Source: a virus. Taken from it: DNA of 64,000 nt. The stretch lies in IMG/VR virus record IMGVR_UViG_3300028048_000003, one strand, 5' to 3'. The notes beneath the pieces were generated by a model. It was not told the DNA's origin. It was given only the letters and a program-made list of their open reading frames with translations, and made no database searches. The position numbers were made by a program, and so were the translations under genes. This document shows positions 1-64,000 of the stretch, piece by piece (the stretch's first letter is position 1; each line of letters starts with the position of its first letter).

Positions 1-552
1 ATACAGGGACATCAGCCTATCTCTTTCTGCCTTTTTCCCATTCATATTAAAAGTAAAAGTGTGTATAGGGGTGTTCCATGTTTTTTCTCTAGCGTTGGCA
101 AGCGTTTCGAGGATATTTGTATTCCAATCGTCTGTATCTTCAATAGTTCCCCGAATAGGAAAATCAAACTCGGCAAATTCTGGAAGTCCTTGATATAGAA
201 CTTTACTTCTGTCAACCTGCAACTTGATTTCAGCGCTATAACCGACGATGGTTTTTACTTCGCGGAGCTGTTTGAACGTTATTTTTTCTGCGAATTGACA
301 CGTTTCTTTTACGCCATCATAGTTGAAATAAAACTTATCGAGAAGTCCGTGATGTCTGTCGTAGAAGTCGCGAAGGTACACGAGCATATTTTCCTTGCCA
401 TATACAACAAAAGAAAGCATCTTCCTCGCTCTCGCTCTCTTACGATTATGGACAACCATGCCGTTATAGAACTGGATTTCTTTACTTTCCCATGAGTAAA
501 TGTTATTCACTTCGCCGCGAGGGACAACATTCAATACTTCCATATCACTCAT
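1..552 (-). CDS. tail-module protein, first 184 codons only (gene runs off the left window edge)
   Basis: The minus-strand frame is open from the ATG at 552 down to base 1 (checked codon by codon, no stop). The start overlaps the stop of the upstream NlpC/P60 gene as ATGA. It lies just downstream of the tape measure. It is missing from the ORF track because it is truncated. Confidence 0.55.
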   Translation of the reverse strand, partial: MSDMEVLNVVPRGEVNNIYSWESKEIQFYNGMVVHNRKRARARKMLSFVVYGKENMLVYLRDFYDRHHGLLDKFYFNYDGVKETCQFAEKITFKQLREVKTIVGYSAEIKLQVDRSKVLYQGLPEFAEFDFPIRGTIEDTDDWNTNILETLANAREKTWNTPIHTFTFNMNGKKAERDRLMSLY

Positions 553-950
553 CGTTTATACCCCGCTTTGAATCCTTTTTGCCAGAAATCTCTATGGTAA
601 ATTGTGCTTGAGGTTTCCCCTTCGATTGTGGGAACTTGCATAGCCAAAACCTTACCATATTCAAGATAGATACCAAGGTGGGAGTCGCCGAGAACGTCAA
701 AGAGAATAATATCCCCGAATTGCAGTTTCTCGTAATCATTCTCTCTTGTGAAATGACCATTGAGATACCGCGCTAATCGGAAAGGCTCTCTCTTCTCCCA
801 GTCCTTTGTAATAGGCCGTCCATCATCAAATGTTTGCTCCCAGCCATGCTCTTTGTAAAACAAGGAACACAAACCAAGGCAGTCACATCCGTCATAGTCA
901 CGACCGTTGAATTTATGAAGAATACCAATGTATTTATCTATATTTTCCAT
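549..950 (-). CDS. NlpC/P60-family peptidase (tail-associated, lambda gpK-like position)
   Basis: 133 aa with Cys (DCLGLCS) and His (GDSHLGIY) motifs in the order and spacing of papain-like NlpC/P60 hydrolases. It follows the tape measure gene. Confidence 0.7.
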   Translation of the reverse strand: MENIDKYIGILHKFNGRDYDGCDCLGLCSLFYKEHGWEQTFDDGRPITKDWEKREPFRLARYLNGHFTRENDYEKLQFGDIILFDVLGDSHLGIYLEYGKVLAMQVPTIEGETSSTIYHRDFWQKGFKAGYKR

Positions 951-1033
951 GATACCTCCTTAACGCCAGAGCTTCTTGCGGCGTTTACTAGGCTTTTCAC
1001 CTAGGCTTTCCCTTTGTAGGAGCTTACGAAAGA

Positions 1034-4000
1034 TTATCTGAAACCGTGACGCTGTTGATTACCCATGATTCTCTGGAAAGCACGCGGATTCTTTTGGATT
1101 GCCCTCATAACGCTCGCACTGTCCGCTTGCGTATTAAGAACAACCATATTCCCAGAACCGTTATCTTTACTCCCCATAGCGGCTAACATATCGTTCTGTT
1201 GCTGCATAAGCTGTTCCAGACGTTTGTTGCTGCTTGTCTTAATCACGGTGTTATTGCGGTTGAACTTGCGGTAATTCTCCACAGTTTTAGGACTCATAAC
1301 AGGCTCATAGGACTCACCAAGGTTACCGCCGTCAGCGTATCGTTTCATGCCAGCGATAGCTTCTGGATTAGCGTTGAGCGTATCGAGGAAACCGACTCCA
1401 ACCTTATCTACCGTTGACTTCTTGATGATGTACTCACCATTGGAAGTGCGGATAAACTGTCCCCGATTAGCAAGGTATGTAAGGATGGAATCACTTGTTC
1501 CTGTTCCTGCACCCCTAATAAGACCTGTTGTGTCACCGCCAGTAGCGAAACCTTTGATAAGTCCACCGTCAGCGTGCTTTCTGAACATTGAGAACAGAGA
1601 GATAGCTATACCAGCATAGCCAGCCCAACCCATACCGCCGCCAGAAGAACTACCACCGATACCAGCCGCGCCTCCCATAGAGCTTGTAGCTCCCTGCATT
1701 TGAAGCGCTGTTGTATTTGCGGTAGTAGCGCTAGTATTGCTAATATCTGCATTGGTATTGCCTTGGACGGCGATTGTGTTCCGCTGATTAGTTGCATTGA
1801 GAAGACTCATCTGATTAGAAGAGAGGTTTGTAGCTAAAACCTGTTGTCCAGTAGCAAGAGAGTTCTTTATAGAAGCTGACTGCGTAGCGACAGTAGCCGC
1901 TTTCTGCACCGTAGCGACGGCATTAGCAACAGTAGTTCCTTTTCTGATAGCAAGAGTATTTAGGTTGAGCTTTTGACTAAGCTGTTGGAAAGCCCTATTG
2001 TAGTCTGCCTTGCCACCGAATTGGTTTGTTGCGCCGTATCGAGAGGAAGGAATCTTATCTAAGACGTTTCCGCTCCAGCCGCTCATAAACCCGCCTACTC
2101 TGCCGACATTGTGGACGAAGTTTCTCCTCTGAACTCTTCTCGTGATGTTCTCACCACTCAGAATGTCCTTGAGTCCCCATTTCTGCATTTGAACTCTGAG
2201 GATTTGACGGAGAGCCAGCTTTGCAATATCGTTCCAGAGGGATTTCCACGACTCTTTGAAAGACTTCCCTTCGAGCAGCACATCGGAGAACATGTTGTGT
2301 ACACCGTTTTCAATGATGTCAGCAAGTTCGTCCGTGACCGCGTTGAGGGATTTCTTTACATCGTCAATGGATTTCTGAACCTCTGCCAAGTCTTTCTTGT
2401 ATTGCTGTGTAGCTTCGCTGCCGTGTTCGCGGTTTTGGTCAATCCTGTCGGTAAGCTCATCTACATGCTTGGACACTTTCTGAATCTCGGCATTGAGTGT
2501 CTTATCTTCGCTTGTGAGTGTCTTGCGTTTCTCGATAAGCAAATCAAGGCGCTTCTGCTCTGCATCACGCTCTGTCTCCCAGCCGCTACGCTTCTCATAG
2601 TCGCTCGACTCTGCTTTAGACAACTGAGAATGAATCCAGTCGTATTTCTTTTGCAGGATGTCAAGTTTCTGTGCATAGAACCGCATATTCTCCATATAGG
2701 ATTCACTATCGGTCATGCCGTTTATTTTGTGCTCGTGTGCGTTGGAAAGACTTTCAAGCTGTGCGTCCAGACGTTCCGTAGGAGACATAGAGCCATAAAC
2801 CTTGCGGTCGTGCTCTGCCTTGTCCTCTGCATAGTTCGATTCGAGGGACTCAAGTTGGCTACGAGACTTGATAAGAGAGTTAATAGCTTTGGTGAAATCA
2901 CCCTTGCCCTCTTTATCAAACTTCTTCGCAATCTCTTGAATCTCAGAATCAGGAAGTGTCTTGATACCTTCAATGGACAGGTTGTTCTCACTCAGGAAGC
3001 TCTTGAAGCCGCTGAACTTATCGGAATAGTCCTTGAGGAAGTCCTCGCCATTCTGTTGGACTGCTCTCCAGTAACTAAGCGTAGTCTCGGTAGACTTGAG
3101 TTTAGCTTCTTCATTTGCGGCAATCTTTTTGTAGATTTCAGCCGTATAGCCACTCAGTTTAGCTTCGGTTTCAAGGCGTTTCTGTTCCCTCTCATAGTGC
3201 TTCTGGTCACTCTCATACCGATAAGCAGCTTCTTCGATACCGTTTCTATGGAACGCATTTTCGCCGCGATATTTCTCCCAACGGTCAACAGACTCACTTG
3301 AACTAATCGAAGGAGAACCGTATTTAACCCCGTTAGTTTTAGCAAGTTCCTTGATGTCTACGCGACCGAGGACAGCTCCGAAATACTGTTGCGCTTCTTC
3401 CATTGTGCCGTGATGGACACCGCCTCTACTGTTCCGTGCGATATATCCACCATTACCGTCATAGATACCTACATGGCCACGCCAGTTGATGATGTCACCA
3501 GCATTGAGAGGAGCTTCACCAGCGTGATATGCACTTCCTGCCTGCCCCATAAGCGTATCGCCGTTCGGACTATTGACAGATGTGATGCCGTGCTTGTTCA
3601 TCATGTAGGAAACCCAAGAAGAACATTGACTCTCCCAAGAAGAGTTATCATCGAAGCCCGCATCTATGCCGCGCCATTGTTCGCCAGCATGAGCGTCAGC
3701 TTCTTTAACCATAGCTTCGCCAATATTCTCACCAATGGTTTGTGCCGCCGTATTCCATCCAGACTCATTAGCGTATTGGTCAATAGAACGAGAATACTTG
3801 TAGCCATCTTCGTCATCTGGCCAACCATTAGCGTGTCCGACGTTATACCAATCCGTAGCTGTTTTAGCATCATCGTAGCGCATACCGTTATAAGCGTCAC
3901 CACGAATGTATGTCTTAGCTAATTTATCGATGAGGTCTGCTTCGTCACTGAAACTTTCCATATAGCCGCCGATGTTAGCGTTTGTCGTAAACTCGGTAAC

Positions 4001-7000
4001 ATTAGGAGTTTCAGACATGAATTGGCCATACATCATATTAGGAGTGATATAACGGCCTGTTGTGTCTTGGATTTCTTTCGACACCATTACCGCAAGTTTA
4101 GCAAGATACGGATTCGTGAAGGAACTGTAATCATACCCACCAGCATTGAGCCTAGAACCATCTGTCATACGATGTTCATCGTTTCGAGAATAATCCCTAG
4201 AATACTTCGTGCTGTTGTACTTCTTGTCAAATTCCTCGATGTAGTCAGGGAGAACCTTGTCTAATTGCTCATCGGAGAGGAAATTGCCATAGAGTTTCTT
4301 CCAAATCTCACCCTCAGATAACCCCTGTGAAGCAAGATTACCAAACTTTTCGAGGAGTTTATACAGAGAATCAAATGGGTCAGAACCACCTGTCATAAAC
4401 AAATCGCTGATACCAGAGAAGTTTATATTCTTAGCGTCCTTGCCATAGAGCATATTGAGAAGACTGAACAAGGAAGACTCTTTCACGCCGTACTTGGCAA
4501 AGTCACCGCGGGACATCATATCTTTAGCCGTAGCGATAGCCTGTTGCTGTTCGTCAGAGTAGTTTATGTACTCTTTCGGTTCTTTCTTGTTATGGCCATG
4601 ATTATGCTTTTGCTTGTGATTACCAAAATCGACGGAATCTTTGCCCTCGTTGTTGCGTCCCCTTGTCGGGTCAACTTGCTCTTCTTTTGGACTCTTTGTG
4701 CCATTAGCTATCTGCTCTTCAATTTTTGTGAGTTCCGCTGTTTTAGCGTCATTCTCACTTATCTCTTGCTGGAGAGCTGTAACGATACCCTCTTGTTCTT
4801 CTATTTGTTCTGCGGTTCTCTCTTGTTGGAGAGATGAGATGTCACCGTTATTCCTTAACGCCGTATCCCATGTAGTATAAGCATTTTTAGCGTATTGAAC
4901 TAAAGCGTCCTTTGTACTATTTATAGACTCTACCCATGACTCTGGAAGAATCTTCTTCATCATAGGGCTGTTAGCAGCGTTGGCAAGGACAGTCATTCCC
5001 TCTGCCGCAGCGCCACATGCTGCAAATATCACAGCTCCAAATTTTTGGTAAATCAGTCCAAGTAGACTAACCGACGAACCTTCTGCTTTCATGGCTTTAA
5101 TTCGTCTCTGTGTAGCTTCGAGCATGGCGTTCTTAGCAGCATTTTCGGAAGCAATTTCACCCTTCATAGATTCTATTTTTTGAAGCGCTTTAGCTCTATC
5201 GCTGTTAGACAGTTTCATAATCATAGAAAGGTTCATCTTACCATCTTTGAGGAATTGGTCAGAGTTGGTATGAAGAATTTCTGCTATCTGGTCGCTGATT
5301 TGCCCTTGCTCTTGCTTGATTTCATTAATTCTTTGGACGGATTCTGCGTTTTCATCATTGGCAGCAGTAAGCTGTTCGAGTTCGTCTTCAAGTTCATTGT
5401 ACTTAGTAGCAAGTTTCTCAGCCTGTTGTACGCTTTCGTCTACCTCATTGTAGGTGTCAGCCCATTGTTCAGCCTGTTCTTTAAGTGTAGCCGTCAGGTT
5501 TTCTTGCTCCTCTCGATACGCTTCATACTCTGCGGCTGCTTGACCAGCTTCTTCTGACGTTTCGAGGAGATATGTACCGATTAGTGTGAGAGCGGTAATT
5601 ACTAAACCAATAGGCCCTCCAAAACTATCGAGGACAACGTTGAATATCTTCATAGCCGTGCTGGCTCTTCCAATACCAACAGCAGACATCCTAGCGGCAT
5701 CACCAAGAGCAATTACTCTAGTCCGTGCGGTAGTCAGGTCAACTTTGTAGAGTTTTGCCATCCTATCCGCGATTTGCATCTGCCTAGAGAAAGAGAGATT
5801 AGCTCTTCGAGCAAGTTCCGTAGAGTTCTTGAACTGCTTGTTGATTCTATTTGCCCTATTTAGTTCCGTTGCATACTGCTTAGTTTGACGAATCGAGGAA
5901 ACAGTAGCAAGTGCGGCCACGTCCTTCTGAGTGCTCATAACAGGATTCAATTTACTCATAAGAGCAGCGTTGCGAGAAGCCTGATATTGAGCTTGGATAT
6001 TGGCAATAGGATTGGAAATATTGATAGAGCTACCGCCGTTTCTCCATGTAGCACTAGCCTTACCTAAGTTTCGTGCGATTTGGTTGATTAGCGGTGGCAG
6101 GAGTTTATATGCGGCAACGACTGCAAGAATACCTTTAGCGTACTTATAGGCATTTGACTCACCAGAAGAAAGACCTTTAACAAGGTTATTGAGGATATTG
6201 AGAACCCATTTCAGGTCATTGAGCAGACCGTTATTGCCATTTGACATGAAGAGCTTTGCGATGTTCGCTTTCAGAGTTTCTACCTTGCGGGCAACCGTGT
6301 CCATCTGGAGTGCTAACTGTTGATTAGTAAACCCAGCTGCATTTTTCGTAAGCTCAATGGTACGCTTTAACTCGTTGTAATTTTTCAAGAGAGCGATTGT
6401 CTTAGACGATTGCCACTTACCACCAGAGATAGCAAGCATAAAATCAGACAAGGACTTAGAATCAAGGTTTGTGTGTTGCAGTCCTTTGGAAATATCAAGA
6501 ATCAAGTCTTCAACAGGACGTAACTCTTTCTTTCCGTTTGCGCCAATCTTATAAACCTCAATACCAAATTTTTGCATAGCCTTGACAGCCTTATCAGACT
6601 GAATTGAAGCAAACAAAGATTTCAGCATTGTACCGATTTCATTACCACTCTTAGCCGTTGTACGAACACCAGTTGCGATAAGTGCATTTAAGAAACCGAA
6701 GGAGACACCAGCAGCGTCCGCGGCGGCTCCTGATTGCTTAACACCTTCTGTCAAATCCTGTGCCGACGCACCAGACGTATGAGCAAGTTTCGTCCACACA
6801 TCGAGAATATGAGTAGAACGTGCCATCAAGAGGTTGCTGTCCTCTGTCTGCATGTTGAACTGGGAAAGTGCCGACTCAAGACCAAGTACAGCGTCCTTCA
6901 TCTCAAAGTTATCTGTGGTAGCCATCTTAGCCGCTTGCGCCGTCAGGATTTCAGTATTCCTAGCACCTACGTCAGCGTCACCGCCACCTTGGCCATACAA

Positions 7001-9910
7001 ACGACCAACAGACCTCGCCGCGTCAAGGACATTATCAGCAGACTGTCCGAATTGAGCACCGATAGAAACAAACTTTGAGAACTCTCCGTTCATCGCCGCT
7101 TGTCCTTCTTCTACCTTCGGCAACACCTGTGCGATACCAGCCATAGCTAACTCGTACTTTGTTACGTCAGAAACCACATCGGACGGGAAACTGATAATAT
7201 GGTTCTCGATAGAACTACCAATCGCCCAGTTAGCAGATTCTCTTGCTCGTCTGAGGATGTTCTCTACATTGAGCGCATGACGCGGGGACTTAGCGATTTC
7301 TTCGTTAAACCGTTCTGCCTGACGATTAAGAAGCCTGAGTTCTTGCCGTGCCTTTTCAAAACCAATCTTATCGGCCGTGGAGTGTGTCTGTTGGAGTTGG
7401 AGATAAAGGTCTTGGGCGTTCTTACGCGCTTCGGAGAGCCGTCGGTTGAACGAATCGGAGATAGTGAGAGCTTCTTCCTTGTTCGCCTTGATAGGCTCTG
7501 GCTTTTTGACATTATCCCAACGTTTTACGCCCTTCAAAAGCGACTCGTCAATTCCATCAGTAGGATGACCGAGGTCTTTGAGTTTTTTTGCAATATCCTC
7601 GATACGGTGCTTTTCCGCAAGGTAGCCAGCCTGAGTATAAACGATTCCTTTTTCACCAGTATGGTCTGCGATATTACGCTTTACCTTTTCAAGAGCTTCG
7701 AGCTGCTTGATGATATTAGCTTGTCTTGTAGCTTCTTCTGCGGCAGCTTCTTTAGCTTGCTTTTCTCGCTCTTTCTGTGCCTTTACTTCTTCCTCCATCT
7801 GGCTTTTAAGGAGTGAAGAGTATTTCTTAGCGGAGATTTCTCTTTGCTTGATTTGCTCATCGAAAAGGTTAGTGACCTTCATATCACTACGCGCTTTTTC
7901 AATGTCTTTCAAGCTCATTGGCTGATTCTGTACGTTCTTTACATAGTCAGCGTACCTACCCTCAGAGAACGGATTTTTTGTAGACAGGTCACCTTTTAGT
8001 TCAGACAGGACTTTGCGAAGTGCGATAATGCGTTGACGAGCTTGTTCCCACTTACGTTCATTGAGAATAGTACCGTTGTCTCTGCTGTTCCATCCGCTGT
8101 TGACAAGTTTATCATGCTCTTTCTGAGCGGCTTCAAGTCGTTTTGCAGGTTCTTCGCCAAGTTTTTTGCTTACAGACTGTTTGAGTTCCTCGAAATGCCT
8201 ACGAAGGGTTTCAAGTGTTGTAAGGTACTTTCTAGCGTCCCTGTCAGCGCGGTTGATACCTTGAGCAAAATCACCGTTGCCGAGCTGTTGAAGAAGTGCT
8301 TCCGCCTGAGTGATTCTAGCGAGGGCGCGTCCGTACTTGCCGAGGGATTCGTCCTGCTCTGCTCCCTTTTTCAAAAGTTGTACAAGGTCATTCTGTTGCT
8401 TAGAAACATCAACCTTTGTGTCGTTGGTTTTCTTCCCGCTTGCGTAAGCCTTGCGAAGTTCTTCCTCTTTAGCGCGGATTTGCGAATCGAGGGTCTTTAC
8501 TTCTGGTTTCTCAGGGGCTTTCTTTTCTTTGGATGATTCTTTCTTCTCTGCTTCTGCCTGTGCCTTGCGTTCCGCTGCCTTTTCAACGACATCCTTACCG
8601 AATTTCTTGAGTGTATCACGAGCCGCGTTTACAACAGCAAATGCGTTGGCAATAGAGGAAAAGTCGATATGTGCCGCGTTCCACAGGTATTCATACATAG
8701 AGCGCGTATCGGCAGCAAGAGCATTGATAGCGGAAACAGGGAGAGACTTACCTACATTTTCCCATGCGCGAGAAAGGCGTTCTGTATAGTCCTTGATGTC
8801 CTCATTCGCATCCGTACTCTTGACAGGCGGTTTCTTTGCCTTGGGAGTAGTAGTTTCCTTGACGTTCAGTCTCGGCAGTTCGGGAATCTTGATGTTCTTG
8901 AAGCTCTCGTTAATCTCGCGTGCCAGCTTCTTCGTCGATTCGGCCATAGCGGCTGTCTTATCGTTGGCATTGACCAGACTTGAATTAACTTTTGTGTCAA
9001 GAACGTTAGCAATTTCCAGCCATTTCTTTTTGATACCGTCGAGAAGCCCAGTGGCTTCGGCATACTCATCCAGAATAGCCTTAACTGCCTTTTCGGAGAA
9101 ACTATTATCTGTTGTAAGAGCTTCTTTAGCGTTCTTCTTTGCCGCCGCCTTTGCCTTTGCAGCTTCTTTTTCCTTTTCCGCTTCTCTTTTCGCTTGAGCC
9201 GCCTTTGCAGCAGAAAGAAGATTATACTCACTCCTAAGAGCGCGGATTTCCTCTCTCTGTCCTTCTACGGAGAGTTCTTTGGGAAGTCCCTTGACTTTAT
9301 TAAGTCCTGAGATAAAGTTACCCAAATCCATCTTGACTAAATTATTGCCAGCGAGAGAATGTAAGTCTTTTTTGATATTAGCTAAATTTTTACTAACGAT
9401 ACCAGAATAAGTTCTTACATTGTCAGCGGCTTTCTTTAAGTCGATACCCTCAACAGATTTTGTCCTTATTTTCTCCGCTGCCGAAGCAATCTCATTGATA
9501 GCAGTTTTGATAGTCTTAGATTGTTTAAGGAACTTGTCAAGGGCATCATCATGTGCCTTTGCTGTCTCTTCTGCGGCTTTTTTTACGTCTTTTGAGGCAT
9601 TGATTTGCTCTTTAGACGCATTGACACTCTCTTGCAGTTTCTTATTCACATCGCCAATCTCTTTAGTCATGGTCGTTAAACCAAGTGATTTAGAGATTTT
9701 TTCAAGGTTCTGTGCTAGTTTAAGGGCAGAGCCACCAGTCTCATTCAAGGACGAGATGATAGACTTTCTGTATTCATCCTTGAAGTCGGTGAACTTAATG
9801 TCGTTGATGGAACTGAGCGCATCTTTTACTTTTTCGAGGTTAGTAAGAGACTTGCCAATTTCAACTTCCAAGTTATATGAGATTTTCGTAGACTTAGAAT
9901 CGTCTGGCAT
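1034..9910 (-). CDS. tape measure protein, 2958 aa, with embedded muralytic-type domains
   Basis: Single giant ORF downstream of the tail chaperone. It has long coiled-coil-like K/E/A-rich stretches, hydrophobic segments, and a Gly/Ser/Thr-rich C-terminal part. An internal CHAP/NlpC-like block (QCSSWVSY ... WRGHVGIYDG) is present. Confidence 0.85.
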   Translation of the reverse strand: MPDDSKSTKISYNLEVEIGKSLTNLEKVKDALSSINDIKFTDFKDEYRKSIISSLNETGGSALKLAQNLEKISKSLGLTTMTKEIGDVNKKLQESVNASKEQINASKDVKKAAEETAKAHDDALDKFLKQSKTIKTAINEIASAAEKIRTKSVEGIDLKKAADNVRTYSGIVSKNLANIKKDLHSLAGNNLVKMDLGNFISGLNKVKGLPKELSVEGQREEIRALRSEYNLLSAAKAAQAKREAEKEKEAAKAKAAAKKNAKEALTTDNSFSEKAVKAILDEYAEATGLLDGIKKKWLEIANVLDTKVNSSLVNANDKTAAMAESTKKLAREINESFKNIKIPELPRLNVKETTTPKAKKPPVKSTDANEDIKDYTERLSRAWENVGKSLPVSAINALAADTRSMYEYLWNAAHIDFSSIANAFAVVNAARDTLKKFGKDVVEKAAERKAQAEAEKKESSKEKKAPEKPEVKTLDSQIRAKEEELRKAYASGKKTNDTKVDVSKQQNDLVQLLKKGAEQDESLGKYGRALARITQAEALLQQLGNGDFAQGINRADRDARKYLTTLETLRRHFEELKQSVSKKLGEEPAKRLEAAQKEHDKLVNSGWNSRDNGTILNERKWEQARQRIIALRKVLSELKGDLSTKNPFSEGRYADYVKNVQNQPMSLKDIEKARSDMKVTNLFDEQIKQREISAKKYSSLLKSQMEEEVKAQKEREKQAKEAAAEEATRQANIIKQLEALEKVKRNIADHTGEKGIVYTQAGYLAEKHRIEDIAKKLKDLGHPTDGIDESLLKGVKRWDNVKKPEPIKANKEEALTISDSFNRRLSEARKNAQDLYLQLQQTHSTADKIGFEKARQELRLLNRQAERFNEEIAKSPRHALNVENILRRARESANWAIGSSIENHIISFPSDVVSDVTKYELAMAGIAQVLPKVEEGQAAMNGEFSKFVSIGAQFGQSADNVLDAARSVGRLYGQGGGDADVGARNTEILTAQAAKMATTDNFEMKDAVLGLESALSQFNMQTEDSNLLMARSTHILDVWTKLAHTSGASAQDLTEGVKQSGAAADAAGVSFGFLNALIATGVRTTAKSGNEIGTMLKSLFASIQSDKAVKAMQKFGIEVYKIGANGKKELRPVEDLILDISKGLQHTNLDSKSLSDFMLAISGGKWQSSKTIALLKNYNELKRTIELTKNAAGFTNQQLALQMDTVARKVETLKANIAKLFMSNGNNGLLNDLKWVLNILNNLVKGLSSGESNAYKYAKGILAVVAAYKLLPPLINQIARNLGKASATWRNGGSSINISNPIANIQAQYQASRNAALMSKLNPVMSTQKDVAALATVSSIRQTKQYATELNRANRINKQFKNSTELARRANLSFSRQMQIADRMAKLYKVDLTTARTRVIALGDAARMSAVGIGRASTAMKIFNVVLDSFGGPIGLVITALTLIGTYLLETSEEAGQAAAEYEAYREEQENLTATLKEQAEQWADTYNEVDESVQQAEKLATKYNELEDELEQLTAANDENAESVQRINEIKQEQGQISDQIAEILHTNSDQFLKDGKMNLSMIMKLSNSDRAKALQKIESMKGEIASENAAKNAMLEATQRRIKAMKAEGSSVSLLGLIYQKFGAVIFAACGAAAEGMTVLANAANSPMMKKILPESWVESINSTKDALVQYAKNAYTTWDTALRNNGDISSLQQERTAEQIEEQEGIVTALQQEISENDAKTAELTKIEEQIANGTKSPKEEQVDPTRGRNNEGKDSVDFGNHKQKHNHGHNKKEPKEYINYSDEQQQAIATAKDMMSRGDFAKYGVKESSLFSLLNMLYGKDAKNINFSGISDLFMTGGSDPFDSLYKLLEKFGNLASQGLSEGEIWKKLYGNFLSDEQLDKVLPDYIEEFDKKYNSTKYSRDYSRNDEHRMTDGSRLNAGGYDYSSFTNPYLAKLAVMVSKEIQDTTGRYITPNMMYGQFMSETPNVTEFTTNANIGGYMESFSDEADLIDKLAKTYIRGDAYNGMRYDDAKTATDWYNVGHANGWPDDEDGYKYSRSIDQYANESGWNTAAQTIGENIGEAMVKEADAHAGEQWRGIDAGFDDNSSWESQCSSWVSYMMNKHGITSVNSPNGDTLMGQAGSAYHAGEAPLNAGDIINWRGHVGIYDGNGGYIARNSRGGVHHGTMEEAQQYFGAVLGRVDIKELAKTNGVKYGSPSISSSESVDRWEKYRGENAFHRNGIEEAAYRYESDQKHYEREQKRLETEAKLSGYTAEIYKKIAANEEAKLKSTETTLSYWRAVQQNGEDFLKDYSDKFSGFKSFLSENNLSIEGIKTLPDSEIQEIAKKFDKEGKGDFTKAINSLIKSRSQLESLESNYAEDKAEHDRKVYGSMSPTERLDAQLESLSNAHEHKINGMTDSESYMENMRFYAQKLDILQKKYDWIHSQLSKAESSDYEKRSGWETERDAEQKRLDLLIEKRKTLTSEDKTLNAEIQKVSKHVDELTDRIDQNREHGSEATQQYKKDLAEVQKSIDDVKKSLNAVTDELADIIENGVHNMFSDVLLEGKSFKESWKSLWNDIAKLALRQILRVQMQKWGLKDILSGENITRRVQRRNFVHNVGRVGGFMSGWSGNVLDKIPSSRYGATNQFGGKADYNRAFQQLSQKLNLNTLAIRKGTTVANAVATVQKAATVATQSASIKNSLATGQQVLATNLSSNQMSLLNATNQRNTIAVQGNTNADISNTSATTANTTALQMQGATSSMGGAAGIGGSSSGGGMGWAGYAGIAISLFSMFRKHADGGLIKGFATGGDTTGLIRGAGTGTSDSILTYLANRGQFIRTSNGEYIIKKSTVDKVGVGFLDTLNANPEAIAGMKRYADGGNLGESYEPVMSPKTVENYRKFNRNNTVIKTSSNKRLEQLMQQQNDMLAAMGSKDNGSGNMVVLNTQADSASVMRAIQKNPRAFQRIMGNQQRHGFR

Positions 9911-10030
9911 ATAAATCCTCCTTCGGATTGTTCTTTTGATTAGAATATGCTATACTTGATTGGTGAATTTAATACGACAGAACGAATAAGCCTGTTGTAT
10001 ATCATAGGTACAAAATAACGAAAATGTTCC

Positions 10031-10059
10031 TTTACCCATTGGGGAATATTTGCTATAAT
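10031..10059 (+). promoter_or_regulatory. sigma70-type promoter for the antisense moron
   Basis: TTTACC (10031-10036), a 17-nt spacer that ends in the extended -10 TG (TGc, 10051-10053), then TATAAT (10054-10059). It sits about 40 nt upstream of the ORF. Confidence 0.5.
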
Positions 10060-10095
10060 GTACCCAAGTGAATTGTGTGTTTTCGGAATGGAGTG

Positions 10096-10467
10096 ATGAA
10101 GATGGATATTGTAATTCAAATTGTTGCTGGATTTTTTCAGTTTTCTTTGATGATGGCTGGAATATCGATACTATTTTCTTCGGTTTTCCCAAACGCACCA
10201 ACGCAAATTGCTGTAAACTATGCTACATTTTTTGAAGTAGTAGGTCTTTTACCAGCTTTTGTTGCTTACAAGAAAGGGCGTTCGTTTCCGCTATGGTGGT
10301 TGTATGGTACAATGACCTTTATGATTGCCATCATCCACTCCATCCTCATCAAGAAAAACGATACTGCGTTAGCGGAAGACGAGTCTCTCAAGAAATGCCC
10401 GTATTGTGCCGAGTATATCAAGAAAGAAGCCAAGGTCTGCCGTTACTGTGGGAAGGAGCTTGAGTAA
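10096..10467 (+). CDS. small membrane protein with C-terminal zinc ribbon (moron, opposite strand to the tail genes)
   Basis: Three hydrophobic helices followed by CPYC-x11-CRYC. The start is ATG 10096 or 10102; GGAG spacing favours 10102. Its stop (10465-10467) abuts the stop of the chaperone frameshift product (10468-10470). Confidence 0.65.
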   Translation: MKMDIVIQIVAGFFQFSLMMAGISILFSSVFPNAPTQIAVNYATFFEVVGLLPAFVAYKKGRSFPLWWLYGTMTFMIAIIHSILIKKNDTALAEDESLKKCPYCAEYIKKEAKVCRYCGKELE

Positions 10468-11084
10468 TTACTGATTCTGCATGAACTCCATGAAGTCATT
10501 TGCGTCACCGTGAGTACGCTGGACACCTTTCAGTTCATCTTGCTCGCGCTCGGAGTTCTTAGTCATACCTTCCATAAGACCTTCTAACTCAGGATAGGAC
10601 AAGTTCTTGATGTCTTGTACCGTCATGCTCGTATTAGCTACGATGCTGGCAACAAGTTCATCCCAAGTTACTTGTCCTTCTTTGTCTTTTTTTTTGCTTC
10701 TCCATACCCGCTCGTCGCGAAGAACACATCGAAGATTTTCGGAATCATAGCAACGTCAACGAAGCCCTCGATTTCCTCTCGCGTATACTTCTCACCAAAA
10801 GCAAGCACGAGCAGTTCCATCATAGCTTCATACGGCTCATCGGAGAAATACTCTTTGTCGTTATCGCTCGTAGGCGTGGACTCAACAACTTTCTGCATAT
10901 CGGGAGAAATGATATTGAGAATAGCCATATCCGTTCTGAACCGTGTGATATAGTGGCGAATCTTGTTCTTGTACTTGATAAGTGCAGGGAAAATCTCGCG
11001 CTCCTTACCATCACGGCATTTGATGAAATTGTCTTTTTCCATATTGTCATAACCTTTCGTAATAGATTTTCTGTTTTTCGTCAA
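10468..11084 (-). CDS. tail assembly chaperone, -1 frameshift product (gpGT-like)
   Basis: The -1 frame is open from the A-run to TAA at 10468-10470, adding about 72 aa (DKEGQVTWDELVASIV...FMEFMQNQ). The frame arithmetic was checked by hand: the zero-frame stop has lowest coordinate 10668 and the -1 frame stop 10468. Confidence 0.7.
10668..11084 (-). CDS. tail assembly chaperone (gpG-like, zero-frame product)
   Basis: 138-aa acidic protein between the major tail protein and the tape measure. It ends just after an A AAA AAG slippery site. Confidence 0.75.
   Translation of the reverse strand: MTKNRKSITKGYDNMEKDNFIKCRDGKEREIFPALIKYKNKIRHYITRFRTDMAILNIISPDMQKVVESTPTSDNDKEYFSDEPYEAMMELLVLAFGEKYTREEIEGFVDVAMIPKIFDVFFATSGYGEAKKKTKKDK
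10686..10692 (-). other. programmed -1 ribosomal frameshift heptamer A AAA AAG
   Basis: The mRNA reads GCA AAA AAA AAG ACA in the zero frame, from a run of 9 T on the plus strand at 10687-10695. The heptamer is identical to the dnaX-type slippery site. Confidence 0.7.
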
Positions 11085-11145
11085 TGAGGGTTTCCCCTCA
11101 AAGACAAGAAAAGAGAAGAGATAGTAACCTCTCCTCCATCATTCA

Positions 11146-11970
11146 TTAGTGACCTGCGCCAGCGTCAGCGCCCGTGGAACTCGTGCTAGACGAACCAGCC
11201 GAGGCTGTCGGAGCAACGACATCCTTGTTATCGGACTCTGCCTCCGTGACATCCTCCGTAGCGAAGCTCCAGAACTTGCCGTCCTTGCGCTCAGGGTCAA
11301 CAATGGAGAATTTCAGCTCAGGAGCAAAAGCGTTCTTGTGCTTGAAATCCAGCTTGAGAGAGCCGTCAGAGCGCGTCTTGTAAAGAATGACGTTCATACG
11401 GACGATACGACCGTTCTTCTGCTTCATCGGCTTCGACTTGAAGTAAATCGTGGCATAGCCAGGTACAGAAACCGTCTGCACATCAAGGCCAACAGCACCA
11501 GTATCAGTCGTGTATGCGTAGGTAGCTTTAAGCTCCTTGCCAGCATACGTCGTATCAACCTTGCTGTCCGTCACCTTGACCACATTACCGTCATCGTCAG
11601 CGACAACGAGCGTAGCAAGGTCAGCCGTATCAGCGTGTGCCAGCTTGATAGCACCGTCAGCGCCGACTGTGATAACCTCATCGAGAGCGAAGACAACAAC
11701 ACCCTTGTCCTTGGCTTTTACGCCCTGAGTGAGTGCAACCGTCTGCGTGTCCATAGAAGCGTTCGTAAACGTGACAGAACCGCTCTTCTCAGTCTGATAC
11801 GAGAACAGGGACGTATTGGACTCGCCGCCGAAAATGTCCTCCATCTTGGACGAGAACTCGAATGTAGCGTTCTGGAGGTGGATGTAACCAACCTTGCCAG
11901 TCTCGCCGACTACAATAGCCTTACCAGTACCCTCAACAAAGAAGGACTCGTTCTTAGTGATTGGATTCAA
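11146..11970 (-). CDS. major tail protein
   Basis: 274 aa, directly upstream of the chaperone pair. It is beta-rich and has an S/T/A/G-rich C-terminal tail. Confidence 0.65.
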   Translation of the reverse strand: MNPITKNESFFVEGTGKAIVVGETGKVGYIHLQNATFEFSSKMEDIFGGESNTSLFSYQTEKSGSVTFTNASMDTQTVALTQGVKAKDKGVVVFALDEVITVGADGAIKLAHADTADLATLVVADDDGNVVKVTDSKVDTTYAGKELKATYAYTTDTGAVGLDVQTVSVPGYATIYFKSKPMKQKNGRIVRMNVILYKTRSDGSLKLDFKHKNAFAPELKFSIVDPERKDGKFWSFATEDVTEAESDNKDVVAPTASAGSSSTSSTGADAGAGH

Positions 11971-11987
11971 ATTGATTCTCCTTTTCT

Positions 11988-12386
11988 TTATGCAAAAATC
12001 AACGGACGATAACGCTGTGCATATTTGTATACGCCCTTCGTGTCAGATGGAAGGTTATAGCACGAACCCACGAAAAAATCCTCCTCGCGCAGCTCTTCCG
12101 TGATAATTCGCTTCATAGCTTTCAAATCTTTCCTCGATTTGGCATAATAATCTACGCACAAAAAACCTCTCAGCACATAGATATTATCCGTTTCAGTTGC
12201 GGACGAGAAATATATGCTTACAAAGTTTACGTTATCAACTGTGGCGTAACTAAGCGGCGTTAACTCCCTTCGGATTCGCTGATTAATTTCGCCCTCGGTT
12301 TTTGGATTTCCCAGCAGTTTTATGAGGTCTTTATTCTTTTTGAGCTTGCGGTAAACATCATCAAGGACTCCCATATCATCTGTCAT
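11988..12386 (-). CDS. tail terminator / tail completion protein (by position)
   Basis: 132 aa, immediately upstream of the major tail protein in the connector block. Confidence 0.4.
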   Translation of the reverse strand: MTDDMGVLDDVYRKLKKNKDLIKLLGNPKTEGEINQRIRRELTPLSYATVDNVNFVSIYFSSATETDNIYVLRGFLCVDYYAKSRKDLKAMKRIITEELREEDFFVGSCYNLPSDTKGVYKYAQRYRPLIFA

Positions 12387-13018
12387 AGAGAAATTCTCAC
12401 CTTCTTTATTTCACTCTTAAAATATCTAGCGACACATTCGATAAAAACGTTGTGAATCTCTTCTTCCATATCGGAGAGGAGATTGCTGTCCAGCAGCGCT
12501 TTTTTCAGAACATGATAAGCTGGAGACGGTGTATAGAAATAGCCATCAATTTTCAGTCTGTGGTTACGTCCTCGGAGGTTTATATGGCGCGAAGACCACC
12601 AATCTTCGAGATTTACCCACTCAGCACTACCGCTAGAGGTATATACATTACCGTCAAGGTCTTTGTATACGCCCTTCGGTCTGCCCATGATAGCCAAACC
12701 ATCTGCAAGACGGTTCTTGTTGAAGTTGGAAGAAGCCAAGTAATCAGACAGGTATGGATTCTCATCCGATTTGTCCATTAGGCTACCTTTTCCATACTCA
12801 GCAATCCACGCCTTTTGTCCCCACGCTTCTACGATATAGCTCACAACATCATTCGTTTGCTGAGGTTTTTGAGTAGACGAGATGTGTGCTTCACCGTCAA
12901 TCGTGTTCATCTTTTGCCACTCTGTACGGACGTTATCTTTTGCCGCTCTGATATATTTTGAGATAACCCTACGGACACCATCTTTAAGGTTTTTCCCTAG
13001 GTCAAATCTTCTACTCAT
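12383..13018 (-). CDS. head-tail joining (neck) protein (by position)
   Basis: 211 aa, translationally coupled within the connector block. Confidence 0.4.
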   Translation of the reverse strand: MSRRFDLGKNLKDGVRRVISKYIRAAKDNVRTEWQKMNTIDGEAHISSTQKPQQTNDVVSYIVEAWGQKAWIAEYGKGSLMDKSDENPYLSDYLASSNFNKNRLADGLAIMGRPKGVYKDLDGNVYTSSGSAEWVNLEDWWSSRHINLRGRNHRLKIDGYFYTPSPAYHVLKKALLDSNLLSDMEEEIHNVFIECVARYFKSEIKKVRISL

Positions 13019-13590
13019 AGGTTACGGTTATCGTCGCTTGTCTGAACCGCAAGGAGTCCAGCAAACTTCGTGGTGTCAATAGCGTCTACACAATAGTTCT
13101 TGCCGTCGAGTGTAATACGGTCAAGTAACTTAATATCGCAAATCGGAACGCGGAACTCTTTTGTCGTGCTAGGAAGAAGCCCTGCGTCCATCATTCGCAT
13201 ATTGGCATTTACTGTCACATGATTGCATGGCGTATCAAGGACATGAACCAGTTCCGTGCCAATCAAATCACCGTCTTCGTCATACTTCTCTTCGCCCTTC
13301 CTTGTTACGGAGATAGTGCCGTTGCACATATACACCGTAGCTTGCACCGACTCGGCAGAGGGACGTAATGCAACAACGATGAAATCTTTCTTAGTTCCCT
13401 TTACAGTGCAGGAAAACAAGTCACCGTTTTGGAGCTTCGTATTCTCTTGAAGGAGTCCAGTAAAAACAAAATTGCTCTTGAAATTAGAAGCGTTGCTCTT
13501 ACCTACTCGCGTGAGAACAATCTTTTCTGGGTCTTTACCAGCAATATCAATAGGCTGCTTGAACCTATTAAAAAGCGCGAACATCGGCAT
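13015..13590 (-). CDS. head closure / head-tail adaptor protein (by position)
   Basis: 191 aa, with overlapping starts and stops in the connector block. Confidence 0.4.
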   Translation of the reverse strand: MPMFALFNRFKQPIDIAGKDPEKIVLTRVGKSNASNFKSNFVFTGLLQENTKLQNGDLFSCTVKGTKKDFIVVALRPSAESVQATVYMCNGTISVTRKGEEKYDEDGDLIGTELVHVLDTPCNHVTVNANMRMMDAGLLPSTTKEFRVPICDIKLLDRITLDGKNYCVDAIDTTKFAGLLAVQTSDDNRNL

Positions 13591-14146
13591 TTAACCCCCT
13601 CAGAAGCATCTTAATGTCAGAAGTGAAGAAGCTATCATCTGTCATCATAATGTTAAAGTCAAGAGATGTTAATTGCTTTGCTCCAGCAAAACTCTGTGCC
13701 TGTCTGATATTACAAGCAAGCATAGCCGTGGCCGTCTTGAGACGCTTAGGGTACTCATCAAAACCGCTCTTGTACTTGATTTCAAGTTTAGACGGTCTGG
13801 AGTGGAAGAGCATCATGTTAATATCGAAAGAGCCAATGTAGGTAAAATACCCATCGTTCTCAGTATCAAGTTCAATATCATTCACATCGAGAGCATTTGT
13901 ACTCCTGCCGAACAGCGTATCAGAGATACAGGTGACAGACTCGATTTCAATGATAGGAGAATGGCTGAGTTTTCCTCGATTAGTCTTAGACAGCTTTACC
14001 CTGTCAACATATTCCTTTGGAACAAAAGAGCGCCCAAGAAAGCTATTGATAAGGTCTGTTGCCATCGCTACATCAGAGGAAGTGACCCCATCAATCGTAG
14101 AGCAATAAACAGGAATTTCTTCTTCCGTGAGATACATATCACTCAT
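13568..14146 (-). CDS. gp6-like head-tail connector protein
   Basis: 192 aa. The N-terminus (YLTEEEI...SSDVAMATDLINSFLGRSF) resembles gp6-type connector proteins. It lies downstream of the capsid gene. Confidence 0.45.
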   Translation of the reverse strand: MSDMYLTEEEIPVYCSTIDGVTSSDVAMATDLINSFLGRSFVPKEYVDRVKLSKTNRGKLSHSPIIEIESVTCISDTLFGRSTNALDVNDIELDTENDGYFTYIGSFDINMMLFHSRPSKLEIKYKSGFDEYPKRLKTATAMLACNIRQAQSFAGAKQLTSLDFNIMMTDDSFFTSDIKMLLRGLNADVRAF

Positions 14147-14333
14147 TGGAAATCAGCCCCATCGCCTTAACCTCGGCAAACTCCTCTGGATTGACAAGGA
14201 CATAGCCATCATGTGCGATAACAGCACGATGCTTGAGAATAATTACATCCTCGCTCGTTTTGACCTTGTAGACAACTTTCTTAGGAGTCTCCTTCGGTGC
14301 AACCTTTGTTGTAGTGGTCTTCCTTCGTGGCAT
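14139..14333 (-). CDS. small lysine-rich head-module protein
   Basis: The likely start is the ATG at 14333, preceded by AAAAGGAG. 64 aa. It lies between the capsid and connector genes. Confidence 0.45.
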   Translation of the reverse strand: MPRRKTTTTKVAPKETPKKVVYKVKTSEDVIILKHRAVIAHDGYVLVNPEEFAEVKAMGLISNE

Positions 14334-14428
14334 TGAATCAACTCCTTTTAATAGCCGCCGCAGACGCTTTCTGTTTATTTGTTGGAATACCAAGCGACTT
14401 ATTACGAAAGATTAGGTATTAGCCGTTA

Positions 14429-15469
14429 TTACGCACCAGCCGCGTTCGTGGACGGACTCTCATCTGTCTTGTTGACCGTGATAACATCCGTACCAACAGG
14501 AACAGTAGCCTCCGTCTCGCCGTCAATCGTGAGCATGAGGTGACCGTAGTTACCACCGCGGACGATGAACGTATCGAACAGAACCGCGATATAACGCTGT
14601 GCAAGGTCTTTCTCCGTGCCGAGCTGATACATACGCGGAACAGCACTCGCCACATACTGACGCTCAAGGAGGTTCTCATCGACGATAGCAATCTTACCGA
14701 CAGGGCAGTAAATATCCGTCACAATCGGCAGAACGCCAGCGACCGTCATAATGCCAGTCACCTTAATGCCAGGAAGCACCTCAACGTCATACGTCTTCAC
14801 CTTGTCCTTGGCATTGATTTCCTGAGACTCAAGTTTTGCCTTGTCGAGCGGATTCATGTAGATAGCCGTCGGAGTGACCTTGTACTTCTTGTTGTACATG
14901 AGCATAGCCACACCGTTGCGAATAGCCTCCGTGAGACGCGCGTCCTTGGCAATCGTGCCAGTCTTCTTAATCTGCGTGAGGATGGAGCAATACTCGTGAG
15001 ACGTGGAGTCCATGAGGTCTTTTGCCCCGCCAGTCCACACAGCGCGGTCTTGTGCATCGAGCATATCGGAGACAACTTCCGAGAGGTCTTGCGCTTGAAG
15101 GTCACCGAAAAGCCCCTGCTGCTGCGTAACCTCACGGTCAAACTTGCCGAACGTGATACCATCAACCTCGGCGCGAATCAGAGCCGAACGCTCAACACGC
15201 TGGACTTGCGTATCAAGAGCATGGTCGATTGCACGCGGGTCAATGAACTTCTCCTTGGTGTCATGTGCGAGCTTCTCGAAGTAGCGCGTCGGATGACCCG
15301 TTGCAGCCTTGGCCTTAACACGCTGGAGGAGCGTACCCCGCTTGCGCGTCTTGTCCATAATCTGCGACTCGAAAACAGGGACATACAGTGCGCCTGTGCC
15401 GATATAGTCAGCCGTCGCGTTTGCGAAACTCATAAAGCGGCTCTCGCCGTCAAAAAGTCGAATACTCAA
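14429..15469 (-). CDS. major capsid protein
   Basis: 346 aa, following the scaffold gene. Size, position and composition are typical of HK97-fold capsid proteins. A GAGAGGAAGG ribosome-binding site lies before a TTG start. Confidence 0.75.
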   Translation of the reverse strand: MSIRLFDGESRFMSFANATADYIGTGALYVPVFESQIMDKTRKRGTLLQRVKAKAATGHPTRYFEKLAHDTKEKFIDPRAIDHALDTQVQRVERSALIRAEVDGITFGKFDREVTQQQGLFGDLQAQDLSEVVSDMLDAQDRAVWTGGAKDLMDSTSHEYCSILTQIKKTGTIAKDARLTEAIRNGVAMLMYNKKYKVTPTAIYMNPLDKAKLESQEINAKDKVKTYDVEVLPGIKVTGIMTVAGVLPIVTDIYCPVGKIAIVDENLLERQYVASAVPRMYQLGTEKDLAQRYIAVLFDTFIVRGGNYGHLMLTIDGETEATVPVGTDVITVNKTDESPSTNAAGA

Positions 15470-15485
15470 ATTTTACCTTCCTCTC

Positions 15486-16508
15486 TTATGCGTGAAACTC
15501 GTCTTGGTGCTCATTCCAGAGCTGGATTTTCTTCGCCCATTTCTGCTCTGCCGTCAGCTTATCGTTATCGTCGATAGCCTTGGAAAGCTCCATAGCCGTC
15601 TTCTTCTCGCCATCGAAACGCGGGAGGGATGCAAAGTCAACCTTAGTCTTACGCTCAGGCTCTTTCTCCTCTTCCTTCGTCTCTACCTTCTTCTCGGCAA
15701 GTGCCTGTGCCATAGCATCCTTAACGCCAGCCGTGATAGCATCCTGCATAGCCGCAAAATCCATCTTCGGTTCATCCTGCTTCGGCTCGGCCTTGTCTTC
15801 AACCTTGGACAGCTTTTCAACCGTCTCCGTCAGCGTCTTAATAGATGCTTCGAGAGCGGAAAACTTAGCGTCGAAAGCCTTTTGCTGCTCATCGAGAGCG
15901 TTCTTCGTTTCCTCGTTCAATTCTTCATTCTCCTTATTCATCATGGAACACATAAACTTAGTATTCTGAAATGCCGCCTTGTTCTTGTAGAGGATTGCAA
16001 CCCCTGTGAAGTGCGCTCCCAGTCCCGTAAGAGTCTGTGCTTTATCGTCTCTCATTACACCATCAAAGTAAACTTCAACGGAGAAACCAAGAGACTCTTT
16101 CGCACTCTCAATCGTGTCGCACACATCGGGGAAATCATTCTTCCACAAATGACCAGCAACAGCAATTTCATTACCGTTCAAATGAGCTTCATCAACCACG
16201 CCAACCTTGAAGCGAGGAGCATGGTCTTTCAGATTGTATGCAGGGTCGCTAAAGAAATCGTCGCTCCATTGGACGTTTACGCCACTACCAGCAAGGGACT
16301 CCACATCAATGTTCTCACTACTGATAATGGTTTTATATCCCATAATGCCGCCGCATGGCGTACCGTCCGTGGGAGTATCAACATACCCAGCAACACCGCT
16401 GAAATTCAATACGTCAGGATTGTTCTCGTCCTGCATCGTACTGAAACTAGAGAAATTAAGCGTTACGCTCTTTCCCTCTGTCTTCTTCTGCTCGTTTTTT
16501 TTCGCCAT
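15486..16508 (-). CDS. scaffolding protein (possibly a protease-scaffold fusion)
   Basis: 340 aa. The C-terminal half is charged coiled coil (KALDEQQKAFDAKFSALEASIKTLTETVEKL...). It lies between the portal and capsid genes. Confidence 0.6.
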   Translation of the reverse strand: MAKKNEQKKTEGKSVTLNFSSFSTMQDENNPDVLNFSGVAGYVDTPTDGTPCGGIMGYKTIISSENIDVESLAGSGVNVQWSDDFFSDPAYNLKDHAPRFKVGVVDEAHLNGNEIAVAGHLWKNDFPDVCDTIESAKESLGFSVEVYFDGVMRDDKAQTLTGLGAHFTGVAILYKNKAAFQNTKFMCSMMNKENEELNEETKNALDEQQKAFDAKFSALEASIKTLTETVEKLSKVEDKAEPKQDEPKMDFAAMQDAITAGVKDAMAQALAEKKVETKEEEKEPERKTKVDFASLPRFDGEKKTAMELSKAIDDNDKLTAEQKWAKKIQLWNEHQDEFHA

Positions 16509-17811
16509 CAGTCTTCTTTTTCACATCCTCTTTTTGGTCTTTGCCTAAACCATTAAATCCACCAGTCTGTACAGCATATTTTTTATTCAATGCCGATTTC
16601 ATCTCTGCCTGAGTCATGTCATTATACGGACTATCAATATGCGGCATACCAATAGCATTTCTGTACTCTGCAAAGGTAATACCGTTATTGTTCCATTGTT
16701 CCGTGAGCATCGTCTGCTTCTGTTGCTTCTGCGTCAGCGTATCTTCAAAGACAAACTCGAATTTCAAATAGTCGCCCATGCCTAAACGACCAATGATTTT
16801 CTTGTTAATCTCATCGGCAAGCAGTAAGCAATACGGACGAATCGCCTCATTGAGCATAGACTCATTTTGCTCTTCCACAGTAGAACGGTCTGTATTACTG
16901 CCCTGACCAAGTTTCTTAGGGTCAATGCCAAAGGCGAGAGCAATCTCTGTGATTAACTCTTTTTGCCATTCAAGGAACAGACCTTCATCACCGTCAGCAC
17001 CAAGGTGAAGTGCTTGAGCACCCTTCGTACCGCCGATAATTGCCTGTTCACCACGTCCCTGTACCTCTTCACGCCAATACTTTCTGAACGCATCGAGGTC
17101 TGCCTGTGAGACGTTCTCCCCAAGGTCAAGAGCGTATTTAGGAATAGCATTGTCGGTTTGCGTAGAAGCGTATTCTTGAGCACTAGTCAACGCATTGATA
17201 TGCTGAAAAGCCGCTTCAATAGGAGACAATCCGTATGGCGTATCGACGGTCTTATTATGCTGCAAATAAAGAACATCCTTGTCATACAGATACGTCCTGT
17301 TCGCTCCTACGACCTGACAAAATCGGTAAAACTCTGGATTTGTGAAAAACCCTGTGACATATTCAAGAGCGAAACCGTTAATCGGATATAACTTCATTGG
17401 TCTGCGAATGTCTCCAGTGAAGACAATCTCTGCCGCTCCATTATCTCCAATCAAGGTTTCATTGATAACCTGTCCCCAAAAAGACTCGTAAGTGTCTGTC
17501 TCATTAGGATGCAGGATAATATTCTCCAATGCTTTGATAGCAGCACCATAGGTACGTTTATCTCCTGCATTGGTAGGGACAATCCTCCAATTCTGCGCTA
17601 ATACTCCGTCCCGAATAAGGGAAATAGCACGGTGAGGAATTGCCATTCGAGAAAAGTTCCGCAAGCTCCGTTCGTTCACTTTGATAAGCGAATCTTTTGG
17701 AGTGAAGTTAGGCAAAGAAATAATCGTCGTGGCAGACTGCCTTTGAAGGTGTCCGTCAGACGGTGTTTTAATGCCAAGGTGGAAAACTTTCCCGAAAGCT
17801 CTTATCTCCAT
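16456..17811 (-). CDS. portal protein
   Basis: About 451 aa, counted from the ATG at 17811 (MEIRAF...), immediately after terL. It has a charged C-terminal tail. Confidence 0.75.
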   Translation of the reverse strand: MEIRAFGKVFHLGIKTPSDGHLQRQSATTIISLPNFTPKDSLIKVNERSLRNFSRMAIPHRAISLIRDGVLAQNWRIVPTNAGDKRTYGAAIKALENIILHPNETDTYESFWGQVINETLIGDNGAAEIVFTGDIRRPMKLYPINGFALEYVTGFFTNPEFYRFCQVVGANRTYLYDKDVLYLQHNKTVDTPYGLSPIEAAFQHINALTSAQEYASTQTDNAIPKYALDLGENVSQADLDAFRKYWREEVQGRGEQAIIGGTKGAQALHLGADGDEGLFLEWQKELITEIALAFGIDPKKLGQGSNTDRSTVEEQNESMLNEAIRPYCLLLADEINKKIIGRLGMGDYLKFEFVFEDTLTQKQQKQTMLTEQWNNNGITFAEYRNAIGMPHIDSPYNDMTQAEMKSALNKKYAVQTGGFNGLGKDQKEDVKKKTDGEKKRAEEDRGKERNA

Positions 17812-19352
17812 TTTGTGAAAATCCCTCCCATCGGTGTTGGTTTCATGCGCGAGGATAGTCCTCCAAAAACAAGGCGGTGAGACATGTCTGGGAAAGCAGC
17901 AGAACAAATCATGTTAAGTGCATCCATTCCATCATCACTACCCTTTGGAAATCGTAGAAATTCGTTGACAAGTACAGTCTGGTCTTTACGGAACTTGATG
18001 TATTTGTTCTTGATTCTCGGAATCATACCGCGAAGACGTAACTGCTTTTCAACCTTGCTGTTGTACTCATTAATTGGAATCTGAATACCAGCGTTCAGAC
18101 CTCTCTTAGCGACTTCATCCTTGAACATCGCTTGGAACTGAACTGTCTCAATCGTCACCGAAACAAGGTGGCTCTGATACTTCATAGAACCAGCAATAAT
18201 GAGGTCAATGAGCCTGTCTGGTTTGAATCTTCCCATAGTCACATCAAGTACATAAAGGAATCCGTTCTCATCCTTACCAGCGAATATGATTGCTGCTCGG
18301 TCTGATTTTGCCTTACCAAGAGAGGGGTCAACAGCGCCATAAACTTCCTTGATTTCTGGAAGTTCATAGTAGTAATCAAACCACTCAGGAAGGAACTCCG
18401 CGTTAGCAGGGTCAATCGGTTCATTCTGATACTCACTTGCAAAAGAGCTACTATCGGAAACCCTAAGTTCCATCATGTTCTCGTAATAGTCTGGAGAACT
18501 CTCAGGCCAAAGAGATTCGACACCTTTAAGCATCTCGTCTCTGTGCTTCTGATAGAATTGATAGGCATCTTCGCCAGCTTTAGGGTTGTGCTCGTCCGTG
18601 AGGATTTGTTCCCAATCATCCCACAACGGAGAATCCGAAAAGTGCTGTACCGCTTGGTATCTCTTTCTGTCCCACATTGAGAACGCAGGAGCAGTTAAGA
18701 GCTTTTGCAGTAATGACTCATAGTGAAGTACCGTCCCAATGTAGATATAATCGCTTGTCGGCGTACCTACTGGAATAAGGGCTTTCATAAACCAGTTGAA
18801 CAACTTTTTTCGTTGCGCTTCTGTCTCTACGTTTTCATCGTTCTCCAAATCATCGATGATGATTAACTCAGGGCGAATCGAGCCGAACTTATTACCGCGA
18901 AGTTTCTGTCCAGCACCACGGCCATAAACCTGTACGCGGTTAGAAGTAATAATCTTATCTTGCGCCCATTTCTCTTCCGAAACGAGGTCACCAAAGTCGG
19001 TTTTGATAAGGTCATTTTCTTCAAGTTCTGTCTTTATCGCCGAAATGAAAGAACGCGCTTGGTCTAACGTATCAGAAACGAGCAAAATGTTCCTTTTGTA
19101 CTTGTAAACTATGCACCAGATAATCAGCAAAAACGAGATAACCTGCGACTTACCATGTCCGCGCGGAGCGGCTCGAACATAGAAGTTTTTTCGTCTTTTT
19201 CTCCTCAGAATCATGTCCTCTGCTGACTTGAAAATTTCCTTGTGTAAAGGGGAAAATGCACAAGAAAATACCGAGGGGAAATAGGTAAGAGCGAACTTTT
19301 CAAGGGAAGTAGCACAGTCTTTCATGCGCTGTCCCGCGTCCTCTCTATCCAT
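17802..19352 (-). CDS. terL: terminase large subunit
   Basis: 516 aa with Walker A-like APRGHGKS and Walker B-like LIIIDDLEN, plus a C-terminal nuclease-type region. It lies adjacent to the portal gene. Confidence 0.85.
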   Translation of the reverse strand: MDREDAGQRMKDCATSLEKFALTYFPSVFSCAFSPLHKEIFKSAEDMILRRKRRKNFYVRAAPRGHGKSQVISFLLIIWCIVYKYKRNILLVSDTLDQARSFISAIKTELEENDLIKTDFGDLVSEEKWAQDKIITSNRVQVYGRGAGQKLRGNKFGSIRPELIIIDDLENDENVETEAQRKKLFNWFMKALIPVGTPTSDYIYIGTVLHYESLLQKLLTAPAFSMWDRKRYQAVQHFSDSPLWDDWEQILTDEHNPKAGEDAYQFYQKHRDEMLKGVESLWPESSPDYYENMMELRVSDSSSFASEYQNEPIDPANAEFLPEWFDYYYELPEIKEVYGAVDPSLGKAKSDRAAIIFAGKDENGFLYVLDVTMGRFKPDRLIDLIIAGSMKYQSHLVSVTIETVQFQAMFKDEVAKRGLNAGIQIPINEYNSKVEKQLRLRGMIPRIKNKYIKFRKDQTVLVNEFLRFPKGSDDGMDALNMICSAAFPDMSHRLVFGGLSSRMKPTPMGGIFTKWR

Positions 19353-19533
19353 TACCGCCTCGGCTGACGTAGTTTCCTCGATTGCCTTTGCTAACTCATC
19401 AAAATATCTTTTCTGCTTTATAGAATCACCCCTTTTAGTGCCTTGTCCCTGTCAGCACCTTGGACACCCCCAAATTGCATGTCTTCCTCGTGTCTCAGCC
19501 TCGTGCCTACACTCATAAGCTAGGACTTTTGTT

Positions 19534-20088
19534 TTAGATGGCTCTGATTGTCTCGAACATATCCGAACGCCGAAGCTCTTCAAAGACCTCAGCTTTAACT
19601 TGCGGGTATCTGTCTAGGATTTTCAAAAAGACCTCAAGCACTTTTCGCACCTTCTGGACACCTAGCTGTTCTTTCTGAATCCTTGATACGCTCTCGTTCA
19701 AATCTTCGAGAAACTTGCACGAATGGAGATAGGCGTTTGAGATGGAGGAAATCTCAGACAGCTTCTCTTCATCGTCTTTGAGGTTGTCGAGTATTCTGCC
19801 GAGCTTGTTTGTATGCCTTACAAGACGGTTGCGAACACTCCACGCCTCGGAAAGAGCATTAAAGCGATTAACCGCTGTTGCGACATCATTCCTGCCTACG
19901 TCCGTTAAGCCATGCGCGGCGCAGTATCTTGAAATGGTCATTTTGTTCAACGGCTGTTCGCCAGCTGGGAGGGATTCTCTGTTGATTACGTCGGCTACTT
20001 CTTCACAGGTAAGTGTCTTGCGGAGTTCAAGAACCTTCTTACCTAAGCCAAGTTCATCAATCCTGTACTTCATGTAATCACCTCTCAA
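19534..20088 (-). CDS. terS: terminase small subunit (HTH)
   Basis: 184 aa. The N-terminal HTH-like segment is LTCEEVADVINRE...MTISRYCAAHGL. It lies upstream of terL. Confidence 0.6.
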   Translation of the reverse strand: MRGDYMKYRIDELGLGKKVLELRKTLTCEEVADVINRESLPAGEQPLNKMTISRYCAAHGLTDVGRNDVATAVNRFNALSEAWSVRNRLVRHTNKLGRILDNLKDDEEKLSEISSISNAYLHSCKFLEDLNESVSRIQKEQLGVQKVRKVLEVFLKILDRYPQVKAEVFEELRRSDMFETIRAI

Positions 20089-20093
20089 TTTGT

Positions 20094-20199
20094 CCTCTCA
20101 TATATTATCTATGGTGGCTTTTCAAGTAAAAATGGGCTGAAATTCCAAAAAAAATCATTTTTAATCAAATTTTTAACTAAAATAGCTATAAGATATAAC
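20094..20199 (-). promoter_or_regulatory. conserved promoter-proximal element, copy A (upstream of terS)
   Basis: Shares an identical 16-mer with copy B (minus strand GATAATATATGAGAGG), plus TTGAAAAG and TCTTATAGCT blocks in the same order over about 105 bp. Confidence 0.55.
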
Positions 20200-20450
20200 T
20201 TTTATAAAGAATCTGAGAGTAATAACAGGAGGTCGGCATTGGATGCGATGAGGACATGAAGCGATGATTTTGTGACCATGTTTTCGTGCTCCTTGTGATG
20301 CTCCAGAGCAAAGATGTCATTTTTCGCGTTTTTTACGATAAAAATTACCCTCAATTTTGACACGCGATAACTTATACCTGTGAAAGATTCGAGAGGAATT
20401 TCCGTCGTAAATTTACGAGGGAAATCCGCTTAAAATCGATTTTACGTTAA

Positions 20451-20738
20451 TTACCTACCCCCTTTTCCCTTGTTGAGAGTCTTCATAGCAGCAGAACGAG
20501 CTTTTTTTGTGCTGTCAGAAATACTATTTTTCCCACGTCGGAATGTAAGCAGCTTCTTCGGAACTCGATATTCTACTGCCCAGATGTGTCGATTGGTCTT
20601 GAATACCTGATAGCGCGGGTAAATCTTGTCCAGCTTCGTAATCATCTTCGTGTCGCTTGTCCAAATTCTCATCTCGTCAGGCTCTCGCTCAAACTCAATA
20701 ACGGTTTCTTGTTCTTCTTTTGCTGTGTACTCTTTCAT
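20451..20738 (-). CDS. hypothetical protein (95 aa)
   Basis: ATG at 20738 preceded by AAAGGAG. Basic C-terminus. Confidence 0.55.
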   Translation of the reverse strand: MKEYTAKEEQETVIEFEREPDEMRIWTSDTKMITKLDKIYPRYQVFKTNRHIWAVEYRVPKKLLTFRRGKNSISDSTKKARSAAMKTLNKGKGGR

Positions 20739-21243
20739 GTAAACTCCTTTCAGTGTTCGTCTAAAGCCGAATTGTCTTTTCCAGACAATCAAATGTTTGC
20801 TAATCGAGGAAATAGGGTTGTGACTGCCTACAAGCGGCGTAGCCGCATACCTAGCCATATAGATATACTTATACCTATTAGTCGCGCGAAGGGGCTTAGA
20901 GCGAATGTCAGGCGGTCGGTTTTTATCGACGGCGTGGCTTCGTGATACGCCCGAGCGCGTGGCGAGCGGAACACACCCCTTAGTTCGTCTGCTTGATATA
21001 TAAATACATCTACACAGATGGAAACATGAATGTTTCTTTTGCTAATCTCTTACAGAGAGTTTTACTAATCGGAGAAGTTGGTCGGGGGAGGCTTGCCAAA
21101 GCCGACACCGATATTATTTATTTAAGATATACGTAGTATAGATTAAATAAATAATACATTCTATTAACACCCTTGTATGTATGTATATATATTAGGTGAC
21201 ATAAAAATTACGCCATAGAGCGCTGCCTGTCAGATTTGCCCCC

Positions 21244-21495
21244 TCAGATGGTGATTTTTAGTCGATACAGAGACGGGACTCCCTGCTGGCGCGATGGCCT
21301 ATATCCAATCATTCCCTTCTCGATTAGTTCCCTTCTTGCTCTCTGTACTGTACAAATACTCATCCCAATATCCTTAGCCGCCTGACGGTCTGTGTAACAG
21401 AACTCTCCTTCTCTGCCCTTCCAAGACAGAATGAGAAACAGTTTCAATGCCGATGGCGAGGTTTCCTTGATTCTCTTGATAAATTCGTAGTTCAC
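21244..21495 (-). CDS. winged-helix/HTH DNA-binding protein
   Basis: 83 aa with a GTG start after AGGAGG. HTH-like segment: TDRQAAKDIGMSICTVQRARRELIEKGMI. Confidence 0.6.
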   Translation of the reverse strand: MNYEFIKRIKETSPSALKLFLILSWKGREGEFCYTDRQAAKDIGMSICTVQRARRELIEKGMIGYRPSRQQGVPSLYRLKITI

Positions 21496-21540
21496 TTCTT
21501 CCTCCTGTGATTCTTCTTCGTATCCTTATGGCATAAAATC

Positions 21541-21639
21541 CCTCTCATATATTATCCGCGGTGACTTTTCAACCAAAAACACGCTCAAACACATTAAAAT
21601 TACATTAGAATTATATTACAGAAAGCTATAAGACTTAAC
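21541..21639 (-). promoter_or_regulatory. conserved promoter-proximal element, copy B (upstream of the HTH gene)
   Basis: Same blocks, in the same order, as copy A at 20094-20199. Confidence 0.55.
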
Positions 21640-21668
21640 ATGATGTAATGCTACCCCGTAACACTCAA

Positions 21669-21920
21669 TCATACTGCCTTGACATCCCTTTTGCCATGCG
21701 CCCTCGGCGGCTCTGAAATTGCCCCCTTTTCGTGATACCTGACACTAGCGCGTAACACCGTGAGTAACGCCAAAAATTGCTGCTCATGTACACCCTCAAC
21801 AGACACCATTTTCCTCGATTCGTAAACTAAAAAACGCAAAGTGCTTGACGATGTATACGAGAATAAAGCGCCCCGTAGCTTGATCAAGTGTTTTTTGCAG
21901 GTCTGCCGAAAATTGCCCAC
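21669..21920 (-). CDS. doubtful ORF (83 aa)
   Basis: ORF-track entry only. It has a GTG start, a weak ribosome-binding site and no recognisable motif. Confidence 0.2.
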   Translation of the reverse strand: MGNFRQTCKKHLIKLRGALFSYTSSSTLRFLVYESRKMVSVEGVHEQQFLALLTVLRASVRYHEKGAISEPPRAHGKRDVKAV

Positions 21921-22050
21921 TCCCGACCCAATCCTTTAGCTAACTAAAGAGGCCGCGAGGCCTTGTGGCACTAGGGCTGACGGCGTTTTCACGTTGCATA
22001 ATTGATATTATAAAACGATTGATAATAATTCCCAATTAATATGGTTAATC

Positions 22051-22067
22051 AAATTGTCTGACAATTT
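22051..22067. repeat. perfect 17-bp palindrome AAATTGTC-T-GACAATTT (operator-like)
   Basis: Read directly. A second copy (ATTGTCTGACAAT) lies at 22561-22573 and a related half-site pair at about 23049-23066. Confidence 0.7.
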
Positions 22068-22266
22068 CTTATTGATAGATTTTCTCATTTACTTTGACCT
22101 TTTGTCCTATATCATTTCTGCATATTATACGCGCGTATTATGCCTTTTTTGTATGTACGCCCACAGTGGACACGTTACTAAAATATACCCCTCTAGGGTA
22201 TACTAAAGTCAAACTTAAATTTACACTCATTTTATCCAATTCAATTTAGCTAAATCGTTTTTATCC

Positions 22267-22379
22267 CTAGTAGTATCAAGGCTTTTCGCGCAGCCGAATC
22301 CCATTTAGTAATATCCTTTGTTACATAATCATATCTAGTATCATTAGGTCATATTCAATCATACCTAGTAATACCTTTG
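22267..22379. repeat. iteron-like direct repeats built on CTAGTA
   Basis: TAGTAATA(T)CCTTTG occurs at 22306 and 22366. AATCATA(T/C)CTAGTA occurs at 22327 and 22357. CTAGTA or TTAGTA occurs at 22267, 22305, 22335 and 22365, a spacing of about 30 bp. Confidence 0.6.
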
Positions 22380-22500
22380 CATATCGGAGAAGTATGTTTT
22401 AGTTCGCTAAAGTAAATAGTATTCATACTTGATTGCTATGTTTTAGTAAAGTAAAGAAACAGGAAAATAGTCCTATCAAGCGCCCGAAACCCTTATAATC

Positions 22501-22613
22501 ACTAGCTTTATCGCCCTTGTACTCTCTCAATGCACATTTGTTTTGCCTTATCAAATTATTATTGTCTGACAATTTATTTTTCTCAATGCCCGCCAGCCCT
22601 TGTATTTACTAGC
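22501..22613. repeat. ordered word array around the second palindrome
   Basis: Left of the palindrome, ACTAGC, GCCCTTGTA and TCTCAATGC sit at 22501, 22513 and 22525. To its right the same three words appear in reversed order at 22581, 22596 and 22608. All copies are in direct orientation. Confidence 0.6.
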
Positions 22614-22810
22614 CTCATCACTGTTTTCTATCTTTTTCTAATAAAATAAAATATCCATGCTCACATATCAACGCCTCTCCAGCCCAATAACTACGCCGCC
22701 TGATAGCCTTTTCGATTAGCAAAAAATCAACTGTTTCTCTCATATAAAAAATATACGCGAGGAAATCCCTTATTGATAATATTTCTCAAAAGAATTAAAA
22801 ATAAAAATGC

Positions 22811-22838
22811 TTGCACGTTATTCGTCGTGGGGTATAAC
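22811..22838 (+). promoter_or_regulatory. rightward early promoter (sigma70-type)
   Basis: TTGCAC (22811-22816), 16-nt spacer, TATAAC (22833-22838), at the AT-rich to GC-rich transition. Confidence 0.45.
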
Positions 22839-22844
22839 AAGGTT

Positions 22845-23450
22845 GTCCTTGAGATACGGAAGAAACAAGGGAGGCAAGAAAGAGAACCGTATCAAGAGAG
22901 GAAGCGCGGTTTTCCATTAGGCCGTGACAAGTAAATAATGACGCGCGACGCTCGCGGAAAATGACGTATAGACGTTGGAAACGTCGATAAACACAAAGCC
23001 CGACCGGAGACGAAAACCCCGCCGTAGTTCCTTCTAGTGATAGTTCTTTGACAATTTCATATTGTACGGAGGAAGTATCCTCTTTGAAGGGTTTGTATTG
23101 CCCGCGATGTTATTTCCGTCTGGCCAGCAGGCTGGATTGGATAGACGGAGCGCCCAGGCAATCGTGCAAATCTGGAAAAGTGTAACGCGAGTATCCTATA
23201 CAATATGATACCATATCGACGCATAAGTTTCGGGAACAGGGGAGACAGCCGCGGGCTGGAAAACCAGCTATCAACGCCGCCTTGTCTCTCACACGAGAAC
23301 CGGCCCGAAAAGACAGCACGGAGGGCGTTTACCGCGTCCGCTTGTTGGCAGCACGCTATTAATTTTAATAGTGCCGTAGGTCGAACACCAGGCTTTTAGC
23401 TGGGCAGTCACCGACCAAAAAACCCTATCAGCGGGGAGAAATCCCCGCTT
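22845..23450 (+). ncRNA. candidate large structured non-coding RNA, or a very long structured leader
   Basis: About 600 nt with no credible ORF and higher GC than its surroundings. At least 10 hairpins or helices can be read by eye; coordinates are given in the findings. It ends in a terminator-type hairpin. Confidence 0.45.
23430..23449 (+). terminator. hairpin T0: AGCGGGGA-gaaa-TCCCCGCT followed by TT
   Basis: 8-bp GC-rich stem with a GAAA loop. Flanked by ACCGACCA (23410-23417) and GTGCCGAG (23456-23463). Confidence 0.5.
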
Positions 23451-23535
23451 TCATCGTGCCGAGCAGGTGAGAGTCTGCAAGGCGCGCCTAATTTTTGCCA
23501 AGTCAACCTAGATAATGAATAAGGAGGGGCTATCT

Positions 23536-23964
23536 ATGAAAATCAAGTTCTACGAGCAGGCGGGGACGCTCCACATTATCCCAGAGCGCAAGCACGAGAT
23601 TCTCCATGGAATATGGAACGCCGTCCGCGATTGCCGCGACGCGATGAAGTGGACGGACGTGCCGCGCCGCAATCGCGGCAACGGCGTTCAAAAACCGCAG
23701 GTCAAGCGCCCGGCGCCGAAGTGCTTTATCCCGCCAGACAAGACGGTGGGTAGTCGCGAATACAAAATCGGCCGCAAGGGAAAAGTGATTTTCCGCTTTG
23801 ATTGGCACATCATCACGTTTTCACGCGACCGGCGCCGTCACGAGTGGAAAGTCACGCCCGAACAGTTCGCCGCGGCAGAATACGGCCTAAAGATGGGAAA
23901 ATTTGCCAATCTGGGAATTTTCTGCCAGCAGTTCATGCTCGCCGGTATGAAGGAGGTACACTAA
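23536..23964 (+). CDS. hypothetical protein (142 aa, GC-rich island)
   Basis: ATG at 23536, 8 nt after AAGGAGG. Basic protein. Confidence 0.6.
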   Translation: MKIKFYEQAGTLHIIPERKHEILHGIWNAVRDCRDAMKWTDVPRRNRGNGVQKPQVKRPAPKCFIPPDKTVGSREYKIGRKGKVIFRFDWHIITFSRDRRRHEWKVTPEQFAAAEYGLKMGKFANLGIFCQQFMLAGMKEVH

Positions 23965-24230
23965 TGATTGCACTGAGAATCACCATTAACGGGCGCTACG
24001 TCCCATGGGAAATTGACTGGAACGGCGAGACGGCCGTCCTTGCGGAGACAGGCGAAATCATTTTCAGCCGTGAAGAAGGCCTCATGCCGTACTGGGAGGA
24101 GTTCTTTACGCGGCTTTGCGGCTGGGTATCAGAAATCGACGTGCGCGAAGTCGATATCGAGACGGCGGCGATGATTCCGCGCCGTAGCCTCAGCCGAACC
24201 GCGCGTGAAATGAGAAAGGGGAAGTGCTAA
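23964..24230 (+). CDS. hypothetical protein (88 aa)
   Basis: The start overlaps the upstream stop as TAATG. AGGAGG lies 7 nt upstream. Confidence 0.55.
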   Translation: MIALRITINGRYVPWEIDWNGETAVLAETGEIIFSREEGLMPYWEEFFTRLCGWVSEIDVREVDIETAAMIPRRSLSRTAREMRKGKC

Positions 24231-24243
24231 ACCGACCATTTTT

Positions 24244-24264
24244 GCGCCCGCCGGCGCCGCTTTT
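24244..24264 (+). terminator. weak hairpin T1: GCGCC-cgcc-GGCGC then cgcTTTT
   Basis: Preceded by the ACCGACCA box (24231-24238). Confidence 0.3.
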
Positions 24265-24365
24265 CCAGCTTGAACGTTTTACGAGCCTACGCGGATTTTC
24301 CCGATTCGCATAGGTTTGCTAATGCTGTCAAGCAGATGTTTTCTCTATCAAGGGAGGTAACAATT

Positions 24366-24614
24366 ATGGAATTTGTACTGTATCAGTCCGCTAATAGCAC
24401 TGGAGTTGTGTTCCTTATGGACGAGGGCTCCGCGCGTGACCTTTTGGCGGTTCATGCCGAACAGGATGAGCGGGCCGCGGCTGGTAACTTTTTCGGCGCG
24501 GAGTGCCTCGATGAGGCGCTGGATTCAATCTGGGATAACGCAACCGTCCTAGAGAAGACGCGCGACAAGCGAGCTATTGCGGCGCTCAAGCAGCAGTATA
24601 AGGAGGTGTGCTGA
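24366..24614 (+). CDS. hypothetical protein (82 aa)
   Basis: ATG 8 nt after AGGGAGG. Confidence 0.55.
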   Translation: MEFVLYQSANSTGVVFLMDEGSARDLLAVHAEQDERAAAGNFFGAECLDEALDSIWDNATVLEKTRDKRAIAALKQQYKEVC

Positions 24615-24619
24615 TAAAG

Positions 24620-24766
24620 ATGAGCTGGCAACAGAGAGAAGCACGAACGGCGCACAAGGTGTATCAGCGTCAGTTATTGATGAGGCGCTACATTTCCCGT
24701 CGTGTCGCTTTTATGCGTGCTTGGTACATCATGGGATATAAAGTAGCTATGCCGATTCGGAAATGA
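24620..24766 (+). CDS. possible small basic protein (48 aa)
   Basis: Below the ORF-track cutoff. ATG 13 nt after AGGAGG. Arg-rich. Confidence 0.3.
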   Translation: MSWQQREARTAHKVYQRQLLMRRYISRRVAFMRAWYIMGYKVAMPIRK

Positions 24767-24823
24767 AGAAAGGAGGCGTTGTTGAATAAGTGCAAGTTCT
24801 GAAATGAAACAAGGCAGAAAGAA

Positions 24824-24852
24824 AACCGCCTATCTGTAAAGGGTAGGCGGTT
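24824..24852 (+). terminator. hairpin T2: AACCGCCTA ... TAGGCGGTT followed by a T-run
   Basis: 9-bp stem followed by TTTATTGTGCCGTG (box at 24858-24865). Confidence 0.6.
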
Positions 24853-24895
24853 TTATTGTGCCGTGTTTCAACTATCAAAAAAGGAGTGTTTAACT

Positions 24896-25291
24896 ATGGC
24901 AACAGTAGCAGAAATTCGCGAGGCAATCAAGGAGAGAAAAGCCCGCTCGGCGTGGAACAGAGGAGTAAAAGAGTATATGCAGGAGTTCCTCGACGACGTG
25001 AAGTTCCACCGCAAACTCGACGAGAATGACGAGGTAGCTCCCGTGAGTAAGAAGGAACTTCTCAACGGTGCAAAGAGCTGGCAACAGTATAGCGAGGGAG
25101 GCTCTTCCCTCGTCTATGCTGAAGATATTTGCGAACGTCTCTGCACACCGTCGTTTCAGAAAAAGAAGAAGGATGGCGAACTTCCTCCGAATAGCATGGA
25201 GACGTGGCTCGACGTACAGGCGCACGCACTCTTCGTCGCCGCTTTCCGTTTCATTCTCCTTGTAAAGAGGATGAGTAAGAGGGAGGAGTGA
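24896..25291 (+). CDS. hypothetical protein (131 aa)
   Basis: ATG 9 nt after AAGGAG. Confidence 0.6.
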   Translation: MATVAEIREAIKERKARSAWNRGVKEYMQEFLDDVKFHRKLDENDEVAPVSKKELLNGAKSWQQYSEGGSSLVYAEDICERLCTPSFQKKKKDGELPPNSMETWLDVQAHALFVAAFRFILLVKRMSKREE

Positions 25292-25323
25292 CCGAACCGA
25301 CCATTTTCCGCGCGTCCGTAAAG

Positions 25324-25359
25324 AAAGCCTAGCAGCATTTAGGCGTTGCTGGGCTTTTT
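25324..25359 (+). terminator. hairpin T3: AAAGCCTAGCA ... TGCTGGGCTTT then TT
   Basis: 11-bp stem (one G-U pair) plus a T-run. Preceded by ACCGACCA (25296-25303). Confidence 0.6.
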
Positions 25360-25395
25360 CAATATCAAAATCTGAATAGGTCTGGAGGAAACAGC

Positions 25396-25752
25396 ATGGA
25401 AGAGATTTTAAAAAAAAGCTATAAGGGTGAGAACCTCTATGCAAGGCTATGCAACGAGGAAGCTCAATCCTTTATGAAATGTTATTGGTCGGACTGTGTT
25501 CTCTCTATGGAGGAGATTATGGAGGCGCAGAAGGAGGGCGAGACGGCGTTCATCGTTGTTTTTCGCAAGCTGGGAGCGGAGCTTTTCCCTGTAAAGAAGG
25601 GAGTGAGTAAAAGATTCTCATTCTACAAGAAAAACGAACCAGAGGCGAAAGTGTTCTTGCTAGACTATGATTCCGAATGTGTATATTCCCTCTCGTGGGA
25701 TGAAGCGGAGGCAATTCTAGGGAACAAAGTTTTGAGGAGGTTCTATCTGTAA
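25396..25752 (+). CDS. hypothetical protein (118 aa)
   Basis: GGAGGA ribosome-binding site. Confidence 0.6.
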   Translation: MEEILKKSYKGENLYARLCNEEAQSFMKCYWSDCVLSMEEIMEAQKEGETAFIVVFRKLGAELFPVKKGVSKRFSFYKKNEPEAKVFLLDYDSECVYSLSWDEAEAILGNKVLRRFYL

Positions 25753-25772
25753 AAATCAAGACAAAACCATAG

Positions 25773-25800
25773 CCAGTTACATTGTGGTGTAACTGGTTTT
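25773..25800 (+). terminator. hairpin T4: CCAGTTACA ... TGTAACTGG followed by TTTT
   Basis: 9-bp stem followed by ATTTTGCCGTG (box at 25804-25811). Confidence 0.6.
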
Positions 25801-25841
25801 ATTTTGCCGTGATTTTATGTATAGGTTAGGAGGAATTTATT

Positions 25842-26219
25842 ATGACGTATGAAGAACTTGCCGTGATTCTTGGTGTGAAGAAAAAATGGTATCGCGAAAA
25901 ACGCGACAGAGAGGAATGGTTTCTCGGCTACCGTGACCTCGTTGTGAGTGGCACAAATGGATGGAGCGACCGCGAGTGTGTATGGTTCCATGAGGGAAAA
26001 GAACTGCACTTTCTCGAACCGTTCCTGATTGATGATTTGTATGTAATCTGGAATGAAATACACCGCGAGGAATCCGACGATGAAGATGCCTTCGACGTGT
26101 GGCTGAAAACTATGGAAGGTCATGCGGAGATAGAAGAGGGATTGTATATTTTGCTTGACGCAGCAGAGCAGAACGCCCGCGATGGTGTTGCAGATAGACA
26201 GCTTTATGTAGAGGAATAA
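25842..26219 (+). CDS. hypothetical protein (125 aa)
   Basis: AGGAGGA ribosome-binding site. Acidic protein. Confidence 0.6.
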   Translation: MTYEELAVILGVKKKWYREKRDREEWFLGYRDLVVSGTNGWSDRECVWFHEGKELHFLEPFLIDDLYVIWNEIHREESDDEDAFDVWLKTMEGHAEIEEGLYILLDAAEQNARDGVADRQLYVEE

Positions 26220-26225
26220 GGAGGT

Positions 26226-26486
26226 ATGGCTAAAATGATTGAAATGATGGCAAGTGCAAGGTGCAAGAAGTACCTGAGCCAATCGGAGGAGGAACTGGAG
26301 AAGGTGAAATATGCGGTGCGCCGTGCCAAACTGAGCATTGTGGCCGTCGAGCGCCAGTTAGAGATGGGAGTGAATCCCAAATCAAATATTTCCGAATTGT
26401 TAAAACTCGTCAGGTCTATGGAGACAAGTTCCACTATGGCAAGCGTGGCCGAAAAGGCCGCGCGGTTCTATGGTGACGCTGTGTAA
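26226..26486 (+). CDS. hypothetical protein (86 aa)
   Basis: AAGGAGG ribosome-binding site. Helical and charged. Confidence 0.55.
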   Translation: MAKMIEMMASARCKKYLSQSEEELEKVKYAVRRAKLSIVAVERQLEMGVNPKSNISELLKLVRSMETSSTMASVAEKAARFYGDAV

Positions 26487-26499
26487 AGGAGGAATAAAA

Positions 26500-27096
26500 A
26501 TGCGTACTATTACCACGACAACTACCACTACGGTCTATAAATTCGATGAGTTATCAGAGGAGGCAAAGGAAAAAGTCATCGAGGACGCTAGAGATTTTGA
26601 AGCGGAATATACCTTAGAGGAAATTGTCGCTTGTATGGCATCTGCTATGGACAAGATGGGAATTACCATCAAAGATTATTCCATTAACATTGACGGCAGT
26701 GGATATATTAACTTGTCCGTAGTGGACGATGACCTTGAAGGTGTCAGGGCATATCGGTATATCGTAAACAACTTCTTTAGCGAGGTGAATAAGAAGAAAC
26801 TCTACTATAAGGAATGGAAAAAACGCAGAAAGTCTGACCTTGATAGGAAAGACTGGATGGATAACTGCCCGTTCTCTGGATTGTGCTATGACTTCGCAAT
26901 TCAGTCGGCATGGGAAGATTTCTGTGCAGAGTTAAAACAGGGAGAACGCCCAACTGTTCGTGACTTTCTTGACAAGTTGGAATGGGCTTATCTAAAGGAA
27001 CAGTCCGATGAGTATTACGGCTTCGATGAAGATGCCGCAAGAGAGTTTTCCGAGGCGAACGAATATGAATACCTTGAGGACGGAACTATTTACTAA
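26500..27096 (+). CDS. hypothetical acidic protein (198 aa)
   Basis: ATG at 26500 after AAGGAGGA. The N-terminus has a run of seven threonines (T7). Confidence 0.6.
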   Translation: MRTITTTTTTTVYKFDELSEEAKEKVIEDARDFEAEYTLEEIVACMASAMDKMGITIKDYSINIDGSGYINLSVVDDDLEGVRAYRYIVNNFFSEVNKKKLYYKEWKKRRKSDLDRKDWMDNCPFSGLCYDFAIQSAWEDFCAELKQGERPTVRDFLDKLEWAYLKEQSDEYYGFDEDAAREFSEANEYEYLEDGTIY

Positions 27097-27123
27097 TTAA
27101 GCAATCATAGGGAGGAATAAAAA

Positions 27124-27486
27124 ATGTTGAATCACAACAAGAAAGAGTTTAAGAAAAAAGTACAGGCGTATTTCCTTGAGCACGTCCGCGATGAGTTTGA
27201 TGGTGATATTCTTGAGGACTACGCCGCGTACGCAAGCGGATGGAAGGGAGAGGAAAATTGGTACTACCGTTCCCAGATGAAATGGGTAGGCTTTCTGAAA
27301 GCTACCTGTTTCGGTACTCCCTCCACTGATGAGCAGGAGGAACTGATTAAGGAATGGGAGGAATCGAGCCAGACGAAAAAGGTCAAGGATATGGCAGAGT
27401 ATTTCTATTCTACAATCTTCATTTGTGCCGTTAAACCGTACCTCGAAAAACGCGGTGTTTATTACGTAGAAGTGAAGAACAAGTAA
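27124..27486 (+). CDS. hypothetical protein (120 aa)
   Basis: GGGAGGA ribosome-binding site. Confidence 0.6.
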   Translation: MLNHNKKEFKKKVQAYFLEHVRDEFDGDILEDYAAYASGWKGEENWYYRSQMKWVGFLKATCFGTPSTDEQEELIKEWEESSQTKKVKDMAEYFYSTIFICAVKPYLEKRGVYYVEVKNK

Positions 27487-27499
27487 GGGAGGAAAAACA

Positions 27500-27703
27500 A
27501 TGGAAAGTGTGACAGTTCACATTAGCGGACGAGCGGCTGCGGTAGTTCGCGCATATATGGAAGAATACAAGGAAGCCAACCTCACATTTATGGAAGCGCT
27601 CGACAACTTGTTAAAGGCAACTTATTTCTTTCGTGTGAGGATGGGAATTAAGTGGGAAGAAGTTGTGCCTTATGTTGATGAGGAGGAGAAGGAAGTCTTG
27701 TAA
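27500..27703 (+). CDS. hypothetical protein (67 aa)
   Basis: GGGAGGA ribosome-binding site. Confidence 0.5.
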   Translation: MESVTVHISGRAAAVVRAYMEEYKEANLTFMEALDNLLKATYFFRVRMGIKWEEVVPYVDEEEKEVL

Positions 27704-27734
27704 AGTAATTTAAGGCAACTAATCAAGGTACACG

Positions 27735-27765
27735 AAGCCGCTTATCATAATTGGTAGGCGGCTTT
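27735..27765 (+). terminator. hairpin T5: AAGCCGCTTA ... TAGGCGGCTT followed by T
   Basis: 10-bp stem followed by TATTGTGCCGTG (box at 27769-27776). Confidence 0.6.
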
Positions 27766-27806
27766 ATTGTGCCGTGATTCTATGTAAATGTAAGGAGGAA
27801 TAAACC

Positions 27807-28091
27807 ATGAAGGAATGTAAAAACATCTACGAGTTGAAGGATATTCTCTATGAAAAGTTTGACTACTGGGACGTAGAGGATTTGACGAAGAGTATCAAGA
27901 GGATTGTCAACAATATGGTAGAGGAACAAATCGAGGACGCAGTAGAGGAAGAGCGCAGCGAGAGTGCTTACTGGCAGGATGTTGCCGAGGATGCGGAGAC
28001 AGAGCACGATGAATTGCAGGATGAGGTCATCGAGCTGAAAGAAAAGTTGAAGGAATACGAGCAGGACGATGGGAAAGTCATTCCGTTCTAA
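27807..28091 (+). CDS. highly acidic small protein (94 aa)
   Basis: AGGAGGA ribosome-binding site. Long D/E-rich helices. Confidence 0.6.
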   Translation: MKECKNIYELKDILYEKFDYWDVEDLTKSIKRIVNNMVEEQIEDAVEEERSESAYWQDVAEDAETEHDELQDEVIELKEKLKEYEQDDGKVIPF

Positions 28092-28104
28092 GGAGGTATC
28101 AGTT

Positions 28105-28278
28105 ATGGATGTAAGAGAGTTGAACAGCGAGCAGTTGGAGAAATTGAAAGTCAACTACTACGCCGAAAGACACGAAGATATGTCGTATGGCGATATTGTG
28201 GACATCAACAACCTTGTTTCAGATAAGGAAGTTTTCGAGGAGTACGCAGGGACGATGTTCACCGAAGAGGATTTCTAA
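28105..28278 (+). CDS. small acidic protein (57 aa)
   Basis: ATG at 28105 after AAGGAGG. Confidence 0.5.
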   Translation: MDVRELNSEQLEKLKVNYYAERHEDMSYGDIVDINNLVSDKEVFEEYAGTMFTEEDF

Positions 28279-28296
28279 GGAGGAAGGAGAAGAAGA

Positions 28297-28446
28297 ATGG
28301 CACAAAAACTGATTCTGATTGCGCTTGAATTGGCAGGAATGGTCATTCATCCCTTTCAACGAGAGCGCATTTGCGTGTATAATGAGGACAACAAGCTAGT
28401 GTCGTTCGCATACGGTGAGCGTCCGATTAGCAAGATATGGAGGTAA
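28297..28446 (+). CDS. possible small protein (49 aa)
   Basis: Below the track cutoff. ATG after AGGAAGGAGAAG. Confidence 0.35.
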   Translation: MAQKLILIALELAGMVIHPFQRERICVYNEDNKLVSFAYGERPISKIWR

Positions 28447-28451
28447 CAGAG

Positions 28452-28649
28452 ATGAAACTAAGAGGAAAGGTAACCATCTATGCAGAGCAGGAAATTCCTG
28501 ATGATGTGTGGAATAGCATGACGAGTGAAGAACAGGAGGAAGCAGCTAGTAACCTTCATTTATTCCTGCGCCTCGGGGCAGATAACTTCAACTACGGTGG
28601 CAACCCTGATGATGATGAACGCTATTATGTATGGTATGATGAGGATTAA
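28452..28649 (+). CDS. small acidic protein (65 aa)
   Basis: ATG 8 nt after GGAGG. Confidence 0.5.
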   Translation: MKLRGKVTIYAEQEIPDDVWNSMTSEEQEEAASNLHLFLRLGADNFNYGGNPDDDERYYVWYDED

Positions 28650-28661
28650 GGGGGATTAATC

Positions 28662-28964
28662 ATGGAAAACGTAATGGGGAAAATGGAGAAAAAATTCGGT
28701 GCCGTTGGTTTCAATTTTAATAAATATGTTCTCATCCAGGATGCCTACCTCGATGGGACTGGTGACGACGCTGCGTACTTCGCTGATGCTATCAGGGAGG
28801 GTGATGAACCTGATGAAGATGGGTATGTTCAAATCTATGAGGTAGAGTGGAAAATCATCTATCCTGACGCTGAGGATGAGGGAGACAGATGCGATTGGGA
28901 AAAACCAGTGGATGTCGATGCGACTGGGGCAAGGTTCAATCTAATGGATGGCTCGGTGTTCTAA
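28662..28964 (+). CDS. acidic protein (100 aa)
   Basis: AAGGGGGA ribosome-binding site. Confidence 0.55.
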   Translation: MENVMGKMEKKFGAVGFNFNKYVLIQDAYLDGTGDDAAYFADAIREGDEPDEDGYVQIYEVEWKIIYPDAEDEGDRCDWEKPVDVDATGARFNLMDGSVF

Positions 28965-29019
28965 TCACCTACTGAGTGTGGTTATGAAGGGTAAGGATGT
29001 AAATTAAGGAGGAATTGAT

Positions 29020-29262
29020 ATGTATTTCAAAACAGAATTAGATTGGGAGTATCTGGAGAAAAACGTTACTTATGACAAGGCAAGAGAGCTTATGGATAGG
29101 ATTGAGGAGCAGGAGAAAGAGTACGAGTTCATCGTATACATCAAAGAGCACATTTGTCTCGACCCATACGAAGATGATGTGCTAGACTTAGTGGACGAGC
29201 TTGCAGAGAATCCTGACAAACTTGATTTCCTTGAAGACGAAGAAGAAAGGGAGGATGATTGA
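29020..29262 (+). CDS. highly acidic small protein (80 aa)
   Basis: AAGGAGGA ribosome-binding site. C-terminus: DFLEDEEEREDD. Confidence 0.55.
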   Translation: MYFKTELDWEYLEKNVTYDKARELMDRIEEQEKEYEFIVYIKEHICLDPYEDDVLDLVDELAENPDKLDFLEDEEEREDD

Positions 29263-29263
29263 C

Positions 29264-29917
29264 ATGAAGGTTCAGATTGTAGGCTTTGAAGGGTACGACG
29301 ATGACTGGGGCGGGGTTACTGCGACAGTCCTCGTGAATGGTAAGAAACATACGATTGCAATCCAATGCTGCGTAACAAAGAGTGGGGAATATGCAGAAAA
29401 TGACTACAACAATCCAGAGGACAACGGGTGGTTCATCGATGGTTTAGATGTGGAAGAGTTAAGCAACTGCGTCGTGTGTTCTACTTTCCCATGCGACAAA
29501 ACGTGTAAAAAGCTCTTTGAAGAGTTCGGAAATTGGGAAAACATCAGGAATCTGATTCGCGCTGTCAATGACGAGATTATTCACTGGGACTACGCGCCAG
29601 ACATCGCCACAGAAATTATCGATGTGTACTCTAACAACCATCGTGGTTATATGAATCCTTTTGACATGGTTTATACATATAACATCGAGAAAGTTTCCGA
29701 TGAGGTCGATAGTTTCAAAATCAACAAAGAGAAGGAGGCATGTGAAGACTATATCTATGACTCAGATGATGAAAGTGAATACCGTGTTCCCATGAAAGAA
29801 ATCATTGAAGAATATCATGATGAAATCATGGGAGTGTTCTACGAGAGAGAAACAGAGAAATCCTACAAGCAGACAGCAGCTATCGGTTGGTTTGTTGACG
29901 TGGAGAAGGAGGACTAA
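29264..29917 (+). CDS. hypothetical Cys-containing protein (217 aa)
   Basis: ATG at 29264, 9 nt after GGGAGG. Confidence 0.6.
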   Translation: MKVQIVGFEGYDDDWGGVTATVLVNGKKHTIAIQCCVTKSGEYAENDYNNPEDNGWFIDGLDVEELSNCVVCSTFPCDKTCKKLFEEFGNWENIRNLIRAVNDEIIHWDYAPDIATEIIDVYSNNHRGYMNPFDMVYTYNIEKVSDEVDSFKINKEKEACEDYIYDSDDESEYRVPMKEIIEEYHDEIMGVFYERETEKSYKQTAAIGWFVDVEKED

Positions 29918-29919
29918 TT

Positions 29920-30204
29920 ATGGAGAAGATGGATTTTGCAAAGTTCACGGAAAAGATGACTGAGTTCCAGAAACAGAAGAAAGAAGTGATGGGAGTGATT
30001 GTATTCACAGAGAACAGTTTCCCCGCTCCGTATGATGTCACAGGGAGGAGCTACGAGGTGAGCAGTATGGCAAAATACTTCAATCCATTCGCAGGAGGTA
30101 GCGGCCTTGCAGGGAATTGTCTTGACGGTACGGATGATGGCGTTCGGCTGGACTATTACATGAGCGTGTATGGATGGGAACCTGAGTATTGCTATATCGC
30201 CTAA
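29920..30204 (+). CDS. hypothetical protein (94 aa)
   Basis: Tightly packed behind the upstream gene. GGAGAAGGAGGA lies upstream. Confidence 0.55.
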   Translation: MEKMDFAKFTEKMTEFQKQKKEVMGVIVFTENSFPAPYDVTGRSYEVSSMAKYFNPFAGGSGLAGNCLDGTDDGVRLDYYMSVYGWEPEYCYIA

Positions 30205-30232
30205 TTTAATTTGACATAGGAGGAAAACTAAA

Positions 30233-30538
30233 ATGGATAAGAAGAAAATGTTTTATGTTCAGGTGTGGCCGTATGGCATTGGTTATGGCGGTGAAGGTGA
30301 GCCGCGTTCATACGCTTTTGAGACACAGGAGGAGCGTGATAAATGGATGAGACAGGACTGGATTGTACGTGCAGAAGAAGATGGAAACCCTGTTGTCTCG
30401 TTCGCTGATTATGCGGATATGCAGAGGGCATATGGGAACAACTTCCGCGTTTTCAAGGATGATGATGGTAATCTCTCCGTGTGCAGTTATCTTGAATCAA
30501 TGAAGATTGCAGAGATTGCCGACGTAGATTTCTTCTAA
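30233..30538 (+). CDS. hypothetical protein (101 aa)
   Basis: AGGAGGA ribosome-binding site. Confidence 0.55.
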   Translation: MDKKKMFYVQVWPYGIGYGGEGEPRSYAFETQEERDKWMRQDWIVRAEEDGNPVVSFADYADMQRAYGNNFRVFKDDDGNLSVCSYLESMKIAEIADVDFF

Positions 30539-30592
30539 ATACAAAAAGTCAAGAGAAGTAGATGAGTATTTTATTGTAATGAGGTGAGCAGT

Positions 30593-30769
30593 ATGAATGT
30601 ATGGAAGAAGCATAAAGGAAAATTTGAGAAAGTGAACGGCCCGTTTCTCGACAGACTGTTCGATTGGTGGGAAGGCCGCACGCAGGGCGAGTTCACCGCA
30701 GACCGTCTGCGTATGATTGCAAGAGCGCGGAAGATTATGCTGGGAAACCATTTAAGTAAGCATGGATGA
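30593..30769 (+). CDS. small basic protein (58 aa)
   Basis: ATG at 30593, 6 nt after GAGGTG. Confidence 0.4.
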   Translation: MNVWKKHKGKFEKVNGPFLDRLFDWWEGRTQGEFTADRLRMIARARKIMLGNHLSKHG

Positions 30770-30784
30770 AGGAGGAAAATTAAT

Positions 30785-30997
30785 ATGGATAACAATAACA
30801 ACGATACGGGAGAGATGCTCAAATGGTTTGGTATTATGCTGCTGGTTTATGCTGGCTTTTTTATCTTTGTCGGAGCATTAGCTGACTTCTTAGTATCTTG
30901 TGGGGCTAACCTAGGTGATGTATTGTTTGTATGTGTTGTATTGCTGATTATTGTATGCTCTTCGAGGGCATTTGAGGACTGGAAAGACAGACTGTGA
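30785..30997 (+). CDS. small membrane protein (70 aa, two transmembrane segments)
   Basis: AGGAGGA ribosome-binding site. Two hydrophobic helices. Confidence 0.55.
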   Translation: MDNNNNDTGEMLKWFGIMLLVYAGFFIFVGALADFLVSCGANLGDVLFVCVVLLIIVCSSRAFEDWKDRL

Positions 30998-31025
30998 TGA
31001 GAGTGGTAGAAAGGTGAGGAATAAC

Positions 31026-31907
31026 ATGACTTGGGATGAACTGTATAAGAAGATTGAGAAAGACCTATTCTCCTCGATGAGTGAGAACACAGCCAAAGGC
31101 TATTTAGCTGACATTAAAATGTTTGAATTTTCAGATAAGCCGTGCCGTGCTGCTGTTGAAAGAAAAAGAAAGGAGTGGCAGGACAAGGGGCTGTCTGGTA
31201 AGACTATCCAGAGGAGGTTTGCCGCGGTCAGATGGGTTCTCGATATGTACCCTCGCGAGTTTGGTCTTGACGATATTCTTGACATCAAGTCCGCTATGAA
31301 GCACGTTGACATCAATAACAAAGAGATGGTTTACGCCACGAAAGAACAGGCTGACAAGGTTATCTCTATGGCCGATGAACGGACAGCTCTCTGTGTAGCG
31401 ATGATGTTCTACGAGGGGATGCGCCGCGACGAGGTATACAACAACAGATTGCAGGACTGGGACATCAAGGGAGAAGATACTCTCAACGGCGGTGTTCCCG
31501 CTATCATTATCCCGCGCACGAAGAACGACGAACCGAGACGTGTACCATTAGCGCAGCAGACGATTGATTGTTTCCTCCGATATGTAAACGGTGACAGGGT
31601 ACGGAACGCCAGACTTATCGAGAACGTTTCCCCTAAGACTGCCACCTACACTATTCTCTCTACATACGGTAGGCTTCGCAGGGAATCTATCCAGCGTGAC
31701 GTAAAGAAAGCATCCATCGCCGCAGGATTTCCCCAGCTTCATTGTCACAGCTATCGCCACGGTCTTGCTACCTTGCTTGCTAAATCGGGGAGGGATTCTA
31801 TCTATATCGCAACAATGATGGGACACAAGAACCTTAACACAACTCGCCGCTATATCCACCTCTCCCCTGCCGACCTCAAGAAAGGAACAGAGGATGTGCT
31901 AAAGTGA
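31026..31907 (+). CDS. tyrosine recombinase (integrase or XerC/D-like resolvase)
   Basis: The C-terminal catalytic signature HSYRHGLAT ... MMGHKNLNTTRRYIH has the H-x-x-R and terminal Y context of tyrosine recombinases. ATG follows GGTGAGGA. Confidence 0.85.
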   Translation: MTWDELYKKIEKDLFSSMSENTAKGYLADIKMFEFSDKPCRAAVERKRKEWQDKGLSGKTIQRRFAAVRWVLDMYPREFGLDDILDIKSAMKHVDINNKEMVYATKEQADKVISMADERTALCVAMMFYEGMRRDEVYNNRLQDWDIKGEDTLNGGVPAIIIPRTKNDEPRRVPLAQQTIDCFLRYVNGDRVRNARLIENVSPKTATYTILSTYGRLRRESIQRDVKKASIAAGFPQLHCHSYRHGLATLLAKSGRDSIYIATMMGHKNLNTTRRYIHLSPADLKKGTEDVLK

Positions 31908-32029
31908 GCAAAATCGGCTCGACGAGATGCAAAAAAATACCTCCGAATATGATAGAGCACTTTCACGAAAAAGAGACTTGTCACAGGTCTGGGCTTGTGA
32001 TATTCTCAAATAAAAGGAGGTGGCTATCA

Positions 32030-32248
32030 ATGCCGCGTAAAGTAGACTACGATATGAAGCTCTCAAAACTCGCCGATAAGCTCAAGAAGAACGAAGAAGA
32101 GTACCAGAAACTAAAAGATGCTTATGACAAAACCAAAGAAGAGAAAAACCGCAAGTTTTACAAGAAGCTCCTAAACTTTATGGAGAAGAACAACATTTCC
32201 CCTGATACCGCTCTCGAGATTTTAGAGAAGAATCTGCCTACGACCTAA
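32030..32248 (+). CDS. small coiled-coil protein (72 aa)
   Basis: ATG after AAAAGGAGG. K/E-rich. Confidence 0.5.
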   Translation: MPRKVDYDMKLSKLADKLKKNEEEYQKLKDAYDKTKEEKNRKFYKKLLNFMEKNNISPDTALEILEKNLPTT

Positions 32249-32330
32249 TTCGTCATAGGTTGAGAAAAACACCTACCTTCGTTTTCCTGCTGATAGGGTT
32301 AGCATGGACAGATAGACTTTTTGGTGAACA

Positions 32331-32364
32331 AAAAAACACCTACTTTTTTAAGGTAGGTGTTTTT
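32331..32364. terminator. bidirectional intrinsic terminator
   Basis: AAAAA-ACACCTAC-loop-GTAGGTGT-TTTT, between convergent genes. Confidence 0.75.
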
Positions 32365-32370
32365 CTCAGT

Positions 32371-33111
32371 TTATGATGATTTTTCAAGACCGTATGTGCC
32401 GTGACCTTTGCGACCGTATACGTCTCGCTTTCGCTTACAGGTGGCGCACAACGTACAACAGACATACTTAGAAGCGTCCCCCATCGTATCTTTCATATAC
32501 TCTGGGATAAGACATTTCGTGACAGGCTTCAACACTTTGTACCCCTGCTCCAACTTCACCTCAGAACCAAACTGAGCATTTTGGGCGCGTTCAAACGGAT
32601 AGAGTGCGTAGTTAATGCCTTTATCGGCTTCTTTACGACTCTCAAGAGGTAATAGGTCTACGAAAAGAACCTTGAGCGCTTCACGAACAGCAAACCTCTG
32701 GTCAAGCTCATCGCAAAGTGACTCATACAATGCGCTGTGGCGTCCTCTGCTCGTCTCTGATAGTTCCATAACCTTCGCCGCGACATATTCTATACGTTCC
32801 TCATCAGCGACGTTCTCAAGGCGCTTACAGATGCTATTCCGAGCCGATGCACATGCCTGTGGTGACATTCCAAGCTCGTTAGCCATGCTCTCCAGTGTGT
32901 CCCCCGCTCCAACCATGAGGAGAATCTTCTGCTGCGTATCGGAGAGACAGCCAAGAACGACTTGCAAGCTATCAAGGACACGTTTACGCCGCTCCGTTTC
33001 CTCTAAGATGGTATCAGGAGACAGCCCATATTTCCTCGATACGTCAAAAGCAATCTTGTTTGAATCCAGCCAACCCTCACCGAGAAGGTCTACGGCGTTA
33101 GCCAAACTCAT
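32371..33111 (-). CDS. sigma-70 region-4 / LuxR-type HTH regulator with a C-terminal Cys cluster
   Basis: LSDTQQKILLMVGAGDTLESMANELGMSPQACASARNSICKRL resembles sigma region 4.2. No region-2-like segment is visible. The C-terminus reads CCTLCATCKRK. Confidence 0.45.
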   Translation of the reverse strand: MSLANAVDLLGEGWLDSNKIAFDVSRKYGLSPDTILEETERRKRVLDSLQVVLGCLSDTQQKILLMVGAGDTLESMANELGMSPQACASARNSICKRLENVADEERIEYVAAKVMELSETSRGRHSALYESLCDELDQRFAVREALKVLFVDLLPLESRKEADKGINYALYPFERAQNAQFGSEVKLEQGYKVLKPVTKCLIPEYMKDTMGDASKYVCCTLCATCKRKRDVYGRKGHGTYGLEKSS

Positions 33112-33353
33112 GCTTGCTCCCTCTTTAACGAATCGGAGGTAAAGTAGCAGCCCCTTATGAAACCGTTCCCAAGTTTTCTCTTTCCCTTGAACCGATACCT
33201 GTCTTTGAAATCTGAGGACTCACTCTTTATGTAGCGCACATCAGCAAAATACCGCTTGAGATTTTCTTCTGCCGCCTTTCTCTCATCCTCTACAACGACA
33301 GAATACCTTTCTACCTCATGCGGCATACGCACTACGAAAAAGTGCAGCCCCAT
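33108..33353 (-). CDS. hypothetical protein (81 aa)
   Basis: Translationally coupled between nrdG and the regulator. Confidence 0.45.
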   Translation of the reverse strand: MGLHFFVVRMPHEVERYSVVVEDERKAAEENLKRYFADVRYIKSESSDFKDRYRFKGKRKLGNGFIRGCYFTSDSLKREQA

Positions 33354-33871
33354 CAGCGGATTTTCACTACGTCCTCGTCAATCTCGTTACCGCTATCATC
33401 AAAATCAACGGCCTTATAGCTGCCGTCAGGAAGATGTTTCCAGATTTTCTGGTTGCGACTTCCACGGAACGGCAGTCTTTCTTTCTGCTTGCAGTCAAAT
33501 GCACCGTCAATCACATAATCAAACGGAGAAAAGATGTTAAGTTTACGCTTTTTGAATAACTCATCAATGGTGTGGCCTGTATAGATTGTAGTTTGAAGAC
33601 CTTTCGACTTTGCCCATGCCGCAATCTCCTTGACCTCATCCATCTGCATAGAGCTTTCCCCGCCGCTGAACGTGACACCACTCACGGGAGGAACATAGCT
33701 CTCAATCTTACCCTCAATCTCTTCTACGGACATCTCTACGCCACCGTCTGTTGCCCATGTAGAAGGATTCTGACACTCTTTACAATGGATGTCACACCCC
33801 TGCGCGAACAGGACGTAATTGATACCCTTCCCATCCGCGAGAGACGTGGCATTTACGCCAGCAACTTTCAA
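33353..33871 (-). CDS. nrdG: anaerobic ribonucleotide reductase activating protein (radical SAM)
   Basis: The radical SAM motif CDIHCKEC (C-x3-C-x2-C) lies near the N-terminus. 172 aa. It sits directly downstream of nrdD. Confidence 0.85.
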   Translation of the reverse strand: MKVAGVNATSLADGKGINYVLFAQGCDIHCKECQNPSTWATDGGVEMSVEEIEGKIESYVPPVSGVTFSGGESSMQMDEVKEIAAWAKSKGLQTTIYTGHTIDELFKKRKLNIFSPFDYVIDGAFDCKQKERLPFRGSRNQKIWKHLPDGSYKAVDFDDSGNEIDEDVVKIR

Positions 33872-33926
33872 CGAATATAAAACCTCTTTTCAAATAATTT
33901 TTGAGCAAATCGGGGATAGTTCTCAT

Positions 33927-34889
33927 TTATCCAATCGCTCCACCTGCATGAGAAACACGGTCAGCCATTTCAGCTTTCTTGCCGTCGTTTGCTCTCTCAT
34001 ACTCTGTAAGATACCCTGTAATAATTTCTGTCACCTTGATATTCTCGCTCCCGCACTTCGGACAAGCACCATCGAAACTACCTTGATAGCCACAGTCCTT
34101 ACAGAAGCATTGTACCCAGTTCAGACCACCATAGACGATACCAGACTTATCCATATACTGAATGAGCTTTAGCACGCCCTCTGGATTGAACTTAGGCGTA
34201 TCTCCTGCTTCAATGTAAAAGATAGCTCCCGCGTTGCAATAGAGATGATAAGGTGCTTCGGTATCAATCTTCTTTTTCATGTCACACTTGAACGATACAG
34301 GGAGATGAAAACTATTGGTAAGGTACTCTTTGTCTGTGACGTTCGGAATTGTACCAAAGGTCTTCTTAGTCTTCTTCATCAGCGTGTAACATGCGCTCTC
34401 GCACGGACTGGCGAATAAGCTCACATTCAAATGAGTATCTTTCTTTGCCTTATCGACGCGCTTTCTCATCAATTTTATGATTTCAAGACCAAGTTCCTGA
34501 GACTTCCCCGATTCGCCGTGATGTTTGCCAGTAAGAACAATCAAGCACTCAGCAAGCCCGATGAATCCCATAGAAAGAGAGCCATTTTTCACCATAGGTT
34601 CAATCGTGTCATCCTCATCAAGCTCTGCTCCATCCTGATACCAATCGGCAACAAAAGGAATATCGCGCTTTTTCAGATTCTTGATAACGTCGTATCTCTC
34701 AAGTAGTTCACCAACTGCATCATCCATTGTCTCGTAGAGAATATCCCAGAACTCAGGCAGCGGGTCAGATGGGTTCTTCTCTTTTGCTTCGAGGGCAAGG
34801 TACGGAAGATTGATTGTATTGAACGCGAGATTACCACGCGCATCTGGGTTTTCATCACCGTTGACATTTCCTCGAACAGCAGTCCTACA
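33927..34889 (-). CDS. nrdD: anaerobic ribonucleoside-triphosphate reductase, exon 3
   Basis: Begins CRTAVRG. It contains the Zn ribbon CKDCGYQGSFDGACPKCG and a glycyl-radical-type ITGYL motif at the C-terminus. Confidence 0.85.
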   Translation of the reverse strand, partial: CRTAVRGNVNGDENPDARGNLAFNTINLPYLALEAKEKNPSDPLPEFWDILYETMDDAVGELLERYDVIKNLKKRDIPFVADWYQDGAELDEDDTIEPMVKNGSLSMGFIGLAECLIVLTGKHHGESGKSQELGLEIIKLMRKRVDKAKKDTHLNVSLFASPCESACYTLMKKTKKTFGTIPNVTDKEYLTNSFHLPVSFKCDMKKKIDTEAPYHLYCNAGAIFYIEAGDTPKFNPEGVLKLIQYMDKSGIVYGGLNWVQCFCKDCGYQGSFDGACPKCGSENIKVTEIITGYLTEYERANDGKKAEMADRVSHAGGAIG

Positions 34890-35130
34890 CATATAATCGA
34901 CTATCACTAGCCGTACTGACTATATCATCTACTATTTCTAGCAGCCCTCCGCTTCGGAACAGTACCTATCTCTGTCCCTACATGGTTACACTCATCACCA
35001 TTAGTCGATACACTTTACTGTTTCCAGTCTTAGCACGGACTCATCTCATAAAGACCTATCCGTTAGCACGAAAAATCGCACACCCTCTAGGTGAGGTTCA
35101 AAGGGTTTTACATGGGCTGAGGATTCGCTT
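34890..35130 (-). mobile_element. group I intron (241 nt, no ORF) in nrdD
   Basis: Exon 2 ends in U. The P1 helix pairs exon AUGGGU with intron GCCCAU, including a U-G wobble. The intron ends in G. Splicing restores in-frame ...YIGTMG/CRTAV.... It shares core blocks (GCTAACGG, CCGTGCTAAG) with the other two introns. Confidence 0.75.
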
Positions 35131-35643
35131 ACCCATAGTTCCAATATACTCAAGCGGCATACCGTCATACGCTTTAGAGTCGCAGAACACAAATCGCGGT
35201 TGAATACGCTTACCAACACACTCGATTGCAAGCTGCGTAATGTCAAAGTTCGGCTCACCTTCATGGAGGTTGATTCCATCTTTTACGCGATAACAAAGGT
35301 TCGGAAAGATAGGATTCTCTCCCTTGCCAAGACCAGCAATGTAAGCCTTGAACAAGTTTTTAGAAATCATCCTCGCCCACTTTGATGTATCTGTGCCAAA
35401 GTTTACGCTGGAGAAGGTGACTTGAGCGCCGCTACGTGACCTCATCATATTGCAATTATAAACAAACTGCTCCATCGCCTGATATACGGCTTTATCGGTA
35501 CGTTCAAGAGCAAGTTCTGCCGTTCTTTCTGTATTTACATACCCATCACCATATACCTCCTCGATTTGCTTCTTCTGGTACTCGTACTCACGCTGAACAT
35601 ACGGCGCAAGGTCAGTATCAAAGTTCAAAAATCCCTGCTGACA
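35131..35643 (-). CDS. nrdD: anaerobic ribonucleoside-triphosphate reductase, exon 2
   Basis: 171 codons. It is in frame with exons 1 and 3 once both introns are removed. Confidence 0.8.
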
Positions 35644-36069
35644 CATTCGAGGTTTCCCTCAGTCGTGCCTAGACTATCTCTTCACTCAAGCGGCTGACTC
35701 ACCGCTATCATCGTGCCTTGCACTACGGAATACGGAATTGCACCGTAAACCTCTTAGACTGCGTTAGTCAATTTAGTCGTTACACCTTGCTTGCTCTTTT
35801 TCTCTTTGATTTCACCTGATTTAGCCGCAAAATATCCGTCGTACTTTGTCGGATAAAATTCAATCCCGTTGAATAGCGTTTTATCACCTCCTTTTATTTT
35901 TAGAATAAAGAGCAAGCCTTGGCACGGTATTACCTGCTATCTTACGAAAGACCGTAGGTTCTCTTACGGAGCGTATTCGAGCGCAAGCCTTATTTAACTC
36001 CTACCGTTAGCCATGAAAACATGACACCCTAGATTTCTAGGTTCACAAGGTTACGCGGCCAGTTTATCG
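35644..36069 (-). mobile_element. group I intron (426 nt) in nrdD with a short remnant ORF
   Basis: P1 pairs exon GCGGU with intron GCCGC (U-G wobble), and the intron ends in G. A 16-mer near its 3' end, GTGAAGAGATAGTCTA, is identical to one in the dnaE intron. The junction may be off by a few nt. Confidence 0.7.
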
Positions 36070-36678
36070 ACCGCCGAACATGCTGTTCTGGCTGCTCTGC
36101 AAGATGATACATGCAAGAGCCGTAGCACTTCCAATGCGTTTCGGAGTACGAATACTTCCAACGCCATTTGAGAAGCCATTTTTCAGCATCTTCCCAAGAG
36201 GATTGAAAAAGCAATTAAACGTAATTCCGTAATATCCCAAATCGTGAATATAAACTCTACCTTTTCGGTGATTTTCTGCGTACTTCTTACTCATCCGCGA
36301 CAAATTAAACCGCTTTGTAGCCGCTTCTGCTACGGAATACATCTTACTTGCCGCTGAACCGTTAGCCGCATTAGCATTGTCGGTATTGATTGTAGAGTAC
36401 AGACGCGCAATTTCTTTATTCAAATCGCTGCCATACTCTCGGTAATCTGTGCGTTTCTGCCGATAGAGAATATACGCCTTGGCAACGTCAGGGTATTTCT
36501 CCATCAACTTCTTTTCAACAGCATCGTGAATCTCATCCACGGTTACGTCCCTATCGAACGAGATTTCATTAGCGATTTCCTTGCCAATCTCTGCACTCTT
36601 AGCGGCCTTTGTCACCGCATTTTCAATCTTTTCCTTCTTGAACGGCTCTTTCCGTCCGTCATGCTTCGTTACTGTCAT
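36070..36678 (-). CDS. nrdD: anaerobic ribonucleoside-triphosphate reductase, exon 1 (ATP-cone)
   Basis: Starts MTVTKHDGRKEPFKKEKIENAV (ATP-cone-like) and ends ...SSQNSMFGG. Confidence 0.8.
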
Positions 36679-36844
36679 TTTTCTCCTCCAAAACCTTATA
36701 CATACCTCCTGCTCGATAAGCAACTACTACGTTACCCTCGGCATCCTTAAACAAGTACACATCGCCACAAGCGCACCTAGCGTACCCATTCTCCATATAC
36801 TTATCCCACAGCACATCCCAGCACCTCATGCACTTGACTTTCAT
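36659..36844 (-). CDS. small Cys-containing protein (61 aa)
   Basis: CMRC ... CAC pattern. Coupled to neighbouring genes. Confidence 0.45.
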   Translation of the reverse strand: MKVKCMRCWDVLWDKYMENGYARCACGDVYLFKDAEGNVVVAYRAGGMYKVLEEKNDSNEA

Positions 36845-37503
36845 AATGTAAAATCCTCTGCAAGCTGGCTGAACTTACCGCGGAAATTCTTTGTAAGGGA
36901 AATCGAATTGCCGAGAACTGACAGATATTTACCATACTTCACAAAATCGTTGTTATGATAACCCCTGTTGTCCTTCTGGAAACTGTCTCCGATAAGCACC
37001 ACATGGCAATCATCGTGGCAACGTGTAAAGATGAGCTTCAAGGTTTCATAGTCGCAGTTTTCGGCTTCATCGATAATCACGCCAGCCCTCTCAAAGTTCA
37101 CGCCCCTGAGATTACTGTCTGTGGTCAAATGCAATAGCTTTCCAGCCCTGAGTGCTTGAATCTCATACGGTGTGAATCCCAACGTTTCCATAGCGTCGTA
37201 CACGGGATTGAACAGCGCTTCTGTCTTATCCTCCATAGTCCCAGGTAAAAATCCGTTCTGTAAGAACCTCTGAGAGACCTTCTGGATGTAGATAATCTTG
37301 TTGATTACGTCATTCGCCAAGAGGTCAATCATAGCTGCACAGGAAACAATCGTCTTACCAGTACCAGCCGCAGCTTCGATAAAAGTAAACACATTGTCTG
37401 TGATACTACTGAAAGCATACTTCTGCTCCTGTGTCATACTTGCATAGAACCTATCGCGGTCTTTTCTATTCTTGAGTTCGATATATGGCTTATCGTTCAC
37501 CAT
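36841..37503 (-). CDS. PhoH-like ATPase
   Basis: Walker A AAAGTGKT and Walker B IIDEAEN. The size and motif order are PhoH-like. Confidence 0.75.
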   Translation of the reverse strand: MVNDKPYIELKNRKDRDRFYASMTQEQKYAFSSITDNVFTFIEAAAGTGKTIVSCAAMIDLLANDVINKIIYIQKVSQRFLQNGFLPGTMEDKTEALFNPVYDAMETLGFTPYEIQALRAGKLLHLTTDSNLRGVNFERAGVIIDEAENCDYETLKLIFTRCHDDCHVVLIGDSFQKDNRGYHNNDFVKYGKYLSVLGNSISLTKNFRGKFSQLAEDFTL

Positions 37504-37732
37504 ATTTGCCCTCTACATACTTCTTCGCAAGACCTACAATAGCATTGGCAACCATATCCTTATTCTTCTCTTTTTCAAGTACAGCGCCGACGAGATAGAT
37601 AGCAGCGCGAATCAAAGAGACCTCTCCGTGCATCGCCACATAGTCCTCATCATCTCCGAACATGACCATAGCATAGCCGCTATAACCATGTTTCTTGCAC
37701 TCATCGAGAACCTGACTCTCAAAATCGTCCAT
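37490..37732 (-). CDS. hypothetical protein (80 aa)
   Basis: Coupled ORF. Confidence 0.45.
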   Translation of the reverse strand: MDDFESQVLDECKKHGYSGYAMVMFGDDEDYVAMHGEVSLIRAAIYLVGAVLEKEKNKDMVANAIVGLAKKYVEGKYGER

Positions 37733-37735
37733 TGA

Positions 37736-38191
37736 CTACCTCCAAATCTTCACCAAGATACGTTGTCTACCGAAGCGAAAGGCTTCTTTCTTTGAGTTCA
37801 TGTAGATGTCTATACGGTTTGTATATCCACCACCGAATCTATCTTCAACGGTATAAATATGACCGTTTATTTCAACCTTTGTGCCGAAGGGGACGCCATC
37901 CATAGCGATTGTCCTTCCCGCTGTCGCCCTCCTGCCGCTCGCCGTTATGCCGTCACCCTTGGCGCACTCATCGTCCGAAGAGGTATAAGCACTGACATTG
38001 GCAACCATCTCTCGATAAGCAGGTTCTTCTACCTTCTGAACAGGCTCAACAACAGGCTCTTTTACAGGTGATATGTATGTATCGTGCCAAACTTTATGAG
38101 CCTTTGCCGCATGGTGAGGTTTTAGCAGCAGGAACACAACGAGGACGGCTTTGACCAGACCGAAAAATAGTTTACGACCCAACGACACCAA
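37736..38191 (-). CDS. membrane-anchored 3D-domain cell-wall hydrolase-like protein
   Basis: N-terminal transmembrane helix. C-terminus: TASGRRATAGRTIAMD ... YTVEDRFGGG...RIDIYM, typical of 3D (MltA/YuiC-like) domains. Confidence 0.6.
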   Translation of the reverse strand: MVSLGRKLFFGLVKAVLVVFLLLKPHHAAKAHKVWHDTYISPVKEPVVEPVQKVEEPAYREMVANVSAYTSSDDECAKGDGITASGRRATAGRTIAMDGVPFGTKVEINGHIYTVEDRFGGGYTNRIDIYMNSKKEAFRFGRQRILVKIWR

Positions 38192-38759
38192 ACTCCTCTG
38201 CCCACGGAAGAGTGCTGATGAACTTGCAGAACTCCCTCCACTCTGGCAGTCTGTGATTGTGCCGCTGATACCAAATAGTTTTCAACTGGGCGTAGTTTGT
38301 GACGATGCCAGCACCAAGGCAGATACCCTCGGGCATATTTGACTTCACTGCGAGGAGATTCTCTTCGGACGGGTGCTCTATATACTCCTCAACAATGTCC
38401 TCAAAAATACCAAGGATAGTGGGATGTACATACTTGTTCGCCATCTTTTTATAGTCCAGAGATTTTACCTTGTGCATCGAGGACATACTGTTTTTGGTGA
38501 ACCAATGATAGGTATCGTGCTGCTGCCACCAGTACCGAGGAGCGATAATGTCATAAGCCACCGTAATTTGTCTGAGAAACTTATCATCCCCATGACCATA
38601 CGGCGAATTGCCCAGCTTGTCACCTCGCTTAATCAGCTTGACCTTATCTACGTCTACATCGTTCATATCCTTAATTTCTGTGGACATAGGGTAGCCAGCG
38701 CGGATAAGAGCTTCTTGAATCCCCCATACATCCACATTAAGAATCTTTATGTGCTCCAT
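38172..38759 (-). CDS. ThyX-like (Thy1-fold) protein lacking the RHR signature
   Basis: GHGDDKFLRQITVAYDI and NYAQLKTIWYQRHNHRLPEWREF line up with the ThyX N- and C-terminal blocks. Where RHR-x7-S is expected the sequence reads DTYHWFTKNSMSS. Confidence 0.45.
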   Translation of the reverse strand: MEHIKILNVDVWGIQEALIRAGYPMSTEIKDMNDVDVDKVKLIKRGDKLGNSPYGHGDDKFLRQITVAYDIIAPRYWWQQHDTYHWFTKNSMSSMHKVKSLDYKKMANKYVHPTILGIFEDIVEEYIEHPSEENLLAVKSNMPEGICLGAGIVTNYAQLKTIWYQRHNHRLPEWREFCKFISTLPWAEEFGVVGS

Positions 38760-39048
38760 GTTTACCCCCTCGAATTGCAATCAGGTATCTAGCCTTGCCA
38801 ATCGCCGCATCGTCGGCTTTATAGACAAGATTCATACCCGTAGAATAATCAAAATCGCAGAACATATCGAAGAGAGGAGCTTCTTTGCTTTCTTCTGGGT
38901 AATTCCTCTGCAATTCCACCAGTTGTTTAGCTCGTTTTGTCCAGTCCGCATCCGAGATGATATTTTCATTGAATTTGTAGTAAACAACCGAATGGACAAG
39001 CGTTTGAAGCCGTCTTCTTTTGATAAGCTCTACGATTTGTTTATTCAT
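38737..39048 (-). CDS. hypothetical protein (103 aa)
   Basis: Coupled between dut and the ThyX-like gene. Confidence 0.45.
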   Translation of the reverse strand: MNKQIVELIKRRRLQTLVHSVVYYKFNENIISDADWTKRAKQLVELQRNYPEESKEAPLFDMFCDFDYSTGMNLVYKADDAAIGKARYLIAIRGGKHGAHKDS

Positions 39049-39726
39049 TTATTCTCCCGTACTCCCAATACCACCATCACGCGAATCAGCAGGAGCATCA
39101 TCACTGACAAGGAACTTCTGGAAGATACCCTGTGCAATCTTGTCTCCCTTATGAACAACCTGCGGTGTATCGCCGTAGTTATACAGGAAAAGCATGATAT
39201 GCCCCTCGTTTGAAGAGTTGTTGTAGTAGTCAGAATCAATAATTCCGACCGTATTGGGGAGGATAAGGTGCTTCTTTACCCCCATCGAAGAACGAGGATA
39301 GATTTTCAATACCTCATCGGAGAGCATATACGCTTTTACGCCAGAAGGAATACATTTTTGCTCACCGCTGCCGATAACACAATCAACAGGGGAATAGAAA
39401 TCGTACCCTGCCGAGAAAACTGTGCTACGCTTTGGGAGAATGATGTCCTCTTGGTTGAGGTTTGTCTTTTTCACCTTCTCGAAACCGCGCTCTGGTTTTT
39501 CCAGCACATCGCAGAAAGAATTGCAAATCCCCTCAATTGCGCTCATCCGAAGCCCCTTCATAATTTTGGCTTCTTCCCTTGTCACATCGTTCTCTTCACA
39601 GAACTTATCGAAGCGTTCCTTTTCTCTCCGTACTGCTTCAACCAAAATCTGTGCTGCATTACCCTTGTTCATCTGCGCTTTCCTTTCTTGTTCTGTGTTT
39701 TCCAATCCATCAGCTTCTTCTGCCAC
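39049..39726 (-). CDS. dut: dUTPase with an N-terminal extension of about 85 aa
   Basis: Motifs AGYD, PRSS, GIIDSDY and RDGGIGSTGE are in trimeric-dUTPase order in the C-terminal 140 aa. Confidence 0.85.
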   Translation of the reverse strand: MAEEADGLENTEQERKAQMNKGNAAQILVEAVRREKERFDKFCEENDVTREEAKIMKGLRMSAIEGICNSFCDVLEKPERGFEKVKKTNLNQEDIILPKRSTVFSAGYDFYSPVDCVIGSGEQKCIPSGVKAYMLSDEVLKIYPRSSMGVKKHLILPNTVGIIDSDYYNNSSNEGHIMLFLYNYGDTPQVVHKGDKIAQGIFQKFLVSDDAPADSRDGGIGSTGE

Positions 39727-39890
39727 GGCTCAAGCTCTTCATAAGGAGGAAGGCCGCCGATACAATGCTTTAGAATACCCTTTTCGAGATTCTCATCGAC
39801 GATTTTTTCCATTTTTTCCTTGTACTCGTCAGCGTTTTTGCGTGTGGAATCATAGTAAATCCATGTTCCGTGATACTTGTACTTGTCCAA
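39669..39890 (-). CDS. hypothetical protein (73 aa, TTG start proposed)
   Basis: GGGGAGG lies 9 nt upstream of a TTG at 39890. The longer ORF-track version (to 40043) has no ribosome-binding site. Confidence 0.35.
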   Translation of the reverse strand: MDKYKYHGTWIYYDSTRKNADEYKEKMEKIVDENLEKGILKHCIGGLPPYEELEPWQKKLMDWKTQNKKGKRR

Positions 39891-40229
39891 ATATTCTGTC
39901 CTCCCCGATAAGTAAAATTTTAATACCCCAGACTGCACAGGTATCTGTCTCCAATTACGCAGGAGAGTTTGAACGGTCGATACATCCCGAACATCACGCC
40001 GTAGGTCTATCCTAGGAATACAATACAACACATGTCTAGGCAATCTCTCACCGCCGAATCGAGGGACTTATATGGGAGCGCCCGACATATCGCCTGTGTC
40101 ATATCGGAGTTTTAACGTCTTGTCTTTGACAGCTTAATTTAGAATGTTATTTATATACCTGTTTTACGGCTTATCTCTCGGCATGACCGTACCTCGTTAC
40201 TTTCTCGCACTTGCGCTACATCTGGATAA

Positions 40230-40320
40230 TGGTGCGAGAGACGGGATTCGAACCCGTATGATATTTCTATCGAGGGTTTTTAAGACCCTTGCGCCTACCA
40301 CATGATTACGCCACTCTCGC
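40230..40320 (-). tRNA. tRNA-Leu (anticodon UAA), type II with a long variable arm, CCA encoded
   Basis: Acceptor stem GCGAGAG/CTCTCGC. Anticodon stem AGGGT/ACCCT with loop CTTAAAA. T-arm ACGGG-TTCGAAT-CCCGT. Confidence 0.9.
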
Positions 40321-40663
40321 ATAATAATTGGTTTTTTCGTCTTTTCCTTGACGACCTAGCTTTTCAGATGTGTTTTAGTGCTGGCCAGTCACTTCAAGCA
40401 TAGTCCCATTCACATCAGGGGCTTTAGGATTCGGTGCGGCGCTCCTGCCACCTTTCAGACAGGTCGCAATCCGCAGAGATGGTTCCAACATTTTTTAAGC
40501 GCATTTTCCATTCGGCGCTGCTGTTTTACCCACCTACCAGCAAGGGAAGCCTGAGCGTCGTGAATCGCGGCCTTGTCAGCCAAAACCAGTATGCTCCTAA
40601 AACATCAGGGACATCTGGAGTTCACGGTGGCTCACGCAAAAAAACTCGACCAATCATTCATAA
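40321..40663 (-). ncRNA. 343-nt ORF-free structured spacer inside the tRNA operon (candidate ncRNA)
   Basis: It is co-transcribed between tRNA-Thr and tRNA-Leu and is GC-rich. A 9-mer, ACATCAGGG, is repeated at 40412 and 40602, each next to one arm of the complementary pair TTTAGGA/TCCTAAA. Several local hairpins are present. Confidence 0.35.
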
Positions 40664-40739
40664 TGGAGCTACCGAGAGGAATCGAACCTCCAACCTACGC
40701 ATTACAAGTGCGTTGCTCTACCAGTTGAGCTACGATAGC
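40664..40739 (-). tRNA. tRNA-Thr (anticodon UGU)
   Basis: Cloverleaf read by hand. Anticodon stem ACGCA/TGCGT with loop CTTGTAA. T-loop GGAGG-TTCGATT-CCTCT. CCA encoded. Confidence 0.9.
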
Positions 40740-40898
40740 ATGATAATGTACCCAGATGTCAAAAGAATCTTTTTTAGTTGGAAAGGAGGTATTCTTACTG
40801 GGTACATCTTTATAAAATCACCCTTTTTTATAAATTGCTCAGGTCAACCTTTATAAAATATCGCTTTTTTATAAAAACAGGTGATTAAATAAACATAT

Positions 40899-40973
40899 TG
40901 GCAGGGGTTACTGGACTCGAACCAGTGATGCGGGAGTCAAAGTCCCGTGCCTTAACCACTTGGCAAAACCCCT
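40899..40973 (-). tRNA. tRNA-Gln (anticodon UUG)
   Basis: Acceptor stem AGGGGTT/AACCCCT. Anticodon stem CGGGA/TCCCG with loop CTTTGAC. T-arm ACTGG-TTCGAGT-CCAGT. CCA encoded. Confidence 0.85.
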
Positions 40974-40975
40974 AT

Positions 40976-41051
<76 letters not shown>

Positions 41052-41130
41052 ATGATATATGGTTTTAGCGAGTTTTCCTTCTCGATTTGAGGTTTTCTTC
41101 TCTTCCGAAGTTCTCCTCACTACGGTTTAT

Positions 41131-41159
41131 ATCATATCACTTTTTAGGTCTGTTGTAAA
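41131..41159 (-). promoter_or_regulatory. sigma70-type promoter of the tRNA operon
   Basis: On the minus strand: TTTACA (41159-41154), 17-nt spacer, TATGAT (41136-41131). About 75 nt upstream of tRNA-Lys. Confidence 0.55.
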
Positions 41160-41188
41160 CAAAAAATTTATTTATATAACGTAATTTT

Positions 41189-41767
41189 TCATTTACTCAA
41201 CTCATTGAAGAAAGACGGCTGGAGTGCAAACATGAAGTCCTTATATGACTCATCGAGGGAAACCATGTCAGCGTAGTCCTGTTCAAAGAACTTGTGCAGC
41301 TCCCCGTAGTTGCGGTCAGAGACTTCTCGAATAGCATACTTCTCGCCGCTCTCGCTCTCAATCACGTTACCGTTCACGGCCTTGGAGTGCTTTACCAAAT
41401 CATAGAAGATATTCTCATCCATGACATAGCAGAACCCTGTGATATAAAGTATCTTCTTCTCTCCGATTAGCCGACGAATCCGCTCAAAAGACTGCCGCTT
41501 CTTGTTCTCTACCTTACGTTCTACACCGAAGATGGTCACGCGCAAGTCAGAATCAGCGCCCTCACGAATCTTCTTATATGCGCCAGAACCGTCAATGATA
41601 CGAGCTTCAAATCCCTGTCTCTGGAAATGCAGGAGCAACTTCTTTTCAGACTTCTTCCCTCGCCGCTTGTTGGAACGTCCGATAGCCTGTCTCGATTTGC
41701 TCTTCTTACGCTCAAACTTGTTGTACTCTTTACACTTACGACACATACCGCGAGTCTCACTAGACAA
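41189..41767 (-). CDS. putative Holliday-junction resolvase-like PD-(D/E)XK nuclease
   Basis: The N-terminus has CRKC and a basic stretch. The core then shows G..E....L...GF......GSGA....DL.V......VE.K spacing, reminiscent of Hjc-type resolvases. Confidence 0.35.
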   Translation of the reverse strand: MSSETRGMCRKCKEYNKFERKKSKSRQAIGRSNKRRGKKSEKKLLLHFQRQGFEARIIDGSGAYKKIREGADSDLRVTIFGVERKVENKKRQSFERIRRLIGEKKILYITGFCYVMDENIFYDLVKHSKAVNGNVIESESGEKYAIREVSDRNYGELHKFFEQDYADMVSLDESYKDFMFALQPSFFNELSK

Positions 41768-41778
41768 GCAGTACGGCT

Positions 41779-41988
41779 TTACAACACACTCAGAAATGGT
41801 GCATCCTCCTCCTCTACATCGTCAATCACAATGTTTGCGAACATATCCTCATCTGTATAGTCCTCTGGGTAGTCAATCATCATCTGTGCTGCTTCTTTTT
41901 TTGATGTAGCGCGGACAATAGAGCTATCATCCGTATGCCACCTCACACGGTACGTCTTAGTCTCCAAAATGGATGTACCTCTTTGCAA
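41779..41988 (-). CDS. hypothetical acidic protein (69 aa)
   Basis: ORF track, compact spacing. Confidence 0.45.
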   Translation of the reverse strand: MQRGTSILETKTYRVRWHTDDSSIVRATSKKEAAQMMIDYPEDYTDEDMFANIVIDDVEEEDAPFLSVL

Positions 41989-42096
41989 TCTTCTCGATTA
42001 GCGACAAAAAACCGCTCATTACTACCCAACCAAGTGCCAGACCAGCACTGAGCATAACTCCATCTACAAACAACATTCCTATCACTTTCCTTTCTA

Positions 42097-42444
42097 TCAT
42101 TCCAATCTATCAGGCACAGGCTCTCCCCAGAAATCATGCCGCGCAATATCACAAAACATATCGGCAATACCAAGTTCATTGATACCGAAAGAGATAGCCA
42201 GAGCCTTATCGCCTTTTACCGTATCGCGAATTTCCTTCAATATTTCAAGATACTCCATTATTACCTTCGCTTTCATATTGCAAATAAAAGGAGAACGACG
42301 GAGAGCAAGCTCTGCTGCGTAAAGAGCATTGTTTTCCTCATCCGAAAAGATGAACTTCATATCTTCTTTCTCTTCTTTTAGGCGCATCTTCTCGATGATT
42401 TTAATAGCTTTCTTTCTCTTCATATCAATCACCAATTTCATCAC
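42097..42444 (-). CDS. hypothetical protein (115 aa)
   Basis: ORF track, coupled to its neighbour. Confidence 0.5.
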   Translation of the reverse strand: MMKLVIDMKRKKAIKIIEKMRLKEEKEDMKFIFSDEENNALYAAELALRRSPFICNMKAKVIMEYLEILKEIRDTVKGDKALAISFGINELGIADMFCDIARHDFWGEPVPDRLE

Positions 42445-42826
42445 GCAGCTCTAGCTCTTCATCGCTATATTTACACCACATATAGTTGCAATAATCGGCT
42501 TCATTGACGTACTTGTTGAAGTCACGCCAAGTCATATCAACTAACCTATCATACACTTTCCTTTCCTTGAAATAATACTTTTGAAGCAAGCGATATTTCG
42601 CCAGTTTCTTCCCTTTTTCGAGGTCAAACTTATCGTCTGGATGGCACTTCGCAACACCGACCAGCCCACCTTTTGTAAGCTCATCGGCATACTTTCCTAT
42701 CCTGTCCTTCACTTGAACAGAGAGGTGTTTTTCTTCAAAGATACCATTTACGATTTGATAGCCGTCTGGTTCATCTCCAGAAAACCGAGCGTAGACTTCG
42801 TTTCCCTTGCGCGTATACTCAATCAT
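42425..42826 (-). CDS. hypothetical protein (133 aa)
   Basis: ORF track, coupled. Confidence 0.5.
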   Translation of the reverse strand: MIEYTRKGNEVYARFSGDEPDGYQIVNGIFEEKHLSVQVKDRIGKYADELTKGGLVGVAKCHPDDKFDLEKGKKLAKYRLLQKYYFKERKVYDRLVDMTWRDFNKYVNEADYCNYMWCKYSDEELELRDEIGD

Positions 42827-43098
42827 TGTTTTCCCTCCCCAAGGATTCCAAGTGCTTCTGGCAGACTGATAATACCATTTTCGCGTAGCAATTCTTTTTC
42901 CTTATCTGCTTTCCATGACGCATCGGAGCAAAAAATATCATACCAATCTAACACAGACAGAATCACCTCTCCGCATCTATCGCACCTGCAAACATCATAA
43001 ATCTTTACGTTCACGTTCATATAGCTAGAAGAAATTACATACGCTGGAATACGCTTTCCTTTCCGCTTATGCCCAAAGAGATGACAAAGAATACTCAC
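42823..43098 (-). CDS. small zinc-finger-like protein (91 aa)
   Basis: CRCDRC plus upstream His/Cys residues. Coupled. Confidence 0.5.
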   Translation of the reverse strand: MSILCHLFGHKRKGKRIPAYVISSSYMNVNVKIYDVCRCDRCGEVILSVLDWYDIFCSDASWKADKEKELLRENGIISLPEALGILGEGKQ

Positions 43099-43352
43099 TT
43101 TTCCACACTCCTATAATCGTCACAACTCCACGACAAATCTCCCATGCTGACAGGGGACTGTTTCATACTCTTTTTACAGAACTCAGAATCTTTGTTTCTA
43201 TGGCAGCTTGTCTCGGCACAATCAGCTAAACAGAAGCAAATGTCAGAACTTGACCCTGTATACTTCCATGTATGATACTCCTTAGTCCCCAATTCTGGGT
43301 TTTGACTCACGACATCAAGGGTTTTCATTACTTGTTTCCTCCTCTGTCCCAA
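43095..43352 (-). CDS. small Cys-rich protein (85 aa)
   Basis: ORF track, coupled. Confidence 0.45.
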   Translation of the reverse strand: MGQRRKQVMKTLDVVSQNPELGTKEYHTWKYTGSSSDICFCLADCAETSCHRNKDSEFCKKSMKQSPVSMGDLSWSCDDYRSVEK

Positions 43353-43361
43353 TAAGTTCCA

Positions 43362-43739
43362 TCACTTATCCTCTCTTACCGTAATCCTCAATGAGTCCTT
43401 ATCTGTTTCTCCTTCGATAAAAGAGATTATGTAGTCACCATACAATTCGATTCGGAAAAAGCCTCCGTAAGCAGAATTAATAAAGACAATGGCTAATGAA
43501 AACTTGTCATGTATAACGCATACCTGTGTATCGTATTTATGCAAAAAGAGAGTCATATCGTCTCCAATAACCACTTCATTATGTCCATTTACGATAGAGG
43601 AGAAGAGGTCTTCAAGGATTTTTATATTTTTGCAAGCGAGCTTTTTATCGTCCTTTGGAAAGTCATGTATGTTCATCTTATAAGAATGGAGTGTCACTAC
43701 ATTCCTTTGACCGAAAACCGAACGTTCAATTATTTGCAT
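43362..43739 (-). CDS. hypothetical protein (125 aa)
   Basis: ORF track. Confidence 0.5.
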   Translation of the reverse strand: MQIIERSVFGQRNVVTLHSYKMNIHDFPKDDKKLACKNIKILEDLFSSIVNGHNEVVIGDDMTLFLHKYDTQVCVIHDKFSLAIVFINSAYGGFFRIELYGDYIISFIEGETDKDSLRITVREDK

Positions 43740-43945
43740 ATCCAGTTCCCATCCTTAAACTCTACGTCAAAAGCACTTCCCGCTAAATACTTTTTGTCGA
43801 AATCGCTTTCTGGAATAGCGCATCCACATGTAAGGCAATCCTCATCACAACCGTCACAATCTAGTTTATTTCGCGTACAGAAATCACAGCACATGTTATC
43901 CATATCGCAATCAGGAACAGCGTCTTTACACCTCAAAACAATCAT
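43730..43945 (-). CDS. Cys-rich small protein, paralog 2 (71 aa)
   Basis: Cysteine pattern C-x6-C-x4-CC-x2-C-x6-C-x2-C-x6-C-x-C, shared with the adjacent ORF. Confidence 0.55.
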   Translation of the reverse strand: MIVLRCKDAVPDCDMDNMCCDFCTRNKLDCDGCDEDCLTCGCAIPESDFDKKYLAGSAFDVEFKDGNWICK

Positions 43946-44151
43946 CCCTTTCCGTTATCGTTTACGATTCTTTCAAGTTCCTCTAAATCATCGCTATCCT
44001 CTCGAATTGCACATCCGCAAAAGAAGAACTCGTAATCACATCCAACACATTCTGCTCTATCTTTGACACAGAAATTACAACACATATTATTCATCCTACA
44101 TTCGTCGTTTTTTATGCTACACTTCAAAACACCACGACCTTCCCATGCCAT
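43942..44151 (-). CDS. Cys-rich small protein, paralog 1 (69 aa)
   Basis: Same cysteine spacing, with NMCC(N/D)FC and CGCAI blocks. Confidence 0.55.
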   Translation of the reverse strand: MAWEGRGVLKCSIKNDECRMNNMCCNFCVKDRAECVGCDYEFFFCGCAIREDSDDLEELERIVNDNGKG

Positions 44152-44333
44152 CCTTCTTGCATAACCCTACAAACCAAGTTATATGCTCCATCCTCCGTAT
44201 AGGTGTGAACCTTCGCTTTAGGTGGGTATTTCCTTAGTTCGTGAATCATGTCTTCCACGGTCATTCCCTTGATGTATGTAGCAAACCGTTTCCTCGATGG
44301 GGCGCGGTCAACGTTTTCAACCTTCGTAATCAT
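44124..44333 (-). CDS. hypothetical protein (69 aa)
   Basis: ATG at 44333 overlaps the upstream stop as ATGA. Confidence 0.45.
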   Translation of the reverse strand: MITKVENVDRAPSRKRFATYIKGMTVEDMIHELRKYPPKAKVHTYTEDGAYNLVCRVMQEGWHGKVVVF

Positions 44334-44473
44334 GCGTCGAACCCCAGATAGTAGTCCCAAGAGCAAGCGGCAGCCACAGCTAGTTCGTACTTGCCCCAGC
44401 CGATTTCTCTCGCAAGCATAATGACCTCTTTCATCTTCTCGATTAGCTCATCAATCTTCTCGTCTTTTTCCAT
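44330..44473 (-). CDS. possible small protein (47 aa)
   Basis: Below the track cutoff. Coupled by ATGA overlap. MEKDEKIDELIEKMKEV... Confidence 0.3.
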   Translation of the reverse strand: MEKDEKIDELIEKMKEVIMLAREIGWGKYELAVAAACSWDYYLGFDA

Positions 44474-44650
44474 TCGCTTTCCTCTCGAACCATAAACGGC
44501 ATAATTCCTTCGCGTGATTTACCACGTTCACAATATCATCGTTTCCATTCACGTTGATACTCATTTCTTTCAGCGTCCCCTGCATCGTATCGTCGTGAAT
44601 CGTAATCGTCACCAAATCAAAAATCGCCAACTTTCCAAAAATAAACTTGA

Positions 44651-44680
44651 GACTAATTGCAACTAATTGCGACTAATTAA
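44651..44680. repeat. three tandem 10-bp repeats of ACTAATTGC(A/G)
   Basis: GACTAATTGCAACTAATTGCGACTAATTAA, read directly in an intergenic gap. Confidence 0.7.
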
Positions 44681-44702
44681 AACAAAGAGTGTATAGTTAC
44701 CA

Positions 44703-44924
44703 CTACACCAACTTTCTAAGCTCCAAAAGCTCTTTTCGCAGCAGGGTAACTTTATTTCCGATATTGTATGCAGTTGAAGCTGTGGTATAGCCGTAGCCCC
44801 GTGTTTTTCCAATCTCATCGGCATCAGCTCTTTCACATACATCTCTGTACAAGCTGTTCATAAGCAATTTACATAGCTCCGCTTTTTCTACGGCAAGCTC
44901 TGTCCGCTCATCCATATCAATCAC
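44703..44924 (-). CDS. hypothetical protein (73 aa)
   Basis: GAGGAGTGA ribosome-binding site. Confidence 0.5.
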   Translation of the reverse strand: MIDMDERTELAVEKAELCKLLMNSLYRDVCERADADEIGKTRGYGYTTASTAYNIGNKVTLLRKELLELRKLV

Positions 44925-44927
44925 TCC

Positions 44928-45179
44928 TCAAATACGGATATGCTCTTCTGGCCGCAAAAGGCCATTTTTAGCAAGTTCCTTCTCATCAACAAACGACGAA
45001 TATCGATTGATAAACAGCGGGCATCGACGGCACTCATTAAGAGGTTCGTCTGTCCTTGCATCATATCTTCCTCCGCACAGATAGATTTTTCTTCCGCTAG
45101 TTGTCTCAACCGAATCTAGTGCGTAGCCTTTGGTCTTTACCTCACCTTTGCGTACTAGCTCACATGCGCTTTGTCTCAT
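44928..45179 (-). CDS. hypothetical protein (83 aa)
   Basis: GAGGAGGAG ribosome-binding site. Preferred over the overlapping 62-aa ORF. Confidence 0.5.
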   Translation of the reverse strand: MRQSACELVRKGEVKTKGYALDSVETTSGRKIYLCGGRYDARTDEPLNECRRCPLFINRYSSFVDEKELAKNGLLRPEEHIRI

Positions 45180-45223
45180 ATTTTCTCCTCCTCAAATACG
45201 AATAGATAATATTTGTTTTACAT

Positions 45224-45556
45224 TCATTTCGTTTCGCGAACAACTTCAGCAATCCTAGAAATCAAATCTACAACATGGTCTTCTGTAATAGAAATATTAT
45301 CTGGTGTGATAACAGATGCAGCAATCATTGTATAAACCGTTTTCTTATCTGGGATAAATACCAGCAAGATAAGGCATATTGTTGCTACAACCGCACAGAT
45401 TTTAATATACATCACTTTTTTCTCATCAGGCCAGTCAACCAAAATAGGCATAATCGTTGCGAATACTGATGCGAATAGAATGAAAAGTGATAAACCATGA
45501 ATTGCATTGAGCACATAGATTAAATAAAACCATGCTGGAGAGATAATCGCGTCCAT
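45224..45556 (-). CDS. membrane protein (110 aa, about three transmembrane segments)
   Basis: Hydrophobic helices. Confidence 0.5.
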   Translation of the reverse strand: MDAIISPAWFYLIYVLNAIHGLSLFILFASVFATIMPILVDWPDEKKVMYIKICAVVATICLILLVFIPDKKTVYTMIAASVITPDNISITEDHVVDLISRIAEVVRETK

Positions 45557-45573
45557 TTTGCTTAATCACCACC

Positions 45574-45759
45574 TTAGATACGAATACATTCAAAGTCCAT
45601 GACGGATTGCGTCTGCTCGTTTTTCTCAAACCAACCTTTTGCCGCGGGAACTACGAGCGCACCGTCTTTACCGTCGATAAAAATTACGTCCCCAGTTAGA
45701 ACACTCCTGTCTGTATTTCCTTTCGTCACTTTATAAAACTTGTCAGGTTCTAACCTCAT
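45574..45759 (-). CDS. hypothetical protein (61 aa)
   Basis: ATG at 45759, ATGA-coupled. The longer track ORF lacks a ribosome-binding site. Confidence 0.4.
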   Translation of the reverse strand: MRLEPDKFYKVTKGNTDRSVLTGDVIFIDGKDGALVVPAAKGWFEKNEQTQSVMDFECIRI

Positions 45760-45893
45760 TGGTTCTCTATCCTCTTGTGAGCAAGCGCCCCAGTAATTGC
45801 GCCACAAACGAACACAGCTATATAGGTGATTATCTCTATCATTTCTCTTGCTCCAGAGGTGAGCACGGATATATAGCTGATTATTTCTATCAT
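45756..45893 (-). CDS. 45-aa hydrophobic peptide with an internal duplication
   Basis: MIEIISYISVLTSGARE then MIEIITYIAVFVCGAITGAL. ATGA-coupled at both ends. Confidence 0.35.
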   Translation of the reverse strand: MIEIISYISVLTSGAREMIEIITYIAVFVCGAITGALAHKRIENQ

Positions 45894-46177
45894 TTTTCTT
45901 TTCTCCTTTCAATCTCACGATTCAGATACCAAGCGGCTTTCTTTAAGTCTTCGACCACCTTGTCGGATTTCTTACCGCATCGAGCGATGTACTTCACCGT
46001 ATTGCCAAGGCAGAAGTCCAAGTTCCATGCTTCAATCACGTCGATAGCCTCGATACCGCCAGTTTTATAGTAAGCTGGGTGGTTCACGGCTTCACGTCGT
46101 TCAATATCTGCAAGCTGCTCCTGCGCGTATGTCGGAGCATCATTGATGCAGTTGCCGTTTCTATCGCAAGTCTCCAT
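45890..46177 (-). CDS. DUF3310-like phage protein
   Basis: The pattern HPAYYKTGGIEAIDVIEAWNLDFCLGNTVKYIARCGKK...DLKKAAWYL matches the family as I recall it. Confidence 0.5.
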   Translation of the reverse strand: METCDRNGNCINDAPTYAQEQLADIERREAVNHPAYYKTGGIEAIDVIEAWNLDFCLGNTVKYIARCGKKSDKVVEDLKKAAWYLNREIERRKEK

Positions 46178-46220
46178 TATTCTCCCTCTTATTCCTCTAA
46201 CAAAATATGACAGAAATTTT

Positions 46221-46367
46221 TCATTTCTGAATCAACAGCCATTCTAGGAACGTCATGTGCTCTTTAAGCTGCCCCGTATCGTATACATACCATTCGATTC
46301 CAAGTCCTACGGCAGACAGCAAAAGCATAAATCCAACGGTAAAAAGAAATTCGTATAAAAGTTTCAT
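46221..46367 (-). CDS. possible 48-aa membrane peptide
   Basis: Below the track cutoff. One transmembrane helix. ATGA-coupled. Confidence 0.3.
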   Translation of the reverse strand: MKLLYEFLFTVGFMLLLSAVGLGIEWYVYDTGQLKEHMTFLEWLLIQK

Positions 46368-46849
46368 TTTCTTCTCCTTTTCTTTAAGTGACTAATCTCC
46401 CTCATCAATCCAGCGAGGAAAACTTTATCCTTACTGTTCCATGACTTTTTTAATTCTCTTGACAATGAACGAATCAGGTACATTTTCATGTCATTTTCCC
46501 TCGATTTGCTCATGCTCTTCCTTTTAGCTTTCTTCACACATTCAAGGTCAGTACCTACAAGAATGCCTATCTCATCGGGAATCTCGTCCTTCACAGCCTG
46601 ATATAAAGCTCTCGGCATGACATAGTAATTGTAGTGGCCTTCAAAATTGTGTCCGTGCTTGCTGTGGAAATCCCCCTCAGAAACCTTTATCTCATAGCAC
46701 CAGATTGTCCCCTTCGTGTTTGTCTGCATAAAGTCAACGCGCTTTTTTCCATACCAACCAATAGTTACCTCTGGACAACCGAAAGTTCTAAACTCTACCG
46801 TTTTTCTGATAAGGGCATGTTCCAGCTTTAGTGTTTCTTCGCTTTTCAT
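46364..46849 (-). CDS. MmcB-like / PD-(D/E)XK-type nuclease-fold protein
   Basis: A D ... E-x-K context (VDFMQ ... CYEIKVSEGDF) and compact size. Confidence 0.35.
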   Translation of the reverse strand: MKSEETLKLEHALIRKTVEFRTFGCPEVTIGWYGKKRVDFMQTNTKGTIWCYEIKVSEGDFHSKHGHNFEGHYNYYVMPRALYQAVKDEIPDEIGILVGTDLECVKKAKRKSMSKSRENDMKMYLIRSLSRELKKSWNSKDKVFLAGLMREISHLKKRRRK

Positions 46850-47160
46850 GCTAACCTCTTCAATACTCGAAAGCACAAATCATCCACAGTAACATTTTGA
46901 TTAGCCCTTGTGTATCTGTGCTCTCTTTTATTTCTCTCGTGTTTGATAGGGACGCATAGTGCTTCTTCCCCGATACGCAATCCCTTGAACGAACGATTAC
47001 TCGCCTGTACCGCTCCCATCTCCTCAATAATTCTCTTGGTGCAAGGATGTCCTATATAATGTGGAATACCTTCAATATGCACCGCTTTTCGAGGAATGGT
47101 ATAGATACTGTAAACACCGTCTTTAGGCATTACGCTAGTAGATAAAACCGCCACAATCAT
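46846..47160 (-). CDS. DUF1874 (STIV B116 / YddF-like) protein
   Basis: IGHPCTKRIIEEMG ... NRSFKGLRIGEEALCVPIK resembles the family pattern. Confidence 0.4.
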   Translation of the reverse strand: MIVAVLSTSVMPKDGVYSIYTIPRKAVHIEGIPHYIGHPCTKRIIEEMGAVQASNRSFKGLRIGEEALCVPIKHERNKREHRYTRANQNVTVDDLCFRVLKRLA

Positions 47161-48071
47161 TTCTTATTATGTGCGCTCCTTCCGAAAGAACAATACTTCC
47201 AGACTGGACAGAACCCTTCGCACTTGCGCCCTCCCCATCTCTCTCGATAAGAACACGGAGGAGGAGTTACATGAGCTTCTAGTGCCTCTTGCAATCTGTG
47301 AGCCTTGGTCAGCATGTACTTCTGAATCCACTCATCGGAAATCTTATTGATACGGATAAGCTGCATATTGGTATTCACACCACGGTCACGAGCGGAAAAC
47401 GTCCCAGCATCGCGCGTAAATATCTCCACTTGCATATCATCAACAGGAAGACCGATAGACTCTACCATTATCCGATAAGCATTGAGCTGAATGGCAACAT
47501 CATGCACATCCCTGATACCGCGTGTGTAGTAGGTTTTGTACTTCTTCTTACCGTTCCTCCACTTCTCTTGCTTTCCGTCCTTACCAATGACAGGTTCTTT
47601 ATGCTTGACCAGCCCCATCGCATGAGCCGTCTTAAAGCTCCCATAAGTCTTCACGTCGTACAGGATATGCCTCTTGCCGTCGTAGCAGTCAAACTGCCCC
47701 GTATACGTTCCTGTTGGGTCTGTGAGCCGCTTCTCTGCAACCATCTGGTCATTCTCAAGGAACTGTTCGAGGAAAGCATGACAGCCTGTACCAAAGATAG
47801 CGAATATAGAATCCTGTGGATTGATTGAGTAGTTCCTCGTCAGTTTCAAGTATTCTTCCCTAGTACCACTAAGGAGCTGCGTAGCAGATGGCTTTCCAGT
47901 CCACTCTCTTTGCTCTGAAATAGCCTTGAGCGTCCTGTGAGACAAGCACCTCCCTGCATCAAAACACCTTCCGATTCGACACTTTGTTAAACACTTCTCG
48001 ATTTGCACATCCTTCCCATCGGGGCAGATGTATTTGTTATATGGCAATTTATCACTTCTCCTTTCATTCAA
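47157..48071 (-). CDS. Cas4/RecB-like PD-(D/E)XK exonuclease with a C-terminal Cys cluster
   Basis: An N-terminal Cys plus the C-terminal C-x-...-C-x3-C-x5-C cluster (PPPCSY...RKCEGFCPVWKYC). Recombination-module context. Confidence 0.55.
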   Translation of the reverse strand: MNERRSDKLPYNKYICPDGKDVQIEKCLTKCRIGRCFDAGRCLSHRTLKAISEQREWTGKPSATQLLSGTREEYLKLTRNYSINPQDSIFAIFGTGCHAFLEQFLENDQMVAEKRLTDPTGTYTGQFDCYDGKRHILYDVKTYGSFKTAHAMGLVKHKEPVIGKDGKQEKWRNGKKKYKTYYTRGIRDVHDVAIQLNAYRIMVESIGLPVDDMQVEIFTRDAGTFSARDRGVNTNMQLIRINKISDEWIQKYMLTKAHRLQEALEAHVTPPPCSYRERWGGRKCEGFCPVWKYCSFGRSAHNKK

Positions 48072-50035
48072 TCTGCAAGACGGATTCTACTCGTATTCAA
48101 ATCCATCACTAGCTCTACCTCTTCCACCTTCGTACCATGTCTAGCTTTGCCAATACCGAGCATGACCTTGTTCTTCTTTAACTCCGCTTCTTCTGGCATA
48201 AGCTCTGGATTTTTCCCAGGTCTCCACAGCAGGAAGATGTTATCCGCACTCGCTTCGAGGTCGCCGCCGCCTTTAAGGTCTGCCATACTAGGCTTCTCCC
48301 AGATACGGCTACCGCGATTTAACTGGCTCAGAACAACCACATGGATGTTATTGTCTTTTGCCAGAGGTTTCATTCCTTTAGCGGTTTCGGCAAGGAACTC
48401 AAACTGAGAGCAGTTCTTCATATACTGAATGTAGTCGATGAAAACAACATCCAACTGCCCCTCGAAGAGCTTCGCATTTGCGTCCTTGATGTAAGAATCC
48501 ACCTGTTTGATGTCCAGACCGTTCTTATCAATGATATACAGGTGTTCCTTGAGCTTATCGAGACAGTTATATACGAGCACATCTCCCTGCTTAATCATCT
48601 CATCAACGATTTCAACAGGTCTTGCCAGCATACACGCCAGCACCCGCTCATAAAGTGCTCCTGCGCTCATCTCCATTGAGAAATAGAGGACGTTCTTACG
48701 CTGTCTCACCACCATATCTACGCACATACAGACGGTAATGAAGGTCTTTCCTGCGCCGCTATATCCACCAATGAAGGTAACATCCTTGCGCCGTCCTCCT
48801 CCTCTCACACCATCGTCAACAGCCGTGATACCATACTGGACGCTCTTCTCTTCAAGCATAGCTCTCGTCTCTTCTAGGCACTGCTCTGGTGCTTTGAAAT
48901 CCTCATCGAGACGAATATCCTCTTGTGATACATGCAGAAAATCAAGGATTGCAGGGCGCTCCACTTTCCACCTCTCAGCGAGCATGTCAGCGATAGAGAT
49001 TAATGTCAAGTTGTCTTTGACACTCTTTGAAAAGTTTTCCGCTACCTTCTTCTCTGCCGATTCGGAAGAACATTTGTTAAGCTCCTGCTCCAATACAAAG
49101 ATGTCAAGCGGCACACGTTTAAGCGAGTCAAGGTCATTGTTCCCCTTTGAAAAATACTCGTTTGTGTCTTTGATACCATCAGGAAGAAGCAACACCTCGA
49201 ACGGCACATCGGCGGCATATTTCAGAGCGTTTTTCCTCACCTTTGTCAGCAGTGGATAAGCCACACCGTCATTGTCAGGAACGAGCACAACGGTAAGGGA
49301 CTCATATATCCTATGAATCTTTTGCAGCTCTTCAAGATGATACTTGGACGGCTGAGAGGAGTTATAGGCAACTGCCGCATATCCAGCTTGGTGAAGACTC
49401 ATCGCATCGAAGAACCCTTCTACAAGAAAAAGCGTATTGGTGAGCCGTTCTTTCGCCCCTCTGAGGTTGAACAGGAACTTGGATTTCGTGAAAATATCGT
49501 CGTTCTTATTGGTCAGATACTTAGGAGTTCCCTCGAATCGACGTAAAGCATAGCCGACATAGCGACCGTTAGTATCAACGAAAGGAATAAACACATTTCC
49601 GTGATTATCCGCGCCCAACGTAAACTCATTAATCGTTTCTTCTGTAAGACCGCGTTCTTTTGTGAGGTAGTCCTGCACAACCTTCACGTTCTTGTGATAC
49701 GTTTCGGCTGCTTCTTCGTTGTAGTTGACGATGCTCTTTCGTTTCACATACCCCTCATCTTGAGAAATATCTACGTTAAGCTCGTCGGCGAGAATCTCAC
49801 AAGCGGTAAAGAAGTCAACCTGCTCCATTTCCTCGATTAGATTGATTACGTCACCGCTCTTGCCACACGCCCAACAATGAAACGTCTTGTGGTCATACAC
49901 ACAGAACTCCGTAGCGTTGCCATGCTTGCAAATCGGGCAGACTCCACGATATACATTCCCCTGACGTGTAAGCTCTGTGAACTTCTCGCAATACTCAACG
50001 AGGTCTATCTGGTCGATTAGTGCTCTTAGAATCAT
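48068..50035 (-). CDS. bifunctional primase-helicase (DnaG zinc finger and Toprim, plus a DnaB/RecA-like ATPase)
   Basis: CHC2 zinc finger CPICKHGNATEF...HCWACGKSGD. The helicase half carries Walker A GGYSGAGKT. Confidence 0.8.
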   Translation of the reverse strand: MILRALIDQIDLVEYCEKFTELTRQGNVYRGVCPICKHGNATEFCVYDHKTFHCWACGKSGDVINLIEEMEQVDFFTACEILADELNVDISQDEGYVKRKSIVNYNEEAAETYHKNVKVVQDYLTKERGLTEETINEFTLGADNHGNVFIPFVDTNGRYVGYALRRFEGTPKYLTNKNDDIFTKSKFLFNLRGAKERLTNTLFLVEGFFDAMSLHQAGYAAVAYNSSQPSKYHLEELQKIHRIYESLTVVLVPDNDGVAYPLLTKVRKNALKYAADVPFEVLLLPDGIKDTNEYFSKGNNDLDSLKRVPLDIFVLEQELNKCSSESAEKKVAENFSKSVKDNLTLISIADMLAERWKVERPAILDFLHVSQEDIRLDEDFKAPEQCLEETRAMLEEKSVQYGITAVDDGVRGGGRRKDVTFIGGYSGAGKTFITVCMCVDMVVRQRKNVLYFSMEMSAGALYERVLACMLARPVEIVDEMIKQGDVLVYNCLDKLKEHLYIIDKNGLDIKQVDSYIKDANAKLFEGQLDVVFIDYIQYMKNCSQFEFLAETAKGMKPLAKDNNIHVVVLSQLNRGSRIWEKPSMADLKGGGDLEASADNIFLLWRPGKNPELMPEEAELKKNKVMLGIGKARHGTKVEEVELVMDLNTSRIRLAD

Positions 50036-50385
50036 GTACCAAGAAATCCTTTCAAGTCGATGTCATATTCCTTCTTATCCGTAATACTCTTAACGGCTTT
50101 TTTCTCTTCTTCGGACTGCCGACTCTCAACCCATATCTGAGATATACGCTCAAGTGAGTACACATCTTCAACAGGAATCTCCGTCTCAGTCAGCATCACA
50201 CAGATATTCTTTATGGTCTGCCGTGGTAGCTTCATAAGATAGCTTCGACAAATGAAATACTCCTTACGAGGCTTCCCCCCTACGAATGGTTTCAGATGGA
50301 TATTGTGAAGCCAAGCAAGGCAGCACTTATGCACCTGCTTATTGAAATCTATCTTACTAAATTCGATAATTTCCTCTTTAGTCAT
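50032..50385 (-). CDS. hypothetical protein (117 aa)
   Basis: ATG at 50385 after GAGGTGGTGA. Confidence 0.5.
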   Translation of the reverse strand: MTKEEIIEFSKIDFNKQVHKCCLAWLHNIHLKPFVGGKPRKEYFICRSYLMKLPRQTIKNICVMLTETEIPVEDVYSLERISQIWVESRQSEEEKKAVKSITDKKEYDIDLKGFLGT

Positions 50386-50534
50386 ACAATCACCACCTCT
50401 AATCGTATTAATAAAGTGTTTCATAAAGTAGTATCTATTTACATTTGATAGTATAAGTTACTACTCTATGGGTAAAAAAAATATGTAAGTATTACACGAA
50501 AAGACGGCCTATTATGACCGTCCACAGAGTAGTA

Positions 50535-51248
50535 TTACTTACGAGGGAACTTGAAATCAAGCACCTTTGCGGCGGCATCCTTGAGAACTGGGTCAGCGCT
50601 ATTGAACTTCATCCACGTCAGGGACTTCATAGACACCTCAGACAGCTTCTTACCGTTGTTCATGCTGCCGTCACTCACCACCATATCGAGGAGCTTCTGA
50701 ATCTCTTCGGGGGCATTTGCCGTGTCCACAGGCTTCTGGTATGTGCTGCTAGAGCCGTAGGACTGCCGCTTATCATACTCTACCTTGGTTTCGAGATTGC
50801 CGCTACGCTCGTTCTCAGGGAGCGCCCAATCGGGGAGAGTAATCTTTCCGTAGAAGCGCCCATTGTGAAGGTCAACGCGCGGAGAATCAAGCTCATAGAG
50901 ATAGCGACCAATGCCAAGCTGCGCCGCTGCACGTTTGAGAGCACCAGAGATAGCGCCCTTGAGGGGAGAAGCCTGTTCTGTGAACTCTGCTCCATCCGAT
51001 TTAACGATAGTCTTGCCGTCGAACTCACACGTCAGGGTACAGATAACGCCCTTAGAGCACGTCTCAAAACTGTCTTTCCAGCCCTCAACGCCGAAGACCT
51101 CATCGAGACGGTTCTGGATGCCACGAGCCGATACATAAGCGAGCATCGTACCGCTCTGACGGTCTTTGAACGTACTTCCTACACGCCACTCAATTTCCTT
51201 GCTCGGAAAAGGTGCGCGGAGCAGTTCAGCTACATTTTTTTCTGCCAT
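50535..51248 (-). CDS. Rad52/Sak-type single-strand annealing protein
   Basis: FPSKEIEWRVG ... YVSARGIQNRLDEVFG..GW ... LKRAAAQLGIGRYLY pattern. ATG after GGAGGAAG. Confidence 0.65.
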   Translation of the reverse strand: MAEKNVAELLRAPFPSKEIEWRVGSTFKDRQSGTMLAYVSARGIQNRLDEVFGVEGWKDSFETCSKGVICTLTCEFDGKTIVKSDGAEFTEQASPLKGAISGALKRAAAQLGIGRYLYELDSPRVDLHNGRFYGKITLPDWALPENERSGNLETKVEYDKRQSYGSSSTYQKPVDTANAPEEIQKLLDMVVSDGSMNNGKKLSEVSMKSLTWMKFNSADPVLKDAAAKVLDFKFPRK

Positions 51249-51423
51249 TTTGTTCTTCCTCCATCTTGAACTGAATATTAATCTTTGGCACATAGCGAGT
51301 ACCGTGAGAATCAACGGCGTAAATCCTGATTGGAATACCGTGTTTGATACAGTTGTTGCAATAAGCTGTTGCTTCGTCTGGCTCGTTTGTTAGTACACCA
51401 AACTCTTCGTGGATAAACGTCAT
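51226..51423 (-). CDS. hypothetical protein (65 aa)
   Basis: GGGAGG ribosome-binding site. Confidence 0.45.
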   Translation of the reverse strand: MTFIHEEFGVLTNEPDEATAYCNNCIKHGIPIRIYAVDSHGTRYVPKINIQFKMEEEQNGRKKCS

Positions 51424-51570
51424 TCTTACGACCTCCCATGTGATAACACCAGTATAACAGAGTTAGAGCATTACGTCAATAGAAAATTTATTTACGCAGT
51501 AATACTTTTCGGCAGACCTTTTGTGGTAAATCAATAATAGCACTCTGCTCGATTAGTGTCAATCTTGATT

Positions 51571-52347
51571 TTACTTGGAAAGACGTTTTGCGAGACGAGC
51601 AGCGAGAGCAGGGTTAGTCTTAGAGAGGTTGCGCATAAAGTCAGAATCGATAGCTTTCTTCGCAGAGACAATGGGCTTCACATCAACAGCATAGACAACG
51701 GCACGGTTTCTGGCAGGTTTCCCAATATCATTCTTAGCTTTCTTGCCGAGCTGCCAGTTGTTTTTGAGAGCGGCGAAGAAGTAGGCAATAGGATTCTTAA
51801 CAGAGAGGGAGCTGTTGAGCAAGGCGAGCTTCTCTTCAACGTAGTTCACGCCAAGCTCTTTCATCTCCTCGAAGGAGCACGGCTTATTACCAGCCAGCTT
51901 GCGTCCGTATTCCAGAACTTTCGTGGCGTAGAGGACGGGGGAGATACCGAGGGCAGCAGCTTTCTGTCCAACGGCGGCATGGTGGCTAGTCTCAGTCTCC
52001 TTCTCAACATCGTTATTATTTGTTTTAACTATTCTAGTTTGTTCTTTGCGATTCGTAGCCATAGGGCATGTCACGGGCTTATCGAGGATTCTGACGTAGC
52101 GTGCCAAGACCATTTTAGGGATTTTTGGGGAGTACATGAGCTTGACTGCGACCAGACCAGCGCGGCGAAGGTCGGTAATGATATGGCTGACGCGAGACAT
52201 AGACTTACCCATCATCTCAGCGAGGCTACGATTATTCGCCCAGCATGAGCCTGTTTTGGCAGAAAGATATTCAATCCTCTCGAACAGCAACACATGCGTG
52301 GATGTCATTTTGATGCCGTTGACTACATCGTTCGGTTTGAACTTCAT
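51571..52347 (-). CDS. replication initiator-like winged-helix protein
   Basis: Winged-helix HTH segment NNRSLAEMMGKSMSRVSHIITDLRRAGLV. It diverges from the DnaA-box region. Confidence 0.45.
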   Translation of the reverse strand: MKFKPNDVVNGIKMTSTHVLLFERIEYLSAKTGSCWANNRSLAEMMGKSMSRVSHIITDLRRAGLVAVKLMYSPKIPKMVLARYVRILDKPVTCPMATNRKEQTRIVKTNNNDVEKETETSHHAAVGQKAAALGISPVLYATKVLEYGRKLAGNKPCSFEEMKELGVNYVEEKLALLNSSLSVKNPIAYFFAALKNNWQLGKKAKNDIGKPARNRAVVYAVDVKPIVSAKKAIDSDFMRNLSKTNPALAARLAKRLSK

Positions 52348-52419
52348 GTTGTACCTCCGTTTTTAATAAAAAAATAAGCGCCCAACACACCTTTTTGGTG
52401 CATCAGACGCTTTTGTTTC

Positions 52420-52448
52420 TTGCCTGTGCAGTTTGACTATGATATAAT
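52420..52448 (+). promoter_or_regulatory. sigma70-type promoter of the candidate sRNA
   Basis: TTGCCT (52420-52425), 17-nt spacer, TATAAT (52443-52448). Confidence 0.55.
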
Positions 52449-52454
52449 AGTCGT

Positions 52455-52572
52455 AGAAGTTGATGAAACGGTGTATATATCTGTGTTCCATCGACTCGCT
52501 CTACTGGGGTGTGTAAAGAAGACCAGTAAAGCCGCTTCTAAGTGACGCCAATCACTTGGGAGCATTTTTTTT
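52455..52572 (+). ncRNA. candidate small RNA of about 118 nt (promoter plus intrinsic terminator)
   Basis: The terminator has a 12-bp stem (52534-52545 pairing with 52552-52563) followed by 8 T. An internal hairpin pairs GTTGATG with CATCGAC. The only ORF is a weak 17-codon one. Confidence 0.5.
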
Positions 52573-52590
52573 GTTCAGTTTTCAAAGGAA

Positions 52591-52611
52591 TGTGGATAAC
52601 GCTGTGGATAA
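52591..52611. promoter_or_regulatory. two tandem perfect DnaA boxes (candidate origin)
   Basis: TGTGGATAA at 52591-52599 and 52603-52611, which is the reverse complement of TTATCCACA. Confidence 0.6.
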
Positions 52612-52742
52612 CTCATGTTTCACAGATTGCTACCTACGTCTTATATGATAACTCGCCAGCCCTTATGTAGTCAACGCTTAAAAGCAAATATTTACATAAA
52701 AGGTTCGGTATGTTACTGAGTATTACTCGATGATATTTTTTC

Positions 52743-52771
52743 TTGACGTATCGCTTATAGTGTTATACAAT
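52743..52771 (+). promoter_or_regulatory. parM promoter
   Basis: TTGACG, 17-nt spacer, TACAAT. Flanked by GATGAT(A)TTTTTTCTT direct repeats at about 52722 and 52781. Confidence 0.55.
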
Positions 52772-52814
52772 GTGAGCGTAGATGATTTTTTCTTATCGAG
52801 AAGGAGGATTTACC

Positions 52815-53726
52815 ATGATTTCTATCGACGTAGGATTCGGTAACACTAAGGTGTATGACGGCGAAACCTTAAACGTGTTCCCCTCTATCTATTACCGCGC
52901 CAAGGCAGCCGAAGCCGTGAACGACCCAAGAGATATGCTCCTTGAGCTGGATGGTGAGAAGTATCATGTTGGCATCACGGCTCTGAACAAAGGTGGAGAG
53001 TCACAGATGGAGCGTCACAACCTCCTCCGTCACAAGCTCTTCATTCTCTCTGCGATTTGTGCTACGACGAGAGGCGATTTCTCCGATAAGGTTCTTCTTG
53101 GTCTTCCGATTAGCGACATGGAGACGATGAAGGAATCTGTTGAGGGATTGAAAGGCACATACCACGTTATTTTCAACGGAGAGCCGAGAGAAATCAACAT
53201 CACGACCATTAAGGTATATCCTCAGTCAGAAGCCGTATACAACCTCCTAGAGCGTCAGGACGAGAATATCAGAGACAAGGCAATCGGTATCATCGATGTG
53301 GGACAGAAAACGGTTGACCTCGCCTACTACAACTACGGGACGCTTGATGATGATAGGTGCGGGAGTCTAACAAAACTCGGTTGCAAATCGGCGTATCTTG
53401 ACATCCAGAAGGCGCTTAACCGTGTCTGCGACATCGATACTGAGTGGTATCTGGTATCTAAGTTCTTGAACCGCGAAGCAATAGAAGAAGATAAGAACCG
53501 TGCGTTTGAGGACATGGCGCGTAAGATTCTGAGCGCAACCAGTAACCTTGGATGGAATTACCATGAACTCGATGCAGTGTACCTTATCGGAGGCGGTAGT
53601 TCTTATATCGAACCATTCGTAAAGGAGCATGTAAAGGTTCTTACTGGAGAGAGCGACAAGGTTATTATTCCATCTAACCCAGTATTCGCGAATGTGAGGA
53701 GTTACTACGAGGGGGAATTGAAATGA
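52815..53726 (+). CDS. parM: ParM/StbA-type actin-like segregation ATPase
   Basis: Actin-fold phosphate motifs in order: ISIDVGFGNTK, IIDVGQKTVD and YLIGGGS. Confidence 0.75.
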   Translation: MISIDVGFGNTKVYDGETLNVFPSIYYRAKAAEAVNDPRDMLLELDGEKYHVGITALNKGGESQMERHNLLRHKLFILSAICATTRGDFSDKVLLGLPISDMETMKESVEGLKGTYHVIFNGEPREINITTIKVYPQSEAVYNLLERQDENIRDKAIGIIDVGQKTVDLAYYNYGTLDDDRCGSLTKLGCKSAYLDIQKALNRVCDIDTEWYLVSKFLNREAIEEDKNRAFEDMARKILSATSNLGWNYHELDAVYLIGGGSSYIEPFVKEHVKVLTGESDKVIIPSNPVFANVRSYYEGELK

Positions 53727-54139
53727 GTAAGAGAGTTTCAGTAGTATTCCCTGGGCTTATCGGGGACTATGTAGAAAAACGTATGAACCAGCTTGGACTC
53801 ACTCCTAGCCAGTTCCTTCATATCATGGTTATCAGGGATTTAATCAGACCATTGACCATCGAAGAAGCTGGCATCCTGAGTATCGGCGTAGGCCGTATGA
53901 AGTCAGGTGGTAGTGCGGAACAGGTTATCGCTGGACTTGCCCCGCTATTCGAGAGAGAAGGTTACTCCAAAAAGCAGGAAGAGGAAGAGCCTTTAGGAGA
54001 CGAGGACGTAAAGAAGGTGGTTAGCGACATTCTTGCCGAGCCAATCCCAGAACCGTCAAAGGCAGAAGAAAAGCCAAAACAGACCGTAGAGAAACACCAA
54101 GACGAGCCTAAAATGGGGAATATGACAGGCTACATCTGA
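53723..54139 (+). CDS. ParR-like adaptor (RHH-type N-terminus, acidic tail)
   Basis: Overlaps the parM stop. The N-terminus MSKRVSVVFPGLIGDYVEKRMNQLG is RHH-like. Assignment rests on its position downstream of parM. Confidence 0.45.
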   Translation: MSKRVSVVFPGLIGDYVEKRMNQLGLTPSQFLHIMVIRDLIRPLTIEEAGILSIGVGRMKSGGSAEQVIAGLAPLFEREGYSKKQEEEEPLGDEDVKKVVSDILAEPIPEPSKAEEKPKQTVEKHQDEPKMGNMTGYI

Positions 54140-54156
54140 AAATAGGCAAAAAAATA

Positions 54157-54185
54157 AGGGGACTGCGAAAGCAGCCCTCTTTTTA
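54157..54185. terminator. bidirectional intrinsic terminator
   Basis: GGGGaCTGC-gaaa-GCAGCCCt with A-rich and T-rich flanks, between convergent genes. Confidence 0.7.
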
Positions 54186-54632
54186 TGTGAGTTTGTTTTT
54201 TCTCTTCGTCGGATATAAAGCGAATACGGCTTTTTCGAGGTCAGATGCAAGGTTTTTCTCCTCTGCTTCTTTTTCTAGCCGTAATTTTTCCTCGATTTGT
54301 TTCTTCTTATAAGCGGCGTAACCTCTTACTAAATAGTCGCTGCCCTCTCTTGTGTGAATCCATTTTTCTACTTCGGCAGGGAGTGACACAAGTTGTTCCG
54401 AAACACTAGCTTCTCCCAGCAGCATATCGACAGGGATATTCATGCCCTCTGCGGCTTTGATAATGTTTTTAAGATAGACACGGCTACCCTTCATCGCTTG
54501 CAGGTATTGTGGTTTCCAGCCAATGCTACGACAAAACTCGGCGGCAGAGATTTTATGCTGCTTAGTATATCTCTTAATAGTCTCAAACAGATAATCTCCG
54601 CTAATGTGTGTTGATTTACTATGCTTTATCAT
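54183..54632 (-). CDS. XRE-family HTH repressor-like protein
   Basis: N-terminal HTH (KISAAEFCRSIGWKPQYLQAMKG) with a coiled-coil C-terminus. Confidence 0.6.
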   Translation of the reverse strand: MIKHSKSTHISGDYLFETIKRYTKQHKISAAEFCRSIGWKPQYLQAMKGSRVYLKNIIKAAEGMNIPVDMLLGEASVSEQLVSLPAEVEKWIHTREGSDYLVRGYAAYKKKQIEEKLRLEKEAEEKNLASDLEKAVFALYPTKRKNKLT

Positions 54633-54862
54633 CTAAACACACTCCTTGCCAAAAAATAATACAACGTTCAATCGCATGTTATCCATACATATAATATTTA
54701 CTTTGTCCTAGTATGAAAAGCAACGAAATTTATTTGTCGCAATATGATAATATGCTTTTATTTCATAACCAGTCAGATAACATCGTAGAACGTCACAAGA
54801 CTCTATCTACATTATATTGAATAGTAAGAGAATCCGCAAGACCTAAATACTGCTAGTTAATA

Positions 54863-56722
54863 TTAAATAATACTCCTAAATTTGTTGCCAACAACAGACA
54901 TCCGATAGATTTTGTTCGTATCGATTGGTACATAAACACTATTAAACATTACCATATCATGCTGAGTTCCATCGGGGCATTCCAGAGTGAAGAACATCAT
55001 AGGCTTACCGTTTTTCTGTTTCCAATGTTTGATACGACGCACAACGCCAAGGACGATGCGGACGTTATTATCCTGCTCATCGGGGACTTGGTATTTACTT
55101 GTATCATAGTCAGCGAAGATATTCTCAAAGGTCATGCCGAGCACTTCAAGCTCCCCTGCTCTGTTGTCAAAGTCGGTGTCTGTGGCTTCAACCTCTTTGA
55201 TTTTCTGCTCAATATCCCAATACTTAGAGCTGTAATCAAGGTATTTCTTATGAGCATCAGACTTTTTCTTCGTTCCGTCCTTCGCCGTCTCGTAGATAGC
55301 CTTATTCTTCTCGATTCGTTCCTTGGTCGTTTCCAGTTGCTTGTTGAGCTTATCGAGGACACCGCTCTGATAAAGAACCTGTAAAAGCTCGCTCCTATCT
55401 CCTAAGAAGTCCAGCGCACCAGCCTTGATAAGATTCTCCACTTTGTCCTTCGGAAGTTTCTTGTAGCTCTGATAGTCAAGGGGAACAGGAATATCGCCGA
55501 TACCAGAAATGTAGTTGATAGCCATTCTGATAGCCTTTTTGCCGTCATCTTTGACAACCACTTGCCAATCACATGTAGTAGAACGCGCATCGGGAGGAAG
55601 AATCTCTACGCCATGCCTACGAGCGTCGTTGATATACACCAGCAAATCCTCCTGCTTGTCTCCGTTGTACGCATTGAGATAGGCGCAAAGGAACTCAGCA
55701 GGATAGTGTGCCTTGAGATATGCCGTCTGATAGCATGTGTAACCGTATGCGGCGCTGTGCGACTTATTGAACTGATACGCGGCAGCGTTAGAGAGCCATT
55801 CTGCTAGTTTTTGAGCGACCTCAGAGCTTACACCACGCTTCTCACAATCACTCACAAACTGAGGAACAAGTTTAGCCATCTCCTCTGGAATCTTTCTACC
55901 GATAGCACGACGGAACACATCTGCCTGTCCTAAATCATATCCTGCCATAGCCTGTACAATCTGCATCGCCTGTTCCTGATAGAGCATGACACCATAAGTA
56001 TCTTTCAAGCAAGTCTCTACCCAAGGATGGATATAAGTAAACGGCTTTCCCTTTCTCCGATTAGTAAACTCATCAACCATACCACTCTGAATAGTGCTAG
56101 GACGATACAACGCCACCAGCGGCACAATATCGAACACACTTTGAGGTTTAATATCTTGAATGATTTTTCTCATACCACCAGATTCAATCTGAAAGCATCC
56201 GAGAACATCGTCATGGTTCAGCATATCGAAGGTAGCTTCATCCGTATCAGGAAGGTTGTCTACGTCCACAGACGCGCCGTAGCGTGCCTCTACCATCTTA
56301 CAGGTATTATCTATCACGTCGAGGGTTTTGATGCCCAGAACGTCCTCTTTGAGCAGCCCCATAGCTTCGAGGTCGTGATACTCATAGGCACACACATAAT
56401 CATCGCCCTGTTTTTCGATAGCGCACCACTCCGTAGGCTCACTAGGGAACAACATGACAGCACTTGCATGACATCCATAGTTCTGAATGACACCAACATA
56501 CTTTAACGCGAGGTCTTTCAATCGTCCATCCGTCTGCTCCTCGATAGTTTTAGGGAGATTGCGAATCGCAGAAGGTTCATAACCAAGACTTCTAGCCGCT
56601 CTCTGAATCGCTGCTCTCTCACCCATAAGACCAAAGGTGCGAACGTGATATACTTCGTGATACTTATCTACAAGATACTGGATAGCATCACCGCGCCTAC
56701 TATTGGGAACATCCGTGTCAAT
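54863..56722 (-). CDS. dnaE: DNA polymerase III alpha subunit, exon 2
   Basis: Starts IDTDVPNS (equivalent to PDIDIDF). Also contains QIESGGMR, LYQEQAMQI and FNKSHSAAYGY blocks and an OB-fold C-terminus. Confidence 0.85.
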   Translation of the reverse strand: MDTDVPNSRRGDAIQYLVDKYHEVYHVRTFGLMGERAAIQRAARSLGYEPSAIRNLPKTIEEQTDGRLKDLALKYVGVIQNYGCHASAVMLFPSEPTEWCAIEKQGDDYVCAYEYHDLEAMGLLKEDVLGIKTLDVIDNTCKMVEARYGASVDVDNLPDTDEATFDMLNHDDVLGCFQIESGGMRKIIQDIKPQSVFDIVPLVALYRPSTIQSGMVDEFTNRRKGKPFTYIHPWVETCLKDTYGVMLYQEQAMQIVQAMAGYDLGQADVFRRAIGRKIPEEMAKLVPQFVSDCEKRGVSSEVAQKLAEWLSNAAAYQFNKSHSAAYGYTCYQTAYLKAHYPAEFLCAYLNAYNGDKQEDLLVYINDARRHGVEILPPDARSTTCDWQVVVKDDGKKAIRMAINYISGIGDIPVPLDYQSYKKLPKDKVENLIKAGALDFLGDRSELLQVLYQSGVLDKLNKQLETTKERIEKNKAIYETAKDGTKKKSDAHKKYLDYSSKYWDIEQKIKEVEATDTDFDNRAGELEVLGMTFENIFADYDTSKYQVPDEQDNNVRIVLGVVRRIKHWKQKNGKPMMFFTLECPDGTQHDMVMFNSVYVPIDTNKIYRMSVVGNKFRSII

Positions 56723-57709
56723 CATTACTACCCCATGTCACCATAGGGATTAGACTATCTCTTCACCATGCCTTACGGTTTAGGTGTCTCGCACTTCGAG
56801 GTGTAGCAAAATCACCCCTACGCTCCTTTGAGCTAGTCGTTACACTTTATTATCTCACAATCATTACTCTTATGATACTTATTTATTCCACTAAAAGAAG
56901 CCCCAAGTTGCTCGGCTGCGTACTTTGACGCGGCATATATCGACTTGAAGCTCTTAATGAATTTGCCGTTTTTATATAGTTTACACTTAACAAAATTTCT
57001 GACAAACCCCAAAGATGAATTTTTAAGATTTCCCCTTCGGTCTGTCCACCTCAAATTAGAAGCATTATTGTTCAATACGTTGCGGTCTATGTGGTCTACT
57101 TCTGGTAGGTTTTTGGGATTAGGAATGAATGTTTTTGCTACCAATCTATGTACAGAATAGTGTTTACTTCTCTCCTTGCCATGTGTCATACTTACATATA
57201 GGTATGGAGAAGTTCTACTACTTCTTGGAATTAAAAAAGTGCAAGTTCTGTAAGATAGTATCTTCCCAGTTTTATTGATAGCATAGTTTTCTTCAAACCC
57301 CTTAACAGGAACAAACCCATCAGGAAGTAACTCTGGAAAATTAAGCCATATAGCTTTGTTTATGTTATACGTTTTAGAGTTATCTTTATCGTGTAAAATG
57401 ACTCTATATAGCTTACCTTTACCTCGTGGCGGTGCTATTTTTATAGGCCGCATTGTCTCTTTTCTATATATTTTTCCGCTTCTTGATATTAAGTATTTGT
57501 TTTCAAACCCCTTAAACGGACGTAGTTTTTCCATACAACCACTCCTCTCAGAGCGATTGCGAGATAATCTTAGCACGGTATTGTCTATACCCTCCGATGT
57601 ACAAGGATATAGAGTTCCACCGTTAGCCCTTATAAAAGGACACCCGCTTGCAATAACGGTTCACGAGAATTAACACCGCCTGTTTCCAGACGGCTCGACA
57701 TTAATGTTT
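56723..57709 (-). mobile_element. group I intron (987 nt) carrying an HNH homing endonuclease
   Basis: P1 pairs exon CAGAU with intron GUCUG (U-G wobble), and the intron ends in G. Splicing gives ...ERFAHDKRSSSAD/IDTDV..., the same length as the canonical ERFLNPERVSMPD/IDIDF. It shares core blocks with the nrdD introns. Confidence 0.75.
56833..57534 (-). CDS. HNH homing endonuclease (two NUMOD4-like repeats plus an HNH_3-like motif)
   Basis: FKGFENKYLISRSGKIY and VKGFEENYAINKTGKIL, followed by EVDHIDRNVLNNNASNLRW. ATG after GAGAGGAG. Confidence 0.8.
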   Translation of the reverse strand: MEKLRPFKGFENKYLISRSGKIYRKETMRPIKIAPPRGKGKLYRVILHDKDNSKTYNINKAIWLNFPELLPDGFVPVKGFEENYAINKTGKILSYRTCTFLIPRSSRTSPYLYVSMTHGKERSKHYSVHRLVAKTFIPNPKNLPEVDHIDRNVLNNNASNLRWTDRRGNLKNSSLGFVRNFVKCKLYKNGKFIKSFKSIYAASKYAAEQLGASFSGINKYHKSNDCEIIKCND

Positions 57710-58930
57710 ATCTGCTGAAGAAGAGCGTTTGTCGTGTGCAAATCTCTCGAAGATAAGCCCGTACTTGATAGGGTCAATGCGTGTAATGTCCATGAGGTAA
57801 GCAACAAGACAGCCGCCGACACTACCGCGACCAATACCTGTCCTGATACCGAGATTATGGCAGCCGCGAACAAAGTCCTCTGTCATAAGCATGTAGTTTG
57901 TATAGTCAATCTTATCGAGAACCTTGATTTCATGGTCAATCTGAGCCTTGTACTTGGGATATTCTGACTCAGGAACATGACCTACAACCTTCTTTTTGAA
58001 GCCATCCGCAACCAGCTTGCACATTTGAGAGAGTGGCGTTTCGCCTTTCGGAACTTCAAAGACAGGGTAATGCTTCTCACCGAAGGGAATCTCCACCTGT
58101 TCACACTTAGAAGCTACGCGCTCAGTCTCCTCGATTAGCTCATTCACGATAGTATTATCAAGATAACTCAGGCTGTTTCTCACTTGCTGTTCGGAGTGGA
58201 TATAATAATCGTCCGTTTGGTAATAGTCGCTGTCTTCACCAATCCCCAACCATTTCCTATGCGTGTCCGCTTCGTCTTTGTTGACATAGTGGGAATCCTC
58301 GGTAACGTAAGCTGAAATGCCTAAGTCTGTGGCAAGGTCAATCATATTCTTATTGTATTCCTTTTGTCTATCATCCGTGGCGCATTGTACCTCTACATAG
58401 AAGTCCTCTCCAAAAGCGTTCTGAAAGGTCTTGGCACGGTCATAAGCAAGGTCATAGTCCCATTCATCACCGTTTCGAGGATTGAGAATACCACCCATGC
58501 AGGCAGAAGAAACAATCAGCCCTTCTTTGTGAGCGATAATGTCCTCAGTTGTAAGTCTCATAGTGTAGAAGAAATTATCAGGTTTGTTCCCTTTGTCACC
58601 ATACCCAATCGTTGCTAATCGGAGAAGATTATGATAGCCTGTTTCGTTCTTAGCTAAAAGGATAATGTGACAGCTCTCTTTGCGGTCTTTGATGTAGTAG
58701 TTAGGAATCCAGTAACCCTCCATGCCAAAGATAAACTTGATAGAGGTGTTATGCTCCTTATTGTACTTCTTTGTTTCCTTGTATGCCTCCATCAATCCGC
58801 TCGTTGTACCGTGGTCTGTCAGCGCCCAAGCGTTCTGTTGAAGCTCTCCGATTCGAGAAACCATATCAGGAATCTTTGCGATGGCATCTCTCTTTGAATA
58901 ATGACTGTGCCTATGTAACCCTACGAACAT
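57710..58930 (-). CDS. dnaE: DNA polymerase III alpha subunit, exon 1 (PHP domain)
   Basis: Starts MFVGLHRHSHYS (PHP). 407 codons, ending ...GLIFERFAHDKRSSSAD. Confidence 0.85.
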
Positions 58931-59643
58931 TTCAACCTCTCCTCCGCAATATTAAAATACTCATCGTTCTGTTCCCAGCCGATATAGTTCCTATTTGTGT
59001 TCTTAGCCGCAACAGCAGTAGTACCGCTACCCATAAAAGGGTCAAGGATTACCCCCCCATCGTCCGTGTAAGTCTTGATGAAATACTCACAAAGGCTAAC
59101 AGGTTTTTGCGTAGGATGAAGAGTCTTTCCGAACGCACTTCTCCATGACACTTTTAGAACATCGCGAGGAAATCTTGTACCAGTAGTGTTTTCACTACGG
59201 AAACGTTTCACCGCATTATAGTTACTACTATTTTTGTCTTCCAGCCCACGCCGATACGGCTTACCGTGCTCCATAATAGGGTGATAGACAGGCAACTTAT
59301 CATAAAACACTAAGACGTTCTCATGACATTTCATTGGCATACGCCTAGCGTTTAGAAAACCTGTTGGGTTCGCTTTCTCACAAATCCATTCATATCGAAA
59401 CATTTTAGGATTGGACATAACTGCCGTTGCCGTAAATGGCATCTGAGTGAAAATGAGAATGGCAGAATTTTTCTTTGTCACCCTCTTAATTTCTTTCCAG
59501 AACGCATCCATATCAACAACCGTGTCCCATTTATTTTGTGTCGTACCGTAAGGAGGGTCAGTCAACACCATGTCAACTGAGTTATCTGGCAGAATCTTCA
59601 TTCCCTCGATACAGTCACCGTGATAGATAATATTCTTTTCCAT
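58921..59643 (-). CDS. DNA methyltransferase (N6-adenine/N4-cytosine class, DPPY)
   Basis: VLTDPPYGT lies before ILDPFMGSGTT, the beta-class motif order. Confidence 0.8.
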   Translation of the reverse strand: MEKNIIYHGDCIEGMKILPDNSVDMVLTDPPYGTTQNKWDTVVDMDAFWKEIKRVTKKNSAILIFTQMPFTATAVMSNPKMFRYEWICEKANPTGFLNARRMPMKCHENVLVFYDKLPVYHPIMEHGKPYRRGLEDKNSSNYNAVKRFRSENTTGTRFPRDVLKVSWRSAFGKTLHPTQKPVSLCEYFIKTYTDDGGVILDPFMGSGTTAVAAKNTNRNYIGWEQNDEYFNIAEERLKCS

Positions 59644-59673
59644 ACAAAAAAAAGAAGGAAGCTCTCGCTCCCC

Positions 59674-59856
59674 TCAGCAGACAACCCCGATAGCAGAGTT
59701 GAATCCGCACTTATATCCCTTTGTCGCTGCCTTGAGGGCTTCTTGAGCCTCGTGCAACGTCTTATAGCGTCCTACATGGTGCTTCTGCCTTACACCGATA
59801 CCGACACGCCATTTACCTCTCTCTGTATCAAACCAAATCACGCCATCTTTACGCAA
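59674..59856 (-). CDS. AP2-domain-like small DNA-binding protein (60 aa)
   Basis: VIWFDTERGKWRVGIGVRQKHHVGRYKTLHEAQEA resembles the AP2/HNH-associated motif. Confidence 0.45.
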   Translation of the reverse strand: MRKDGVIWFDTERGKWRVGIGVRQKHHVGRYKTLHEAQEALKAATKGYKCGFNSAIGVVC

Positions 59857-59867
59857 GCAAATCTCTC

Positions 59868-60068
59868 CTAATCATCTTCATGTAGCATCTCGTACATACG
59901 TCTCCACCTTCTGCCCTGTCTGCAATTCTTCCACGCTCCATCGCGTTTCCAAGGGTCACCAGTACACTTACCGTTCACCCAATAGATACAGGCAAGACAG
60001 AAACACCACTTGTCGCAAGCGTTCTCTATACACCTACGACAGAACCGTTTCAACGCACAACTAAACAT
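59868..60068 (-). CDS. Cys-rich small protein (66 aa, 10 Cys)
   Basis: ORF track. Confidence 0.4.
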   Translation of the reverse strand: MFSCALKRFCRRCIENACDKWCFCLACIYWVNGKCTGDPWKRDGAWKNCRQGRRWRRMYEMLHEDD

Positions 60069-60115
60069 ATCGCATCAACTCGTTTTTAGAACCCCGAAGG
60101 GTTCGGTATATTTTG

Positions 60116-60712
60116 TCAAGGAATCATAACTCCACCGACAAGACCAATGCCAGCACCGATAAGGAACGATTCAAACGTCTTTTTATGACGCTTTTTAGCT
60201 TCGTCCTTCTTCACTTGCTTGACTTCTTTGTCTTTCTGCTCGGTGAGTGTCTTTGTATTCTGTTCTACGGCAGTTTGCACTTCACGTTCAACAATAGGAG
60301 TCACATCGAGAGTAGTCTTACTAGACTGTTCCACTTTCAGCTTACCCTTGTCAAACTTCTGAGTCTCATTGTCAAGAGTATCAAACGCAGTCTCTTTGCC
60401 GTTGTAGTTAATCACCACTTGCGGCTTATCGGAGCGAATCTCTACGTCAGCGTCGTTAGGAGTCTCCTTCTGGACGTACTGGATAACAGATTCTTTCTGC
60501 GATTCGACAGGGACTTTAACCTCTTTGACCTCAGTAACAACCTTGGGAACTTCCACTCGATTAGCATTGTATTTCTTACACGCTTGCCATCCGCACATGA
60601 AAGAGATAGCGAGGAGAGAAACAATGATGATGCCATAGAGCACCTTATCTTTATTCTCCCATACAGTACCGAGAAAACCAGCAGCCTTGTCCTTGATTTC
60701 CTGCTTATTCAT
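60116..60712 (-). CDS. lysis-cassette membrane protein with a hydrophobic helix near each end
   Basis: ATG at 60712 (or 60721), overlapping the endolysin stop. One hydrophobic helix lies near the N-terminus and another at the extreme C-terminus. Confidence 0.5.
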   Translation of the reverse strand: MNKQEIKDKAAGFLGTVWENKDKVLYGIIIVSLLAISFMCGWQACKKYNANRVEVPKVVTEVKEVKVPVESQKESVIQYVQKETPNDADVEIRSDKPQVVINYNGKETAFDTLDNETQKFDKGKLKVEQSSKTTLDVTPIVEREVQTAVEQNTKTLTEQKDKEVKQVKKDEAKKRHKKTFESFLIGAGIGLVGGVMIP

Positions 60713-61304
60713 AGATAACATCTGCATCAAACTCCTTATCGCCAATGATAGCCTTGTCCGTGTACTGCCACATGAAGCCCTTGATGCCATCCGTACCATC
60801 GTCGTCGGCAGTAGGGTTATACCCATTCTTCCACGCAGCGTTCCATACAGCACAATCGAGTGACTGCCAATCAATGTAGTTGTTCAGCCAGCCCTCCGAA
60901 GCGTATACACCGCAATCAAGTGGGTACATGCAGTTGAGAAAAGCGCGGCAGATACCTGTTACATTATCGCTAGAGAACTCGAAGCCATGCCTAGCCTTGT
61001 AACCGTCAGCATCCTCCATGTCATAGAAGACAGGCAGCTCGAGGAGCACTCCAGACTCGGAGATTACCTCCTTACAGTTATCAGCTTCAATCGTCGCATC
61101 ATACGGCGTAAGGCCATACCCATAGTGATAAGCACCTACTTGCAGACCAACAGCATGAGCACCGTTCACATTTTCGAGAAACCTATCGTCGCGGCCTGTC
61201 TTGCCATAGGAGCACCGCACAATAGCGAAATCATACCCAGCATCCTTCACCGCTTGCCAATCGACAACACCGTTATTCTCCGAAACATCAATACCATATC
61301 TCAT
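60705..61304 (-). CDS. GH25-family muramidase endolysin (catalytic domain only)
   Basis: GIDVSENNGVVDWQAVKDAGYDFAIVR at the N-terminus is typical of GH25. 199 aa, with no obvious cell-wall-binding module. Confidence 0.8.
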   Translation of the reverse strand: MRYGIDVSENNGVVDWQAVKDAGYDFAIVRCSYGKTGRDDRFLENVNGAHAVGLQVGAYHYGYGLTPYDATIEADNCKEVISESGVLLELPVFYDMEDADGYKARHGFEFSSDNVTGICRAFLNCMYPLDCGVYASEGWLNNYIDWQSLDCAVWNAAWKNGYNPTADDDGTDGIKGFMWQYTDKAIIGDKEFDADVIYE

Positions 61305-61317
61305 ACACCATTCTCCT

Positions 61318-61569
61318 TTAACTCCACCAAAGAAACAGACCTAACACAATGCAGACCACGATGATAAGCGGCATAATCTTCCCAATCAGAATTAAGGCAA
61401 GTAATGCCCAAAATGCACCAATGGCGAAAGCATAGTAGACAACACAAAGAACAAACATACAGAACATAGAAAGAAACCAGAGGACGGCTTTTTCAGCCTT
61501 TCTTCCCATCTCTTTCAGTTCCTTGATATGCGGAATCTTGCGAAACAAACTCTTAATCTTATCCATCAA
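61318..61569 (-). CDS. holin-like membrane protein (83 aa)
   Basis: Two transmembrane helices, adjacent to the endolysin. Confidence 0.55.
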   Translation of the reverse strand: MMDKIKSLFRKIPHIKELKEMGRKAEKAVLWFLSMFCMFVLCVVYYAFAIGAFWALLALILIGKIMPLIIVVCIVLGLFLWWS

Positions 61570-61890
61570 TTACCTCCTTACAGGGGGAGCGCCAGTTGGG
61601 CTGTTCAATTCACTATCAATCCGATATTTGCCGAGCGACTGCCTGACAAGACCGTAGATAGAGGGGACAGCGCCGATAACACCAAGTAGTCCCTGCCAAC
61701 AGCTAGACAGCTCGAAGTGATACCCACAAAGACCATTAAGCCAATAACCTACCAGCCAAGAAGTACCCACGCACATGAAAAACAGCCCCCATAGGATAGC
61801 CATGAGAGCTGCACATGTATAGACATTGTTTCTCACCCAATCGGCAGTAGCCAATGCCTTGTTCTTTAGCTTTTCAAAAACCAATGACAA
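61570..61890 (-). CDS. holin-like membrane protein (106 aa)
   Basis: Multiple transmembrane helices and a charged C-terminus. Confidence 0.55.
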   Translation of the reverse strand: MSLVFEKLKNKALATADWVRNNVYTCAALMAILWGLFFMCVGTSWLVGYWLNGLCGYHFELSSCWQGLLGVIGAVPSIYGLVRQSLGKYRIDSELNSPTGAPPVRR

Positions 61891-62128
61891 ATCGGAGCAG
61901 AGTTACGATAAGAGCACCGCCACCAGAAATAACAGCCCAGAAAGCCGTGTTCTTATTCTTCTCAAGCTCTCCAACCCTCCTTTCAAGGTCACTCATCTCA
62001 GAACGATAGACTTCCTTCGATGGGTACAGACTAGGCAAATCAGATTTTAAGTCGTTGAGACTAGCAAGAATCTCCGAAGACTGTTCCTCTAATCTTTTCA
62101 GCCTGTACTCAAGCGTTTCTTGTTCCAA
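61874..62128 (-). CDS. XhlA-like lysis accessory protein
   Basis: Coiled-coil N-terminus plus a single C-terminal transmembrane helix, upstream of the holins. Confidence 0.55.
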   Translation of the reverse strand: MEQETLEYRLKRLEEQSSEILASLNDLKSDLPSLYPSKEVYRSEMSDLERRVGELEKNKNTAFWAVISGGGALIVTLLRFVIGF

Positions 62129-62132
62129 TCAA

Positions 62133-63971
62133 TCACCCTCTTATCATCAAAGATACCTGACCGTCTATATATGCTCCGTCTTCATTCTTGAGGTACACGG
62201 TACATCCATAGCGCGTTATATTCTTTATTTCAATAGTGCCACCTGTATACGATGGGAAAATGCTAGGAGTTTTGAAATAGAGATTATCGAAAGCAACATC
62301 TGTGCCGCTTGCCTTAACATCAATGACTTGCGTCTCTTCTTGGATTGGTGCAACAATCTTTAATTCTGCCGCATTACAATAGCCATTAACGAGAATACGG
62401 AACTGGATGTATCTACAATCTATCTTCTTCGCCGTGTAATCTTCCCACTCTCCGTAGGAATCAGAGCCATAACGCATCTGGGCGCGGCAAGTGCCATGCA
62501 AATCGAGGTAGGGAATTATCGTATACACATCGTCAAGGTCAATTCCATCACACTCACACACCGCATAGGAGGACGTAGGAATCGAGGAAAGCTCTCTTTC
62601 TGTGGAGAAGTCTTTGCGCTGCCATGTAAAGTGGTCGTTGTTGGTAGTTCTGAGAGAGTCAAACTCTTTAATAGCGGGTATTGCCAGTCTGCGAATCGAA
62701 GAGAACTCATAAGAAAATCCCCTGCTCGTCTTTCTGAGGGCATCGTTGTTTGCATACTCATAAGAAACCATCCTACGAATTGCAACATAGTCATCCGAAA
62801 CATTGAGCCTGTCAGTATAGAGCGCTCTCGATAAGTCAGAATCACTAGATACACCGACTGCTGAACATACACAGGTATCATAATCATCCTTGACATTGAC
62901 TCGGGGGTTGAAATCCTTAGTGAACGACCAATAGAGTAACATATTGTTTTTGTTGCCGCTCTCATCGTAGATAGTCCAAGGAATCGACGTTCTATCCTTT
63001 GTATCTGAGTCAAATTTATCAAACCTAGCCAGCGAATCGGAAGGAATCTTTTTAAGTTCGTCATCCGTCAGGGAACGCTTAAATACTTGCAGTCCATAAA
63101 GATTGAACTGTGTATGGCTATTTCCGTCAGGGAACGCACCAAGATAGGTAGTGGAATCACATACGCCACGGCCTTGAGGTATTTCTACTGGCAGCTTCTT
63201 TCCGTCGCAGAATAGCTCCAGCTTTGTTCCTGTTGCTCTCAGAATGATTCTATGCTTTTTACCATCGTTGACGCGGACACCAGTATTGTATACATAATCG
63301 CCGCCATTTAACCGCTGTGCATACTTATAGTCAACCCGTCGATTAGTGTCATAGTCAATAGAGACAGGAATTGCCTTTCGGATAGTTCTGTCCGTATCGA
63401 GGAAACAGGAAACAGACAACACTTTATGTATCTTCGTGTCATATTCTGCTGTTCTGCCTGTATATTTCACAAAACGACTAGTGTCAAAATCAAATGAGTA
63501 TTTGTTACGAGGAATTTCATATTCGTAGGTATTGCCGTAAAGCGCCGCGTCGTTCCCGTTGCCGCTCTTATCTGTGAGTGTCTTTAGTAATGCATCTCTG
63601 GCTGTGGGAGCATATTCTGCGACTACTGCGCCGTTCTTTGCGAGCTTGAATGAGTATAGCGAAAAGTGTAAATGTGCTGCATCACGACCATCACGACCAT
63701 TGGCGCCTAAATATGGTGTCGGCATATAGACCGTTTTCTTATCTGTACCCTTGATGTAGACAGTATTTGCATACACGCCATCACAATATACGCTAATGCC
63801 GTTATCTGACGGATTGCTGACAATTTTGACAGTATGCTGCTTGCCATCGGCTACCTTGATTTTAGTATCTATATTTTCGTTTTGATGAAAGATGTAAAGA
63901 TTGCCGTTTTCTACATCAATGTGAAAATCCCTGCCGCCTGATATATCATCTACAAGCTCTTGACCGAACAA
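62133..63971 (-). CDS. tail fibre / receptor-binding protein with two LamG-like jelly-roll segments
   Basis: 612 aa. Two segments match the pattern DGK.H.v.i....g..vyCDG. It is the last structural gene before the lysis cassette. An in-frame TAA lies upstream of the ATG. Confidence 0.55.
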   Translation of the reverse strand: MFGQELVDDISGGRDFHIDVENGNLYIFHQNENIDTKIKVADGKQHTVKIVSNPSDNGISVYCDGVYANTVYIKGTDKKTVYMPTPYLGANGRDGRDAAHLHFSLYSFKLAKNGAVVAEYAPTARDALLKTLTDKSGNGNDAALYGNTYEYEIPRNKYSFDFDTSRFVKYTGRTAEYDTKIHKVLSVSCFLDTDRTIRKAIPVSIDYDTNRRVDYKYAQRLNGGDYVYNTGVRVNDGKKHRIILRATGTKLELFCDGKKLPVEIPQGRGVCDSTTYLGAFPDGNSHTQFNLYGLQVFKRSLTDDELKKIPSDSLARFDKFDSDTKDRTSIPWTIYDESGNKNNMLLYWSFTKDFNPRVNVKDDYDTCVCSAVGVSSDSDLSRALYTDRLNVSDDYVAIRRMVSYEYANNDALRKTSRGFSYEFSSIRRLAIPAIKEFDSLRTTNNDHFTWQRKDFSTERELSSIPTSSYAVCECDGIDLDDVYTIIPYLDLHGTCRAQMRYGSDSYGEWEDYTAKKIDCRYIQFRILVNGYCNAAELKIVAPIQEETQVIDVKASGTDVAFDNLYFKTPSIFPSYTGGTIEIKNITRYGCTVYLKNEDGAYIDGQVSLMIRG

Positions 63972-64000
63972 ACATTTTTTCAGAAATACTTCTGAATTAT

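Follow-up and report, generated by a model that had tools for sequence, protein, structure and literature searches.

The roughly 680 bases between a conserved early promoter and the first early gene of this gut phage encode a large, intricately folded RNA that matches no catalogued family. The element was analyzed within a 64,000-nt stretch of phage DNA (the window), where it occupies positions 22811-23535. Fifteen homologous leaders from pig and human gut phage contigs support a plus-strand RNA fold with a conserved four-domain core of about 470 nt (23040-23510) and a swappable 5' module. In this phage the 5' module carries a solitary CRISPR-repeat-like unit, which suggests a role in countering bacterial CRISPR immunity, although transcription itself, the binding of Cas proteins, any anti-CRISPR effect and any role of the core are inferred.

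Genomic setting and homologs of the leader

The window is a tailed phage of a Gram-positive-type host, using strong Shine-Dalgarno sites. Its annotated genes include those for the large terminase (TerL, 17802-19352, minus strand), the portal (16456-17907, minus), a 2958-aa tape-measure/minor-tail protein with an NlpC/P60 domain (1034-9910, minus), a GH25 lysin (60705-61304, minus), a tyrosine integrase (30951-31907, plus), a primase-helicase, a Rad52-like protein, a DNA methylase, a split NrdD and a split DNA polymerase, together with four tRNAs. The nearest isolated phages share only about 38% TerL identity and infect Faecalibacterium, Enterocloster and Bacillus. Structural genes run leftward and early genes rightward from a nearly ORF-free hub of about 2.6 kb (20858-23535), and the leader covers the right third of this hub.

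As described in the sequence-only reading, the region opens with a promoter consisting of TTGCAC, a 16-nt spacer and TATAAC, and contains only two ORFs of 60 aa or more, 23110-23319 on the minus strand (69 aa) and 23205-23399 on the plus strand (64 aa). The GC content rises from 0.31-0.37 (22000-22900) to 0.49-0.54 (22900-23500). A consensus scan does not list the promoter because it requires T at position 6 of the -10 hexamer. Both hexamers are kept in all 13 homologs that reach that far, three of which (contigs L001, L050 and L051) have changed spacers or slightly changed hexamers. The first gene with a strong RBS (AAGGAGGGG) starts at ATG 23536. Its product (23536-23961) has 26 homologous proteins in the databases, and the window copy lacks residues 22-71 of the 192-aa form. 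The protein matches no Pfam or PHROG family, and its AlphaFold model (pLDDT 73) has no significant PDB neighbor, the best being a KTSC domain at E = 0.37. It thus gave no clue to an RNA partner.

The contigs of these homologous proteins, from pig and human gut metagenomes in Logan, ENA and IMG/VR, gave 15 distinct upstream regions. The AT-rich left part of the hub is 93-96% identical in many of them, while the candidate RNA region is only 73-83% identical, providing plenty of substitutions for comparison. Scans of IMG/VR, JGI metagenomes and GTDB genomes by DNA pattern gave only chance hits apart from the L001 contig, and a BLAST search of the leader region against phages gave no match. A covariance model of core domains 3 and 4, searched against 80 sources (the window plus 79 TerL-related loci), finds the element only in the window and in two contigs of the same clade, L066 and L067. 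Relatives with 73-83% TerL identity lack the hub and the RNA altogether, and the element is so far known only from one narrow clade of gut phages.

A conserved plus-strand RNA structure

The window sequence alone folds only modestly better than shuffles, and on both strands (z = -2.7 on plus and -2.1 on minus), and would therefore not have proved structure. The homologs do. RNAalifold on the 15-sequence alignment predicts 113 pairs, 46 of them with compensatory changes on both sides. An independent count on that structure shows that 97.3% of cells are paired, against 36-42% when partners are slid, that 47 pairs are changed on both sides, against 6-14 in the slid controls, and that 138 cells are changed on both sides, against 10-22. 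None of 500 shuffles reaches the observed percentage paired, number of double-changed pairs or covariation score. G-U cells outnumber A-C cells 246 to 19, and the same pairs are 97.3% canonical on the plus strand but would be only 83.3% canonical on the minus strand. The element is therefore a plus-strand RNA. Its parts are as follows.

22811-22838 (+): early promoter, with -35 TTGCAC (22811-16) and -10 TATAAC (22833-38); the transcription start is inferred at about 22845. The same promoter is present in L067.
22846-22982 (+): 5' module specific to group 1 of the leaders, with hairpins at 22853-59/22887-93, 22944-47/22953-56 and 22971-75/22981-85; a different module replaces it in 7 other homologs.
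22983-23017 (+): solitary CRISPR-repeat-like unit in sense orientation, GTCGATAAACACAAAGCCCGACCGGAGACGAAAAC, with the tag-like 3' end ACGAAAAC.
23005-23021 (+): short hairpin shared by both leader groups (81% of cells paired, 2 pairs with changes on both sides); in group 1 its loop carries the tag-like ACGAAAA.
23026-23062 (+): conserved linker (TAGTTCTTTGACAATTTCAT), which resembles a half-site of the palindrome ATTGTCTGACAAT found at 22053 and 22561.
23082-23180 (+): core domain 1, a long irregular rod of six stacked helices, 23082-85/23177-80, 23089-98/23164-73, 23100-02/23157-59, 23103-05/23150-52, 23109-11/23144-46 and 23114-25/23130-41 (33 pairs, 16 with changes on both sides, 94-100% of cells paired).
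23187-23498 (+): candidate long-range closing helix, 23187-91 (GCGAG) with 23494-98 (UUUGC), enclosing domains 2-4 and the two 3' hairpins; it is 94.5% paired, but all five pairs vary on one side only and none on both, so that it is plausible but not proven.
23221-23317 (+): core domain 2, with nested helices 23221-22/23316-17, 23228-29/23309-10, 23230-34/23304-08 (5 of 5 pairs changed on both sides) and 23240-46/23284-90 (4 of 7), and an inner hairpin 23254-59/23264-69 with an AAAA loop.
23318-23377 (+): core domain 3, a multi-helix junction with closing helix 23318-21/23374-77 and hairpins 23324-28/23334-39, 23340-42/23350-52 and 23354-60/23367-73.
23379-23416 (+): core domain 4, a hairpin with internal loops, 23379-83/23412-16, 23385-86/23407-08 and 23389-91/23400-02 (100% of cells paired, 2 pairs with double changes).
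23431-23448 (+): hairpin with stem GCGGGGA/UCCCCGC and loop GAAA (100% paired, 2 pairs with double changes).
23455-23486 (+): two-tier hairpin, 23455-60/23481-86 and 23464-67/23474-77, whose flanks TCATCGTGCCG and TAATTTTTGCC are nearly invariant; it is not a terminator by the scan, as the U run starts 6 nt after the stem.
23521-23538 (+): RBS AAGGAGGGG (23521-29) and start codon ATG (23536) of the first early gene (23536-23964, 142 aa).

Peripheral hairpins come and go between relatives. The window lacks a second inner hairpin of domain 2 that is present in most homologs, and L051 has an extra one. A further long-range helix, 23216-20/23502-06, is not consistent across homologs when the alignment is inspected by eye. 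Of the nine helices proposed in the sequence-only reading, seven are counted as confirmed. These are 22853-59/22887-93 (one compensatory pair), 22971-85 (four pairs changed on both sides), 23242-48/23282-88 with inner 23255-68 (4 and 3 double-changed pairs), 23354-73, 23379-83/23412-16 and 23430-49, together with 22944-56, which is present but invariant and so uninformative. The helix at 23068-83 is weak, with 77% of cells paired and no double changes, and the pairing 23116-21/23143-48 with an inner CCAG/CTGG is out of register, as covariation supports 23114-25/23130-41 plus 23109-11/23144-46 instead.

The possibility that the region is not an RNA element at all, but a missed protein gene, a DNA-level site such as an origin or packaging signal, or a set of chance hairpins, has some apparent support. 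A gene caller placed a 116-aa ORF over the promoter and 5' module in homolog L035, the region adjoins an AT-rich hub with iteron-like repeats and a replication-initiator-like HTH gene, and the folding z-scores of the window alone are similar on both strands. However, the 116-aa ORF is not conserved, and the longest stop-free stretches fall in different frames and strands from one homolog to the next. Variable columns are spread evenly over the three codon phases (90, 92 and 99 of about 152 each), and indels are frequently not multiples of three. Coding is thus excluded, while the double changes far exceed the controls and the excess of G-U over A-C cells points to a plus-strand RNA, not duplex DNA or the minus strand. 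This explanation is already largely refuted and very improbable.

Upstream of about 23005 the leaders fall into two groups with unrelated sequence. Group 1 consists of the window, L035, L047, L049, L039 and L001, and RNAalifold on these six sequences gives compensatory changes in the first and third hairpins of the 5' module. Group 2 has seven leaders, plus L067, and carries a different module. All 15 relatives share the core. This modularity, and the CRISPR-repeat-like unit described below, were missed in the sequence-only reading.

The CRISPR-repeat-like unit and the array of a sister phage

Interestingly, L067, a contig whose TerL is 100% identical to that of the window, has the same promoter and leader but carries three identical 35-nt repeats with a period of 75, forming a 3-repeat, 2-spacer array in place of most of the rod. 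The 3' strands of the two outermost rod helices remain. The repeat, GTTGAAAAACAAAATCCCCGTAAGGGGACGGAAAC, ends in ACGGAAAC, the 5' tag of S. thermophilus type III-A crRNAs (PMC9297841), and the 12-mer GGGGACGGAAAC also ends a primer sequence that recurs in M. tuberculosis genotyping papers. One spacer matches the window at 51341-51377 (35/37), inside a small minus-strand gene. The other matches L001 40/40 and L067's own copy with one mismatch. In crRNA sense both spacers are complementary to the mRNAs of their targets, as type III targeting requires. That sense is antisense to the leader promoter, and in leader sense each repeat looks like an intrinsic terminator. BLAST searches with the 35-nt repeat gave only partial matches (66% of the query or less) in plasmids, some in records with many matching places suggestive of arrays, with no cas genes annotated in the one region inspected, and only chance-level matches (E of 1 or more) in phages.

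The unit at 22983-23017 gives an ungapped, full-length, sense-oriented match of 25/35 to the L067 repeat, with the same GT.GA start, the central CCC...GG hairpin position and a GACG.AAAC end. It is the best match to the repeat anywhere in the 64-kb window on either strand, the next best being 23/35. Local-alignment scores are reached by 0/500 shuffles in L035 and L047, 1/500 in L001 and 29/500 in the window, so that the similarity is significant in the sister leaders but only moderate in the window itself. The sequences AAACACAAAGCCCGAC and GACGAAAAC are invariant among the six group-1 leaders, while the neighboring hairpins vary. On the other hand, the internal hairpin of the unit, although in the same position, is weaker (CC/GG) and only 2-3 bp, and its 3' third overlaps the hairpin at 23005-21, which the repeat-less group-2 leaders also have with a different loop. 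A degenerate pattern built from both sequences, with 21 fixed or two-base positions, matches only these two contigs in IMG/VR, which is what chance would give, and adds no independent support. The similarity between the tip of the rod (GUUUCCGUC, 23112-20) and the antisense of the L067 repeat is at chance level, being reached by 16-186 of 200 shuffles, and the sequence downstream of the unit, taken as a pseudo-spacer, has no target elsewhere in the window.

The unit fulfills the published working criteria for candidate RNA anti-CRISPRs (Racr, e.g. RacrIF1; Camara-Wilpert et al. 2023, PMC10651486), namely similarity to a CRISPR repeat, a solitary position and a promoter within 250 bp upstream in the same orientation. 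The -10 box ends at 22838, about 145 nt before the unit. There is no other repeat-like copy and no array-like periodic repeat in the window, which, with one unit and no spacer, has no CRISPR mini-array of the L067 kind, and no Cas family was found among the roughly 48 ORFs scanned, though not every ORF was scanned. Like Racrs, the unit lies at the head of an early region, and the cognate repeat family demonstrably carries spacers against this phage lineage. It differs in that it sits inside a structured leader of about 680 nt rather than a small discrete RNA, that its identity to the only available cognate repeat is 69-77%, and that the repeat family is type III-A-like, whereas the subtypes tested for Racr activity were I-C, I-E, I-F and V-A.

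The best explanation, though tentative, is that the 5' module acts as a repeat mimic; the host and its CRISPR system are unknown. In this model the RNA is made first and abundantly on infection, and the solitary repeat mimics the CRISPR repeat of the host, which would resemble GTYGAWAAACAMAA..CCCG...GG.GACGRAAAC, and is bound, and probably cut 8 nt from its 3' end, by host Cas6. This would draw Cas6 and Csm subunits into non-productive complexes, in the way described for Racrs, while the structured core that follows, co-transcribed with the early genes, most likely acts as a stable scaffold or protective body of the same RNA. However, seven of 13 full leaders lack the repeat yet keep the core. 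The function of the core therefore cannot depend on the repeat, and the Racr idea does not explain it. Moreover, no terminator-like site follows the unit, which argues against a small discrete RNA, and the antisense array in L067 is not simply an expanded version of the sense repeat. A stronger version, which is improbable but not excluded, is that the whole 680-nt RNA is one RNA-only counter-defense device against type III immunity, in which the solitary repeat recruits Cas6 and loads Csm onto the transcript and the core then traps, mis-assembles or otherwise silences the complex, or soaks up its signaling molecules. The leader would then be a hot spot where phages of this clade swap CRISPR-derived modules, a sense repeat here and an antisense mini-array in L067.

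Relationship to known leader and structured RNAs

The sequence-only reading proposed a large structured RNA, either a free ncRNA or an unusually long leader, that it could not place in a known family, and this interpretation is supported. No Rfam 15 family, including ROOL, GOLLD, OLE, HEARO and raiA, matches 22811-23535 at gathering threshold or at E<=10 with permissive filters, and the only two hits in 22400-23700 are chance-level and lie downstream, inside the first gene. The negative result is informative, since the same permissive mode detects sub-threshold group I intron (RF00028) signals exactly where two genes of this phage are split, in the DNA polymerase (56731-56957, 34.2 bits) and in NrdD (34897-35185, 19.2 bits). 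No RF00028 hit at E<=10 and no split flanking gene is found for the leader. Literature searches found no description of the element, which represents a new RNA family.

The choice between a free ncRNA and a leader is not settled, but no terminator-like site lies on the plus strand between 22811 and 23535, which favors at least co-transcription with the early operon. A purely cis-acting 5' UTR, which would control the operon by sensing a ligand or protein, by making RNA polymerase terminator-resistant, or by stabilizing the early mRNA and gating translation of the first gene, is possible though less likely than the mimic; the repeat resemblance would then be incidental. The structure ends about 25-35 nt before a strong RBS, the RNA is always found directly upstream of the same gene family, or of a partial homolog in L051, and in L067 the 3' part of the core and most of that gene are missing together. 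Riboswitches, T-box, HK022 put and EAR-type antitermination RNAs likewise lie, structured and co-transcribed, between a promoter and the first gene of an operon. However, no expression platform was found, as there is no terminator or antiterminator, and the consensus fold leaves the RBS region, which is itself variable, without conserved pairing. A length of 470-680 nt is far beyond known riboswitches or put/EAR-type antitermination RNAs, no such Rfam family matches, and this reading does not explain why CRISPR-derived elements occur twice in this leader.

A trans-acting ornate RNA of the ROOL/GOLLD/OLE kind, in which the core is released or accumulates as a stable, possibly multimeric particle with a function unrelated to CRISPR and the 5' module is an accessory, appears unlikely. 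The size, the many A-rich and GNRA-like loops, the variable peripheral hairpins, the strong covariation, the phage location and the conservation of the core independently of the 5' module are in line with it, and ROOL, GOLLD and OLE form RNA-only homo-oligomers (PMC12286853). On the other hand, the leader matches none of their covariance models, is positioned directly upstream of an RBS, shows no evidence here of a defined 3' end or of self-complementary contacts, and its GGCGCGCC palindrome is not conserved, L035 having GCACGCC.

Very few large, elaborately folded bacterial or phage RNAs are known, and each one has opened a new line of RNA structural biology. The present RNA has unusually clean covariation from only 15 sequences, a defined promoter and a defined genomic role at the head of an early operon, and it ties a large structured RNA to CRISPR-derived elements. 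If the repeat works as a mimic, it would be the first RNA anti-CRISPR candidate for type III systems and the first embedded in a large scaffold. Even if it does not, the locus gives a natural example of phage-against-phage or host-against-phage type III targeting, and of module swapping inside a non-coding RNA.

CRISPR-derived and repeat-like elements in the leader

A sister phage whose TerL is 100% identical (L067, IMGVR_UViG_3300045988_151346) carries a type III-A-like mini-array of three repeats and two spacers at 1250-1434, inside the homologous leader and antisense to the leader promoter. Spacer A matches the window at 51341-51377 (35/37), within a small minus-strand gene (51226-51423), while spacer B matches the related contig L001 at 40/40 and L067's own copy with one mismatch. 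Each repeat looks like an intrinsic terminator when read in leader sense. L067 also lacks core domain 4 through most of the first early gene.

In the homologous leaders L049 and L039, the loop of the first 5' hairpin (leader offset 58-78, equivalent to window 22860-22886) reads CCGAAAGGGGACGAAAGAAC, which resembles the 3' end of type III-A repeats, while the window, L001 and the homolog L035 have purine-rich variants ending in AGAAC. This may be a second, decayed repeat-like unit about 96 nt upstream of the main one. In addition, GGUUUUC and GAAAACC (window 22909-22915 and 23012-23018) are complementary and invariant in all six group-1 leaders; no variation bears on whether they pair, and pairing between them would cover the tag-like end of the solitary repeat.

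Split genes and group I intron matches

Two minus-strand genes of the window are split into separate ORFs, and weak or sub-threshold group I intron matches are located in both of them:

57701-58930 and 54863-56725 (-), the two ORFs of the DNA polymerase (54863-58930)
56833-57576, HNH endonuclease ORF between them
56731-56957, sub-threshold group I intron match (34.2 bits, E = 1.3e-6)
36064-36723, 35098-35646 and 33927-34907 (-), the three ORFs of the anaerobic ribonucleotide reductase NrdD (33927-36723)
34897-35185, weak group I intron match (19.2 bits)
35647-36063, gap of about 418 nt in NrdD with no match

The arrangement in the DNA polymerase is probably a group I intron with a homing endonuclease that is missed by the gathering cut-off of Rfam. 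In NrdD, the gap of about 418 nt may hold a second, unrecognized intron.

The first early protein and the AT-rich hub

The first early protein (23536-23964) is 142 aa in the window and lacks residues 22-71 of the 192-aa form, which is found in all 24 other aligned homologs. It has no Pfam or PHROG family and no significant structural neighbor, the best being a weak KTSC-domain resemblance.

The AT-rich hub to the left of the RNA (20858-22868) has almost no ORFs, yet it is 93-96% identical across many relatives and is more conserved than the RNA region. The following elements are found in the hub or next to it, with one half-site-like copy inside the leader:

22238, 22297 and 22357, repeats spaced 59-60 nt apart
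22393 and 22437, repeats spaced 44 nt apart
22053 and 22561, a perfect palindrome, ATTGTCTGACAAT
23043-57, a half-site-like copy of this palindrome inside the leader
21244-21495 (-), an 83-aa HTH protein resembling replication initiators, beside which the hub lies

The hub is probably an origin or operator region.

Follow-up and report, generated by a model that had tools for sequence, protein, structure and literature searches.

Does the phage that carries this locus live in its host as a plasmid, or does it integrate? The window, that is the whole 64-kb stretch of DNA analysed here, belongs to a source contig of 73,822 bp. The locus (Table 1) combines replication control, a partition operon of type II (ParM/ParR) and a regulator of the XRE family, and is flanked by Rad52 and a primase-helicase on one side and by PolIII alpha on the other. 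All elements listed in the first-pass annotation were confirmed, at or close to the positions given there. We regard it as probably the lysogenic-maintenance island of a tailed phage of about 74 kb from rumen Selenomonadaceae, which would persist as a low-copy circular plasmid, i.e. as a phage-plasmid (PMC7969092), with units for replication control, partition and repression as well as a candidate resolvase.

Table 1. Positions of the predicted features in the window
Feature	Position	Strand	Length	Remarks
Small Xer-like tyrosine recombinase	31026..31907	+	293 aa	Pfam Phage_integrase 1.9e-19
Initiator-like protein	51571..52347	-	258 aa	Winged helix N-terminal, disordered linker aa 99-118, helical C-domain
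Terminator-like hairpin, initiator leader	52366..52412	-		16 pairs 52376-52412, U-run 52366-52375; terminator scan
sRNA promoter	52420..52448	+		TTGCCT-17-TATAAT, extended -10 TG; promoter scan
Candidate countertranscript sRNA	52455..52572	+	~118 nt	SL1 52458-52496, SL2 52498-52532, terminator 52534-52563 then U8 (DNA T8)
Two perfect DnaA boxes	52591-52599, 52603-52611	+		TGTGGATAA (reverse complement of TTATCCACA); 12 bp start to start
Leftward promoter, leader/initiator transcript	52645..52674	-		TTGACT-18-TATCAT; promoter scan
Invariant GTTACTGAGTATTACTC	52712..52728	.		TTACT x2 at 10-bp spacing, palindromic core
GATGA(TA)TTTTTTCTT repeats	52729-52744, 52781-52794	+		GATGATATTTTTTCTT and GATGATTTTTTCTT; candidate parC/operator
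parM promoter	52743-52771	+		TTGACG-17-TACAAT; promoter scan; bracketed by repeats within 52729..52794
parM, actin-like segregation ATPase	52815..53726	+	303 aa	Pfam ALP_N, MreB-like_C; PHROG 691
parR-like adaptor	53723..54139	+	138 aa	RHH N-terminal, acidic low-complexity linker, short conserved C-terminal tail
Bidirectional terminator between parR and XRE gene	54160..54177	.		T-run on both strands; terminator scan
XRE-family HTH regulator	54183..54632	-	149 aa	Own AT-rich promoter region 54645-54776, with promoter-like sites (promoter scan)

The strongest independent evidence for the phage-plasmid reading is the collinearity of the entire window with pSRC4 (NC_017069.1), a circular replicon of 72,893 bp that comes from the finished genome of a cultured strain, Selenomonas ruminantium subsp. 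lactilytica TAM6421, and was deposited as a plasmid. It is the nearest sequenced relative of this rumen phage, is annotated as a plasmid with phage genes, and has the genome size and circular gene order of the phage. Amino-acid identities are 28-83% over packaging, head, tail, replication and lysis genes. The shared genes include terminase, portal, capsid, tail, primase-helicase, Rad52, initiator (36%), ParM (47%, to ParM/StbA of pSRC4) and PolIII alpha, with a common local order of helicase, Rad52, initiator, parM, parR, regulator and PolIII alpha. Furthermore, both have an RHH-type gene after parM, a small tyrosine recombinase among the early genes and a terminator-like hairpin before the initiator. 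pSRC4 differs in its control region, which lacks nucleotide-level similarity to that of the window, in its ParR and regulator, whose sequences are unrelated except for fold pattern, in the repeats at its parM promoter, which are of another kind (GGGAACC x2), and in its uninterrupted PolIII alpha and NrdD. DnaA boxes are absent from it, a point against the phage-plasmid reading. No study characterising pSRC4 was found in the literature.

The relatives are contigs of 66-74 kb free of flanking host DNA. Ten of them, in IMG/VR, are 66-73 kb long, with a parM offset that varies among them, and one relative closes as a circle through a 55-nt overlap of its termini. Closure of the contig as a circle had been put forward as a check in the first-pass annotation; the source contig stays unclosed because its ends fall in two paralogous tail-fibre genes of phage type. 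Neither close relatives among the 185,579 species-representative genomes scanned nor cultured relatives with a described lifestyle were found. Two further observations speak against a phage-plasmid, namely that virions or lytic replication would yield circular or host-free contigs just as readily and that the source is an unclosed metagenome contig. The large set of lytic-type replication genes (PolIII alpha, primase-helicase, NrdDG and four tRNAs) is another.

The replication-control and actin-type segregation genes, together with a circular plasmid as nearest relative, make it most likely that the phage persists as a plasmid instead of integrating. This claim of the first-pass annotation gains support from homology; for the metagenomic source contig itself, extrachromosomal maintenance is inferred from a relative, pSRC4.

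The actin-like ParM ATPase recognised earlier is genuine. It matches Pfam ALP_N (3e-19), MreB-like_C (5e-8) and PHROG 691 'partition protein' (3e-50), and its phosphate-1, phosphate-2 and adenosine motifs are invariant in 14 relatives. Against the NCBIfam ParM equivalog it scores 21 bits (cut-off 417), and its nearest solved structures are the Cbc- and CBg-ParM of Clostridium botulinum. The start was corrected to ATG 52815, which lies behind GAAGGAGG and agrees with the public gene call; a start at 52782 was rejected. The RHH-type parR-like gene had likewise been seen to overlap parM, which it does by 4 nt at the stop codon (ATGA), and it is predicted to be translationally coupled to parM. The best match of its N-terminal profile is CopG (E=6e-5), with AvtR and NikA next; all three are ribbon-helix-helix proteins, and positional homologues keeping the beta-alpha-alpha pattern are present in all clades. 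The AF2 model of the monomer is poor (pLDDT 51).

Repeats arranged like parC had been described around the parM promoter. They do bracket it, but as a parC array they are weak, with two copies in the window and no others, and the case for a centromere is thin. A possible ParR or regulator site is GTTACTGAGTATTACTC, which is unique in the window and invariant over six variants with variable flanks. In one wastewater-variant contig the stretch 52696-54109 is replaced as a single block; the region upstream therefore travels with parM and parR.

The divergent intergenic region had been proposed to contain a promoter-plus-terminator sRNA candidate and two perfect DnaA boxes, and both were confirmed. 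The sRNA candidate has a predicted fold of -39.4 kcal/mol (z = -3.6) in addition to its promoter and terminator, and matched no family in Rfam. Across six variants its stems and terminator are invariant and its loop columns 62-81% variable, and three of the six carry an extra 39-nt hairpin. L069 retains the hexamers of the sRNA promoter though the spacer is rewritten. The DnaA boxes are the sole perfect ones in the window (two observed, 0.53 expected). The pair is invariant among close relatives, and L077 and the L070-76 clade likewise have pairs of perfect boxes ahead of parM; in wastewater variants one of the two boxes is deleted.

On the opposite strand, the hexamers of the leftward promoter are conserved, with seven spacer positions differing in L011 and others in L069. 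The leader transcribed from it crosses the DnaA boxes and is complementary to the sRNA over the full sRNA length. The MFE fold of the leader contains the terminator-like hairpin, and the initiator RBS (52353-52358) and ATG (52347) lie directly 3' of it. One U-G pair of the hairpin is changed to U-A in L069, and the counterpart in pSRC4 is a 17-bp hairpin with a U-run, of the same structure without sequence similarity. The hairpin is a candidate attenuator. In the fold prediction, however, the leader needs no sRNA to form the terminator, and folding of the leader revealed no antiterminator pairing; the attenuation model is therefore incomplete.

An alternative that we consider unlikely, though deserving of some weight, is that the sRNA and the leftward RNA form an RNA-centred origin or primer unit, similar to RNAII/RNAI of ColE1, or some other antisense pair that acts independently of the initiator. 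In support of this, the L070-76 clade keeps the whole architecture, with an equivalent of the leftward promoter, DnaA boxes, sRNA complement and a leader-type hairpin at the equivalent position, and retains the sRNA module although no initiator gene follows. Moreover, in both clades the leftward RNA ends at a strong terminator of its own, which gives similar lengths of about 270 nt. For the phage-plasmid reading, the recurrence of this architecture, like that of the pre-initiator hairpin in pSRC4, is a point in favour, and the persistence of the sRNA module in a clade with no initiator gene behind it a point against. In the window and in pSRC4, however, the terminator hairpin is found right before the initiator RBS with no promoter in between, which is the geometry of an attenuator. 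A type I toxin-antitoxin system is an unlikely reading of the antisense pair, as the variants share no conserved small ORF. Sequencing runs labelled as RNA mirror the DNA runs and are uninformative on expression.

The initiator had been taken for a plasmid-type protein with a winged helix. The winged helix was upheld: Pfam HTH_36 is matched in 19 of 27 family members (best 4e-14), with the protein itself missing the cut-off (E=1.2e-4), and an AlphaFold (AF2) model (pLDDT 86) shows a wHTH joined by a linker to a helical C-domain. The classic plasmid Rep identity was rejected. The protein matches PHROG replication-initiation families (E 6e-7 to 3e-5), and a Foldseek search against the PDB ranks DnaD first (E 3e-3), followed by the RepA_N-type structures 4pql, 4pt7 and 5kbj (~2-4e-2). 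Among viral proteins, its structural neighbours are named as replisome organizers or as replication protein O. A search of the gene and its surroundings revealed no iterons. The protein is of the phage DnaD/replisome-organizer kind. An initiator of this type, the lack of iterons and just two parC-like repeats are observations that count against a phage-plasmid. In the same slot, the collinear relative L077 has a Rep_3 gene (Rep3_N 6.5e-11, Rep3_C 1e-9) with at least six iterons and clustered DnaA boxes beside parMR. This cassette is a theta plasmid origin, and judging from it the slot that holds the maintenance module appears to behave as a replicon cassette.

The convergent XRE gene was also correctly recognised. 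Its HTH profile matches HipB, SinR, C.BclI and 434 Cro (best E=2e-5), as well as PHROG 8 (4e-6), and wastewater variants exchange the gene as a cassette. We consider its product a candidate prophage repressor. The small Xer-like recombinase had been called the only one, and there is no other in the precomputed Pfam matches examined (source-contig parts L003, L013 and L015, and the recombinase neighbourhood of the relatives), window positions ~37500-42800 being covered via homology to pSRC4 genes only. It is XerA/C/D-like, scoring under the NCBIfam cut-offs. An identical protein lies between the same phage genes in 8/8 contigs shown, and no lox- or dif-like inverted repeat adjoining the gene was found. 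It is a candidate multimer resolvase or, less probably, an integrase.

The latter possibility leads to a quite improbable alternative, an integrative temperate phage whose ParM and ParR move or organise excised, replicating DNA at induction, pSRC4 and the host-free contigs being excised or replicating forms. A tyrosine recombinase is indeed encoded, the replicating form, being more abundant, is favoured in metagenome assemblies, and phage actin-like proteins are no guarantee of a plasmid lifestyle, as exemplified by AlpC/AlpA of prophage CGP3 (PMC8026635). Against this stand the filing of pSRC4 as a separate circular replicon in a finished isolate genome, the classical Rep_3/iteron origin next to parMR in a relative, and the lack of close relatives within the species-representative genomes scanned. 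Furthermore, the recombinase is small, Xer-like and embedded among early genes, and adjoins host genes in none of the eight contexts inspected.

Very improbable, in our judgement, is a virulent or carrier-state (pseudolysogenic) phage, for which the region would be a lytic replication module of origin, initiator and DNA-positioning cytoskeleton, with the XRE protein regulating early genes. Such a phage would fit the location of the module between lytic replication genes, the organizer-type initiator, the polymerase, RNR and tRNAs of the genome, and the fact that a described lifestyle was found for no cultured relative. It is difficult to reconcile with the retention of pSRC4 by a pure culture through genome finishing and with the theta origin of L077. 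In addition, the genome shows several hallmarks of maintenance and not of a burst: the XRE gene has a promoter and terminator to itself, a recombinase is encoded, the parMR operon looks autoregulated, and copy number would be under countertranscript control.

If the phage is indeed a plasmid prophage, the leftward promoter would drive a leader over the two DnaA boxes into the initiator gene, and the rightward countertranscript would pair with this leader. Together with the terminator-like hairpin it may set the supply of initiator, and hence the copy number, by attenuation of the pT181/pIP501 type. Host DnaA bound to the two boxes may help to open the origin or gate the leader. The parM promoter with its surrounding repeats would serve as centromere and, at the same time, as autoregulated operator; ParR would bind these repeats and capture actin-like ParM filaments, which would push sister copies apart. 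The XRE repressor would hold the lytic genes off, and the Xer-like recombinase, whose gene lies outside the locus, would resolve multimers of the plasmid.

The partition operon resembles parMRC of R1 and pSK41 in its order of promoter/centromere, parM and parR, in an ATPase of actin fold, and in a ParR with RHH N-terminus, flexible region and C-terminal tail. The promoter core is likewise flanked by repeats, which implies autoregulation. However, parC of R1 has 10 iterons and that of pSK41 eight, compared with two clear repeats here, and ParM identity is low, the nearest solved ParMs being clostridial. In phage-plasmid P1 the plasmid origin region contains DnaA boxes, partition is active, a dedicated repressor is encoded and the tyrosine recombinase Cre resolves multimers; the same combination of DnaA-box origin region, partition operon, tyrosine recombinase and repressor is seen here. 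P1 has no sequence relationship to this phage; its RepA binds iterons, and its partition system is ParAB/parS of type Ia instead of ParMR.

Replication of pT181, pIP501 and pAMbeta1 is under antisense-driven attenuation control (PMC2879508). Shared with them are a cis-antisense RNA gene within the rep leader, a rho-independent terminator between antisense target and rep start, and an antisense RNA with stem-loops and variable loops. The initiator is in contrast unrelated to RepC/RepR, the leader contains DnaA boxes, no preemptor or antiterminator pairing was found in it, and the control proposed here is deduced from sequence. Prophage CGP3 of Corynebacterium glutamicum also encodes an actin-like protein and its adaptor (AlpC/AlpA; PMC8026635), but it is chromosomally integrated and its actin works post-excision, whereas no integration junctions or chromosomal copies were found here.

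Closer in lifestyle are the Bacillus cereus-group plasmid prophages (IEBH, vB_BtS_B83, pBtic235-like), siphovirus-type temperate phages that are circular plasmids (PMC8026635). They differ in their hosts (Bacilli, as opposed to Negativicutes here), in a ParM without significant sequence relation in the searches run here, and in that no countertranscript/DnaA-box control region has been reported for them (PMC8026635). What they share with this phage is an ATPase resembling ParM together with a small RHH adaptor, besides a putative centromere and a recombinase of the Xer family; some of them also have PolIII alpha, primase and helicases (PMC8026635). The ParM/RHH/Xer plasmid-prophage lifestyle is already known, and would be extended here to a phage family for which it had not been described before.

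Gene content and relatives suggest that the element is a likely phage-plasmid, as the first-pass annotation had put forward as a possibility. The window derives from a MEGAHIT contig of 73,822 bp, assembled from bovine gut metagenome data, on which no host genes were found. A complete set of phage packaging, head, tail and lysis genes (TerL, portal, SU10-type capsid protein, tube, a 2958-aa tape measure, tail proteins and a GH25 lysin) is present together with plasmid-type genes (parMR, an initiator-like gene, DnaA boxes and a candidate countertranscript). At either end the contig runs into the tail-fibre region, stopping within or next to two paralogous genes whose 5' ends are 85–88% identical over ~530 nt; the break in the assembly falls here, and the contig therefore fails to close. 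These paralogues lie outside the window, in two parts of the source contig (L013:26863-28146 and L015:886-3303), and may be alternative host-range determinants. The window is offset from the public contig (k141_283853) by 8236 nt on the left and 8387 nt on the right, so that the public contig has 151 nt absent from the window, somewhere in ~19900-42800.

The top ParM match in a plasmid collection, at 47% identity, was on pSRC4 (NC_017069.1), a plasmid from the cultured Selenomonas ruminantium TAM6421 that is circular and 72,893 bp long. Comparing all window ORFs with pSRC4 revealed circular collinearity that includes the terminase (83%), portal, capsid, tail, primase-helicase, Rad52, initiator, ParM, PolIII alpha and lysis genes. 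In pSRC4, a close relative has thus been deposited as an autonomous replicon of a pure culture. Ten relatives from IMG/VR are 66–73 kb long with parM at varying offsets, and one relative has a 55-nt terminal overlap and thus assembles as a circle. No close relatives were found in 185,579 species-representative genomes, which held only ParM relatives of 21–28% identity (Desulfobacterales and other groups). A nucleotide search against GenBank phages gave no match; the best TerL match was 38–39%, with no close cultured phage. Literature searches on pSRC4, TAM6421 and Selenomonas phage-plasmids returned nothing relevant and no experimental work on pSRC4. The same Selenomonas strain carries a second circular phage-like plasmid, pSRC3 (NC_017073.1, our L102; 73.4 kb), with a TerL 38% identical to that of the window, an integrase among the early genes, a DnaB-like helicase, RNR and an HTH + ImmA pair. 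pSRC3 is probably another phage-plasmid.

Host-free circular contigs are also expected from virions or lytic replication. The small XerC/D-like tyrosine recombinase of the first-pass annotation was recovered as a 293-aa protein matching Phage_integrase (1.9e-19) as well as XerA (2e-25), XerC (2e-19) and XerD (4e-18), the three Xer matches being under the curated cut-offs. Its gene has small early genes around it. The identical recombinase occurs in 31 indexed blocks, and the same phage genes stand on both sides in 8/8 contigs listed. Apart from a terminator (32332-32364), no lox/dif-like inverted repeat was found in the recombinase flanks, and such a site may be located elsewhere. A role as resolvase is consistent with these data, and we give it about an even chance. 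Actin-like proteins also serve integrated prophages, as AlpC/AlpA do in CGP3 (PMC8026635). An autonomous extrachromosomal prophage state would apply to pSRC4, as deposited; for the present contig the support is indirect, consisting of missing host flanks, the unintegrated context of the recombinase and the circular relative. We still favour the phage-plasmid reading, and the individual features listed by the first-pass annotation are, with high confidence, present.

Features of the putative maintenance module and the recombinase gene
Feature	Coordinates	Strand or direction	Details
Recombinase	31026-31907	plus	293 aa, Xer-like
Initiator-like protein	51571-52347	minus	258 aa, N-terminal winged helix
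Terminator-like hairpin	52412-52376	minus	U-run to 52366; ahead of initiator RBS 52358-52353
sRNA promoter	52420-52448	rightward	predicted; TTGCCT-17-TATAAT, extended -10
Candidate sRNA	52455-52572	plus	~118 nt
sRNA terminator	52534-52572	rightward	predicted; 12-bp stem + U8
Two perfect DnaA boxes	52591-52611		
Leftward promoter	52674-52645	minus	predicted; TTGACT-18-TATCAT
Repeat GATGATATTTTTTCTT	52729-52744		
P_parM	52743-52771	rightward	predicted; TTGACG-17-TACAAT
Repeat GATGATTTTTTCTT	52781-52794		
parM	52815-53726	plus	303 aa
parR-like gene	53723-54139	plus	4-nt overlap (ATGA) with parM stop
XRE-family HTH gene	54183-54632	minus, convergent	profile matches HipB, SinR, C.BclI, 434 Cro; best 2e-5

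The proposed actin-like ParM ATPase is well supported. ParM matches Pfam ALP_N (3e-19), MreB-like_C (5e-8) and the ParM C-terminal domain (3e-5), and PHROG 691 'partition protein' (3e-50); its closest solved structures in the PDB are clostridial ParMs. Across 14 relatives no change occurs in the nucleotide-binding motifs DVGFGNTK, GLP, IDVGQKTVD and IGGGS (phosphate-1, connect, phosphate-2 and adenosine). The start codon is the ATG at 52815, preceded by a GAAGGAGG ribosome-binding site and in agreement with the public gene call, which places the second GATGAT repeat in the 5' UTR, outside the coding sequence. These matches identify ParM as the predicted actin-fold ATPase of a type II (ParMRC) partition system.

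The overlapping gene, previously called RHH-type and ParR-like, encodes a protein almost without sequence relatives. A profile built from the N-termini of positional homologues in four clades matched ribbon-helix-helix (RHH) proteins, with CopG best (6e-5) and AvtR and NikA next. Past the RHH lies an acidic low-complexity stretch, and the C-terminus is a short tail that is conserved inside each clade. RHH, linker and C-terminal tail make up the layout expected of a ParR adaptor, such as those of R1 and pSK41. Because the AF2 model of the monomer reached a pLDDT of only 51, it was not used for a fold search, which was replaced by the profile search. Positioned directly downstream in the same operon, the gene has the features of the RHH adaptor of a type II system. 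The convergent repressor likewise holds as an XRE-family HTH gene, with an AT-rich promoter region of its own and a bidirectional terminator between it and parR.

The two repeats at the parM promoter, 14–16 nt long, bracket the promoter core, with no further copy in the window and no larger array found. The parC-like arrangement described earlier stands in that both repeats exist at this place and are unique in the window; as a candidate centromere array it amounts to only two copies. In relatives the second repeat differs at one additional base. An invariant GTTACTGAGTATTACTC element (TTACT x2) just upstream of the repeats is another candidate site. Other clades carry other short repeats at the same place, namely CATCA arrays (related phage contigs L070/L074), GGGAACC x2 (pSRC4) and GATTA/TTAAT motifs (contig L077), a pattern that fits co-evolving ParR-centromere pairs without proving them. 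In wastewater variants, on separate contigs, the putative parC-parM-parR block (52696-54109) and the XRE gene (stretch 54183-54861) are replaced by unrelated sequence, which makes the module a mosaic with joints at cassette boundaries. Replacement of the former as a single block suggests that parM and parR move as one with the promoter/centromere region.

For the initiator gene, the earlier description was upheld as to fold. Pfam HTH_36 gave a sub-threshold match to the window protein (E 1.2e-4) and was found in 19/27 members of the initiator family (best 4e-14). An AlphaFold model from 27 homologues (pLDDT 86) predicts a winged helix (wHTH), a disordered linker (aa 99-118) and a helical C-domain. 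Foldseek returned no strong match in the PDB, the best being DnaD (E 3e-3, spanning both domains); the RepA_N-type plasmid initiators 4pql/4pt7/5kbj scored ~2-4e-2. Named structural neighbours among viral models were 'replisome organizer', 'replication protein O' and 'replication protein C', and PHROG replication-initiation families matched at 6e-7 to 3e-5. The term initiator-like winged helix holds because of the HTH_36 matches in the family, the modelled fold, the DnaD/organizer neighbours and the PHROG matches. No recognised plasmid Rep family fits: the wHTH/DnaD-like protein gave no Pfam, NCBIfam or PDB match to RepC/RepR, the window encodes no Rep_3, and no iterons occur in the window, inside or beside the gene. 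By sequence and predicted fold, the protein appears to be an initiator of the phage DnaD/organizer kind, outside recognised plasmid Rep families. Its family is small, with 100 representative clusters in 1.84 billion proteins.

The two perfect DnaA boxes are present and are the only perfect boxes in the 64 kb (0.53 boxes expected). The adjacent 52600-52800 has a GC content of 0.33–0.38 versus 0.447 for the window; no 13-mer-type DUE was identified near the boxes, which lie inside the predicted transcribed leader. A JGI metagenome scan gave no match to the pair, and the 22-mer containing it also matches unrelated phages in IMG/VR. One 12-nt DnaA-box unit (window 52591-52602) is missing from wastewater metagenome variants.

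The control region (52348-52814) has three predicted promoters and two predicted terminators, and the promoter-plus-terminator sRNA candidate in this divergent intergenic region is borne out by these signals. The predicted sRNA forms three stem-loops (folding z = -3.6), and its gene lies wholly within the predicted leftward transcript, which runs through the two DnaA boxes, the sRNA complement and a 16-bp terminator-like hairpin to the initiator RBS. No promoter-like site of at least 9/12 was found between the hairpin and the initiator start codon, so that initiator expression must come by read-through. Across six clade variants the promoter hexamers are kept while spacers are rewritten (P_sRNA in L069; leftward promoter in L011 and L069), and stems, terminator and DnaA boxes are invariant, whereas 62–81% of the loop columns vary, compared with 11% of parM columns. 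The only stem-side changes are U-G to U-A (SL1 in L010, leader hairpin in L069) and a moved mismatch in the extended stem of SL1 in L069; three of the six variants have an extra 39-nt hairpin. A 17-bp hairpin with a U-run also precedes the initiator ORF of pSRC4, without sequence similarity to the window control region. Rfam identified only tRNAs in the window, and nothing in the control region or the six relatives. In RNA-labelled wastewater runs depth mirrors that of DNA runs and is hence uninformative on expression.

Countertranscript-driven attenuation is known from pT181, pIP501 and pAMbeta1 (PMC2879508). A similar attenuation of the initiator, read by analogy, is a tentative proposal that we rate slightly below even. 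Two observations weaken it: the leader forms the terminator even without the sRNA (in both MFE and centroid folds, with no antiterminator (preemptor) pairing identified), and the unit of promoter, DnaA boxes, antisense pair and terminator is also kept in the L070-76 clade of related contigs, which has no initiator gene after it. Reading the antisense pair as a type I toxin-antitoxin system was rejected, as no small ORF is shared by the variants.

The replication slot itself is exchanged among relatives. In L077 (collinear, 68.4 kb) the slot between Rad52 and parM (8340-9810) contains a Rep_3 gene, at least six iterons (ATATGTGGAG[C/G]AAATGTTGT) and four DnaA-box-like sites. This has the sequence features of a classical theta plasmid origin, apparently swapped as a cassette beside the conserved parMR into the slot occupied by the wHTH initiator in the window. 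In L070 (8740-9560), as well as in L071-L076, the initiator gene is missing and ~1.2 kb without ORFs takes its place. A ~480-nt non-coding core is nearly invariant there although its flanks diverge between genomes, and the sRNA/DnaA-box/terminator unit is retained beside it; neither an Rfam match nor a folding signal (z = -0.3 and -1.25) was obtained for the core. An RNA-centred, cassette-swapping replicon could be imagined, in which the conserved unit, made up of the leftward promoter, DnaA boxes, a ~270-nt self-terminated leader RNA and a countertranscript with hypervariable loops, would be the real origin and copy control of the family. Initiators would then be interchangeable, being wHTH/DnaD-like (window, pSRC4), Rep_3 (L077) or no protein at all (L070-76), and the loops would set incompatibility types among co-circulating rumen phage-plasmids. 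We consider this model improbable.

Several other loci vary. A NUMOD4/HNH endonuclease gene (56833-57576) interrupts the PolIII alpha gene (54863-58930, minus strand), leaving a PHP part of 409 aa (57701-58930) and a finger part of 620 aa (54863-56725); in L010, L011 and pSRC4 the gene is whole (1026 to ~1050 aa). Wastewater variants have joints skipping 718 or ~1000 nt here, which marks the insertion as a mobile homing element. NrdD, the anaerobic ribonucleotide reductase (33927-36723, minus strand), is in three ORFs of 219, 182 and 326 aa; in relatives it is intact (687 aa), carries a LAGLIDADG intein (1044 aa) or is in two parts (204 + 492 aa), a pattern that indicates repeated invasion by selfish elements. 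A stretch of ~2.6 kb (20860-23515), with the small-terminase side on one flank and the early genes on the other, has no convincing ORF and no Rfam match. An unannotated 2.7-kb gap in pSRC4 (7423-10113) has the same map position and no nucleotide similarity; the stretch may act in cis, for packaging or otherwise, or may encode an RNA. Four tRNA genes (Leu-TAA, Thr-TGT, Gln-TTG and Lys-TTT) lie at 40230-41051 on the minus strand.

There is growing recognition of phage-plasmids as vehicles that can both infect and persist in the manner of plasmids. To our knowledge, the described groups are almost all from Enterobacteria, Bacilli, Clostridia, Borrelia and Mycobacteria. The element and ~15 relatives define a ~66–74-kb family of rumen and gut Selenomonadaceae (Negativicutes), whose only cultured representative, pSRC4, was filed as an uncharacterised plasmid; we found no description of the kind for this family and host group (rumen Selenomonadaceae) in the literature. 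The module could offer a compact, clonable replication and partition cassette for anaerobes with few genetic tools. The family also represents a natural experiment in replicon-cassette exchange, with three replication solutions in one slot and a conserved parMR alongside. Entire cassettes are swapped between strains, and the putative copy-control RNA differs between strains in its loops and one inserted hairpin.

As a kind, plasmid prophages with ParM, RHH and Xer proteins are known, and by its sequence the element appears to belong among them. More unusual, and in principle unsurprising, is the combination of whole-replicon-cassette exchange at one slot with a countertranscript of hypervariable loops. 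At the sequence level parM and parR group with their families; the initiator does not group with Rep_3 or with the pT181/pIP501 Rep families, and the RNA geometry resembles the pT181/pIP501 type in silico only. The module can be likened to a P1-style maintenance island, but its partition genes are of type II and its control is probably antisense. It shares with the pT181/pIP501 type an antisense RNA gene inside the rep leader (in silico only in the window) and a predicted intrinsic terminator placed after the antisense target and ahead of the rep start codon. It differs in its initiator, which is not homologous to RepC/RepR, and the likeness to pT181/pIP501 is therefore one of working principle rather than of membership.
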